Origin: Macrostomum lignano
Taxonomy: Eukaryota
NCBI GenBank assembly: GCA_002269645.1
Contig: NIVC01000300.1
Location: 186,001 to 250,000 of the forward strand
Direction: 5' to 3'
Length of the DNA stretch: 64,000 nt
The notes under the pieces were generated by a model that saw only the letters and a list, made by a program, of their open reading frames with translations, did not search any database and was not told the DNA's origin. The position numbers and the translations under genes were made by a program. Below, one piece after another: positions 1 through 64,000 of this stretch. Position 1 is the first letter of the stretch. Each line of letters starts with the position of its first letter.

Positions 1-720
1 AGCGCAATAAACAGGGAAGCGCCAGACAGAAGTGCCCTCGCCAAAAAGACAGAGGCCTCCACCCAAGAGGCAGGGGCGCCACCCAAGAGACAGGGGCGCC
101 ACCCAAGAGACAGGGGCGGCACCCAAGAGACAGGGGCGCCACCCAAGAGACAGGGGCGCCACCAAGAGACAGGGGCGCCACCCCAGAAACAGAGGCGCCA
201 CCCAAGAGACAGGAGCGCAATAAACAGGGAAGCGCCAGACAGAAGTGCCCTCGCCAAAAAGACAGAGGCCTCCACCCAAGAGGCAGGGGCGCCACCCAAG
301 AGACAGGGGCGCCACCCAAGAGACAGGGGCGCCACCCCAGAAACAGAGGCGCCACCCAAGAGACAGGAGCACAATAAACAGGGAAGCGCCAGACAGAAGT
401 GCCCTCGCCAAAAAGACAGAGGCCTCCACCCAAGAGGCAGGGGCGCCACCCAAGAGACAGGGGCGCCACCCAAGAGACAGGGGCGCCACCCCAGAAACAG
501 AGGCGCCACCCAAGAGACAGGAGCGCAATAAACAGGGAAGCGCCAGACAGAAGTGCCCTCGCCAAAAAGACAGAGGCCTCCACCCAAGAGACAGGGGCGC
601 CACCCCAGAAACAGAGGCGCCACCCAAGAGACAGGAGCGCAATAAACAGGGGAGCGTCAGACAGAAGTGCCCTCGCCAAAAAGACAGAGGCCTCCACCCA
701 AGAGGCAGGGGCGTCACCAA
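1..720. repeat. Composite GC-rich tandem repeat (~20-bp ACCCAAGAGACAGGGGCGCC subunits inside a 115-215-bp higher-order unit)
   Basis: AGC(G/A)CAATAAACAGGG recurs at about 1, 214, 368, 522 and 636, separated by variable numbers of ~20-bp subunits. Confidence 0.9.
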
Positions 721-1224
721 GCCTCAACATCTGTAGAGTAAATGCCTAAGCGCGATAAATTTATTAAATGAAAAAGCATTCATTGTTTTTAATTTTGCTT
801 TATTGAAAGTTAAATGCGGCGGGGGTTTTCCGCTGCCAACCAGCCGGCCGCCCCTGCAGAAGTTATCCTGCAGGACTTCAACTGTCACACCGGGCCAATT
901 CTGTTTGCCAAACCGCCCACGCATTCATCTGCCCGACTGTGCCCGCCTAGCAACAGAAAGAGCTCGGGGATCTCAGGTATCAAAGACTGCAGAAGTAGGC
1001 CTGCTTTTTTCGCGCCAATTTTCAAGCTGTGAATCTGCAAAACTTACTGGCGCTTTTTTGCGCCGCTTTCGCTTTGAGTCTCGCCTGACGGAACCCGACG
1101 CTTCCTGGCTATAAAGCGATTCTTTGTTGCAAAAAAGCGAAAATGAAAGTCGCTTCATGCCCGTGAAAAGTCCTTTTGCCTTTTGCTGTTTGCCTCAATG
1201 TGTTCTAGTTAATGTCCAAGTATA

Positions 1225-2245
1225 TCTCTGTGTCTGTCTCGGAGCATGTTTCAGTGTCTGTCTCAGTGTCTGTCTCAGTATCAGTCTCAGTGTCTGTCTC
1301 AGTGTCTGTCTTAGTGTGTGTCTCAGTGTCAGTCTCAGTTTGTGCCTGAGTATCAGTCTCAGTGTGTGTCTCAGTATCAGTCTCAGTGTGTGTCTCAGTG
1401 TCAGTCTCAGTGTGTGTCTCAGTATCAGTCTCAGTGTGTGTCTCAGTGTCTGTCTCAGTGTGTCTCAGTGCCTGTCTTAGTATCTGTCTCAGTGTGTGTC
1501 TCAGTATCAGTCTCAGTGTGTGTCTCAGTGTCTGTCTCAGTATCAGTCTCAGTGTCTGTCTCAGTGTCTGTCTCGGAGCATGTTTCAGTGTCTGTCTCAG
1601 TGTCTGTCTCAGTATCAGTCTCAGTGTCTGTCTCAGTGTCTGTCTTAGTGTGTGTCTCAGTGTCAGTCTCAGTTTGTGCCTGAGTATCAGTCTCAGTGTG
1701 TGTCTCAGTATCAGTCTCAGTGTGTGTCTCAGTGTCAGTCTCAGTGTGTGTCTCAGTATCAGTCTCAGTGTGTGTCTCAGTGTCTGTCTCAGTGTGTCTC
1801 AGTGCCTGTCTTAGTATCTGTCTCAGTGTGTGTCTCAGTATCAGTCTCAGTGTGTGTCTCAGTGTCAGTCTCAGTGTGTCTCAGTATCAGTCTCAGTGTG
1901 TGTCTCAGTGTCTGTCTCAGTGTGTCTCAGTGCCTGTCTTAGTATCTGTCTCAGTGTGTGTCTCAGTATCAGTCTCAGTGTGTGTCTCAGTGTCTGTCTC
2001 AGTATCAGTCTCAGTGTCTGTCTCAGTGTCTGTCTCAGTGTGTGTCTCAGTGTCTGTCTCAGTGTGTGTCTCAGTGTCTGTCTCAGTATCAGTCTCAGTG
2101 TCTGTCTCAGTGTCTGTCTCAGTGTGTGTCTCAGTGTCTGTCTCAGTGTCTGTCTCAGTGTGTCTCAGTGCCTGTCTTAGTATCTGTCTCAGTGTCTGTC
2201 TCAGTATCAGTCTCAGTGTCTGTCTCAGTGTCTGTCTCAGTGTCT
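1225..2245. repeat. Minisatellite of 10-12-bp units (TGTCTCAGTG[TC]) with higher-order duplication
   Basis: Continuous TGTCTCAG-based array; the overlapping ORFs (SVCL/QCLS) are repeat translations. Confidence 0.95.
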
Positions 2246-2323
2246 TAGCGCCTGTCTGTCTTACCTGTCTTGGATTTGCTAGGGTCTTTCTTTGTGACTT
2301 TATGACTTGTCTCATCTCTCCAG

Positions 2324-2613
2324 GATGACGGAGTGGCGCAAGAATCATAAACTTATTTTGGAGCACCAGAGTAAGGAGAAGGCGGCATCTCACATGTCTC
2401 CAAAGTCACTCAAGCTGAAAATCCGTCAGCAGGTGAGCAACGCTGCTTTTGCCAGCAATTCTCGGTCCTGAGCAGTCACGCAAGGCTGTTGATCAGCGCT
2501 CAGATTGCGCTGCTGCGTCAGTGAAGCTGCAGCTGCTTCGACTCAATTTCTTTGATGCTTTTAAGAAACTTGAAGATTTTGCTCACGCGATTTCCTGTGC
2601 CATCGAATTCCAG
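2324..2613 (+). CDS. Putative pair of coding exons of an unidentified gene (2324-2432, 2476-2613)
   Basis: TCTCCAG acceptor, open frame MTEWRKNHKLILEHQSKEKAASHMSPKSLKLKIRQQ, GTGAGC donor, 43-nt intron, CAG acceptor, phase-compatible SRKAVDQRSDCAAASVKLQLLRLNFFDAFKKLEDFAHAISCAIEFQ, GTTTGA donor. No family recognised. Confidence 0.3.
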
Positions 2614-2707
2614 GTTTGACCTGATAGCTGAAGCCTCGGGGATGTCAGCAACTCCGGTTCGAGCTGACAACAGCAGAGCTGCCTCACAGGATTCTAGGAA
2701 AGAGCAT

Positions 2708-3769
2708 TTGGGTCAGAGAGGATTGTGGGTCAGAGGATTGTGGGTCAGAGAAGATTGTGGATCAGAAAGTATTGTGGGTCAGAAAGTATTGTGGGTCAGA
2801 GAGTATTGTGGGTCAGAGAGGATTGTGGGTCAGAGAGGATTGTGGGTCAGAGAAGATTGTGGATCAGAAAGTATTGTGGGTCAGAAAATATTGTGGGTCA
2901 GAGACTATTGTGGGTCAGAGAGGATTGTGGGTCAGAGAGGATTGTGGGTCAGAGAAGATTGTGGATCAGAAAGTATTGTGGGTCAGAAAGTATTGTGGGT
3001 CAGAGAGTATTGTGGGTCAGAGAGGATTGTGGGTCAGTGAGGTTTGTGGGTCAGAGAGGATTGTGGGTCAGAGAGGATTGTGGGTCAGAAAGGATTGTGG
3101 GTCAGAGAGGATTGTGGGTCAGAGAGGATTGTGGGTCAGAGAAGATTGTGGATCAGAAAGTATTGTGGGTCAGAAAATATTGTGGGTCAGAGACTATTGT
3201 GGGTCAGAGAGGATTGTGGGTCAGAGAGGAGTGTGGGTCAGAGAGGATTGTGGGTCAGAGAGGATTGTGGGTCAGAGAGGATTGTGGGTCAGAGAGGAGT
3301 GTGGGTCAGAGAGGATTGTGGGTCAGAGAGGATTGTGGGTCAGAGAGGATTGTGGGTCAGAGAGGATTGTGGGTCAGAGAGGATTGTGGGTCAGAGAGGA
3401 TTGTGGGTCAGAGAGGATTGTGGGTCAGAGAGGATTGTGGGTCAGAGAGGATTGTGGGTCAGAGAGGATTGTGGGTCAGAGAGGATTGTGGGTCAGAGAG
3501 GATTGTGGGTCAGAGAGGATTGTGGGTCAGAGAGGATTGTGGGTCAGAGAGGATTGTGGGTCAGAGAGGAGTGTGGGTCAGAGAGGATTGTGGGTCAGAG
3601 AGGATTGTGGGTCAGAGAGGATTGTGGGTCAGAGGATTGTGGGTCAGAGAGGAGTGTGGGTCAGAGAGGATTGTGGGTCAGAGAGGATTGTGGGTCAGAG
3701 GATTGTGGGTCAGAGAGGATTGTGGGTCAGAGAGGATTGTGGGTCAGAGAGGATTGTGGGTCAGAGAGG
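2708..3769. repeat. 17-bp minisatellite (GAGAGGATTGTGGGTCA)n
   Basis: About 60 near-identical units read directly. Confidence 0.95.
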
Positions 3770-4126
3770 ATTTTTCGGGCAAATGACAGTGTGTCAGAAA
3801 TTAATAAGATAAATCAATGCCTGAAGGAATGTTTTCAGGAAAAAATTAAAAACTATAATTGATTTGAATTAATATTAAATAAGCACAATGTAACTGAACT
3901 GAATTATCGCAGGAAAACATTGAAAAAAAGTTTATCAAAGCATCGACTGACGAATTGATTTTGCAAAATGTTCTGCTTAGGCAGCTGGTTTTGATAGTTA
4001 AAAGTTGGATAATTAGATTTTGTTTAATAAGGAAGGGATTGATTAGGAACTCTAGGGATTAGGTGAACCGAAAAATACATTTTATCTGAAATCTAAAAGT
4101 TAGAAGATACAGTAGATCAAAATGAT

Positions 4127-4410
4127 CCAGGAGATCAAAATGATCCAGGAGATCAAAATGATCCAGGAGATCAAAATGATCCAGGAGATCTAGGAAATCT
4201 AGGAGATCTAGGAGGTCTAGGAGATCTAGGAGATCTAGGAGATCAAAATGATCCAGGAGATCTAGGAGATCTAGGAGATCTAGGAGATCTAGGAGATCTA
4301 GGAGATCTAGGAGGTCTAGGAGATCAAAATGATCCAGGAGATCTAGGAGATCTGGGAGATCTAGGAAATCTAGGAGGTCTAAATGATCCAGGAGATCTAG
4401 GAGATTTTGG
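4127..4410. repeat. 9/18-bp minisatellite (GGAGATCTA / GATCCAGGAGATCAAAAT)
   Basis: Direct tandem repeats. Confidence 0.9.
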
Positions 4411-4635
4411 AGATTTGGTGCTCTAGGAAATCTATGAAATCTATGATGTCAAGAAATTCAAGTTTCATAACGTACAGCCCCATCAAGCCGTCCTGCAGGA
4501 CTCGAACCTGCCGCTTCCTGTCCGCCTTTTGGCCCAGGATGAACAGGACTCCTGGTTCACGCCGGGGCTGTACACCGGCAGGACGGCCGGCTGCTGATGT
4601 TGCACCCACTCAAGTAGCAGCAGGCTGGCGAAGAG

Positions 4636-6605
<1,970 letters not shown>

Positions 6606-7200
6606 GTGAGAGAGGGTGTCATTGCGGGTAGTAGAGAGGTTTTTTAAAAAGGATTCAAAGACAAAAGTTTCTGTGATTCAAAACATTAATCAAACTCGCG
6701 TCGCGACCTCAGCATCTGTAATGACACCAGCAGGAGCTGCAGTGGTAGCGCACTGAAGTGCAGAATGTTGGACTTTCATTGCACCAACCAACCAGAAATT
6801 GTTTAGTTAAGAACAAGCAGGTGCTCCAGCACCGTCAGCAAGTGCTGCAGAAATTGAAGTAGGAGTCGGTGGGGCTCGTGAAAGATGAGGGCTAGCAAAC
6901 ATTCCCAATCTCCATCTGCCACAAATGACACTACCTGAGAGCTTCAGCTGCTTTCCTTGGCTGCTGCAGAACCGAACAAACTCTAAGAAGTATTGACAGG
7001 GCAAACAGACAGACGATGCCAACCCGTTTCACATTTTTGGTAGTGAAAATTTTTTAACGTTTCTACTTAGCATAATGCACTACTGAAAGTAGATAAGTTT
7101 GCATTTGTCACGTTTAAAATCGTTTGAATGATGCTCGTAGATCATCAGCTACGAGATGCTCGTAGCTGAAGTTAAATTTAAGGGGATGGAGAATGAGAAC

Positions 7201-7285
7201 GTCAGGGTAGACAGCGGATTGTCAGGGTAGACAGCGGATTGTCAGGGTAGACAGCGGATTGTCAGGGTAGACAGCAGATTGTCAG
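7201..7285. repeat. 20-bp tandem repeat GTCAGGGTAGACAGCGGATT, about 4 copies
   Basis: Direct tandem copies. Confidence 0.85.
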
Positions 7286-7833
7286 GGTAGACAGCGGATT
7301 GTCTGTCTCACCTGGTTCTTACCTGGTTCCTGGTTCTTCATCTGTAACCAGGAAAATTAGAAAAACGAAAAGATACCCAATTCAAAACTGTTTCCAGATT
7401 TTAAGTACAATTGGTGGCTTTGAGAGTCACAATAAAATAAAATGAAAATTCTTAAATATTTTAGCCATGAAAGTAAAAAATTCTTTTTTCATTGCATTAA
7501 AATCAGTCTTTGCACTCAAAAATCACGTAAAGGTAAAATATTCAGAAAATGCCACTTGAAATATTAGTGTTAAAATATGTATTAATAAATTTTGAGTTTT
7601 TATTACTTTTTAATTATTTTTTTAGATTGCAATGAATTAGCGATTTTCCCAAAACTAATAATTGACGAAAATCAGGCGTTTAGAGAATTATGATAATAAT
7701 AATAATGTACACACACATAATCACACATGCATGTACACATTCTACGCATAACATATTCGTAATTTCTGCTACTACTGCCAATGCATTGAAAGCTTTTGTC
7801 AGCAATCTTTACTGGCAATACAGTCTGCATGGC

Positions 7834-7834
<1 letters not shown>

Positions 7835-7872
<38 letters not shown>
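7835..7872. repeat. (CA)n microsatellite
   Basis: Pure AC run. Confidence 0.95.
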
Positions 7873-7875
<3 letters not shown>

Positions 7876-8571
7876 GTAAACTGAAACTTGATCCGCGGCC
7901 TCAATCTCCTTGTTGCAAACACTCCGGATATACAGCATATCGATTGAGGCTAATGTGAGACAGACCTTAGCAAGCGATTGCGCATGCGGGCTGCTTGGTC
8001 ATTTCCTCTCACAACCAGACCGGAAAGGCAGGACTGATTGAGAAGTCGATTTATTATTAATCAATCATAATTTTGCTCTCAACTCTCTGAGAAGATTTTC
8101 TCTTCAAGTCGTTCCTGTACTTCTACACGGTTCGGCCAGGCTGCTCAGCTGACCTGCGTTCAAGCCTGCAACTTTTGGCACGCGATCGGTCGCTCCACCT
8201 GTCAGTAATTGATGGAGACAAGCAAGCAGCGGATTCCCTCTCCGCTCTGCAGCGTCCGTCAGCCTCAGCGCTTGCGTGTGGGGGAGCCTACGGGGTCTTC
8301 ACTGTTCCAGCGTTCGGTGCTGCCTTCAGGCCTCACATCAATTGCTGGGGAGGCTGCACGACTAAATGCAGCTGCCTAGCAACCAGCTGCTGTAGGCAAA
8401 CTCTCGCCATTGGATTTCTGCAGATGCAAATGCATGCGCTGTGCCGCGGGAGGGGGGCTGAGCGCCACGATCCCTGGCTCGAATACATGCGAATTCGTTT
8501 TTGAGGCTGGTGTGCCCGAAAATTGGCTCAGGGGGTTGTGGTTCACAGCCATGAGGGCCAGCCTCCAAGGC

Positions 8572-9108
8572 AGAGTGACGGAGTGACAGAGTGATAGTGT
8601 GACAGTGACAGAGTGACAGCGTAACAGTGACAGAGTGATAATGTAACAGTGACAGAGTGATAGTGTGACAGTGACATAGTGATAGCGTAACAGTGTCAGA
8701 GTGACAGAGTGACACAGTGACAGAGTGACAGAGTGACAGTGATAGTAACAGTGACAGAGTGATAGTGTAACAGTGACAGAGTGATAGTGTAACAGTGGCA
8801 GAGTGGCAGAGAGATAGACTGACAGAGTGACAGGGACAAAATGACAGAGTGACAGAGTGATAGTGTGACAGGGTGACTGACGGACAGAGTAAAAATGTTA
8901 CAGAATGACAAAGTGATGGTGTGACACTGACAGAGTGAAGCTGTGATAGAGTGAAAGAGTGACAGAGTAACAGAGTGACAGAGTAAAGCTGTGACAGTAA
9001 CAGAGTGACAGAGTAACACAGTGATAGAGTGACAGAGGGATAGAGTGACAGAGTGACAGAGTGACAGAGTGACAGAGTGACAGAGTGACAGAGTGACAGA
9101 GTGGCAGA
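8572..9108. repeat. Degenerate (GTGACAGA)n satellite
   Basis: 8-bp core with many variants. Confidence 0.9.
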
Positions 9109-9908
9109 GGTCGCTGCCTCAGTGAAGTGAAGAAGTCCCGAGCCCCAGTGAAGAGCCCGATGAATCAGAGGAGGTGAGAGGCTCAGAGTCTCAGTCTCAG
9201 CATCCCGAGTCCTGTTTGCTCAGCGGTCTGCAATCACAAAAGCCTCAACTCGCCGCGGGATGAGGCAGAAGAGCGGTGAGTTGGAGAGGGGGAAGAACTC
9301 GCGCTAAGGAGACTCCGAGCGAGCCCGAGTGCGCAGCCGAGGAGGCGGGGCTTGTAAAAGAGGAAAGCAAGAAAAAGCGAGGCAGAGGATGAAAGCAGGT
9401 GGAACGAGTCGCATGCACCTGCGGCCGAGGCTGGACGGGAGAATTATCCCCACAGCCTCGATGGGAAACCGATCTGCCTACTTCGCTTTGCCTTCCGCAT
9501 TCGTGGGGCCGGGAAGGAGGGCGATAGGGAGGGGAGAGCCGTGACCGACCGGCCTGGGGACCTCGGACGGTTCGGGTGGCATTCGAATCCCACTGCTGGG
9601 GAGATGAAGCATTCTCTCTCGAGTCTCCAAGGCCCGACTTTCTGTCGCTTTTTTCTTTCGATGCGTCGCCGCGGTTTCCCACCCTCACCCCCCCCCCCTG
9701 ACCGGCCGGCGCCCCGCTGGCTGCCTATTTACCTGGGATTTTGCGAGGGGGGGGGGTTAATCCGGGCAAATTGGATGAAAATGGCTCAATTAATTTCGGC
9801 ATTTCACCGGGCAGATCGGGGGAGAAAACCATTCGGAATTCATCGGCTAAATCGAGCGATGAAGACAAAAGTCCTTGTGGGCCAAAACCAGAGAGAATAG
9901 ACAGACAA

Positions 9909-10750
<842 letters not shown>

Positions 10751-11209
10751 AAGCTGGCCAGTCGTGTGCAGACGGGCTGCACAAGTTTGGCAAATCAATG
10801 GAAAGATGAAGCAAGTCGCAGAGAGTGAATGAGTTCATGGAAAACTAGTTATTCTACAATTTGATGCAGCGCAGAGGCTGCGTGCCCGAGGGGACCCAGC
10901 CTGGAGAGAAGAAGGGATTGGGGATCTCGGACAGGGTGGGGGCAGGGGAGCCGAGCAGTCCCGGCCAACTGGCTCGCGGGGGCGATTTTCGCACGGGTCG
11001 CTCTGAGTGGCGGGCGCGAGTGGCCGCATGCAGTGTGAATTAAAGCTTTGGAGGGCCGGCCAGTCACCCAGCCAGGTCCGGCGATTCCCTTCAGTCCTGC
11101 TCTGCTGGCCAAGGTGAGTCAAGGTGAGCGCCTGATTTTGAATTCCTGCAGTAGTGCGTTGCATTTCCTTTCATTTGTGGTTGCTGGAGTGGCAATTTGG
11201 AGAGGTAGG

Positions 11210-12600
11210 GGGAGAGAGAGATGAGAAAAGAAAGAGGTAGACTTAGAGGGAGAGTGAGAGTGAGAGAGAGGTAGACTTAGAGGGAGAGTGAGAGTGAGAG
11301 AGAGGTAGACTTAGAGGGAGAGTGAGAGTGAGAGAGAATGAGAATGAGAGAGAGGGGGAGGGGGAAGAGAGAGTGTGTGTGTGTGAGAATGAGAATGAGA
11401 AATTGAGGGAGATTGAGAGTGAGAGCGAGAGTGAAAGAGAGGGAGAGCGAGAGTGAAAGAGAGTGAGAGCGAGAGTGAAAGAGAGGGAGAGCGAGAGTGA
11501 AAGAGAGGGAGAGCGAGAGTGAAAGAGAGGGAGAGCGAGAGTGAAAGAGAGCGAGAGCGAGAGTGAAAGAGAGGGAGAGCGAGAGTGAAAGAGAGGGAGA
11601 GCGAGAGTGAAAGAGAGCGAGAGCGAGAGTGAAAGAGAGGGAGAGCGAGAGTGAAAGAGAGCGAGAGCGAGAGTGAAAGAGAGCGAGAGCGAGAGTGAAA
11701 GAGAGGGAGAGCGAGAGTGAAAGAGAGCGAGAGCGAGATTGAAAGAGAGGGAGAGCGAGAGTGAAAGAGAGGGAGAGCGAGAGTGAAAGAGAGCGAGAGC
11801 GAGAGTGAAAGAGAGGGAGAGCGAGAGTGAAAGAGAGGGAGAGCGAGAGTGAAAGAGAGCGAGAGCGAGAGTGAAAGAGAGGGAGAGCGAGAGTGAAAGA
11901 GAGGGAGAGCGAGAGTGAAAGAGAGCGAGAGCGAGAGTGAAAGAGAGCGAGAGCGAGAGTGAAAGTCAGAGTGAGAGTGAGAGAGGGAGGGACGCGAGAG
12001 AGAGTGAGACGGAGGCTCCAGAGAGAGAGGGAGAGGGAGAGTGAGACGGAGGCTCCAGAGAGAGGGAGAGGGAGAGTGAGACGGAGGCTCCAGAGAGAGG
12101 GAGAGGGAGAGTGAGACGGAGGCTCCAGAGAGGGGGAGAGGGAGAGTGAGACGGAGGCTCCAGAGAGAAAGAGAGGGAGAGAGAGACGGAGGCTCCAGAG
12201 AGAGAGGGAGAGGGAGAGTGAGACGGAGGCTCCAGAGAGAGAGGGAGAGGGAGAGTGAGACGGAGGCTCCAGAGAGAGAGGGAGAGGGAGAGTGAGACGG
12301 AGGCTCCAGAGAGAGAGGGAGAGGGAGAGTGAGACGGAGGCTCCAGAGAGAGGGAGAGGGAGAGTGAGACGGAGGCTCCAGAGAGAGGGAGAGGGAGAGT
12401 GAGACGTAGGCTCCAGAGAGAGGGAGAGGGAGAGTGAGACGGAGGCTCCAGAGAGAGGGAGAGGGAGAGTGAGACGTAGGCTCCAGAGAGAAAGAGAGGG
12501 AGAGTGAGACGGAGGCTCCAGAGAGGGGGAGAGGGAGAGTGAGACGTAGGCTCCAGAGAGAAAGAGAGGGAGAGTGAGACGGAGGCTCCAGACAGAGGGG
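11210..12600. repeat. Polypurine GA-rich compound satellite (~22-bp GAGAGGGAGAGCGAGAGTGAAA array, then ~32-34-bp GAGAGTGAGACGGAGGCTCCAGAGAGAGGGAGAGG array)
   Basis: Strand-biased purine arrays read directly. Confidence 0.95.
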
Positions 12601-13244
12601 GCAGAGAGGGAGTCCGATAGAGCCAATGGGTCACTGTGAGAAGCAAGGATTGACTGACAGTCGGAGAAGAAGAAGGCGGGAAATGCAGCACAGAAAATGG
12701 GGATTTACAGACAGCCCAAGGAGCCCATGAGCGATTCAGCCGCCAGCCGTCAGTCAGTCTCAGGGACCGCTGAGATGCGGGATGTGAGGCTCAAAACGCT
12801 GTCCAGTTAGGCAGAAGTCGAGGGATTTCGCTGAGTCGCAAAGAGCTGCTCGGGCGACGGAGTGCGAAAAAACTTGCCAACTTAGGTCAGTAAAAGCAGT
12901 CGAGAGCCAAGAAGTCGACAAAGCCACTCGCTCGGATGCAGAAAGACACAGGAGGACAGACAGTAGCGAGCAAAAAGCAGAAATGTCAGAAGACAGAGAA
13001 ACGCGGTCCTCGGCGCAGTCTTGGGAAGCCTATCAAATTGCCTTCTGAGCTCCCACCCGCATGCTCAAAAGCTCCTCATCCTTTGATGTCGAAGTGAAGC
13101 TGGGGGTTAGTTGAGACTCAAGGGAAGAAGAGTTCATGCGCTGTGGCGCCTTTGAACTTTGGCTGCGGGCCACCCTGGGACGGCTTTCCGGAGGAGCTGG
13201 GGGAGAGAATGCAGAGTGGAGACGGGGGATGGGAGGGGGAAAAG

Positions 13245-13620
13245 AAGAAGGGTAGATAGAAGAGGGGGAGATAGAAGAGGGGAGATAGAAGAGGGGGAGA
13301 TAGAAGAGGGGGAGATAGAAAATTGTCCCGGGATAGGAGAGGGAATTGGATACCCGTAGAAGACTTTTAAATGGGAGAGAGAGAGGGAGTAGGGGAGAGT
13401 GAGACGGGAGAGGGAGAGGGAGAGGGGAGAGTGAGACGGGAGAGGGAGAGGGGAGAGGGAGAGGGAGAGGGAGAGGGAGAGGGAGAGGGAGAGGGGAGAG
13501 TGAGACGGGAGAGGGAGATGGAGAGGGGAGAGTGAGACGGGAGAGGGAGATGGAGAGGGGAGAGTGAGACGGGAGAGGGAGAGGGAGAGGGGAGAGTGAG
13601 ACGGGAGAGGGAGAGGGAAA
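13245..13620. repeat. GA-rich repeats (GGGGGAGATAGAAGA; GGAGAGTGAGACGGGAGAGG)
   Basis: Direct tandem copies. Confidence 0.85.
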
Positions 13621-14204
13621 CATGATCGGAGAGAAAGACAGGAAAGGGGGGGAGCCAAATACCAGATGATGAGGGATGAGAGGGGTGAGAAGGAGAGTGA
13701 GAGTTAGCAACCAAGTCAGAGGTTCAGACAGCCCAGAGAGGCCGCGGTTCCCACGCCCGCGATTCAGCCCTCAATCTCCGTACCTCATCTCCGGGAATGA
13801 ATTGCCGAGTTGGACTCCCTCCAAGTCCTCTCTGGCCCGCGGGCCAGACAGCATGCAATTATCCCCCGCTAATTCGGACAGCCACCCCCCTCCTCCTCCG
13901 CCAGGATGCTGCGAAGCCTCATCTCGATCGGCCTGCTTCTCCTGCTGCTGGGCGCCCCAGGTAAGCAACCCGGACTTCGGGGCCAGTCGCTGCCGGAATC
14001 TGGCAATTTCTGGGACTCGAACTGCCGGCACCTCATCTCATCTATCCATCTTCCCCTCCGATCCTGATGACAGAGCGGCTTGCTTTTTTGCCTTCTTTTG
14101 CATGCAGTGCTTCTTTTGCCATTTCTGGCTGCTTCGTGTACCTGTAAATTCTTGTCTCACATGGCATTCAAATGGCATACTCTCCCTGCTTTGGTCCTAT
14201 CTAT

Positions 14205-14702
14205 CCCCAGTCTCACTTCATCTATCCTCAGTCTCACTTCACCTATCCCTAATCTCACTTCATCTATCCCTAATCTCACTTCACCTATCCCTAATCTCAC
14301 TTTATCTATCCCTGATCTCACTTAATCTATCCCTGATCTCACTTTATCTATCCCTGATCTCACTTCATCTATCCCTGATCTCACTTCATCTATCCCTGAT
14401 CTCACTTCATCTATCCCCAATCTCACTTAATCTATCCCCAATCTCACTTCATCTATCCCCAATCTCACTTAATCTATCCCCAATCTCACTTCATCTATCC
14501 CTGATCTCACTTCATCTATCCCTGATCTCACTTCATCTATCCCCAATCTCACTTCATCTATCCCTGATCTCACTTCATCTATCCCCAATCTCACTTCATC
14601 TATCCCCAATCTCACTTCATCTATCCCCAATCTCACTTCATCTATCCCCAATCTCACTTCATCTATCCCCAATCTCACTTCATCTACCCCTGATCTCACT
14701 CT
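14205..14702. repeat. 21-bp minisatellite ATCTCACTTCATCTATCCC(C/T)
   Basis: About 23 units. Confidence 0.95.
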
Positions 14703-15427
14703 CCAAATTTCCCCTTCCCCGCACAGAAAGGCGTCCAGAATCCCGTCAGCCCGCATGACCGCAGCCTCCTGAATTATTGACTCCGCATCCCGGAGCCGGA
14801 GTCAGTTGCCCGCTTCCGCATGCAACACCCAATCCAGCCAAGTCAATGACACTCAAAAACAGCCCATTGCCTCAGTGCAAACTGGGAATAAATGCTTGTT
14901 GGTTTATTCCTATGCCTAGCAGTGATCGTGGAAGCTATCTTTAAAAATTCCCCAGTTTGGGGAGTTTCCCCCCCCCCCAGCTTCTCCCTCATCACGCGGC
15001 CCCGCAGTCTCCAGCGCAACGAGAGCTCTGTCACTTTCTCGGATGAAGAGAGGCCTCCCAGCCTCACCCGCTGTCCCTCCCCTCCGATGAGCGAAGCTGC
15101 AGTTTTCCCTCTGTTAAGTCGCAGCCTCTCCAAGCGGCTTCTTCATCAGGGGGAGGCAGCTGGGGCAGCGGAGCGGAGCCAACCCGGCGGTGAAATCGGA
15201 TTAAAAATAAGCAAATTGAGTGGGCGACTGCCCCCCCCCCAGCCTCACGGGTAGGTAGCGGCTGAAACTCGCCTCATAATTCCACCGTCCCACCCCCTGC
15301 CACCAGGCTTGCAGTGCAACTTCAAATCGATGCCCGTCTTGCTTTGCCCCGGGCTCCCGCAGCTGCTCTTCTCAAACTTATATTTCAGCTAACATTCCTG
15401 CCCGCCAACTCCCACAGTCGACCCCTC

Positions 15428-16620
15428 CAGTCTACTCCACCAGTCTACTCCACCAGTCTACTCCTCCAGTCTACTCTTCCAGTCTACTCCTCCAGTCTAC
15501 TCTTCCAGTCTACTCCTCCAGTCTACTCTTCCAGTCTACTCCTCCAGTCTACTCCACCAGTCTACTCCTCCAGTCTACACCTCCAGTCTACTCCTCCAGT
15601 CTACTCCTCCAGTCTACTCCTCCAGTCTACTCCTCCAGTCTACTCTTCCAGTCTACTCCTCCAGTCTACTCTTCCAGTCTACTCCTCCAGTCTACTCCTC
15701 CAGTCTACTCTTCCAGTCTACTCCTCCAGTCTACTCTTCCAGTCTACTCCTCCAGTCTACTCCTCCAGTCTACTCCTCCAGTCTACTCTTCCAGTCTACT
15801 CCTCCAGTCTACTCCTCCAGTCTACTCCTCCAGTCTACTCTTCCAGTCTACTCCTCCAGTCTACTCCTCCAGTCTACTCCTCCAGTCTACTCCTCCAGTC
15901 TACTCTTCCAGTCTACTCCTCCAGTCTACTCCTCCAGTCTACTCCTCCAGTCTACTCTTCCAGTCTACTCCTCCAGTCTACTCTTCCAGTCTACTCCTCC
16001 AGTCTACTCCTCCAGTCTACTCCTCCAGTCTACTCCTCCAGTCTACTCCTCCAGTCTACTCCTCCAGTCTACTCTTCCAGTCTACTCCTCCAGTCTACTC
16101 CTCCAGTCTACTCCTCCAGTCTACTCTTCCAGTCTACTCCTCCAGTCTACTCTTCCAGTCTACTCCTCCAGTCTACTCCTCCAGTCTACTCCTCCAGTCT
16201 ACTCCTCCAGTCTACTCCTCCAGTCTACTCCTCCAGTCTACTCTTCCAGTCTACTCCTCCAGTCTACTCTTCCAGTCTACTCCTCCAGTCTACTCCTCCA
16301 GTCTACTCCTCCAGTCTACTCCTCCAGTCTACTCCTCCAGTCTACTCCTCCAGTCTACTCCTCCAATCTACTCTTCCAGTCTACTCCTCCAGTCTACTCC
16401 TCCAGTCTACTTCTCCCAGTCTACTCCTGCAGTCTACTCCTCCAATCTACTCTTCCACTCTAGTCCTCCAGTCTGCTTCTCCCAGTCTACTCCTCCAGTC
16501 TACTCCTCCAGTCTACTCCTCCAGTCTACTTCTCCCAGTCTACTCCTCCAGTCTACTTCTCTAGTCTACTTCTGTAGTCCACTTCTCGATCTCTAGTCTA
16601 CTTCCCCAGTCTACTTCTCC
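15428..16620. repeat. 13-bp minisatellite CCAGTCTACTC(C/T)T
   Basis: About 90 units; the 416-aa ORF here is a repeat translation. Confidence 0.97.
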
Positions 16621-18077
16621 CGTTTGCATTAGCCTAGGTCTCCTATTCGCAATTCTCACTCTGACAAGCTGAGCACAGAATCACTGATGCTTCTATCTTC
16701 TCAAATTCTAGCACAGCCGTCCCCTAATTCTCTCCCTCCCGCGTCTCCAGCGTCTCAGCTTGTCAAACTTTTTATCAAAATTACCAAACAAGACAGAGGC
16801 AATGACGGCATCAAGCCTGTCAATATATCCTCCCCATTTTGGGAAAATTATCCCACGGATAACAATAGGGGAGAAAACGTTCTGGTTGCTAAAATTAGCT
16901 CGCCTCCGACCTGATGCTTTTTGAAACTTATTGGCATTGACCTGCGTACTTGAAGCTCTACTAAAAGTAGAAAGTTAGAAATTTTATCTACAAATTTAGT
17001 ATGTTCCCAGAAAATTGAGCATTGAAGTGAATTTCTTTCTCGCTTCAATCAGACTCGGTGGCTGCAGCAGGCGCCATCCATCAAGCACTGTTTAACTGCT
17101 TATGCAGCATCGGCTGCGGATCTCCAGTTTATGGATTTATTGTGCATGCACTGGGGAGCAGAGATGCGGAAGCTGAGGGGGCAGCGGAGGGCAATCCGGA
17201 CTCGGGGATTAATCAGACAGACAAACAGGCCAGAGCTGCAGTGCGAACATTCCCAAGAGCAAATATGAGCAGTGCAAGCATGCGTATTGATTACCGATAG
17301 GCTTGGTGGACCCCCCGGCCTCCTCCAGCTGTTGCCCCCAGCCCAAGCCTAATCCCCACGGGGTGGGAGAAAAGTCCAGGCAGGCAGTTTCAAATCCCGC
17401 AAAATTTGCCTTGCAACCGCGGGCTCAACATCCTCAGCTCTGCCCAGTCTCTCCGCTTACTCACAGCTCCTCTCCTCAGGTGCGCTGAGGCGGGCAGCGA
17501 TGGGGATGGAAAATGCCGCGAAAGAGAAGCACAGAAGAAGTTCCTCCTTCAAGGCTGAGTTTCCCAATTAGGGAAGACTGGAGAGGAGGCTGGCTCCTTG
17601 GGGGGGGAGGCGTCTCCTCCTCCTCGTTATGCGGCTGAGACTCCGCGGGGATCCCGGGAGCTGAGGCGGTGGAGGCGCCTGGCATTGAGACTGGATGAAG
17701 GAGGGGCTTCAGCTGCCTCGTTTCCCTCCCCTGAGCCACCCCCCCCCCTATGCTACCCGTTTTATTACGGGACAAATGAGGCCAAATTCCAGATCCCTCA
17801 GCCTGCTGAGTCGGAGGAGACGGCGAGGAAAGAAGGAGGGAAGATTGGGGGAAGGAGGAGGAGCCGGAGGGGTTCTCAAGTACGCGGCTGGTTGCAGCTG
17901 ATGAAGCCAGATTGGGGAGCCTGAGCTGGCCACAGACTTTTGAGCACAAGAAGCTTCTTAAATAAGTCGTTGCACGGGGGCCAACAAGTATTGGGGGGGG
18001 GGAGTTTTCTCTGGGATAAATTTTTGCCTGCCTCAGCCTTGGCCCAGCTGTAGGACTGCAGAATATAGCCCCCCATA

Positions 18078-18805
18078 GGCCCTATAATCCCCATAATCCC
18101 CATCATCCCCATATTCCACATAATCCTCATAATCCCCATAATCCCCATAATCCCCATAATCCCCATAATTCCCATAATCCCTACAATCCCTATAATTCCC
18201 ATAATCCCCATAATCCCCATAATTCCCATAATCCCTACAATCCCTATAATTTCCATAATCCCTGAAATCCCTATAATTCCTATAATCCCTAAAATCCCTA
18301 TAATCCCCATAATCCCTACAATCCCTATATTTCCCATAATCCCCATAATCCCCATAATCCCCATAATCCCCATAATCTCCATAATCCCCATAATCCCCAT
18401 AATCTCCATAACCCCCAAAATCCCCAAATTCCCTATAATCCCTAAAATTCCCATGATCCCTACAATCCCTATAATTCCCATAATCCCTGAAATCCCTATA
18501 ATTCCCATAATCCCTACAATCCCTATAATTCCCATAATCCCTGAAATCCCTATAATTCCTATAATCCCTACAATCCCTATAATTCCCATAATCCCTACAA
18601 TCCCTATATTTCCCTTAATCCCCATAATCCCCATAATCCCCATAATCCCCATAATCTCCATAATCACCATAATCCCCATATTCTCCATAACCCCCAAAAT
18701 CCCCAAATTCCCTATAATCCCTAAAATTCCCATAATCCCTACAATCCCTATAATTCCCATAATCCCCATAATCCCCATAATCCCTATAATACCTATAATC
18801 CCCAT
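18078..18805. repeat. 9-bp minisatellite (CCCATAATC)n with higher-order structure
   Basis: Direct tandem copies. Confidence 0.95.
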
Positions 18806-19034
18806 ATACCATGATTGCAGCTCGAAGCCTAAGACTCAGCCAAAGAGAAAGCCATATGTGATAGAAGCGATAAATGATTCCCGATGGCTACTGGGAGGGA
18901 GCAGAATTAAGTAAGAGGCTGGCCCAGGTTCGACTTCTTCCGGTGATGAGGAGCTGAAGAGATTAATTTTGGGGTGGAAAAAATTTGGTAAATTTATTTC
19001 AGCGTCAAGAGATGCGAAATCGTGAGCTCACAGT

Positions 19035-19395
19035 TTGACTAGATTAGCAATCCATTTGACTAGATTAGCAATCCATTTGACTAGATTAGCAATCCATTTG
19101 GATAGATTAGCAATCCACTTGGATAGATTAGCAATCCATTTGGATAGATTAGCAATCCATTTGGATAGATTAGCAATCCATTTGGATAGATTAGCAATCC
19201 ATTTGGATAGATTAGCAATCCATTTGGATAGATTAGCAATCCATTTGGATAGATTAGCAATCCATTTGGATAGATTAGCAATCCATTTGGATAGATTAGC
19301 AATCCATTTGGATAGATTAGCAATCGATTTGACTAGATTAGCAATCCATTTGGATAGATTAGCAATCCATTTCGATAGATTAGCAATCTATCCAA
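19035..19395. repeat. 21-bp minisatellite GATAGATTAGCAATCCATTTG
   Basis: About 17 units. Confidence 0.95.
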
Positions 19396-20234
19396 ATTAG
19401 AGACGTCATTCCTTTTGACTTGTTTTTCAACGTCTCAAACCGTCCTTTTCCTTTGAATCTTCGGTGGGGATCTGTGGGATTTGTTTTCAGCCTGTTTCGG
19501 GAAGAGTTTTCTCCTGTTTTTTCTCCCAGCCCCGCCGGCCTCCCCGGGAAGAAATTCAGAGGGGAAATCGGCAGGGGGGCAGTGAGGATTCTGGCCTGGC
19601 GCGCTCGGAAAAGTCATAAAATTTTATTTTCGCATTTCTGCCGAAATCTCCTCGGGATCTCGATGGACGCAGCTCCCCAAGCCTAATCGCCTGCTCAGGC
19701 CTCAGTGTGCTCAGCTCAGAGGCCCAGCCAGCCCGGGGCTGCCGTGTACTTTCCGCCGAGGCCCAACATGAAGTGTCGCTGCGGCCCAGCAGCCGCGGTG
19801 CTTCATTCCACAATTCGCTCAACAATTTTTTATTCGCTTGTCTGGCTGAGAGCCTCCAGGGAAGCCCATTTCAGCCTGAGTCTACTGAATTATTCTCGCG
19901 GCGCTACTCAAATCCCCACTTGTCTCCGAGAGGCCCGCAGGTCTCCAGCTCAAGCCACTTGGAGACATTTTTTTACTCTCCCGCATAAATAATTCAGCTG
20001 GATGGAGACTGCGGACTCCGCCGGGCTCTGCGCGGGCCTCTGTTTCTTAGAAACGCACACAGGATTTTAAATTGATTTCTTAGAATTTCGTTTTCAAAAG
20101 CGTGATTTCTTGTTTGGGGTTAGTCTTAATAGATTATTTCTTCAAATAGATTTTTTATCAATACTCAGCTTTGATTCTGAAAGAGTTATAAATCTGCATT
20201 TCTTCATACAACTCCAGAAGAAAATTGATATTAT

Positions 20235-21010
20235 TCTAATCCACTCTGATCCAATTGTTCGTGTTTGGCTAGATTAGCAATCCACTCTAATCCAATTGTT
20301 CAAGTTTGGCTAGATTAGCAATCCAATCTGATCCAATGGTTCGTGTTTGGCTAGATTAGCAATCCACTCTGATCCAACTGTTCGTGTTTGGCTAGATTAG
20401 CAATCCACTCTGATCCAATGGTTCGTGTTTGGCTAGATTAGCAATCCACTCCGATCCAACTGTTCGTGTTTGGCTAGATTAGCAATCCACTCTGATCCAA
20501 CTGTTCGTGTTTGGCTAGATTAGCAATCCACTCTGATCCAATGGTTCGTGTTTGGCTAGATTAGCAATCCAATCTGATCCAATGGTTCGTGTTTGGCTAG
20601 ATTAGCAATCCACTCTGATCCAACTGTTCGTGTTTGGCTAGATTAGCAATCCACTCTGATCCAATGGTTCGTGTTTGGCTAGATTAGCAATCCAATCTGA
20701 TCCAATGGTTCGTGTTTGGCTAGATTAGCAATCCACTCTGATCCAACTGTTCGTGTTTGGCTAGATTAGCAATCCACTCTGATCCAATGGTTCGTGTTTG
20801 GCTAGATTAGCAATCCACTCCGATCCAACTGTTCGTGTTTGGCTAGATTAGCAATCCACTCTGATCCAACTGTTCGTGTTTGGCTAGATTAGCAATCCAC
20901 TCTGATCCAATGGTTCGTGTTTGGCTAGATTAGCAATCCACTCTGATCCAATGTTTCGTGTTTGGCTAGATTAGCAATCCACTCTGATCCAATGGTTCGT
21001 GTTTGGCTAG
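20235..21010. repeat. 41-bp minisatellite GGCTAGATTAGCAATCCACTCTGATCCAATGGTTCGTGTTT
   Basis: About 18 units; shares TAGATTAGCAATCCA with the 19-kb array. Confidence 0.95.
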
Positions 21011-21505
21011 GTTCTGTTGAAATTCTTCCCTGCTGGCTAGACTAGCAATCCATTGTAATCCCTGACGGAGCGGACCTGACTGCCCAGCCGCGTGGCAGAC
21101 CCGGAAGCGATATTCCGGCAGCAGAGGCGATGGAGCCGGTCCCGTCTTCCCACACGGCAAGCCTCCAAGTCCGGTTGCTCAGAGGCGTCGGCACAGCGGG
21201 GGGGTGGACGCCGCGGCTCCTTCGCCGGATTTGCCCCCTCCTTGGGAGCCATTCAACCGTGGCGCGCCCGGCCCCGGCGGTTCTTGAGAGGCGGGGGGGT
21301 GGCTGAGTTGGGAAGAGGGAGAGGGAGAGGCGGAGGGGAGGGAAGGAGAATGGGAAAATGACTACAAGAGCCCCTGCAGGCCGCGCCGCTGCCAGGAGAG
21401 CCTCCACTTCATTTCCCCGGCAACCAGGGCTCGCAGCCGCAGCCCCAGCTTGAGAAGTTTCGCGGCGGATTAGTCTCTAAGAAAATCAGATTGGTCGGAT
21501 TAGCA

Positions 21506-24500
21506 ATGGCGAGTTTGCCGGTTTTATTGACGTTGCTGTTGGCGACTTGGGCTGCTCTGCTTGGCTGGCAAGCCGCTCACTGCAAGCAAAACGGTGAGTT
21601 TCTTATTGATTGAGACTGTTCAGGGATTAGTGCTCAGATTTCGAACCTTCAATGGGAATTTCTTGGATTTTTGGAATTTTCCGGAGAGGCAAATTTAAAG
21701 ACGAGTTACAAGTACTTAGATGGCTAGACCTTCAGAGGGTTAATAACTCATTCAAGCCTTCAGGGGGAATAAAAGTTAACTGAACCTTCAGGGGGAATAA
21801 AAAGCTATTCAAGCTTCAGGAGTAATAGAAAGTCGTCTAAACCTTCAGGGAGAATGCAAAGTTGTCCAAAACTTCAGGGGTAATCGAAAGTCGTCTAAAC
21901 CTTCAGGGAGAATACAAAGTTGTCCAAAACTTCAGGGGTAATCGAAAGTCGTCTAAACCTTCAGGGAGAATACAAAGTTTTCCAAAACTTCAGGGGTAAT
22001 AGAAAATCGTCTAAACCTTCAGGGAGAATGCAAAGTTGTCCAAAACTTCAGGGGTAATCGAAAGTCGTCTAAACCTTCAGGGAGAATACAAAGTTGTCCA
22101 AAACTTCAGGGGTAATCGAAAGTCGTCTAAACCTTCAGGGAGAATACAAAGTTTTCCAAAACTTCAGGGGTAATAGAAAATCGTCTAAACCTTCAGGGAG
22201 AATGCAAAGTTGTCCAAAACTTCAGGGGTAATCGAAAGTCGTCTAAACCTTTAGGGAGAATACAAAGTTTTCCAAAACTTCAGGGGTAATAGAAAGTCGT
22301 CTAAACCTTCAGGGAGAATGCAAAGTTGTCCAAAACTTCAGGGGTAATCGAAAGTCGTCTAAACCTTCTGGGAGAATACAAAGTTGTCCAAAACTTCAGG
22401 GGTAATAGTCAGCCGAGTTCATAAAAAGACAGAAAAACTGAGACATCAGCTTGCCTCCCGCGTCGGAAAAAGTTTGCCCAACACCGAATTTTGTCGACGT
22501 CTCCATAAATAATGCCTCCCCCATCCGATGCAGATGGAGAGCCCAGCCTCATTAATTTGCACCGCTCAACTGAAGCTCTGAGCCCCCGTTCGAGACCCTT
22601 CTCTCTTTCTCTCTCTTTCTAGCTCTCTTCGCTTTACTTCTCTCCTCAGGGAAATTAGTCCTGGCCTTGGAGAACCGCTAGCGACCAATTTTATGGCTTC
22701 ATCTGGACTCGAGACTCGCGCAGCCTCCGGTCTAGACTAGTCTTGGCCTCAGATCCTCTGTCCTACGAGAAATCCCCCCAAATCCTCATTTGGATCGACT
22801 GAAATACAGAGAAACAGCTGATTTTTAGACTGTCCTGTGCCTTCTACTCTACTGCTAGTAGGGCTGGACAGGCAGAGGGAATCTCTCTCAGATGAGCATG
22901 GACTCAATGGGGAATCTCTCTCAGATGAGCATGGACTCAATGGGGAATCTCTCTCAGATGATCATGGACTCAATGGGGAATCTCTCTCAGATGAGCATGG
23001 ACTCAATGGGGAATCTCTCTCAGATGATCATGGACTCAATGGGGAATCTCTCTCAGATGATCATGGACTCAATGGGGAATCTCTCTCAGATGATCATGGA
23101 CTCAATGGGGAATCTCTCTCAGATAAGCATGGACTCAATGGGGAATCTCTCTCATATGAGCATGGACTCAATGGGGAATCTCTCTCAGATAAGCACGGAC
23201 TCAATGGGGAATCTCTCTCAGATAAGCATGGACTCAATGGGGAATCTCTCAGATAAGCAAGGACTCAATGGGGAATCTCTCAGATAAGCAAGGACTCAAT
23301 GGGGAATCTCTCTCAGATGAGCATGGACTCAATGGAGAATCTCTCTCACCCAGTATAGTCTGGATATATTTCTAAAGACACTTCTCCCTTGCTACCAAGC
23401 AGTAGTATGAACTGCACTTTAGCTGCAAAAAATGTGTGGACAGGAAAATCAGAAAAGAAGCAAAAAGCAAGGCATGCTTCGGAGGGAAAATTTTCAGTCT
23501 CTTCACTCGGTTTCGGACAAGAAATTCGCGGCCGAACCAAAAAAGTGGAGGGTTCGAAAGGGTTTTTTGCCGTCCACCTGGCTTGATCGCTTTTTCATAA
23601 TCATAATCATAACAAGCAGAGAAAATGCAGTCACATCGGTCACGTGCCTGCGGTGCTTCTTCCTTTAAATTCTTTTGCCGAGAGGCGGATCAGAGAGCCG
23701 AATCCTTTGACATCAGGGGGTGGCGGCTCGGGCACAAAGGAAGCTGCAGAGGGGCGGATTAGATGGAGCAATCTGAGTTGGGGATTCTGTTTCATGCCTA
23801 TTCTCAATGCCAAAATTTGAGCTGTAGGGATTTGTATGTAAACAGGGCGATTTTTTTATGGACTAAAATTCCTGCAGTAAAACGTGTGTTCAGAGAATTT
23901 GAAGCTTATGAAGCCACGGACACACCACGGATGCACCATGGACACACCATGGACACACCATGGACACACCATGGACACACCATGGACTCACCACGGACAC
24001 ACCACGGATGCACCATGGACACACCATGGACACACTATGGAATACGCTCGTACCGTGACACAACATGGACACAACTGATGCCATGGACACACCATGGTCA
24101 CAGCTGATACCACAGACACACAGCTAATACCACAGACACACAGCTAATACCACAGACACACAGCTGATACCACAGACACACAGCTAATACCACAGACACA
24201 CAGCTAATACCACAGACACACAGCTGATACCACAGACACACAGCTGATACCACAGACACACAGCTAATACCACAGACACACAGCTGATACCACAGACACA
24301 CAGCTGATACCACAGACACACAGCTGATACCACAGACACACAGCTGATATCACAGACACACAGCTGATACCACAGACACACAGCTGAGACACACAGCTGA
24401 TACCACAGACACACAGCTAATACCACAGACACACAGCTCATACCACAGACACACAGCTGATACCACAGACACAGCTGATACCACAGACACACAGCTGATA

Positions 24501-27500
24501 CCACAGACACACAGCTGATATCACAGACACACAGCTGATACCACAGACACACAGCTGATACCACAGACACACAGCTAATACCACAGACACACAGCTGATA
24601 CCACAGACACACAGCTGATACCACAGACACACAGCTGATACCACAGACACACAGCTGATACCACAGACACACAGCTGATACCACAGACACACAGCTGATA
24701 CCACAGACACACAGCTGATACCACAGACACACAGCTGATACTACAGACACACAGACACATAAAGATGCCTAATCTATGGACAGATTTAAGCCAGTTTTCG
24801 ACATTTTTATTATTTTATTTGAGCACAAGAGGGAAAGCACAAGGCCTGAATTCCATTCAGCATTTCCTGACGCGAGATTAACGCGGGATTAACAGATTAA
24901 CGGGCTCGCCAGTAAACTGGGGCCGTCGCTCTGTCAATGGCCGCCTTCCTGTCCTCTTCGCTCTGGCAAGCAGGAAGCGCCACCCGGCTTTCACGGCGAT
25001 AGGAAGTGGCTTCTGACTCCCAGCTCCCCTCTCGGCAGTTAATTATTCAGGTATTGGGGGAGAAAGGAAGTGCTGGATCAGCTGGCAGAGGGGGGAGCAC
25101 AGGAAGAAGGGATTATTTGCCAGTTGACTTTGAATGCTTCGAAGAAACACACACAGAGTGCCGGCCTGCAAGGCGTGGCGGGGATCTGGGAGCTCTGGTC
25201 GGATCCGGGATCGGGCACCACTGCAATACATTATTGATTTTATTCGCCTCCCCCTTGTTTCGCACCAGTTCAAGAGGCTGCATAATTTACTGCCGCTATC
25301 TAGGAGCTAGTGTAGCCCCACCTTCTGAATGAGTTCAGGCCGGGGACGTCTGAATGCCTGGACTGGAAAGCCGCCAACAATGTTGGAAGCTCAGGCAGTA
25401 AAACTTTGCGGACATAAAATTGTTCGAAGCAAAACTGAGGCTGAATTTGTCCTGCACTACCCCCCCCCCAGATTTTTATCCCCAACTGATGGATGACCAA
25501 AACTCCTCCCTGTGCCCCAGTAGCAGCCATTGAAGCTGCTTTTCATTTGAGCAGCTGGGCGCGCGTCTCATGCCTTGCTTAGTCCGAGGCCTGCCTCGAG
25601 TTAATCCTCCAGTTTGATTACTTCGCATGATGGGCCGGCCTGATAGAGACGGAGGTAGGGGCAGGCAGACAGATAGCTGGAGTAGGGAGTGGCGCGGCAG
25701 CTCAGGAGGCTGTCACCCTGTGTTTGCGTCCTCGATGTTGCACTGCTTGGGATATGGGATCTGACAGACAAGCCATTTTCTGGGAGGCCTCTTCCCCGAT
25801 CTCCTCTCCCGGAACAGAGTCCGAACTCTCTAAGGCAGCTCTCCCCCTCGGGGCAGAGCCCGGGAGGGGTGGCTGGACATTCGAACTCAAAACTCGAGCC
25901 AAAAGTTGAGTGTCACGCGTGATGCTGCATGATTAGAAAGGTGGGCGAGCTGAGGAGTTAGGGGCAGAGATCTGATCGCCACCTTGTACTGGACTCTTCA
26001 TTTTGCTTTGATACTTTTATCAAAGCACAGATATTCGAGGTTTTAGGTCCATGACATTTTTTAGCTTGTGCGATGTGCTTGGTCTTCGTCGACATGACAT
26101 TTCCAGCTTGTGCGATGTGCTTGGTCTTCGTCGACATGACATTTCCAGCTTGTGCGATGTGCTTGGTCTTCGTCGACATGACATTTCCAGCTTGTGCGAT
26201 GTGCTTGGTCTTCGTCGACATGACATTTCCAGCGTGTGCGATGTGCTTGGTCTTCGTCGACATGACATTTCCAGCTTGTGCGATGTGCTTGGTCTTCGTC
26301 GACATGACATTTCCAGCGTGTGCGATGTGCTTGGTCTTCGTCGACATGACATTTCCAGCTTGTGCGATGTGCTTGGTCTTCGTCGACATGACATTTCCAG
26401 CTTGTGTGATGTGCTTGGTCTTCGTCGACATGACATTTCCAGCTTGTGTGATGTGCTTGGTCTTCGTCGACATGACATTTCCAGCTTGTGCGATGTGCTT
26501 GGTCTTCGTCGACATGACATTTCCAGCTTGTGCGATGTGCTTGGTCTTCGTCGACATGACATTTCCAGCTTGTGCGATGTGCTTGGTCTTCGTCGACATG
26601 ACATTTCCAGCGTGTGCGATGTGCTTGGTCTTCGTCGACATGACATTTCCAGCTTGTGCGATGTGCTTGGTCTTCGTCGACATGACATTTCCAGCTTGTG
26701 CGATGTGCTTGGTCTTCGTCGACATGACATTTCCAGCGTGTGCGATGTGCTTTGTCTTCGTCGACATGACATTTCCAGCGTGTGCGATGTGCTTGGTCTT
26801 CGTCGACATGACATTTCCAGCGTGTGCGATGTGCTTTGTCTTCGTCGACATGACATTTCCAGCGTGTGCGATGTGCTTGGTCTTCGTCGACATGACATTT
26901 CCAGCTTGTGCGATGTGCTTGGTCTTCGTCGACATGACATTTCCAGCTTGTGCGATGTGCTTGGTCTTCGTCGACATGACATTTCCAGCTTGTGTGATGT
27001 GCTTGGTCTTCATCGACATGACATTTTCAGCTTGTGCAATGTGCTTGGTCTTCGTCGACATGACATTTCCAGCTTGTGTGATGTGTTTGGTCATCGAAGA
27101 CACGATATTCCCAGCAAGTGAATCGCGAATCCCTTTTTAAATTTTAGATTGCATGTTTATTGAAGCGTGTGCAGAAAAAAGCACCTAAAATTTATAGGAA
27201 AGCTTAAATATAGAGTTCAATATCAGGAGCATAGAGACCCTGCAGTTAATGCGTTTTTGCTTCTCAATTTTTTCAACTCAACGCTTTGAACCCTGCCGCA
27301 GAGCCCTCCTCAGTTCTGTTCAGAGTCTGCCTCCCCCTTCTGTCTAGTATTGTGTTCACCTCTGCTCCTTGGCAAAAAGCGGCACAGATGCGGAGAGAAG
27401 GGCGAGAGAGCAGGGAGACAGGAAGCGAATTGAAATTGGCGCTTCTTGTGGCGCCGCGACTCAAATCCGTGCCGGCAGGAGAGTTCGGGAAAATCGGGCA

Positions 27501-30500
27501 GCGAGACGCGGAAAGCAGCTGTGATTACTTAATTAGGACCCGGCGAGGGGTTAATCAAATGAAAACGCAAAAAAAGAGAAAAAAAAGCGATGGGAGGACG
27601 TTCCAGCAATCGCGGAGCTCTCCTCTCCCTCTCGGCCCCTCTCCCCCTCCCCCTGTTTTCTTTCTATTTTCCCCGAGTGCTGCATCAATGCTTGGGCAGG
27701 CTGTGCACTGAGGCTCTGGATGTGCCGGCCCGACCCTTGCCCGCCAGTGTACAGGCTCGCCAGAAGCAAGCGGCTACTAGCCTGAAGGCCTTGCAGCTCT
27801 CTGCCTCTCGAAGCCCAGGGCTGCAGTCAGTCTGTTTAGCAAGACGTTAATCTTTATTTTTTGGAGCGCAGAAATAATGCCAGAAGAACATCAAAGAAGA
27901 AAGAGAGGCGAGGGAGGCATTGCGGCACACTTGGCTGAGCAAAGCAAATTAAGTCACAAGCTGAGATGCTGGCTAGTGTTTCTGATCGATGGCTAACAAG
28001 CTTGAATGCTTTTTGACTTAGTGCTGGCTGACTTAGCACATTGCTACCGACATGTAGAGTAAATTACTTTAAGGCTCTCGAAACCTTTTAGATAATTTGA
28101 AATCACTTCAATTACAGAGTCTGACGCACAGAGGCTGGAGGTCCCCTGCGACAAACCTCATTGCGCTGCAGTTTGAGATTTTCCAATTCATTAATGTGGC
28201 TGGGAGAGACGCATTCAATGCTATATTAAAAATCTAAATATGAAGCTTCATCTGACAGAATCAGCAGCCAGTCGATAGAGATGGATAATTAATTGAAATC
28301 GCTACGGGGGGCATCGGCGTGGGTTCTACACAATGCAGCAGAGAATTTTTGAGCTGCACACCATCCATCATCTATCCAGAATCCTACGCTGCCTCATCAT
28401 CATTGCTGATTTCGCTCCCGCCAGCCCCAACAACACCCTCCTGCGGCGGAGGCTCTCGGGCTGAATAAGTGGGCATCTGGCTGAGAGAGGGATCGGACAG
28501 ACAGGCGGAGGCGGGCAGGCGGACGGGAAGTTTCCCGCTAATGGCGGTCAAATGCCCGCAGCATCTGAGTGGGAGGGGGTTCGGGCCGGGTAGCCCAAGT
28601 CCTTGTTTTCTAACAGCGCCTCCCCCCTCTCTTCCATAAAATATCCCACCAGCCCTCAGTCCACGGTAGCAGATCGCCTGTCTGCGCAGCCTGCACCAGC
28701 CGCTTTAACTATCGTTTTGTTCCACCCTCACTGCTCCCTCCCTTCCTCCCCTCTCCTATCTCTCTCCACCATACTGACTGCAGTGCATTGGCCTTGGGTC
28801 GTAAGTTTCAAACGCAAGCAAGCAGTACTTCGGGCGCAATGAGCGTTGGCCGCTGAACTGTCTGTAGTGCGCCAGAGCCTACCCTAAGCCCCCGTTTGTC
28901 CTCCCACCAGCCAATCAGCCGCCAGCTCTGTCCCCCAACTCCCGTCTCTCTCTGGATAATAAAATTCTCCTAAAACGTTTGTCTCTGTGGCGTTTTTGGT
29001 TTCTGTCTTTATCCATACGGAGCGCATTGAAAGTGCTTTTAGTACAATCAGTAGTTTTACTATACCGATCATTATACAGCATTGAGTAGCTGCTTGACAA
29101 TGCGGGCCCTCTGGCTAGCGGTGACAGTGCTATTTGTTCAGTTTAGTAAGCCTCCTCGCAGTCGCTGAGTTGTTATAAATTTTACTAAAACGAAGCCGAA
29201 AAAATGACCTGTCAATCCGGTTTTATTGCAGAGTCGATCGCACTGTCAGACGAGAAGACGCTGATCAAGAAGATTCTGTTGGACTACAAAACAGCCGGCG
29301 TCGATGGCAGGCCGGTGCAGAACACCACAGATGTGGTCACCGTGCAGTTCGGCCTGGGCCTGATCCAGATCCTTGACCTGGACGAGAAGAACCAGGTCCT
29401 CACCATCAAAGTCTGGTCAAGATTTGTGAGTTGTGTAACTTTTATCTGCATGCAATGTACGATGTCTTCGTGTATAGAGACAGACAACCTCTATGGGAAA
29501 GAAAATGCCAGGCTCCAGTAAAAAAATCGATTTTGGTTAGTTATTCTTTCTTACGAGTAGAAGCTAGCACGAAACTGTTTGAAAAGTACGCTTTTCCGTT
29601 TGCGCAAACAGCAATTGAGTAATGTCTAAAATTGTAACAAATTCCAGTCATGGACAGATCAGCTTTTGCAGTGGAACGCGACACAGTACAATGGCGTGTC
29701 CGAAGTTCGAATCCCGACTAGAGACGTCTGGACGCCGGACATCGTGCTTTACAATTAGTGAGTGCAGACTTTTACCACCAATGACAAGGAGAGCGTGTCT
29801 TCGTGTTAAGTGGAGCTTCTCTGACCGCGACAGCCTAAGCCAACCCTGGGACAGCCCTAACCAACCCTGCGACAGCCCTAAGCCAACCCTGCGACAGCCC
29901 TAAGCCACCCTGGGATAGCCCTAACCAACCCTGCGACAGCCCTAAGCCAACCCTGGGACAGCCCTAAGCCAACCCTGCGACAGCCCTAACCAACCCTGCG
30001 ACAGCCCTAAGCCAACCCTGGGACATACCCGGTACTGTAAAACGTTATTCAATGGACTCAACGACCTCTCTCTCCAAATCCGCTCTCCAGTGCCGACGAG
30101 CGTCTCAAAGAGCAGCGCGAGGTGATGATTGTGACGAACCACACAGGCCGGGTGATCTGGATCCCCCCAGCAATCTACAAGTCCACCTGCCAGGTAGACA
30201 TCACCAACTTTCCATTCGATCAGCAGAGTTGTCACCTAAAATTCGGCAGCTGGACCTACGACGGATTTAAGCTGGACATCCAGTTCTATCAGAACAAGTC
30301 CAACATCAGCACGGATGACTACATCCAGTCCAACGAGTGGCACATTGTGGCCCTGCCCGCCACCAGGAATGTCAAGTTCTACCCCTGCTGCAACGAGCCC
30401 TACCCGGACCTCACCTTCTTTCTGTTGTAAGTTGCATTGATTAGTGCTGAAATTCACAACCAATACACTACAGGCTCTGTAGTGCACGCTAATCTACTAC

Positions 30501-32879
30501 ATCTTCAGCTGACAATCCTGCGACAGATATTACACATTGTATTGCTGATGAACCTCAACTATATATGCGTGTATTCAGACTCATTGCACCACATTTAGCT
30601 CATATTGCGTAATTAAATTTCACAAGAGAGTAATGCGCCGCAGGTCCACTACCGTTGAACCACCCACGCAAATAAAGTTTGCTCAATTAAGCTTTCACAC
30701 TCCACTTAAGCCTGGAAACTCACTTTTCAATAGCTAGGCACCGAATCTCACCGGCCCCTCTTAATTTAGACACCAACCCCATTAGGCCACCGACCCTCCC
30801 CGGTTTTATTGCTCTACAACCGGCCCCAGTTAATTTAGACACCAACCCCATTAGGCCACCGACCCTCCCCGGTTTTACTAGGACACAAACTAAGCCAAAT
30901 CTTCAACTTGCCCTCTCAGTCTGAAGCGAAATCCAGAGTTTTTCGCCTACCTGCTGGTGCTGCCATGCGTGCTTCTGTCCTCGCTGACCCTGGTCATCTT
31001 CTGGCTGCCGCCCGAGAGTCCTGCCAAGATGCTGCTGGGTGAGTGAGGCAGCTCAAATGCAAGACAGTTATCAGTCAATCCAGAACACGCTCTTGCAAGC
31101 TTTGCTTAGTTCCGAATAAAACACACAACTTCTAACAAAGTGACTCATCACCTGTCCGCAGGCATGAACATATTCGTTGCCTTCTTCCTGCTGTTGCTGC
31201 TTTTGGCTGAATCCACGCCGTCCGCCTCAACCAGCGTCCCCTACATTGGTGAGTCGCACAGTCAGTAACCGGAGCTAAAACGGTTGCTAAAACGGTTGCT
31301 CTTGGATAGCAACCAAAGCCATAGACGCCTGACACTTGCGATAGAGTGTCAGAGGTTCGATTCCGCGTACGTTTGTGCTCCTCATGCGAAAACTGAACTT
31401 TTCACCCGCAGGATTCTACTACTGTCTGAACATGCTGCTCATCACTCTGTCCACTTTTCTGAGCGTCATCGTCATTAATTTGTACTTCCGAGGCGACAAA
31501 CGAAACAGACTGCCCGGCTGGCTTAAGAAGGTTTGTATAGACCGAGTCTAATAAGTGGGTGCCTCCTGTCCTGATGTGGGTGCTTCTGTCCTGAAGTGGG
31601 TGCCTCCTGTCCTGAAGTGGGTGCCTCCTGTCCTGAAGTGGGTGCCTCCTGTCCTGAAGTGGGTGCCTCCTGTCCTGAAGTGGGTGCCTCCTGTCCTGAA
31701 GTGGGTGCCTCCTGTCCTGAAGTGGGTGCCTCCTGTCCTGAAGTGGGTGCCTCCTGTCCTGAAGTGGGTGCCTCCTGTCCTGAAGTGGGTACCTTCTGTC
31801 CTGAAGTGAGTGCCTTCTGTCCTGAAGTTTGTACCTCCTGTACTGAAGTGGGTGCTTCTGTCCTGAAAAGGGTGCCTTCTGTCCTGAAGTGGGTGCCTCC
31901 TGTCCTGAAAAGGGTGCCTTCTGTCCTGAAGTGGGTGTCTCCTGTCCTGAAGTGGGTGCCTTCTGTCCTGAAGCGGGTGCCTTCTATCCTGAAATGGCAC
32001 AGGTCAGCGTGGCATTGGTCATAACTCTGGTCAAAGTTTTTCGCACAAAAACCTGTCAATCCGCCGCCTCCGCAGTGCATCGAATTCCTGGCCAAGATGC
32101 TCTGCATGCGGCAGGTGATCACCAAGAGCGAGACGGAGAAGCTGCGCCTCATCCGTTCTGAGATCAAGCACAACCGGCACCACAACAAAAAGAAGAAGCA
32201 GGGCCGGCGAGCTCAAGTTGTGGAACTGGCCGGCGATACCGGCGGCGGGCCGACCTCCTTAACGTCGCAGAGGTTCCAGAACTACGTCGACGAGGCGTCG
32301 GTGCGCGACTCCATCGCAGCAGCCGCCGCGGCCGCCGCTTCAGGCGGAGGATCCGGTGGTTTCGACTTCCAGCAGCAGCAGCATCAGCAGCAAATGTTGC
32401 TATCCTTGGGAGGCAACAGCGCCGCAAACCACCCAGGTTACCCGGATGAGTCTCTGCTGTTCCATCCGCAGTTCCAACAGCAGCAACAACAGCAGCAGCA
32501 GCAACAGCAGCAGCAGCAGAACCTACTCAAACAGGCTGAAGACTCCACCATCCACCTGACGCAGTCGATGGAAAGCGACCTCCGCGAGATTCGCCGATCG
32601 ATCCGCAACCTGATGATGCGCCTGGCTCAGAAGGACGCCACGCAGAAGGTGGCTCGCGAATGGCGCATGGTGGCTCTAGTGCTGGACAGGATCTTCTTCT
32701 GGTGCTACCTGGTCATCATCATCACGGCCGGCTTCACCCTGCTCATGCCGACCAGCCCGGCCGCGAGCCGGATCGAGGAGACCATCGAGGAGTACAAGGC
32801 CGATTACACGACGGTCCGGCCAGCCCCGATGACCACGGCGCCACCGGAGCCGGCCACTGTGGGCTACTCGATGCTCTGA
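21506..32879 (+). CDS. Nicotinic acetylcholine receptor alpha-type subunit (Cys-loop LGIC), predicted anion-selective; 8 exons, 618 aa
   Basis: Exons 21506-21593 (signal peptide [20 protein letters not shown]), 29232-29425, 29648-29757, 30091-30426, 30920-31038, 31162-31248, 31412-31530, 32076-32879. All GT-AG with compatible phases, total 1857 nt. Motifs: WTPDIVLYN, Cys-loop [15 protein letters not shown], loop B FGSWTYDG, loop C YPCCNEPY (vicinal Cys), M1-M4 helices, M4 region VLDRIFFW. Linking exon 1 across the 7.6-kb intron rests on phase and signal-peptide logic. Confidence 0.93.
21780..22408. repeat. 58-bp (2x29) minisatellite in nAChR intron 1
   Basis: Unit AAACCTTCAGGGAGAATACAAAGTTGTCCAAAACTTCAGGGGTAATCGAAAGTCGTCT, about 10 copies. 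Confidence 0.93.
22878..23347. repeat. 33-bp minisatellite GGGAATCTCTCTCAGATGAGCATGGACTCAATG
   Basis: About 14 units. Confidence 0.95.
23918..24100. repeat. 11-bp repeat CATGGACACAC
   Basis: Degenerate tandem copies. Confidence 0.85.
24101..24755. repeat. 20-bp minisatellite CAGCTGATACCACAGACACA
   Basis: About 32 units. Confidence 0.95.
26050..27100. repeat. 42-bp minisatellite GTGCGATGTGCTTGGTCTTCGTCGACATGACATTTCCAGCTT
   Basis: About 25 highly homogeneous units; four long ORFs on both strands are repeat translations. Confidence 0.97.
29830..30023. repeat. ~20-21-bp repeat (AGCCCTAAGCCAACCCTG[C/G]GAC) in nAChR intron 3
   Basis: About 9 tandem copies. Confidence 0.9.
30762..30878. repeat. 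Direct duplication of ~50-60 bp in nAChR intron 4
   Basis: TTAATTTAGACACCAACCCCATTAGGCCACCGACCCTCCCCGGTTTTA occurs twice. Confidence 0.85.
31555..31995. repeat. 21-bp minisatellite GTGGGTGCCTCCTGTCCTGAA in nAChR intron 7
   Basis: About 21 units. Confidence 0.95.
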
Positions 32880-34169
32880 GCTCCGAGCGGCTGCTCATTT
32901 TTCTCCTGACCGGCTTGAAAGAAGCCAGAAGAAGACTGTGCGTGTGCGATTGACAGAAATTGTGTCTCTTCCAGTAGATGGTTGACCAGCAATTGCGCCG
33001 GATGGACTAACTTTCCAGCTAGCAGACTGTGTTTCAAACGAGCTCGTACAGCACTGCATATAATACTAGTAGTAGTGTACATTAGAATGCATTGTAGTGT
33101 TTTTCTCTTAACCCTCTTACACGGTGAACAGTTACAAAAACACCTGATGGCCACTGATAACGTAATGATACTACTTTCATCTAGGCGTCTGTTTAGAGTT
33201 TTGGTGCAGAAATTTGGGGGAGGGGGGGTTCCTTGGTCCCTTCTATGGCCAAAACCGACAGATCTCATAAACTCTGACAGTGGCCATCAGGTGTTTCAAA
33301 ACCCGCGCTTGCGTCATGCATCAAATCAGAAGGGTTGTTTTGTCATTCAAAAATTTCGTTTCATTTTCTTAAAGTATATTTCAGGATGTTGCACTGGGCA
33401 ATGTATTTTAAGCTACTTACAGTAAGTAGTATAAAGCATCCTACAGTGCAATGGTACAGTGCAATAGTTGCATTGAAAGCAGTATCTAAAAATCAATCAT
33501 TTTTTAATTTAAAATGCAATAAAACATTTAATTTTAAATTTCCCGCTCAAATTTGCAGCACATTTCTGCTTTACTGGAAAACACCGGAAAATTGCGTCAT
33601 TTCCCGTCGTTTTTTGCTGATGCAATAAAATTGAAAAAAAGTTTTGTTTTTCATTCTAGACCTGTAAAGTTGTGTACATTAGCTGCATTATTGTACATTA
33701 AATATATTATAAGTAGGCTCCAGTAGTAAATTGTCGGCATAGATGATGTCGCTTATGTTTATCAAAATAAATTTCGTAAATATTAATGTAATAAAGTTCG
33801 ATAATCAATCAACAACAGCATTCTGTTGCTGTTTTTGAAATCAATTTCCACTGTTTTATTGACACTATGCATAGGGGAAATAAATTCACGCGGCTTGAGA
33901 ATTCTTATAGGTAACCAGTTGCCATGCAGCATAATAGATGCGATCTGAAAATCAATACTGTTTAAAACTGATGAGTTCTCTGCTGAGATATTGTCTGCTT
34001 GTTGGACTTTAGCTACTAAATTTTTACTACGATGTTCTGAGCTCTGTGTAAATAACGCCGATTATTCGGCAGCCCTAAGTTAAACACAACGAGATGCGGA
34101 ACTCTTGTTTTACAAATAGGCTTAACGTCTCGTAATCTGTTCTCTCAGAATAGCATCGCCTAAGCCAAT

Positions 34170-37100
34170 TCAGTCACCCAGCCTCTCCACTGAGAGGTCC
34201 TTGAAGTAGGCGACTCCAAAGTTTTGAGTTCCAACGGCAGCCCAGCCGGACGGCAACTTCTCCCAGCCGGAAGTGCCATTGTAGGCCAGCTTGTGGTTGA
34301 CTCTCAGCTGCACGAAGCCCTTCAGCATCTGCAGGGACACCGAGATCCAGCTGTCTCTGGCCAGCCCGTCAAGCACGGATGAGTACACCGCCTGCTGCAT
34401 GCCTGCGGGTTGTTGCATCGGGACAAAAGTACTTAACCCAAAAAGACTTTTTAATAACCTTTTGTTTTCTCTTCCATGTCTCCATGCTCCGAAGCAACCC
34501 ACCATAGTCCCTGGTCATGAGCAAATCAAGCAGCTCACCATAGTCCCTGGTCATGAGCAAATCAAGCAGCTCACCATAGTCCCTGGTCATGAGCAGTACG
34601 GTGCAGTATCCGCCACAGCCGGGGCCCTGCAGCGGCAGCAACCAGGCAAAAACGCCGCTAGAATGCACCATCGATGCGCCAGCCTGATTGGCCTGCAGCC
34701 CCAGGTAGACACCGGTGCTGGCGTTCGCCCAGATGGGCAGCCACACTGAGCAGTTGATTCTCGAGTCCGTCCAGCTGTAGTCTCCAATCAGGGCGCCAGG
34801 CCTGGGGAATCGGGGATAGCAGGTGTCAACTGGCGGCTGCGTCACCACCTGCGCCATGGCTCGCTTGCCGTCGGGTGCGGAGCGAACCTCCCAGACGCCG
34901 GCCTGAGGTGCAAGGTAGCGCGGCTCCTCCTCATCGCGCAGCTCTGCCACGGTCAAGGAGATGAAAGCGGGGATCGAGGTTGGAAATCAATATTCTGATC
35001 AACTTTGACGAAATCTGGTTGCCAATCTGAGGGATACCACTGAAGGTTACGCAGCCTGTGCTCGTGTAGTTCAAGCGCATGGACCGGTCTTTCATCATTT
35101 TCGCACCTAACCGTCAGTGTGGAGCATCTCAAAGCTTTGTCTAGCTATGGTCTTTGCAACCAAACTTGCAGCCAAACTTGACTGGATTGACCTACTCTTG
35201 GCATGGAACTCATGAGAGCAACGACTAGCGGGCCCGTGTTTCTCGAGGGCCCGACATCGAGGGGCTGGCCGAAATACAAGAAATAACAACTGATAAGCTT
35301 GTAAATTATTGCTCTCGTCTTTCTCATTTTGTTGAAGTCGTCAAGGCTTGTCCGACGATGAACCAGAGATCCAATTGATAAAGGATGCATCTGGCTTGAC
35401 CAAATCCCAAACCATAACCTGAACCCTACCCTAACCCTAACCCAGATCATCGGCAGTCTAATGATGGTATTCTTATTGGCCGTTAGCAAGAACTCCGCAC
35501 CATTGATGTCCTCTCGATAGACATCCGGGAAGAAGGTCTCGTTGGTTGGCGCCTTCTCGTTAACGATCTGAGACGGATCGTCCGTCGGTCCCGCGTCGTC
35601 CATCGTCGTCAGGGTCAGAATGGTGTTCTTGGTCAGCGTCAGCTTTAAAGTGCCGTTAACGACCTGGAATGTTACAACAAGTTTACAAAGCAGATGAGTC
35701 TACTGTAAATAGGAAGAACTGCACAAACCGCACAGAGTTTTTTTGTCATCTTACCGGAAAGTCCGGCAGCTTCTGAAACAGTCGGGCAGTTCGGTTGCCG
35801 TAGTCGAACACGGACTGACGCACTCGGAACCTCGTGATTGACGACTGCATGTAACAGGGAAGCGGTGCGAATTCAAACATTATTTAGAAATGATTTTATA
35901 AAGAATATATGCAATATCACTGCCAGGTGTTGTAAAAATTTAGGGTGTCATCCGTAAAAATTCGCGAGTTTACGGATAACATGTCAGGGTGTTTCAGAAT
36001 GTCAGGGTGTCAAGGTGTCAGGGTGTCAGGCGAGAAACGAAGAAACAGCTGGGACCACATTTCTGAGAGAAGATCGTCTTTGCTATTTGATTCTCGAGAG
36101 CAAATTTGCTGTCAATTGACTGAGAAACCGATTTCCGCTGATTTTATTGAGTCATTGGCCTCCTTTATTAATACCTAAGGTTATTAGATAAAATCTCTTT
36201 GACCGATTTTAATATCCTTAGATTTTCATTGACTGTTGTTTGATTTTTGGTTGATTGATTGATAATCCTATAGTAACGGATAGAAACACAGATTCTGATT
36301 CTGCAATTTCTGGACGAAGACGTCCCTTTTGGAAGACCTGCCTGCTGTCAGAAAATTGATGACATTGTTGACTTCCAAGCTCGAGAGGGATAAAGTAAAG
36401 ACTTCGACACAATTGAACCGTTCCTTGAACTACGCATAAAATCACTCTCGTATCCAACAGAGTTCAGAGCAACGGGAGAACTTACTACTTGTGATCTCAG
36501 GCGCCAAATAAAAGCCTAAACGAAACCGCGACATTAAGTGACCCTTAACCGTGTTTTCAGGCAGTGTAAAATGTGTGCCTTGGGTTTTTGGCCCTCGTAG
36601 GCGTCTCGGGTCTTAAGCGAGCGGCAAGACCCAATTTTACGTGACCGCGCGCTTGGAATCATAAGTAGTATATGTTTCTTTGACGCATAGCCGATTTCCT
36701 TATGGCGAAATACATAGTAAGTACAGCCCCAAAAAATGGCAGAGTCCGAAATTTACCGTGCACGCAAACTAAATTTTAAGCAATGAATTAACCAATTAGC
36801 TGAACTACTTTTACGCAAACACCTGTCTATCAACCTAAACTCTTTCCGCAATGAATGCAGCTAATTACAAGCCTAACCAAAATTCAATTTGACACAAAGC
36901 TTATTTCGCGTAATAACTTTACGCATTAAATTCTTCTTTTCAAGCAGTATTGTATATTTCAATTAGATACAAACACAATTTGACGCACAAATTAGCGAGT
37001 TTACAAATATTGAGGCAGCACTCGTAAAACAAAATTGCGTAATTTAGCATACAAGTATCGAAACGAACCAGTGCGACTTATTTTCCGTTTAAAAACGCTT

Positions 37101-40100
37101 CGAATAAAACACTCTAGGTTTCTTCTGGTAGTCAACTTATGAAAAATAAAAAAATTACCCAAAATCCGCAACTTCCACTCTGTGGGTCTTGGGTAGCAAA
37201 GCGACTATAACACCAATTTTTCGAATTTCCACACTCCTTTCCTAACCATTTTGCTATTCTTGGCAATGGTACTAGACCAAGAGAATCAAAATATTCACCA
37301 AGTCGTTTGCTACCGCCACCTGCTCGATGACCATAAACCCAAACGCATGCCCAATGTTTTCCGGGCAGGTTGGAGACGTCAGTATTAACGATAAAAAAAT
37401 AGTCTTTACCATCTAAAGGTAGGCGTTTAAGTCCACCAACAAAGTTTTGAGGAAAAACACCAAGAAATACAACATTTAAAAAATGTGCGCACAATTTCGA
37501 TACAACATTTCGAAAGAAGCGATCCGTTACTCCACGCTCTAGGATAGAATCAATTACTTCCATACTGTGCCAGGAACAATGTCGCGAAGTTCAGTCAGTT
37601 GCAGTTGCTTGTCAAATATCCCTCCAAATACGACGTTGTACACAGTACTAGTTGCAGCATTGAAGCGTAACTCTAGTTTTACATTTCCTTCCTTATACAG
37701 TTGCACTCCCCGTCCAACACCAGGTTCACTTCCAAGACTGAATGCAAAAATTGAGTAACCATTGGCATACTCTAGCATATCAAATCCAATATCTCGTCCC
37801 TGTAGGTAGATTCCAAGCTGTTGTAGCAAAAAATTATACTCTGTCACACAGTCATCTCCAAAGTTTGTCTGCAGCGGACGCGATGGCACCGAGTCTCCAT
37901 TCACAAACACACCAACGCTGCTCACATTTGCATGCTCAAAGTTGAACGGATTAGTGTCCATGCTTCCATTGAATGCCTTATTGCTTACGATTGCCATCAA
38001 TAAAAGTCGTGGTACTCCACTAGGAAACAAATTTTCATGCGTATGGCTAGACGATCCTCGGGGTATAGTAAACGTACCAAGGCTTAGACTTCGGTGCGGA
38101 TATAATGCATTGTGACTTTTAAGTCCATGAGCATGTGCACTGATAACACTCGGCGAGGGTTAAACAAACCGCAATTGCTTGTAAGACATGGCAGCTTGCA
38201 TCAAGACGGAGTCAATTGTGCGCTCCGACTCGAGTTCGATTTTCTACGTTGGAGAGCAGTCTACAACCACGACTGGTTCGTCCTGCCAGTCTCGATCTAT
38301 TGCATGGAAACCATCAATCGAGTGTACAAAATGGTACCCAATTATATTGCAATCCAAGGCTCCAATGGAGCTTTTTCATGGAATCACAGAAAGGCCAGAG
38401 CTCGATCATCCGTCTTGCAGACACGACTCTCGCGACGCAGTAAGTGTCCAATTTCATCCAGACAGCTGTGATAAGGAACTCTTCCACTCTCTCCGGTGAG
38501 TAGCATATACATACATGTTTAATTTATACAATTAATTATAGGAAACTATAATCATAATTTATATAATGTTTTGCAGTCAAGTCGAAAAAGGTCTATCGAC
38601 CAAGTTGAACGATATTCAAGATGTTCGAACCTTGGCACGACTAACAAAACCAGCTCATCAGCATGCGAACGACGTCCTCGAGTTTGTGCCTCAACAATCG
38701 TACCTACCAAATGACAGTGCAAGCAACGAGCTTGTATTGTCCAAAAGGCTGCCTCGTCTGGCGCATTAAATTCGCTGTGCGCTCTCTAACGCTCATAGAA
38801 TCTTCCGACAACATGTTGCAGCACCTTGGCATGTTCAAGGGAGTGCTTGCACACGTAACTGCGACCAAGCCAGCAATTAGAAGCAGGAGTCCGTCCCCAA
38901 CGTCTACCCGTGACCAAGAAGAAGCAGATGAACAAAGCCGGCAGAATTCAAGCCAGGTGACGCCTGCCAAGTCACCTGCAAAGCGTCGGTCTACCACCAC
39001 CGTATCGAAGAAGTCGACTCCATCGAATGCAGCGCCAGCATCTATTGAACCGGTGGCTAAAAAGCAAGTTCGCAAACGCAGCGGTGCAAAACAGCAAAAC
39101 AATTCTGCCGAAGCTGGTGCAGATGGCACAGACTGGGTGGAGGCTCCACCAGTAAAGATCTTGGTGAGTACACCTGCCGGACCCTCTGGAACCCGGGTGG
39201 CGTCCAAGGAGACAGCATTTTTAAAGCGTGCTGCTGCTGCTGCGGACGCTACTACAGCTAGCGTGTATTCATCGGACGATTCGTACAGCAGCTCTGATGA
39301 TGAGTAACAAATTTTTTGACTAATTTTATCCAAGTTTTAACTAACTTATTCCACTATATTTATCAAATTTTTGGCTAGGAAAACAGTATTATTTTTAGGG
39401 AAAAGCTCAAAATATTTTTTGCTACTCTTTGTACGCCAACCAGGTTTAATATTAGAATTAACAATAGTATAGTCTTGTTAAACTTTTCTTATTATTTATT
39501 TTCCGTTTTAGCGACTTGTCCTATTAATAGTTACTGCGAGTCTGAAGCTGCGTCCGTTTGAAAAATTTGATTTAAAGCAGGCCAAACAGAAGCTACAGAC
39601 CAGAAACCGGTTTTGCAAACTATTCCTAAGCCGACCAACAATGCTAAAGACAATTTATTCAAACGCTAAAATCCAACTTTATCCAGCAGGAAAACTAACT
39701 ATACGAGTATATGGCTGTAAATCAAATTCTCAGATAGTTTCAGTTTTACGATTTATCAACGATACTATTAATTGTGTAGATTTTGATTTGATACAAGGCT
39801 TTATGTTCGATACGCTCGTAGTCGAGCTAGGTGCACACAATGCCGCGTGCACAATGTCAAATCTGCAGAAAAAAAGTTCAGCAATCAAGCTGAGCTGCAT
39901 GCTCACTCGCATGGTGATTGTTTTTCGCCGGAACGATTACTGGCCGGATCACTGCAAAACCTGATCGAAAACTCACCAGATGGGTGGTCCATCACTTTGC
40001 GCGAGTCAGCTCATCGTGGTCGGGTAAATTTTGTCGAATTTACTCCCTCTCTTGAACAACAAGACAGCAGCAGCAGCTCTGGCGAGTTACTTCCTGGCGA

Positions 40101-43100
40101 GTTGATTGCATCTTTAAGAGGACTAATATTTAAAATATTGGAAAAAATTGGCTCACCCAGTTTATTAATAAGAGTCTGTTTTCACTTGAAAGTGACACTA
40201 TTTCGACCGAAAGCAGACGACGACGACAGCGATGGCTCGAGCAGAGAAGAGATCATTTCGGTCTATTTTAATACCAACATTGCGAAAATATCATTTGATG
40301 AGACGATTGCAAACAGTGACATGCTGTTATCTCCCGAGGCCGACAATGACTGGTTCGCACGCGCTACTAATCAGCTGTTAATAAAATTGACAATTTTTAA
40401 ACTCGAGGTAGTAATTGGCAATATAGAGCAATCGAGCAGCTAGACTTGATGCTCTGCGTTTATTGCAAAAGCCATGCAAGCACACTGTCAACAAATACGT
40501 CCCACGATGGTGTGGCGGCGGCGGCGGCGGCGGGCGCGGGGAGTCCGGTCCAGTCCGGTCCTGTCCGATTAAACAGCGGGCGTTTAAAGTTCCAGTCTCA
40601 ATCGGGCGCAAAGCTGGAGCAGTACTGCTTTTAAAGCCGCACAGAGCAAATCAGTACGACTCAATATCGCTACTCAATATTGGCGAGTATATTTCATCCT
40701 TGTGTGCAAAATGCGAAAAGGAAAGACAGCTACGTGCGATGGATGAGAGAATTTAATTTTGGTCGACATGCTAATGGGCCAGCTCGCCATTCAAGTAGAT
40801 CGTACAAAACATTTTGCCGACGCAATCCGAGAGTTAGTCTACGAGTATTTGTGTGGGATCACGAGACCAAGACAAGCCCATTATTTTACTCGCAAAGAAG
40901 CAAATATGATGGCGATTGTTATTTTGCAAGCTGCCTGTTTGTGCCGCGGTATGACGATTTTGAATTTGGCCATTATTTACCAATTCGCAATTTGAACCGG
41001 TTATTGAGCAAGCGAGGAAAACAGCGACGCACTGCACGGAAGAAGATTATGGTCGAGCTTGTGCAGCTTGGAATCAGTTCGAGTGTCGAAATCTTCGAGA
41101 TTACACAACAGCCTATTTGTTGCTTGATGTACTGCTGCTATGCGACGTCTTTGAAAATTTTCGTCAGACTGCGCTGCGTGAATATGGTCTCGATCCGACT
41201 CACTTTTTGGGTGCACCAATGTTTAGCATGGTAGCCTGCCTGTTGCGGGTAGACGAACCAATAAAATTGTTTACCGACGCATCTATGTATGCCGGAGTTG
41301 AGTCCTCCATTCGAGGCGGTTTCAGTTTTGGAACGCGACATGTAACGACGGCCAATAACCCGAGTGTAGCAGAATACAGAAGCGAGTTTGATCGACTTGA
41401 TCCGGACTTTGAAAGCTTGCGAAAAAATGCACCATATGGAACTTATCTAGCATACTTGGACGCTGATTCGCTCTACTCAAGCTGCATGATTCAACCTTTA
41501 CCAGTTGGCGATTTTTTATGGCTATCACGCGATGAAATTGGGAACATTCCAACTGATAGTGTGAGTGCAGATTATTTGGAAAATCCAAGTGTTAAAAGTC
41601 GACTATTGGATTGGTTAGACAAGTTTTGTAAAGACGAACAAGGAGCAATGTTCACTGTGGATCTATATTATCCTCGCTTCTTGCCTGACTCGACAGCAGA
41701 TCTTCCGCTTGCAATTGGTCACGAATTAGTTGGCGAAGACCGACTTAGTGAACAGATGAAACTGGACTGGTTTTGCCTTCAAAGAGAACTCAATCCAGAT
41801 CGTTTTGAAAACGCAACAAGCTATGGTGATGTGAAAGCTTTCAGCAGCTCGACGCAAAAATTGATTGGGTCTGTGCTTCACAAAAAAAGTATGTTGTGCA
41901 TCATCGAGCTCTTCGATTGTATCTAGAATTGGGAATGCGCGTAACGCGTGTTTACCGCGTAATTCGATTTACAGAACGAGCAATTTTGCGATCCTATATT
42001 GAAAACAATATTGAGCGGCGTAAAGTAGCAAAAACTGAATTCGAACGCGACTTTTTCAAAGTGCTAAACAATGCTCTTTTCGGAAAGTTTCTGCAACGAG
42101 TTCGCGATCGACTCAATTTCCGCATGTGTTCAGAAGCTGAAAAATTGGAGAAATATGTTTCTCGAGAAGATTTTCTTGACGTAGTAATTTATAATGAAAG
42201 TCTGGCAGGAGTTAGCCTCGCTCCGCGTCGTGTTGCGCTAGACAAACCGATTATAATCGGTGCTGCAATCCTAGACATTGCAAAGACTCTTGTGTACGAC
42301 TTTGATTACAATCATGTTCAGATTCATCATTCACAAGCAAGTGCTGGGGTACTCGCAGGAGATACTGATAGTCTTATGCTGGCTCTAGTCATGCGTAAAC
42401 CGGACGAGACTCCTTACGATACCTTGTTCAAAGATTTGGCAGAAGAAGGTTTGCTAGACACGAGTAATTGATTCACCATCGCATGCTCTGTACTCGACAA
42501 AGCACAAGGGTCGACTTTTGGCGTGTTTAAAGACGAGTTTAAAGGGTGTGTACCACTGGAACTGGTATTTTTGCGACCAAAAATTACTCCTTCGTGTATG
42601 CCAATGGAACTATAGATCAAGTCTCGCGCTGCAAAGGTGTCTGCAAGACTGTAGCACAAAGTCTAAAGCATCAAGACTATTTGAGAGTTTTGCACAAGCG
42701 ACAACTTGTGTTTTCGCGCATGCAGTCGATTCGCTCTCGAAAACAGAAAGTTTTTTTAATGCAACAAAGAAAACTTGCACTAAGCTTTTTCGATACCAAG
42801 CGATCTTGGACAAGTTGCATCGATTCGCTGCCATTTGGTCACTAGCGCTTGACCAATTAACAATATGCTCTGATCTCTTTTGTTGTACAAAGTATAAATA
42901 GCATGTTATAGAAGACTGTAAGCCATCATTAATTTTCATTGATCGTAATAATTTTTATAGTTAGATTCGTATGACTAGGTTGTAGTGAACGTAAATGTAA
43001 TTGCTAACGTTCATGTTTCAAGAAAAAGAAAAAAACTTTTTTAAACTCTCAGTTACAAGAATCGACAACATGAATGCCGAGCAGCAGCACCAACAGCAAC

Positions 43101-46100
43101 AGCAGCAGCAGTACCAACTTTTAGTTGAACCCCCTGTACGAATCGGCAACAATTCCGACCCGAAAAACTGTCGGCTCGATTGGTTACGATCTCTGTGCAG
43201 GCGTAGATGGTACCATTCCGGCCTACGAGTCCCGCAGTGTACGAACCGAACTTAAAGTCCGGTTACCGGCTGGTACTTATGGCAGGATTGCGGCACGATC
43301 AAGCATGGCTCTGCGCGGTATCTTTGTTGGCGGCGGCGTAATTGACCCCGACTATACAGGGGAAATCTGTATAGTTTTGTTCAACTACAGCTCGGAGGAT
43401 TTTGATTACTATGCCGGGCTAAGTATCGCGCAACTCGTTCTTGAGCAGGCTGTGCTTGCTTCAGTCTATGTCACTGAAGTCGACAACTCTATTCGGATGA
43501 TTGAGCCGCCGACCAAGCGGCGCGGTTTTGGCGGCTTTGAATATAGTATTTCTTTTGCTGTAATGATTGACCATTTCGGGTCTTGTATTTATAGCAAGCA
43601 TTGCATGCTGTTTGTGAACTAGTAAACAAATTTAATTGTTGCGTGCTGATTAAGGCCAAAGGTGGCATAAGTTTCTAGGGTGGGTTGCATGATTAGGTCT
43701 AATTTTACGCAATCTAGAAATTCCGAACTAGCAGAGGATCAGTCTAAACAGAAACCTAACTAGCAGACAATCAATCTAGAGACTGAACTAGCAGAGGATC
43801 AATCTAGAGACTGAACTAGCAGACAATCAATCTAGAGACTGAACTAGCAGACAATCAATCTAGAGACTGAACTAGCAGACAATCAATCTAGAGACTGAAC
43901 TAGCAGACAATCAATCTAGAGACTGAACTAGCAGAGAATCAATCTAGAGACTGAACTAGCAGACAATCAATCTAGAGACTGAACTAGCAGACAATCAATC
44001 TAGAGACTGAACTAGCAGAGAATCAATCTAGAGACTGAACTAGCAGACAATCAATCTAGAGACTGAACTAGCAGACAATCAATCTAGAGACTGAACTAGC
44101 AGACAATCAATCTAGAGACTGAACTAGCAGACAATCAATCTAGAGACTGAACTAGCAGAGAATCAATCTAGAGACTGAACTAGCAGACAATCAATCTAGA
44201 GACTGAACTAGCAGACAATCAATCTAGAGACTGAACTAGCAGACAATCAATCTAGAGACTGAACTAGCAGACAATCAATCTAGAGACTGAACTAGCAGAC
44301 AATCAATCTAGAGACTGAACTAGCAGACAATCAATCTAGAGACTGAACTAGCAGACAATCAATCTAGAGACTGAACTAGCAGACAATCAATCTAGAGACT
44401 GAACTAGCAGACAATCAATCTAGAGACTGAACTAGCAGAGAATCAATCTAGAGACTGAACTAGCAGACAATCAATCTAGAGACTGAACTAGCAGACAATC
44501 AATCTAGAGACTGAACTAGCAGACAATCAATCTAGAGACTGAACTAGCAGACAATCAATCTAGAGACTGAACTAGCAGACAATCAATCTAGAGACTGAAC
44601 TAGCAGAGAATCAATCTAGAGACTGAACTAGCAGAGGATCAATGTAAACTAAACTAACAGAGGATCAGTCTAAACAGAAACCGAACTAACAATCAATCTA
44701 GAGACTGAACTAGCGAACAGTCAATCTAAAAAAACTGAACTAGAGTAGGTGATTATCTTACCTTGTTTAACATAGCGCTAATTCCTACTGACGTGATCGC
44801 TTCATTTGACTTAAGATGCAAGTCGAACAAGTAGTGTAGTGTAGACTTGGTTTGAGTTATTGAATATTTTCTGTATCAGTGTGTTCGTATATATAGTATA
44901 AAGAAGCATGTTGACGTGGTTGTTGACATAGTATCTGTAAACCAGCTGCTCAAGTTGGTGCGAAAATGCTATAGATACTCAAGAATAGATCATTTTACCA
45001 TCTTTCTTCAAAAGGGTGGTAATATTCGCAAGTTTTCAATATTTCAGTAACACTTGAAATGTGTGAATAGCTTTGGAGTAAATTTGTCTTGAATGGAATC
45101 CTTTGAAGTGTGTTTGTGTCACCATTGCTAGAATCGGTTACTTGTATTTTGGACAGGTGGATATGCAATTCGTCTGAATAATCACGTTGCGTAAAAGATA
45201 TTTAGCGTGCACATGGAATTTCAGACTGCGTGCACATGAAATTTCGGACTCTGCCATTTTTTGGGGCTGTACTTACTAAGTATTTCGCCATAAGGAAATC
45301 GGCTTTGTGTCAAAGAAACATATACTACTATCATACTTTGGGTACTTTGGCACAAGAGTCAAGACCCCTGTACCACATGCGTTCAGATCAGGGTAAACAA
45401 CATCAATTACCAGTCCATCCGTGAACTTCAGCACCACCGTCTGCACATCGGCAATCGGATATTGGGGCATCGAGTAGAAACAGTGCGCGTCGTGTGGATC
45501 CATTGTCTCGATCACGACAGTCACGTGAGCAGCATCTGGCGACACGTAGGTTATATAGCTGCCGTTGCCAGGGAGGAGGCCGCTGCCGTTGCCAACGGGA
45601 AGATAGCGCCAGCCAGGCTCGGAGAAGTGCGTGTGGTGCGCTGCGGGATTTGGGAGTCGGTTGCGGTGCAGTGAGGTTTGGGTGTCGTTTGCTAATCCTA
45701 GTATGCATGTAAGTGGCTTAACGATCGTACTTTGCTTCATGTCTGTCGAGTTCAAGATGCTTCAAGATGCTCACCTGTCACCCAGATTGGCGGTTTCACC
45801 TGATAGTTTCCGGACCAGGGCTCTCTGGCCGACATCAGGCTGTTATCCGAGTAGGGAAAACCACGATAGTAGCTGGTGAGCAGGTTCCAGGCGATGGCAC
45901 TGTAAACACAATTTTTAAGAAAATATTTCATGCCAATTCAAAAACAATTTAAAAATAATTCAAATTGGAAATTCACTGGTGGCACAGGTTAAAGAATACT
46001 TAAACTGTTGAGACTGACGTGCAGGGGGGGTAATTAAACTGGAGAGACTGGGGTGCAGGGGTAATTAAACTGGAGAGACTGGGGTGCAGGGGTAATTAAA

Positions 46101-49100
46101 CTGGAGAGACTGGGGTGCAGGGGTAATTAAACTGGAGAGACTGGGGTGCAGGGGTAATTAAACTGGAGAGACTGGGGTGCAGGGGTAATTAAACTGGAGA
46201 GACTGGGGTGCAGGGGTAATTAAACTGGAGAGACTGGATGGAGGGACAATTAAACTGGCGGGCAGTGATGCCTCACCCCGACAGGTTTCCCATCACGAAT
46301 GGTTCGTTAAGAATCCTAGCCCAGCATCCTCCACCATTGATGTCGTTGTAAGCGCTGAACTCCTCCGAGCAAATCATGGTCTTGTTGAGCAGCTTGGCCT
46401 CGGGCGGGCTGTCAGCGCCTGGGTAGTGGGCGCCAAGAACGTCCACAGCGTCGTACAGCGCCTTGTTTGCCGCGGCCGCCTTCAGGAAGCCGACATCCCA
46501 CAGGGAGTCCGTGGCCACGATTCTCGTGGATGCGAAGCCGCTGGCGTCAAGAGCTTTTCGAAGCATCTGAGTTTGTTTTTGTGAAAAAAAATCGTGACTG
46601 CTTCCTAGTAAAGAAACGTGTGAAAACGCACAAAATGTTCAATCTTACTACTCAATGAAGAGTAGTTGACGCTAAATATAGTTCGAACGGACTACCGGTA
46701 AAAAATGATCTCGTGTAAAAGATTAAATTTAGAATCGATTTTAATATATTATGCGGAATTCAAACGGCTGAGTTTTAGCCACAGACTTTCCAAATGCTCA
46801 ATTGATTTCAAGAATTCCCCAAATTGAAACGCAAAGAAAGAACTCGAGGAACCATGGAGCAAAGAGTATCTTGTTAAAAATACTCTGTGCAGCCTCACAC
46901 CACTGACGCTGCCGCCATGAGACGGTTATTTGGCGCCAAACCAAAGACGCAGACGCCCACAGATTGCATCGCCCGACTTCGATCTACAGAGGAGCTGCTG
47001 CAGAAGAAGATCGCCCACCTGGAGAAGAAGATCGAGCAAGAGACGGAAACGGCGAAGCGACTGGCGTCAACCAACAAAAAAGGCGCGCTGCAGGCGCTGA
47101 CCCGGAAGAAGCGCTACGAGAAGCAGATCCAGCAGCTGGACGGCACTCTCAGCACGCTGGAGTTTCAGCGCGAAGCCCTGGAGAACGCCAGCATGAACCG
47201 GGAGGTCGTGAGCTCGATGAATACCGCCTCGGAGGCAATGAAAACTGCCAACAAGGGCGTCGGCGTAGACGACATTAACAAGCTGATGGACGACATTCAG
47301 GAGCAGCGCGAGATTGCCGAGGAGCTCACTAACGCCATCTCGGCTCCATCCAGCGGATCCAGCGAACTGGACGATGACGAGCTGATGGCGGAGCTGCAGC
47401 AGCTGGAGCAGCAGGACAAGGTGCCGCAGGCTGCCGAGCCGTCACTGCAGCTGCCCGAACCCGTGCGCGACCCGCTGCCCGCCGACGGTGCAAAGAAGAA
47501 GAAAAAGCAGAAAGACGACGAGGACCTGGAAAAGCTGCAGGCCTGGCTGGCTTAGAGACCGGCGTGGTGACGCGTTGAAAGTTTGGCTTCTTGCATCCTC
47601 TGTTCAGCATTTTGTTCAGGAGTAAATCGACAATTTTAGTTTGAATTTTGCGTTCACCTATAAATGACTGCCATTTTGTCACCATGGTGTTTAAATGCTT
47701 TGCCATTTAACTGGCAAGGGAAGATCTGTTAAAAAAATTGATTTGTGCGATGTACTTTTTGAGAGGCTTTCACAATGTGATTTCACTCTGTAAATATTGC
47801 CAACTCAACACTTATTTTTGAAGATCAAATTTGGCAGCTGCCAACGATCACGCATGCATGGAGAACTGAAGGCCGCTGGACGCGCAAATCCTGCAAAAGT
47901 TACTCTGGAGGCCGCGGTTCTTCTACATTCTCTAAATTCCTATAAATTGCCTTGATCTCACCCTCTAGACTGGTTGTCGCAACTTTCTTAGTCATTTCTT
48001 CAGTTCACCGCAAAGATACTAAATAACTTGTTGTGCTACTTAGGCACATATACGCTTGTACTTAGTAAAACAGCTTTCTACTTTCATTTCAGTAGTAAAG
48101 AAGAATACATAAGCTATTTTATAAAAATAAAGGCAGCCAATAAATGACTTCGATAATTTTAAAAGCCCAAGCTTGCAGGGGTAAACAACTTGCTAATTGG
48201 TTCAGTAATAATGTACATTAGCCAGTCCATTGAAATGTACATGGCAGCTTTAGGCTGGAATTCCGAGAAAGGCAATAAAAATTGGGGGGGGGGGCGGGAG
48301 GTAGTGTGGAAAGGCGCGGTTGGAGGGTTTAAGCTGTGGGTAAGAGCCAATGAATGAGCCTTGACTTTAAAAATACATTAAAATGCTTCTGTTTAACTTA
48401 CTACTGAACTGAAAGTAGCTTACATGTTAATGTGCTGAGTGGCCCATCTAGTTATACCTTTGTGGTTCACCTTTACTTGTCGTTGTTGTCTCTGTTGTTG
48501 TCTGTCTAGTTTATTCTTATCTCTCTCTCTCCCTCTCTCGCTGGCTTTTGATTATATAATTAATTTTTAGCTTCACCGCCCTCCAACAATACTTTGACAG
48601 TTTTTCTCATCAAACTTGTGACTGCAGAGTGCGAAAGAACATTGTGTACTTTAAAAATTAAAATTAAAAAAATAGAAAGATTCTTACAATAATGTAATCC
48701 GCATTCCATGGACGCTCATTCCAGATCTACAATGGACGCGATAGAATCGATAGCTTCCAGCTAGTGTGGGTTGCACTGAAAGGTAGATATAGCAATCGGA
48801 GTTCGCTTACACCCAGGTACTCCATATGAAGCCCGTGCACAGCCTTGGCGCCCTTCACCCAGGTCATGATGTAGCGCAGCAGGTTGCTGGAGTTGTTATA
48901 GTACGGGTCCAGGTCCGGTCCGCCAATCCAGCCGGGAAAAACCCACGGCAGTCCGTAGAGTTTTATATCATAGTTAATCTGTGGGAAATTTAGAGAAAAT
49001 TATTCGATACATAAATCCTACTGTAAGTAGAAATTTTAAAAAATTCACGTTTCAGACAGGATTGCGCGTAAAAAAAAGAATAGCCAAATTATCCGCGGAC

Positions 49101-51030
49101 AGGCAATTACTGATAAGCCCGGTTAGCTCAGTCGGTAGAGCATGAGACTCTTAATCTCAGGGTCGTGGGTTCGAGCCCCACATCGGGCGAAGTTTTTTTC
49201 TGTTGAATTTTTAAAAATCTGGGATGAAAATTTGAAGTCATTTTCAAAGTAGTCAAATGCCAATTAGCATATTTTTAAGGAACGCAATTTTTAAAATATA
49301 TTTTTCGAATCAGTCCGGCGTTTTTCACGCACAAGATTTTGGCATATCAATTAGAGTGAAAGTTTCTAGTGTCGAATGCTGTTAAAGATTTTCAGCACAT
49401 ATGCATTTTCTATATTTGTCACTGCTGGTAATTGAGATAACTATCGATCTGGCAAGATATTCAACATTCCCTGCTACTGTATGTCTTCGTGTACTTCATA
49501 CAGAGTGTAGGTCAAACGGTCAAGGTATGTTGAAAAGCTAACCTTATAATGGGGACAAGCTTGCCCTGTTGGAGTCGTTGCTTTAGACGATAGCAGTAGA
49601 AGAAAAGGTAGATAAGCTTTTTGCCAGGGAAGTGATGTGGATGTCACGAAGGGTAGAAAGGATATAGACGAGCTAGGGATCGAGTGAGGTGGGTGCCACG
49701 GGGGTAGAAAGGATAGAGAGAAGACGAGCTGGGGAGTGAGGTGGGTGCCACGAGGGTAGAAAGGATAGAGAGAAGACGAGCTGGCGAGTGAGGTGGGTAT
49801 CACGAGGGGTAGAAAGGATAGAGAGAAGACGAGCTGGGGAGTGAGGTGGGTATCACGAGGGGTAAAAAGGATAGACAGAAGACGAGCTGGGAAGGTGGTT
49901 GTCACGAGGGGTAGAAAGGATAGAGAGAAGACGAGCTGGGGAGTGAGGTGGGTATCACGAGGGGTAGAAAGGATAGAGAGAAGAATAGCTGGGGAGTGAG
50001 GTGGGTGCCACGAGGGGTTTAAATGACTGAGAGGAGGCAGCTGAGGAGTGAGGTGGGCACTTGAAGTGCTCATGTATAGCCAAACCTTTTTAACATCTTT
50101 CATCAGCGACCACTCGTAGCCGCGGTCAAAGCTGACATCGTCGGCTGTGTGCATGTGCGATGACTCGGTGCCATCGGTGCTCTGCGAATCGCCACCGATC
50201 TCCACTTTGAGGATCTGCAGGGCGGCGCCAAATTTTGGCTGTTTGGGGTGGGGAAGTGAGAGAGGTGAATTTTGTACACGAACTCCAATGAATTGTAAGT
50301 TTGAAGCTGGAAGACTCCAGCCGTTCAGTTATCGCAAGTTAGATATTACCTTAAAAAGGTATTTCAGAATTTGGTTATATTTTCTTGGAAACTTGGCAGC
50401 GTAGGAACTCAGCAATTTCGACGTTGCCTGCAATTGAAACACAAAAAGTATGTCAAGTTTGTGTCAAGTTTCTGGACAGATTGAATGTGAATAATATAGG
50501 ATTTAAAGCAAAAAGGATTAAGCTTAACTCCCGTAATTGATCGCCAATTGAAAAAGAGCGGGGAGTGGGGTGGGTGTCCAAGGGGTAAAAGGGACGGAAA
50601 GGAGACGAGTGAGGAGTGGTGTGGGTGCATAGAGAGTAGAAAGGCCAGAAAGGAGACGAGTGAGGAGTGGGGTGGGTGCATAGAGGGTAGAAAGGCCAGA
50701 AAGGAGACGAGTGGGAAGTGGGGTGGGTGCATAGAAGGTAGAAAGGACGGAAATAGACGAGTGGGGAGTGGGGTTGGTGCACAGAAGGAAGAAAGGACGG
50801 AAAACTCATGAGTACTAGCAGACGACACAATTATAAATAAAAAAGCCGCCACTCACTCCCCCACCGCTGATGCCGCCGATGCCTTCAAACTTTTGCGCCA
50901 AGCCGCCAGCAAGGCTGAATTTGATCTCGGCGGCTGGTGCTGAATTCGGCAGCGACAGAGCCTGTATGCTCAGAGCCAGTAGGGCCATCAAGATCACGGT
51001 GACAGCTGGTCTATGTGGAACTCGGATCAT
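34170..51030 (-). CDS. GALC: Galactocerebrosidase (galactosylceramidase, GH59); 12 exons, 703 aa
   Basis: Minus-strand exons 51030-50857, 50427-50350, 50238-50086, 48978-48811, 48726-48688, 46566-46277, 45899-45775, 45640-45411, 35844-35755, 35663-35501, 34943-34575, 34402-34170. All GT-AG and phase-compatible, 2112 nt. Motifs [54 protein letters not shown] (acid/base Glu), GAHYPG, CSEEFS (nucleophile Glu), AIAWNL, EPWSGNY, C-terminal GWAAVGT match the GALC family. N-terminal signal peptide. The start Met is inferred. Confidence 0.95.
34501..34596 (-). repeat. 36-bp tandem triplication of the GALC exon 11 end plus splice donor
   Basis: ACCATAGTCCCTGGTCATGAGCAAATCAAGCAGCTC x2.7; reads LLMTRDYG|gtgagc on the minus strand, with donors at 34575, 34539 and 34503. 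Confidence 0.9.
36664..36763 (+). repeat. Left terminal inverted repeat of the Polinton
   Basis: Begins AGTAGTATATGTTTCTTTGAC; its reverse complement matches 45230-45329. Confidence 0.95.
37132..37563 (-). CDS. Polinton/adenain-like cysteine protease (PRO), 143 aa
   Basis: [14 protein letters not shown] (His), GEYFDSLG (Asp), [12 protein letters not shown] (oxyanion Gln, catalytic Cys). The C-terminus may be slightly truncated. Confidence 0.85.
   Translation of the reverse strand: MEVIDSILERGVTDRFFRNVVSKLCAHFLNVVFLGVFPQNFVGGLKRLPLDGKDYFFIVNTDVSNLPGKHWACVWVYGHRAGGGSKRLGEYFDSLGLVPLPRIAKWLGKECGNSKNWCYSRFATQDPQSGSCGFWVIFLFFIS
37554..38159 (-). pseudogene. C-terminal half of the Polinton major capsid protein (PY, double jelly-roll)
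   Basis: 202-codon open frame [21 protein letters not shown]...[34 protein letters not shown]...PSRPLQ...[10 protein letters not shown]...GNVKLELRF, recognisable as Maverick MCP. Preceded by an in-frame TAA (38160-38162); no N-terminal half found. Confidence 0.8.
38663..39307 (+). other. Uncharacterised ORF inside the Polinton (basic S/T/K/A-rich, acidic tail); probably the last part of a disrupted gene
   Basis: 214-aa frame ending [12 protein letters not shown]. Upstream fragments (38112-38769) and an 81-nt GT-AG intron-like AT-rich segment at 38496-38576. Confidence 0.4.
39641..42845 (+). pseudogene. Protein-primed family B DNA polymerase (pPolB) of the Polinton; frameshifted and internally deleted
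   Basis: Fragments 39847-40443, 40680-41030, 41117-41926, 41896-42471, 42546-42845. Motifs [31 protein letters not shown] (ExoIII), [13 protein letters not shown] (A), [10 protein letters not shown] (B), GDTDSL (C), [13 protein letters not shown]...PFGH. Several frame switches and internal stops (e.g. TAA at 42469-42471). The 5' boundary is approximate. Confidence 0.9.
43070..43622 (+). pseudogene. dUTPase (trimeric type) carried by the Polinton; one frameshift near the N-terminus
   Basis: Motifs [39 protein letters not shown] at 43070 (MNAEQQ...QLLVEP) joins the dUTPase frame only if one C is removed from the C5 run at 43130-43134. Confidence 0.88.
43750..44640. repeat. 28-bp minisatellite AATCTAGAGACTGAACTAGCAGACAATC inside the Polinton
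   Basis: About 32 units, with degenerate copies at both edges (43725-43790, 44640-44740). Confidence 0.95.
45230..45329 (-). repeat. Right terminal inverted repeat of the Polinton
   Basis: Ends ...GTCAAAGAAACATATACTACT, followed by the TSD ATCATA. Confidence 0.95.
46024..46260. repeat. 31-bp minisatellite GGGGTAATTAAACTGGAGAGACTGGGGTGCA in GALC intron 6
   Basis: About 7 units. Confidence 0.92.
46917..47555 (+). CDS. CHMP4: Charged multivesicular body protein 4 / Snf7 (ESCRT-III), intronless, 212 aa
   Basis: GCCGCCATG Kozak context. MRRLFG...[14 protein letters not shown]...[39 protein letters not shown]...[13 protein letters not shown]...DDDELMAEL...[10 protein letters not shown] is typical Snf7/CHMP4, including the C-terminal ALIX-binding-type helix. 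Confidence 0.95.
   Translation: MRRLFGAKPKTQTPTDCIARLRSTEELLQKKIAHLEKKIEQETETAKRLASTNKKGALQALTRKKRYEKQIQQLDGTLSTLEFQREALENASMNREVVSSMNTASEAMKTANKGVGVDDINKLMDDIQEQREIAEELTNAISAPSSGSSELDDDELMAELQQLEQQDKVPQAAEPSLQLPEPVRDPLPADGAKKKKKQKDDEDLEKLQAWLA
49117..49189 (+). tRNA. tRNA-Lys-CTT: tRNA-Lys, anticodon CTT
   Basis: 73 nt; acceptor stem GCCCGGT/ATCGGGC, A box TAGCTCAGTCGG, anticodon loop CTCTTAA, B box GGTTCGAGCCC. Confidence 0.98.
49193..49199 (+). terminator. RNA polymerase III terminator (T7 run)
   Basis: TTTTTTT begins 4 nt after the tRNA 3' end. Confidence 0.8.
49625..50060. repeat. Purine-rich ~50-bp minisatellite in GALC intron 3
   Basis: GGGGAGTGAGGTGGGTATCACGAGGGGTAGAAAGGATAGAGAGAAGACGAGCT-like units, about 7 copies. 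Confidence 0.88.
50565..50800. repeat. Purine-rich ~48-bp minisatellite in GALC intron 1
   Basis: GGAGACGAGTGAGGAGTGGGGTGGGTGCATAGAGGGTAGAAAGGCCAGAAA-like copies. Confidence 0.8.
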
Positions 51031-54000
51031 TGGTACTATTTTGCGGTCGGAGTCCAAGATCTCTAGGTGTTTGGAAACAATTAAAGTTACAGATGATGCT
51101 GCGAGCGCAGTTTTAAAAAGGTGAAAGCTTGGCTTCAACTTGTTACTGATCTTGTCTTAGCTAACTGCTGCAATGTCCATGCACTCTTCCTAGGCCAGAA
51201 ACTGCGTGTCAAAAAGCAGTGGCCAGAAAATTTCTTATCTCCAAAGCGATATCTGCCTAATGATATACTGTGACCGTCTTGTTCCATTTGCACACGGCCT
51301 GAAGTTATGCGCTGCACTGGGCAAGCCATTTGAAAAGCAGCCAGTAATGAAAATAAAAAATTTCCAGTCTAAGAACTTATTTATTTGACATCCTTTGTTA
51401 ATGAAATACCGCGCATTAGCAATTTACCAATACAAATGAAGTTTTTTGCTATGCATCTATTTAGAGCTAGGAGTTGCAAAACCGGTTTTACCAAAACCAA
51501 AAACCAGAAAACTGCTACTTTTCGCGGTTTCTATTTTAAAAAAATACCGGTTGTATGCGTCTTACAATGAATAATGATTTTCACTTTCTGAGACTTGAAA
51601 ATACACTAATTCATAGAGAGACAAAGCAGTTTTTCCTATGTATAGCAAGAAGTTTCAAGAAATTTCTTCGACTAAGGATTGATGGATGGAGAAAATAAGC
51701 CCAAACTTTAGCCTACATGTATGCTAGGGCAGGAATCAGTCTGTGCAGTAAGTATGGGAGGCTTTATACTGCGCTCACTAGAACTGGACACAAGTTTTGT
51801 TTGTTTGTTTAGAGAGATCAAACAGAGAGAGAAAGAGAGAGAGAGAGAGAAGGGAAGAGGAGAGGAATGAATAGAGAAAGAAAGACAAGAAAAGACATTG
51901 ATGATGAGGCTGTGGGTATTTTGCGACCGGGCCCTAATTCACCCCACCCAATGTTCCATTGTTTTTTCAACTAGAGAGGCCGCGGACAGGGTGCATGCCG
52001 ATGCAGGTTGGGGGCGCTGTCTGTTCGGCCCGTTTTCCGCGATCAATTATAACGCCAAGGCCAAGCCCTCTTTAAAATTCGAAGAAGAAACTATGATTAT
52101 GATTTTTCCAGATATTAAAAGCTTTTTAAGCTCCAAAGATCGCGCAGAGACGTGCTTTCTGCAAGCAGTCCCATGTAAAATTTAAGGCTTGTGTGTCCAA
52201 CTCAAATTTATTTACTGCTCTCTAATTGCCTAAGCTAGACTGGGACCTACGCTTTAAAGCAGAATCTTTCCTTTAATTATACTTACCTACATTTTGTTGG
52301 TCTATTCCGAAGGGCAAGAACTGTGACACAACTTCAGACAAGATAGAAATGCTACAGATCGTACACTCGTGAACCCTCCTCCAATACCCCAGTAGAAAAA
52401 CGGAAAGGGAAGTTTCAGTCGCCACAGTGAATTTAATAGGCATATCGAAGGAAACTACTGAACAGAGTAGGCACTTGGTATTTAAAAACTTTAATATCGA
52501 GTGACGTCAATTTAATCTAGTACCTTGTAAGCGATGCAGTAGCAGCACCGATCTTCAAACCTTCCATTGCACAGCTCCTCAGCAAGTGCACAAGTTATGC
52601 AAAGAGTAAAACATTTAGCCTATGTATATTTTTTAACCAAATCAGCAGAATAAATGGGAAATTCTTACTCTGAATTAGCCGTGCTAAGTGGGTCTCACTT
52701 AGGTCTCCCGGTGTAAATTCTGGATGAGAATAGCCTAGAAGCATTTCTGCAATGCTTGATCAATTAATATTAATGAGACTGATACATTTAGAAATTTTAA
52801 CTGAGCTCATTATCGTGGCACAAAGACTTCAAAGAATAAATATTTTTAACCGACATCAATGCATAATATTTCCCATTTATTTCGGCTCCCTAGGGTGGAA
52901 GGCTCGAGGCGCTCGAGGCGCATATTGACCGAGGCGATGTTCTTTTGGTTTTTTTGCAACTGTGTTGTTTACAGAATTCATATACATATAAGCCTTGGCT
53001 AAAGTGTCGCAAGATCTTTGCAATTTTCGTTTCTGCATCAAATGTAAGGGTTATGATGTGATGTTAAACGGGGTGGGAAGCTTGGCTACCCGCGGATCAG
53101 CCCTTGGGGGGGCTCTGCCGCAGAGGGGCACTACCAGGGGCCCATACATCAGTAGTGCAGGGCCCGAGATACCCCGAGACATGGAATTGGGCCCTGACAT
53201 AAGCCAGGGGAATGCTAAAGGACCTCAAGCCTACGGTACAAGACACCGCCAACCCAATATTAGTGGAATCAGGGACGGTACAGGGACTGAGTCCACCCAG
53301 GCCACCCCCCAGCAGACAAGTCCTCGGGAGTGCGCGAAAAAACAGAATTGGAATTACTGAAAGCTGTCCAAGAGCGGGGAAACCCAGAATTCATGGAAAG
53401 GGCTTGGAAATTGGAGAGAGTCTGGAAGGCTTGTATCCGAGGGGGAGACTCTAGGCGGACAGAAAACACCTCTATTGCTACAACCCCAAGGGCATCGCCT
53501 ATCCAGCTCATAATTTGCAGCCAGGCCAAGGGGGGGGGGAGGGGCACAAGGAGCAAGAGAGGGTTAGGTGCGTGGAATTTTCTGCGCGCTGCGCATACTT
53601 ATCACCACTACCAGTTAGACAAAAAAGAGAACTTCAGTTTTATTTAAGTACATTTGCAGAACATATGTAGATATGTACAGTTACATAATGTACATATGTA
53701 CAGAAAGCAGTTCCACTGCACTTTTTAGCACCTTGTAGAATCTCCGATGGAAAATTACTGATGAGTTCACTTCTTGTGCTGTACAAATAAACAGCCCGTA
53801 ACCTTAGCAACAAAGAAAATTTCCATATGCTTGCCACGGGGCTAAAAAAGAGAACTTCGGTTCTGGAGAGAACGGGATAAGACATAGCTAGCTGCGCCAT
53901 TGCACATTAGTACGCTCGTACTTCGCATGATGGAAAAATTTAAAACCTACTTATAAGAAGCCGCAGGCTCTGTGCGTTTTTTTCTTTAATTTCAAACAGC

Positions 54001-54520
54001 CAGAATACAAGCTGCATTAACGTCTTTTTGCAACAACCCAGCCCTCATTGATAACATCATGTAGTGATCTACAGGTGAGCAGTCCTTTATACATTGCTTA
54101 ACGAGATTCTCTGTGGCATAGCACCTCCTTATCTAGATCTACATGTAGTAAAAAATTACCAATAAAAGCAACGTATCTTAGAAACAACGTATAGATTTTT
54201 TTAGTTTTTTAGCTCGAATGTTTTGCGTGCACGTTATTTGTCATTTTTAAAAATTCTGTTGAAGCACATCGGCACAAGCATCTTTTTAAAAATACATGCA
54301 TATATGGCTTAGTAAATTCTACCACTATCAGAAGCCTCTTCTTACCTTTTAAAAATTCTTTTGAAATAAAAGTTCAGTACATCTATTGATAAGACTTAAT
54401 ACCACTGTTAGAGCTGATTAGGACACTTAGAGTCCTACCTCCAAGACGGTAGGCTGAGAACTAGGTTGTAGGGCGCGTGGTAGCTCTCTCCCTCTCTTCC
54501 CGATTCCAAGCCTCCATCTG

Positions 54521-55250
54521 CCCCAGGGGCTTTAGCACCAGGGGCTTTAGCACCAGGGGCTTTAGCACCAGGGGCTTTAGCACCAGGGGCTTTAGCACCA
54601 GGGGCTTTAGCACCAGGGGCTTTAGCACCAGGGGCTTTAGCACCAGGGGCTTTAGCACCAGGGGCTTTAGCACCAGGGGCTTTAGCACCAGGGGCTTTAG
54701 CACCAGGGGCTTTAGCACCAGGGGCTTTAGCACCAGGGGCTTTAGCACCAGGGGCTTTAGCACCAGGGGCTTTAGCACCAGGGGCTTTAGCACCAGGGGC
54801 TTTAGCACCAGGGGCTTTAGCACCAGGGGCTTTAGCACCAGGGGCTTTAGCACCAGGGGCTTTAGCACCAGGGGCTTTAGCACCAGGGGCTTTAGCACCA
54901 GGGGCTTTAGCACCAGGGGCTTTAGCACCAGGGGCTTTAGCACCAGGGGCTTTAGCACCAGGGGCTTTAGCACCAGGGGCTTTAGCACCAGGGGCTTTAG
55001 CACCAGGGGCTTTAGCACCAGGGGCTTTAGCACCAGGGGCTTTAGCACCAGGGGCTTTAGCACCAGGGGCTTTAGCACCAGGGGCTTTAGCACCAGGGGC
55101 TTTAGCACCAGGGGCGCCAGCACCAGGGGCGCCAGCACCAGGGGCGCCAGCACCAGGGGCGCCAGCACCAGGGGCGCCAGCACCAGGGGCGCCAGCACCA
55201 GGGGCGCCAGCACCAGGGGCGCCAGCACCAGGGGCGCCAGCACCAGGGGT
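54521..55250. repeat. 15-bp minisatellite CCAGGGGCTTTAGCA, switching to CCAGGGGCGCCAGCA
   Basis: About 39 copies of the first variant, then about 9 of the second; the 268/270-aa ORFs are artefacts. Confidence 0.97.
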
Positions 55251-55511
55251 GCCAAACCAAATTGCAAGTCGTGGCTAGATTTTTTCTAAGCTGTTAGGGC
55301 GGTCTGCAGTCCCTTTCCCCCTTTTTCGGTTGGGCACTGCGAGCTCTTACAATGTCAGTGAAGAGGGGATTCGGACGGGCCTTAGTGTCTCCCCTCTACG
55401 TGACCCGTTTCACACCCAGCTGGCCTGGGTGACCTGTATGGAGGTACAACCGTTAATTTTTCGGATTCTGTTTCTACATAATTAGTTTCAATCATAAATT
55501 GCAGGTCATTC

Positions 55512-58500
55512 ATGGCAACCGACAAGTTTCCTTTGGAACTAAAGGTTCAATCCCGGCCAAACAACCTGCATGTGACCGATGTTTCAATCATCAATTCAGG
55601 CATTGTGATTCAAACACACTGTTTAAATAATGAAAAAATCTACTTGAAATCAAATAAAGCCTTTGTTACTAACCTATTCAACCCAGACACTAACACCTTC
55701 AAACGATTTGTCATAGCAGATTCGTTTGACTTTGAGATTTTGAGCTTGCTACCAAATGACTACACAACCAAGCTAGTGGTCGTAGCTGCGAAGAAAAACG
55801 AATACTTTCTGTTCTTCTACGATCTTCAATCTCACACGCCGTGGTCGCCATTTCTTCTAGAGCGCCTGCACGAAAAGCCATTAAAAACTGTATGGATCAA
55901 CGAGAGCACCGTAGCCATCATTACAGCGAACTGGCTGTACCACTGCGATGCCCGGCTAATTGTCCGACCGAATGAAGAGGACAAACAGCTAACAGTTTCC
56001 TTGGAGCACAAGCTCAATTTGAAAGCAGTCTCGGGCTACGAGATTTGCGAATCTTGTCAGTATGGCCTCATGCTCGCAGAGGACACCGCCAATCCTATTG
56101 TCATGTGTTTGATTAAGTTTGATCTAGACAAGCAGAGCTGTCACAAGATAATTAAGAGAGTTGATATCTTAGGAGCAACATTTTCCTACAAAGATGACGA
56201 CGGCAAAATCCCCATTATTCAAGCACTAGCCGTCAGCGAAAAACAGTGGATTTTTTGCACCATTCAGCTCGATGGGGACCTGAAAGAACTAGAAAATGAA
56301 AAACTGAGTGTCGCAGGGAATGAGAAAAACAACCCCAGAAGTGTCCCCACGGACTGGACACTTCCTCCGATCGGCTATCAGCCAATCAAGATGATGGCAA
56401 ATCCTGGAAACGAAAGGTGCTACCTGGTGAATCCAAACGAAGAACCAGTTCACTTTTTTAAGTTCAGCTTCGAGCATACAGAGTCCGAGTCGGGCAGTAC
56501 TGCACCAGATGACTTGGATCTTCCTGTTGGATCGTGTCAGGGTTTATTCGTTAATCAAGCGGATGGTCATCTCTCTGCCCTACTGAAGCACACAGATACT
56601 TCCTGGAGCATTTTGTGCTCTCGGTCGGCACAATTTAGCGTGAATCCCCATGAGGATACTGATCAAGAAATAAACTTGAATCAGAACCATTCAGCTTGCA
56701 CTCGATGGCTTCCGTTTGCCGACTATTCAGGAGGAAATCGCGGCTACTTAGCTGCGCTGGAGATCAGCTTTAGTCACCAAAGACTGGCTTGCTGCTTTTC
56801 TGCAAACGACTGTCTGATTCCTCCAAAGTTCTTCGAATCGGAATTATTCCTAAACTTTAATGATAACCGAGCTCTAAAAACAAGTTTACCGCAAGACATC
56901 TGCCCCCAAGCTGAGCGTTTCGGAGTCACCATTCCAAAGCTATATTTGCATCCACACGGAGATTCACAGAAGTCACCAGACTTCAAGCAGATTCGGGAAG
57001 CAGTCCCAAAGCTAGAAGACATGAAGCTTGTCAATACGCAGACAACTAAAGAGCGCATATCCAAGATACTTCTAATGGTGCATCGCAATGAACCAGTTCT
57101 TCTCGAAGGCGATCCGGGAACAGGAAAAACAATGACAGTTACCTACTGTGCCGCTCTGTGCAACGCTCCTCTATTGAGATTTACCCTTGGCTCTCAAACC
57201 ACAGTGGCAGATTTGCTAGGCTGCTTAAAGCCCTCTGGCACCGGCCTGCGCATTGAGCTCGGCGTACTGAGTCAGGCAGTGAAAGATGGCTACTGGCTAT
57301 TGCTGGAAGAGGCAAACCTAGCGAGTGATGCAGTGCTTAGGGTTCTCGAAGATGTTCTGAGCCATGGAGTTCTTCAAATTCAAGACAGCATGTTAGCTGG
57401 CCAGCCAGAAGCGTTGAATGGATGCATCAAATACCGACAGCATCCAAACTTTCGCCTCTTTATTTGCCAGAATTCAGTGCATAGCTATGGCTCAGGAAGA
57501 AATTTCCTATCACCGTCTTTTTTAAGCTATTTCTTAACGATGAACTGGGATTCAATGCCACAAAGTGAATGGCATGAGATAGCCAGAGAACTTGTTTCTG
57601 AGAGTGACAAGGCCGAAAAACTTATCACTGTACACCAGCATTTAACAAAAGAAGGCATTGTGCAGTCAACGTGGACTCTTCACGATCTTGTACACGCATG
57701 TAGTCTGCTAGAGAAACAGGATGCAAGTGAGGTAGTTATGCAACTGCTGTACTTGTACACCCAGTGGATGGATAGCTCGGACGAAGATAGTGCCAAACAA
57801 GTACTAAAAGTTTTAAACGAAAATTTTGGAGTTTCACCTTCAACTAAAGAAACGCATAATTTGGATGAGTCTCAAAAAACCATTCAGTTCTTAACAATGT
57901 GCCAAAAAAGTGGCCGCTCTGCCTTGATCGTAGGTCAGCATTTCTCCGGGAAGTATGAAGCGATCAAAACTTGGGCGAGACAATCAAGTATGGAATTGAT
58001 TGAGTATTACTGCAACGCCGAGACAACAATCGAAGACATTGTTGGGCAGCTCATGCCTGTGGTGAGTCATTTTAATACATCTTTGCGTCAGTGATTCGTG
58101 ATAACAATTTAAGAATATCAAATCAAGCACTCTTTGCGCACCTCGCTATTACTGTAGGTCTGGGTGGGATATCGACCAATGTTTTCAGAACAGTTCTTGA
58201 CTGGTTTGACATTTTTTCTAGCAAATGAAATGAAAATTCATTAAACGATTTAGTTAATTGTTAGTTTATCGCAAAGAAAACATGAAATATAAAATACCGT
58301 TGTAAAAGAAAAAGTACGAATTATTAAACTTTTTGTGTACTTTGTGCAATTCATTTATCCATAATACTACACACTCTAAGTTATAGTTCCGAGCAAAATG
58401 CTTTTAAAGCTGAATGACAGCAAAAGCATAACCACATGAAATGCACCTCTTTCATTCACACAGGAGTCAGAAAATCACCAACGAAATGCTAGTACCGAAA

Positions 58501-61500
58501 AAAGACAAGTCCCGAAATTCATTTGGAAGGATGGACCACTTGTGGCTGCCATGAAGCAGGACAAATGTCTGGTGCTGCGATCCGTCAACCAGTTAGACCT
58601 TCCCCTGCTCGAGGAACTGAGCAGTGTTATCGACAGCGTCAAATCATCACGATTTCGGTTGAATGGTGAGCTGGTTAAACCAAAACCGAAGTTTTGTATT
58701 GTGGCTACCTACAGCCGCTCCGATCCAGATGAAGCCGCTGACCTGCCTGCAGCTTTTCGAAGCAGATTTGCCAGTTTCGAGCAAAAAACTGAAAGCTTCA
58801 GTAGAAAATTAGCTACAATTCCTAGCTATGGAAAAAGCTCGACAATTCTTTTAAAAGCGCTTAAGTTAGCAACAAATTTCGAAGATACGAACCCTTCCGC
58901 TGGTCAAATATACCAGCTATTGCGAGGGATTCAAAGGCTTGACAAAGTGACAAAAGGCAGTCCATTCCTTTTTTCACTTTTCTCCGACTCCAACATACAA
59001 ACCGTTGTTGACAAATTTGCAACCCTTCTGTTTAGTTCAGCTGACCAAGACTTCAGCTTTCTCTACAAATCCTTGCCCGATATGCGAGACGAGAAATGTG
59101 GTTACCATCTCGGGGAGTCGAGAAAGAATATTTTCTGCCTGCTAGCAATAAGCATGGCCATGGGAATTCCAATTGTGCTGGAAGGCAACTCAGGAGTCGG
59201 CAAAACATCGCTAGTAAAACTTGTCAGCAGCAAAATTAACGAGGGAAATTACGTTCTTCATTCGTTCAACAAAGACACTTCCATATCAGACTTGATGGGC
59301 CACTATCTTCCAGCGGAGTCTGGCGTTCGCTTTGTGGAGGGAAGTCTCCGAAAAGCCATTCGCACAGGAGCAATTTTCATCGCCGATGAGTTTAATTTGG
59401 CAACCAGTGACGTCATTGGCTACTTAACACCATTGCTGAGTGGTAGCCATCAGTTTCGTTGCGCTGTGACGCAAGAAGAACTTCACGTTAAGCAGGCCTT
59501 TGCTTTTGTGGCAACGCAAAACCCACCAGAATATTCAGGGAGAAACGTTTTGCCTGAGTCCATAATTCAGAGGTTTTTGAAAGTCTCAGTTCCCGATTAC
59601 AGTGACGAAGAAATTACAGAAATTCTTAATGAGATAGTGAAATTTTCTCAGAAAAGAGATGTCTCCTTTGCAAGCACATGGTCAAAATATAATCCCTTCA
59701 GTTCTCGAGAAAAAAATCTGCTCGAAAAAATCAAAAGCATCGTGAACTTGCTAAGACAGCCAAATCGGTTGACTTTGTGCCTTCGAAGCCACATAAAGTT
59801 AATAAACAGACTGATAAGATCTGGAAGCCTGAAGTCCAGTCAGTGGCTTGAAGAGGCCGAATTGCATGCTGAAGTTCTCTTTGGTTCCAGTGAGCCTTTA
59901 AATTGCGCCATTAAACTTGAAGGCAAGGATTGGAAATTCATGATCGGGAATGCTGTTACCAAGACAGAAGTGAAGCTGAGTGCTTTGAAGACTAGCGAGC
60001 CAGAAAACCTATCGGAAAGCGCTCGTCTTAACTTATGCAAGCTGGCATTTGCTGTGGCTCACTGTGAGCCAGTAGTCCTGGAGGGGCCGACCAGCTACAA
60101 GGGCACACTAGTGAGGCAGCTATCCGAGATGGTGCAGTTAACTAAACGATGCGACTCTCTGACCACACTATATTTGTCTGAGCTAACGGAAGCCCGAGAC
60201 TTGCTCGGAGGTATTGAGCCTCATTCACCGGAGTCTTTCTGCGAAACCGTAGCCAGGAAGGCGGCCAAGGTTTTGTACAGCGAATACAAAGAAACTTTGT
60301 TCAGAAGAGATAAAAAAGAAAAGCAGCTGACGTCTCTTCAAGACATAAAAAGCTTTTTTCAAGTTCTTTGTAAACATTTGAAAACTCTTTTTAGTCACCC
60401 AGAGGCTTTCAGGTCCTGCAATGCGCGTGAATTCTGTGAAAAGATTTATGCTGAAGCTTACAAGCTTCCTGGTGATCCAAAGCTGATCTCTGATGCCACA
60501 TTTGCGCATGAAATTATGCTTCAGTTGATGCCTTCTGCTGACAACTGCAACCAAATTTTCCCTTTTTGTGAGCGCGGAGTCTTGGGAAACGTTCGTTTTG
60601 GTGGTATTTGCCTGCTGAGAGACGTTAACTTAGCTGATCAAGCGGTGGTGGAGAGGTTAAATTCTTTGACTGACCTTCATCCAACACTGCAGCATCCAAA
60701 TGGCGTTTCTATCCCGCTCCACGTCAATGAAAGTTTCAGAGTCGTCGCAACTGTGTCTCACCCTTTGACAACGCAAATTTCTAGGTCGATGCGTTCTCGA
60801 TTCACTTTCATTAACGTCAGCAACAAAGACGTGTCCGTTGATATTTCAAAAGAACTGACAGTATCTTTAGAACAAAAGATTTTAGGTAAAGTTTATGGAG
60901 AAAGGTTGCGGGAGGATGCTAAGCAGAAAAACATGGCGCTTACTGAATTCATGCTAATTCAAATAAAGAAACTTCTTGATTTGCCAATGGCTGAGAATTA
61001 TAGTTCATACGAATTAGCAAAAAAGATAGTTTTTGAAAAAGGCTGTTCCTTATGCAGCAATCCTGAACTTCAACCAGCTTTGTCGCAACTAAAAATAAGC
61101 GATTCCGGCAGAACATACACGGACGATATCGGGCTTTTGTTTCCTGGTGAAATTCAAGTTGAACAGTTGGGTCTTACGATGACAAAAGATGGATTGGAGG
61201 TGCTTAACTATTTGCTGATCGGTCACTACTCTGGGAGGGTAATTAATTTAGTCGGCCCTCCAGGTACTGGTAAAACAAAGCTTGTGCAAGTATTCGCCGA
61301 GAAGATGCTGCAGAAGACTTTCATTAGAATTTCGTGCTCAGACGACCTAGCACAGGACGATCTGTTCGGTGCGTATCTACCGAGTATAGAAAAGGGCAAG
61401 ATGAGCTTCAAAACAGAGTTGGGAACTATTTTAAAAGCAGCAAAGTCTGGAATTGGCTGTGTGATCTTGTTCGATGAAGTAAACTTGGCACCAACCGATG

Positions 61501-64000
61501 TGTTAAGCACAATCATAGGTAATTTTTCTTTTCATTAAATTTGAAGAAAAAAGCTTTCTAACTCGTACCAATCTGTTTTTACTTATGAGCTCGTAAAATC
61601 GATTTTATCTATTTAGCAAGTTTACAATAGTATTTTTCCTCAAAACATCCTAGGCATTTAATGTATTCGCAAATAAGACGTAATATTCAAGCGTTAATAT
61701 AAAATCTTCCAGAAAAAAATTAAATTACACTAAATTTCAGGACTACTAAAGCACCCGAAGGACAAAGTCTTTGACCTCAACGGACACGAACTATTGCTAG
61801 AGAAGGTAAGGCTCTGTTTAATGCAAAGTAATTTAAGTTTAAATGTAGATACGCGGCCTTTAGAGGCCGTTAGAAGTGTCGTTAGAGGTAGTCACGCAAT
61901 CAACACAAACTGTATTGAAATATTTACGAGTACATAAATATAGGCGTACACTGTGCACTCTGCCCCACATTGTGCACGATTCACTCTCGCCTAAACTTGT
62001 TTATTGTTTATCAACTGCCCCACTTATGTCTCGACCAATCGTGCATCAGTTTACCCGGAAACGTATACTTTAAAATAAAGTGTCAGGGATTTGCGCAATG
62101 ATTCTAGAGACAACATACACTATAAATTTTGTTTAACTTATAATTGATTATGTCATATTGATACACGGTAAATGGATATGTGATCCAGCCATTGTTCAAT
62201 GCATAGATTTTACAATGCACTTAATTTTAGTGTACTAACTGTTTACGTGCAATATTAATATTGTACATGTTTTCAGAACATTAACTACGAGTAAATGGAA
62301 TGTGTCTTTCCAGGTGCAATTCGTCTGCACAATGAACCCGGTGTCAGTGGGTGGAGGCAGACAGAATCTGTCATCATCGTTAACCAAACTGCTCCTGAAT
62401 GTGCACATTGAGGCGATGTCGAGAGAAGATACGGCTTTGATTATTAGAGAAAGATTTGCGAATAGGTTTCATGGAGAAGTTTAACGAGTAATTCAGTACC
62501 ACCTGAAAATATTAGACTTTTCGACGAATAATACAGCTCGTAGGTTCAACATTAGGGATGTGGAAAAAGTTGCTGACCTAACCGATGTCATGCGCGGCTC
62601 TGATCCGATTGGAGCTGCTTTGCGAATAGTTTACCATGAATGCGATCCTGAGGCGATCTCAGGCCAGCTTGGCGAAGCTCTGTCAGACGATTGTATGCTG
62701 CCATCGCACCTTGATATCGGAGAAGTCATTCACTCACGAGATAGTCTTCGGAAGGTAAAGCCGACTCAAAGACTGCTTTCATTACTACACGCTTCAATAG
62801 CGGCAAAGAAGGTTTGCCTGCTGACGGGTCCCCCAGCCTCGGGTAAAACTAGTGCAGTTTTCGAGCTTGCCCGGCGCCTTAAAAAGAAGATTTACTTCAT
62901 CCCCATCCACGCCGAAACAAGCATTGCTGATCTGCTTGGCGGAATCGCACCCACTGATCTGCAAGAAACCGGTGACGATCAAAGAAAAAATGCGCAAAGT
63001 TTGGCAGCAACAATGGCAAAAAGGTATCCAGATGATGCAATTCAAATTATTGCTCCAAAGACTGCGAAGATAAAAAGGCATGCTGAACACAAGCCGACAT
63101 CTCAAAAAAAGAAACTCAAAAATCTAAAAAAGATTGTCGGTGAGAGTGCAATCGGCAGTGAAAAATATAAAAATGACGGATTCAAATTTATCGACGGCCC
63201 CTTGCTATCAGCATTGAAAGAAGGAGCATGGGTGCTCCTCGACGGAGTGGACTTGGCTCGCCCAGAAGTACTTGAGCGGCTGAACTCTCTTGGAGAACGA
63301 GACTCTTATCTATACACGCATGAACTAGCAGCTGGCAAATCTACTGAGCACAAACTCAAGCCTTGCGAGGGTTTTGCACTCATTTGCACAACTACTGACC
63401 AAAGATCAAATGGCAGTCAGCTATCTGAGTCCTTCAAAAATCGGTGCATACAGATATATTGCCCAAGATTCGATGTTGATTGTGATGCTTTGTGTGGCAC
63501 GCAGGTACTGATTGAGCCAGGAGCTCTAGTAGAACCTTTAAAAGTAAAGCTAGTGAAACTTTTAGTAGATGCCTTTCTGAAAGACAAAAGTCAACTTGGA
63601 TTTAGGTGGTTACAAAAGCAGATAAATGCAATTTCGCATATAAAGGACTCAAAAGCAGTAACTGACCTGCTGCCCGATTCCTGGTCAGATTTTGTACCCA
63701 GTCTAGAAGCAATTTTCAACGAGAAAAACTTTGGACAGCATCGAAATTTCTCAGGTAAAATTCAACTACTAAAGTTCGAGCTACCTGCAATGAAACTGGC
63801 TTCTGTGGAACTGAAGAAGCCCCTATCTGAAATTTTCGAGCTTCTTTCCGAAACATGCAGTCCAATTGGCCTATTGAAAGATGCGCCCATATTCTGCAGG
63901 AGGCGGAATGCGATTGCCCGCTTAGAGGAAAATCCAGAAGCGCAAGTGCGTTTGAAAATGGAAAGTGAGCCGTTTAAAAACAAGATTTTTAGTTCGATCT
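55512..64000 (+). CDS. Midasin/Rea1-like multi-AAA+ ATPase, 5' partial (runs off the window), one in-frame stop
   Basis: Exons 55505/55512-58061, 58464-61518, 61741-61805, 62314-64000+, GT-AG and phase-compatible. Six AAA modules: EGDPGTGKT, GQHFSGKY (degenerate), EGNSGVGKT, EGPTSYKGT (degenerate), GPPGTGKT, GPPASGKT. Midasin/MoxR-type signatures FxWxDGPL, W/I-x-L-x-D/E-E-x-NLA, VLERLNSL, HPNFRLF, ATQNP, SRF. TAA at 62482-62484 interrupts an otherwise open exon. Confidence 0.8.

Follow-up and report, generated by a model that had tools for sequence, protein, structure and literature searches.

We consider it probable that a Polinton/Maverick family of the flatworm Macrostomum lignano, whose copy in the window (the whole 64,000-nucleotide stretch of DNA analysed) is dead and likely spliced out with intron 8 of the host lipid-enzyme gene GALC, spreads mainly in a form without polymerase, to which the few pPolB-bearing copies likely lend theirs. 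Outside GALC, family pPolB was found in only three places, which represent two insertion sites (10/10 candidates scored), against at least 17 sites for the polymerase-less 14.7-kb form. The window copy taken alone is ordinary; the family is of greater interest.

The assignment to Polintons/Mavericks, proposed in a preliminary description of this DNA, was confirmed by relatives in the same genome. A genome-wide search for full-length relatives, which that description had suggested, recovered complete copies and a multi-copy family carrying pPolB (a 1,411-aa frame in a complete copy), an rve integrase with a chromodomain (profile matches E = 5e-8 and E = 3e-7, respectively; deleted from the window copy), a protease, PLA2, dUTPase and a double jelly-roll capsid. 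The capsid model (pLDDT 90.9) had the Sputnik capsid as its best PDB match (E = 1e-16), and the protease, with His and Cys motifs visible in its sequence, gave weak profile matches (Table 1). A 229-aa ORF with Walker A and B motifs is a candidate A32-like packaging ATPase (weak Pox_A32 match, E = 0.046). The adjoining 329-aa ORF is a penton candidate with no Pfam or PHROG match, and its Atlas look-alikes (0.97) are all unnamed; a PHROGs profile search gave no match for eight family proteins.

In the accessible part of the adintovirus literature (PMC8502044), Polintons/adintoviruses share with this family the AGTAGT inverted repeats, 6-bp duplication, pPolB, rve integrase, protease, double jelly-roll capsid and, as a candidate here, the ATPase. 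There (Starrett et al. 2021, PMC8502044, available portion), a virion module that includes PLA2 and a pPolB matching PF03175 mark the Alpha class; the family has a pPolB of this kind and a PLA2 gene. Unlike the Polintons/adintoviruses compared, the family also carries TBP-like and dUTPase genes, has no named close relative and in its commonest form lacks pPolB. From the window copy the integrase, the ATPase and the penton candidate are missing, and its middle block is inverted. The suggestion of an undescribed lineage was modestly borne out: the nearest pPolB outside M. lignano, an unnamed protein, is 45% identical, and in a quick capsid tree, which took in no named adintovirus reference, the family grouped only with sister families of the same genome and two unnamed proteins. 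The family end motif had 0 matches in viral contigs, and scanning contigs with the capsid was precluded by the diversity of its alignment. A literature search, with Repbase and most subscription papers outside its reach, found by title no work treating Polintons or Mavericks in Macrostomum. One supplement of PMC8502044 gave no match, and the accessible text of 10.1101/2025.04.19.649669 mentions flatworm Orthopolintovirales insertions in passing; its supplements may list these elements.

The 14.7-kb form carries one common 3,162-bp deletion of pPolB codons 292–1345, and retains the first 291 codons as a stand-alone frame together with capsid, protease, integrase and ATPase frames. The deletion joint was spanned by 30 of 40 scored matches at 98–100%; an intron at this position was rejected, given ends of AA..AA. 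Fourteen copies at 14 sites differed by a median of 0.09% (maximum 0.32%), and polymerase-less copies differed from a pPolB copy by 3.0–3.2%. All 13 frames were unbroken in 8 of 15 near-complete copies. A separate 6-bp duplication flanks each insertion. Two of the 17 or more insertions were checked for an empty site, and both yielded sites carrying a single hexamer, in 2/2 close paralogues of one and 7/7 examined repeat copies of the other. Separately from the GALC copy, one family member lost codons 292–1345, a deletion directly visible in the copies, leaving a frame predicted to encode the terminal protein. The duplications, near-identity and empty sites show that this form then inserted at its at least 17 sites more recently than the GALC copy did at its own. 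Between pPolB-bearing and polymerase-less forms dN/dS was 0.20, a value that includes time before the deletion; variant sites among the polymerase-less copies (43 replacing, 24 silent) were mildly below neutral and are partly alleles common to pPolB copies.

The retained frame was modelled as five strands and two helices (mean pLDDT 64.6), with Ser189, invariant in 12/12 rows, next to Gly188 in the segment that joins helix 2 to the final strand. In a fold search, the best ten of 48,161 chains were all Y-family polymerases (Z 5.2–7.2, rmsd 2.9–6.3), the matches covering the C-terminal little-finger part in most rows; Z values below 8 are modest and may reflect a common arrangement. According to the accessible text of 10.1101/2024.03.18.585575, polinton terminal proteins are marked by a little-finger-like fold in which Ser or Tyr neighbours Gly or Pro in the segment joining helix 2 to the final strand, and the frame as modelled displays this PRD1-like signature. 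Direct comparison gave no match to a named terminal protein, the best being an adintovirus C2H2 protein (E = 1.4e-8), and a search for distant relatives returned 4 matches in 1.84 billion proteins. The best Atlas value for the frame, 0.89, is a lead only. A single deletion event cannot demonstrate selection for keeping the terminal protein.

To our knowledge, Polinton replication and movement have not been directly demonstrated in an animal. The outermost 127 nt of the polymerase-less form are identical to those of a pPolB copy, and from gene loss together with these identical ends we infer dependence on a helper, whose pPolB would copy the polymerase-less DNA from the shared ends for the form's own integrase to insert. 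The pPolB-bearing copies are not its direct parents, being 3% apart overall and 9–14% apart over the dUTPase and pPolB tail, and no closer parent was present among 43 matches in the assembly.

We find it doubtful that the polymerase-less copies move by cut-and-paste with integrase alone, the donor being restored by host gap repair and pPolB unneeded. Such a route would fit the integrase frame, unbroken in 13 of the 15 near-complete copies, the perfect 6-bp duplications and the excess of polymerase-less over pPolB sites (17 to 2). However, the capsid, protease, ATPase and terminal-protein frames are kept though this route would not need them (in copies, it is true, too young for loss), and a mosaic segment suggests recombination between co-replicating forms. 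We think it unlikelier again that the helper is a sister family of the same genome or an infecting free virus, and not the AGTAGT family of the window element. In the genome, 724 candidates do include 150 scored pPolB matches, several of which have open frames of 1,200–1,480 aa, sister-family ends also start AGTAGT, and the assembly is without a direct parent of the polymerase-less form; yet the sister ends diverge past the first 7–8 nt, whereas the same-family pPolB copy has identical ends. The 14.7-kb form might, tentatively, be a defective-interfering satellite Polinton, priming with its own terminal protein, borrowing the polymerase alone and using its own capsid and integrase; it would then have out-replicated its helper by roughly nine to one in the germline of an animal. 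Such a satellite would imply an adenovirus-style split of terminal protein from polymerase.

As described in the available text of the Pannagram preprint (10.1101/2025.02.07.637071), insect polB-lacking polintons are flanked by inverted repeats and amplified after polB loss while complete relatives remain, their mobilisation being left open. The flatworm form has likewise amplified without polB beside complete relatives. In the insects, by the same text, polB loss is accompanied by LINE or LTR cargo and concerns two copies or a small group, whereas the flatworm form has a clean, cargo-free deletion, occupies at least 17 sites versus 2 and keeps the terminal-protein region; it is the cleaner, testable case. 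Adenovirus and a Stylophora polinton, in the accessible part of 10.1101/2024.03.18.585575, similarly have a separate terminal-protein frame, split off by a break that falls ahead of the vOTU catalytic Cys, but keep vOTU-pPolB as a second gene, unlike the 14.7-kb form, which has no polymerase. As in defective-interfering and satellite viruses and non-autonomous transposons (definition in the available part of PMC6431247), cis ends are kept, one replication enzyme is absent and the presumed helper is outnumbered. In contrast to such viruses, the flatworm form retains a whole capsid and integration set. In this laboratory flatworm, one genome combines copies that bear pPolB with a very young polymerase-less form, mapped to at least 17 sites and accompanied by empty alleles, and the older, dead GALC copy serves as a time marker; this coexistence makes helper dependence testable.

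The window element is 8,666 bp long (36664–45329). Its AGTAGT-ended inverted repeats, estimated at 100 bp in the preliminary description, proved to be 113 nt and 91% complementary (87/90 matches over the outermost nucleotides). The perfect ATCATA duplication, the 81-nt distance to the GALC exon-8 donor (duplication included) and the protease, capsid and pPolB remnants reported there were all recovered. We additionally observed dUTPase and TBP-like remnants, an inversion, a 28-bp array and membership of a multi-copy family. Across the family, 20 of 21 flanking hexamers were found on a left end as well as on a right one, and this pairing, with the single-hexamer empty sites of two other insertions, argues that the duplication is not due to chance.

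Table 1 Features of the GALC intron 8 element and adjoining exons (window positions)
Feature	Position	Strand	Evidence
Host GALC exon 9, in frame with exon 8	35755..35844	-	
Left target-site duplication ATCATA	36658..36663	.	Direct sequence match
Left terminal inverted repeat, 5' end AGTAGT	36664..36776	+	Repeat comparison
Adenain-like protease remnant, split over two frames	37004..37563	-	Family copy: Peptidase_C5 E = 0.033, ASFV S273R E = 0.008
Double jelly-roll major capsid gene, C-terminal half (aa 234–440), one stop	37557..38177	-	Sequence comparison; family capsid model
Block inverted versus complete copies	38172..43539	+	Alignment to complete copies
Remnant of 279-aa ORF, no known family, internal deletion	38566..39304	+	
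TBP-like gene, first ~50 codons	39641..39796	+	Family copy: Pfam TBP E = 2e-7
pPolB remnant, terminal-protein region to C-terminus, five pieces	39823..42857	+	PF03175 E = 2e-6
dUTPase remnant, frameshifted, truncated at inversion joint	43070..43538	+	
28-bp tandem array, 34.8 copies	43758..44728	.	
Right terminal inverted repeat	45217..45329	-	Repeat comparison
Right target-site duplication ATCATA	45330..45335	.	Direct sequence match
Host GALC (GH59) exon 8	45411..45640	-	Donor GT 45410–45409; frame and Pfam GH59

A 6.1-kb deletion adjoining the inverted block removed the capsid N-terminal half, core, integrase, two ORFs, penton candidate, ATPase and PLA2; the rearrangement joints have 4-nt and 3-nt microhomologies. 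In the pPolB remnant, 1,151 bp are deleted internally and the frame is interrupted by stops and frameshifts; the array varies in length among GALC loci. Described beforehand as an endogenous virus, the element kept its Polinton/Maverick identity on analysis and is a dead, rearranged derivative with a broken polymerase, not a near-complete virus. Its history began with an integrase-type insertion, as the 6-bp duplication shows; the inversion and 6.1-kb loss at the microhomologies, equally evident in the sequence, would have followed, presumably through end-joining repair. The copy would then have decayed neutrally, since its substitutions versus other loci (1.0%) equal those of its flanks (1.2%).

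GALC exons 1–10 read as a single open frame, bounded by AG/GT as far as exon 9, and have Pfam GH59 matches on exons 3, 4, 6 and 8; exons 1–8 comprise 1,257 coding nt and intron 8 spans 9,566 nt. Spliced GALC contigs in two runs extend ~1.3–1.4 kb beyond the exon-9 acceptor, over a stretch compared without exon 8, so that the 8–9 joint lies outside it; this splice evidence consists of intron-skipping contigs from datasets none of which is labelled RNA. The element is likely removed with intron 8 by splicing, and the main lesson of the GALC copy is that 8.7 kb of inserted DNA can probably be tolerated 81 nt from a donor. The proposed empty-site check at GALC found 4/4 left and 4/4 right assembled flanks adjoined by the element, and no empty allele with a single ATCATA in the assembly or among the matches listed from four sequencing runs. 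Selection for the inversion and deletion, by removing genes co-oriented with GALC and so sparing splicing, strikes us as very improbable: complete copies do have all genes on one strand, here the GALC sense strand, AATAAA occurs on that strand 4 times in the element versus 17 in a complete copy, and the rearranged element is at all four GALC flanks, but the AATAAA count mostly tracks length (8.7 versus 19.6 kb), the element diverges as its flanks do and 1.5 kb of GALC-sense genes still remain.

An origin of the numerous polymerase-less copies in assembly artefact or segmental duplication is scarcely credible and largely refuted already. In four contigs the left and right hexamers differ and each recurs on another contig, so that mis-joining or redundancy does affect some copies, the 30 places collapsing to 17 sites; but there are 17 distinct flank pairs with matching hexamers and empty paralogues, and the deletion joint was recovered in 3 of 4 sequencing runs, from three studies. 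P0115, in which a terminal-protein part is joined to a sister-family pPolB tail, was rejected as a second deletion, the join being absent genome-wide. Set aside as evidence, contig depths in run X1 (depth not equating to copy number) were 170–200 for the family, 171 for the joint, 46 plus 13 for pPolB and 21–22 for the GALC flank, which fits the assembly counts; a 3,255-nt pPolB contig in the spliced run X12, at a depth of 76 that is not an expression level, hints at pPolB transcription.

The Polinton in the window lies in intron 8 (9,566 nt) of a minus-strand gene for the GH59 galactocerebrosidase GALC, whose exons 1–10 give a single open frame when joined. Its terminal inverted repeats (113 nt, 91% identity, 87/90 matching in the outer part) start with AGTAGT, ATCATA adjoins both ends as a target-site duplication, and the right end is 81 nt from the exon-8 donor. 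The preliminary description had claimed AGTAGT termini, a perfect 6-bp duplication, this donor distance and remnants of protease, capsid and pPolB; all hold, and dUTPase and TBP-like remnants are also present.

Coordinates of the element, of other features in the window and of a family TBP-like gene
Feature	Position	Strand	Description
Polinton element	36664–45329		8,666 bp
Minisatellite arrays	1–32000		Dense, many different units
Snf7 gene	46917–47555	+	Single exon, inside intron 5 of GALC and on the opposite strand to it (Pfam E 3.5e-41)
tRNA-Lys(CTT)	49117–49189		Within GALC intron 3
Long intronless frames	55482–61538		870 and 1,032 aa, several AAA_5 domains, midasin-like
TBP-like gene	L071 (assembly stretch):5860–6288		Directly upstream of pPolB (Pfam TBP E 2e-7)

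Compared with a complete copy, this GALC copy keeps the left 1.5 kb, followed by an inverted middle block, and lacks the 6.1 kb between the two as well as 1,151 bp within pPolB; the inversion joints show microhomology of 4 nt and 3 nt, and all remaining genes are broken or cut. The element abuts 4/4 left and 4/4 right GALC flanks in the assembly, and the rearrangement is common to the loci wherever their contigs reach. Because substitutions set the window locus apart from the others (1.2% over the flanks, 1.0% over the element), whereas those others are at most 0.2% apart in the pairs compared, insertion and rearrangement appear to predate the split of the window locus; the similar divergence of element and flanks suggests decay like intron DNA. 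We infer a split similar in size to that of the three M. lignano subgenomes, 1.4–1.6% apart according to PMC10733133; Macrostomum lignano is also the source label of a protein 100% identical to the family's pPolB. Contigs of two runs lack GALC introns 9 and 10 and extend about 1,320 and 1,425 nt beyond the exon-9 acceptor; with 1,257 coding nt in exons 1–8, this indirectly makes normal splicing across the element likely. The window copy is genuine, but as a dead Polinton it is unremarkable.

Querying the genome with the terminal repeats, as had been proposed, recovered fuller relatives, among them a pPolB-bearing copy with everything on one strand, in the order 279-aa ORF, TBP-like, pPolB (1,411 aa), dUTPase, PLA2, ATPase candidate, penton candidate, pX-bearing ORF, 229-aa ORF, integrase with chromodomain, basic core-like ORF, capsid and protease. 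The TBP-like gene is kept in 4/4 sister Polinton families checked (contigs C4619, C1704, C1668 and C2529; 41–45% identity); the phrase 'TATA-binding protein' was not found in the Polinton papers searched for it. With at least 150 pPolB matches across many families, several with many identical copies, the assembly carries a heavy and recent Polinton load.

An end-probe search gave 40 scored places per end, among 68 and 72 candidates. Four contigs combine ends from different insertion sites, probably because near-identical copies were joined during assembly, and we therefore counted sites rather than contigs, as lower bounds. Twenty-one flanking hexamers were seen among the ends examined, 20 of them next to left as well as right ends: 1 at GALC, 2 at pPolB-bearing copies, 17 at polymerase-less copies and 1 at an older relative.

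The polymerase-less form is defined by a single 3,162-bp deletion joint, spanned at 30 of the 40 scored places; by comparison, the family's pPolB is present at 3 places outside GALC. The joint lacks intron ends and recurs in 3/4 runs examined, from three studies. The median divergence among copies from 14 sites is 0.09%. Every one of the 13 frames is unbroken in 8 of 15 near-complete copies, and the remaining 7 show one to three breaks. Paralogous places of both insertions tested are empty with one hexamer, which makes the polymerase-less copies younger than the one in GALC. A distance from pPolB copies of 3% overall, but 9–14% over dUTPase and the pPolB tail, shows the polymerase-less form to be a mosaic that has no direct parent in the assembly. 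The dN/dS between the two forms is 0.20, which is not assignable to the period after polymerase loss; variants among young polymerase-less copies are near neutral. One copy (L045, contig C593) has a duplicated right end.

We lean towards spread by copying with same-family pPolB: it would replicate polymerase-less DNA starting at the ends, which are identical to those of a pPolB-bearing copy, and the form's own integrase would insert the product. Cut-and-paste movement by integrase alone is unlikely, and a helper supplied by a sister family or by a free virus more improbable still. Polintons and adintoviruses are well known, as PMC8502044, PMC4028283, PMC8097293 and PMC6431247 attest; amplified polB-less polintons are reported from insects, with mobilisation left open there (10.1101/2025.02.07.637071), a question that this family makes testable. 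Our search, which did not extend to Repbase, subscription papers or preprint supplements, turned up no Macrostomum paper dealing with these elements.

The deletion removes pPolB codons 292–1345, starting four residues ahead of the Cys in a putative vOTU motif, assigned by analogy with 10.1101/2024.03.18.585575. The first 291 codons stay as a frame, which reads open across the stretch probed at 27 of the 30 places. In the model of this frame, strands and helices follow the order described for polinton terminal proteins in 10.1101/2024.03.18.585575, likewise with Ser beside Gly; its best ten structural matches are all Y-family polymerases (Z only 5.2–7.2), including 4IR1, which that paper also used. 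The same paper records split terminal proteins in adenoviruses and a coral polinton. Standing alone, the retained frame may be a passenger, because a helper pPolB would bring its own fused terminal protein.

The family capsid model (pLDDT 90.9; 77 sequences) matches capsids of Sputnik, iridovirus and PBCV-1. Homologues include fish proteins (about 30%) named F54H12.2-like, which we take to mark Maverick capsids, and a quick tree groups the family capsid with two sister families of the same genome and two unnamed proteins. One polymerase-less copy (L043–L044, contig C877) carries a 1.8-kb tandem duplication of the capsid region. In another (L055, C4072), the capsid gene holds a nested 8.5-kb element, likely of another Polinton family, with long inverted repeats ending ACTACT/AGTAGT, a CTCGTC duplication and a 588-aa Cys-rich ORF that by eye resembles the start of PolB.
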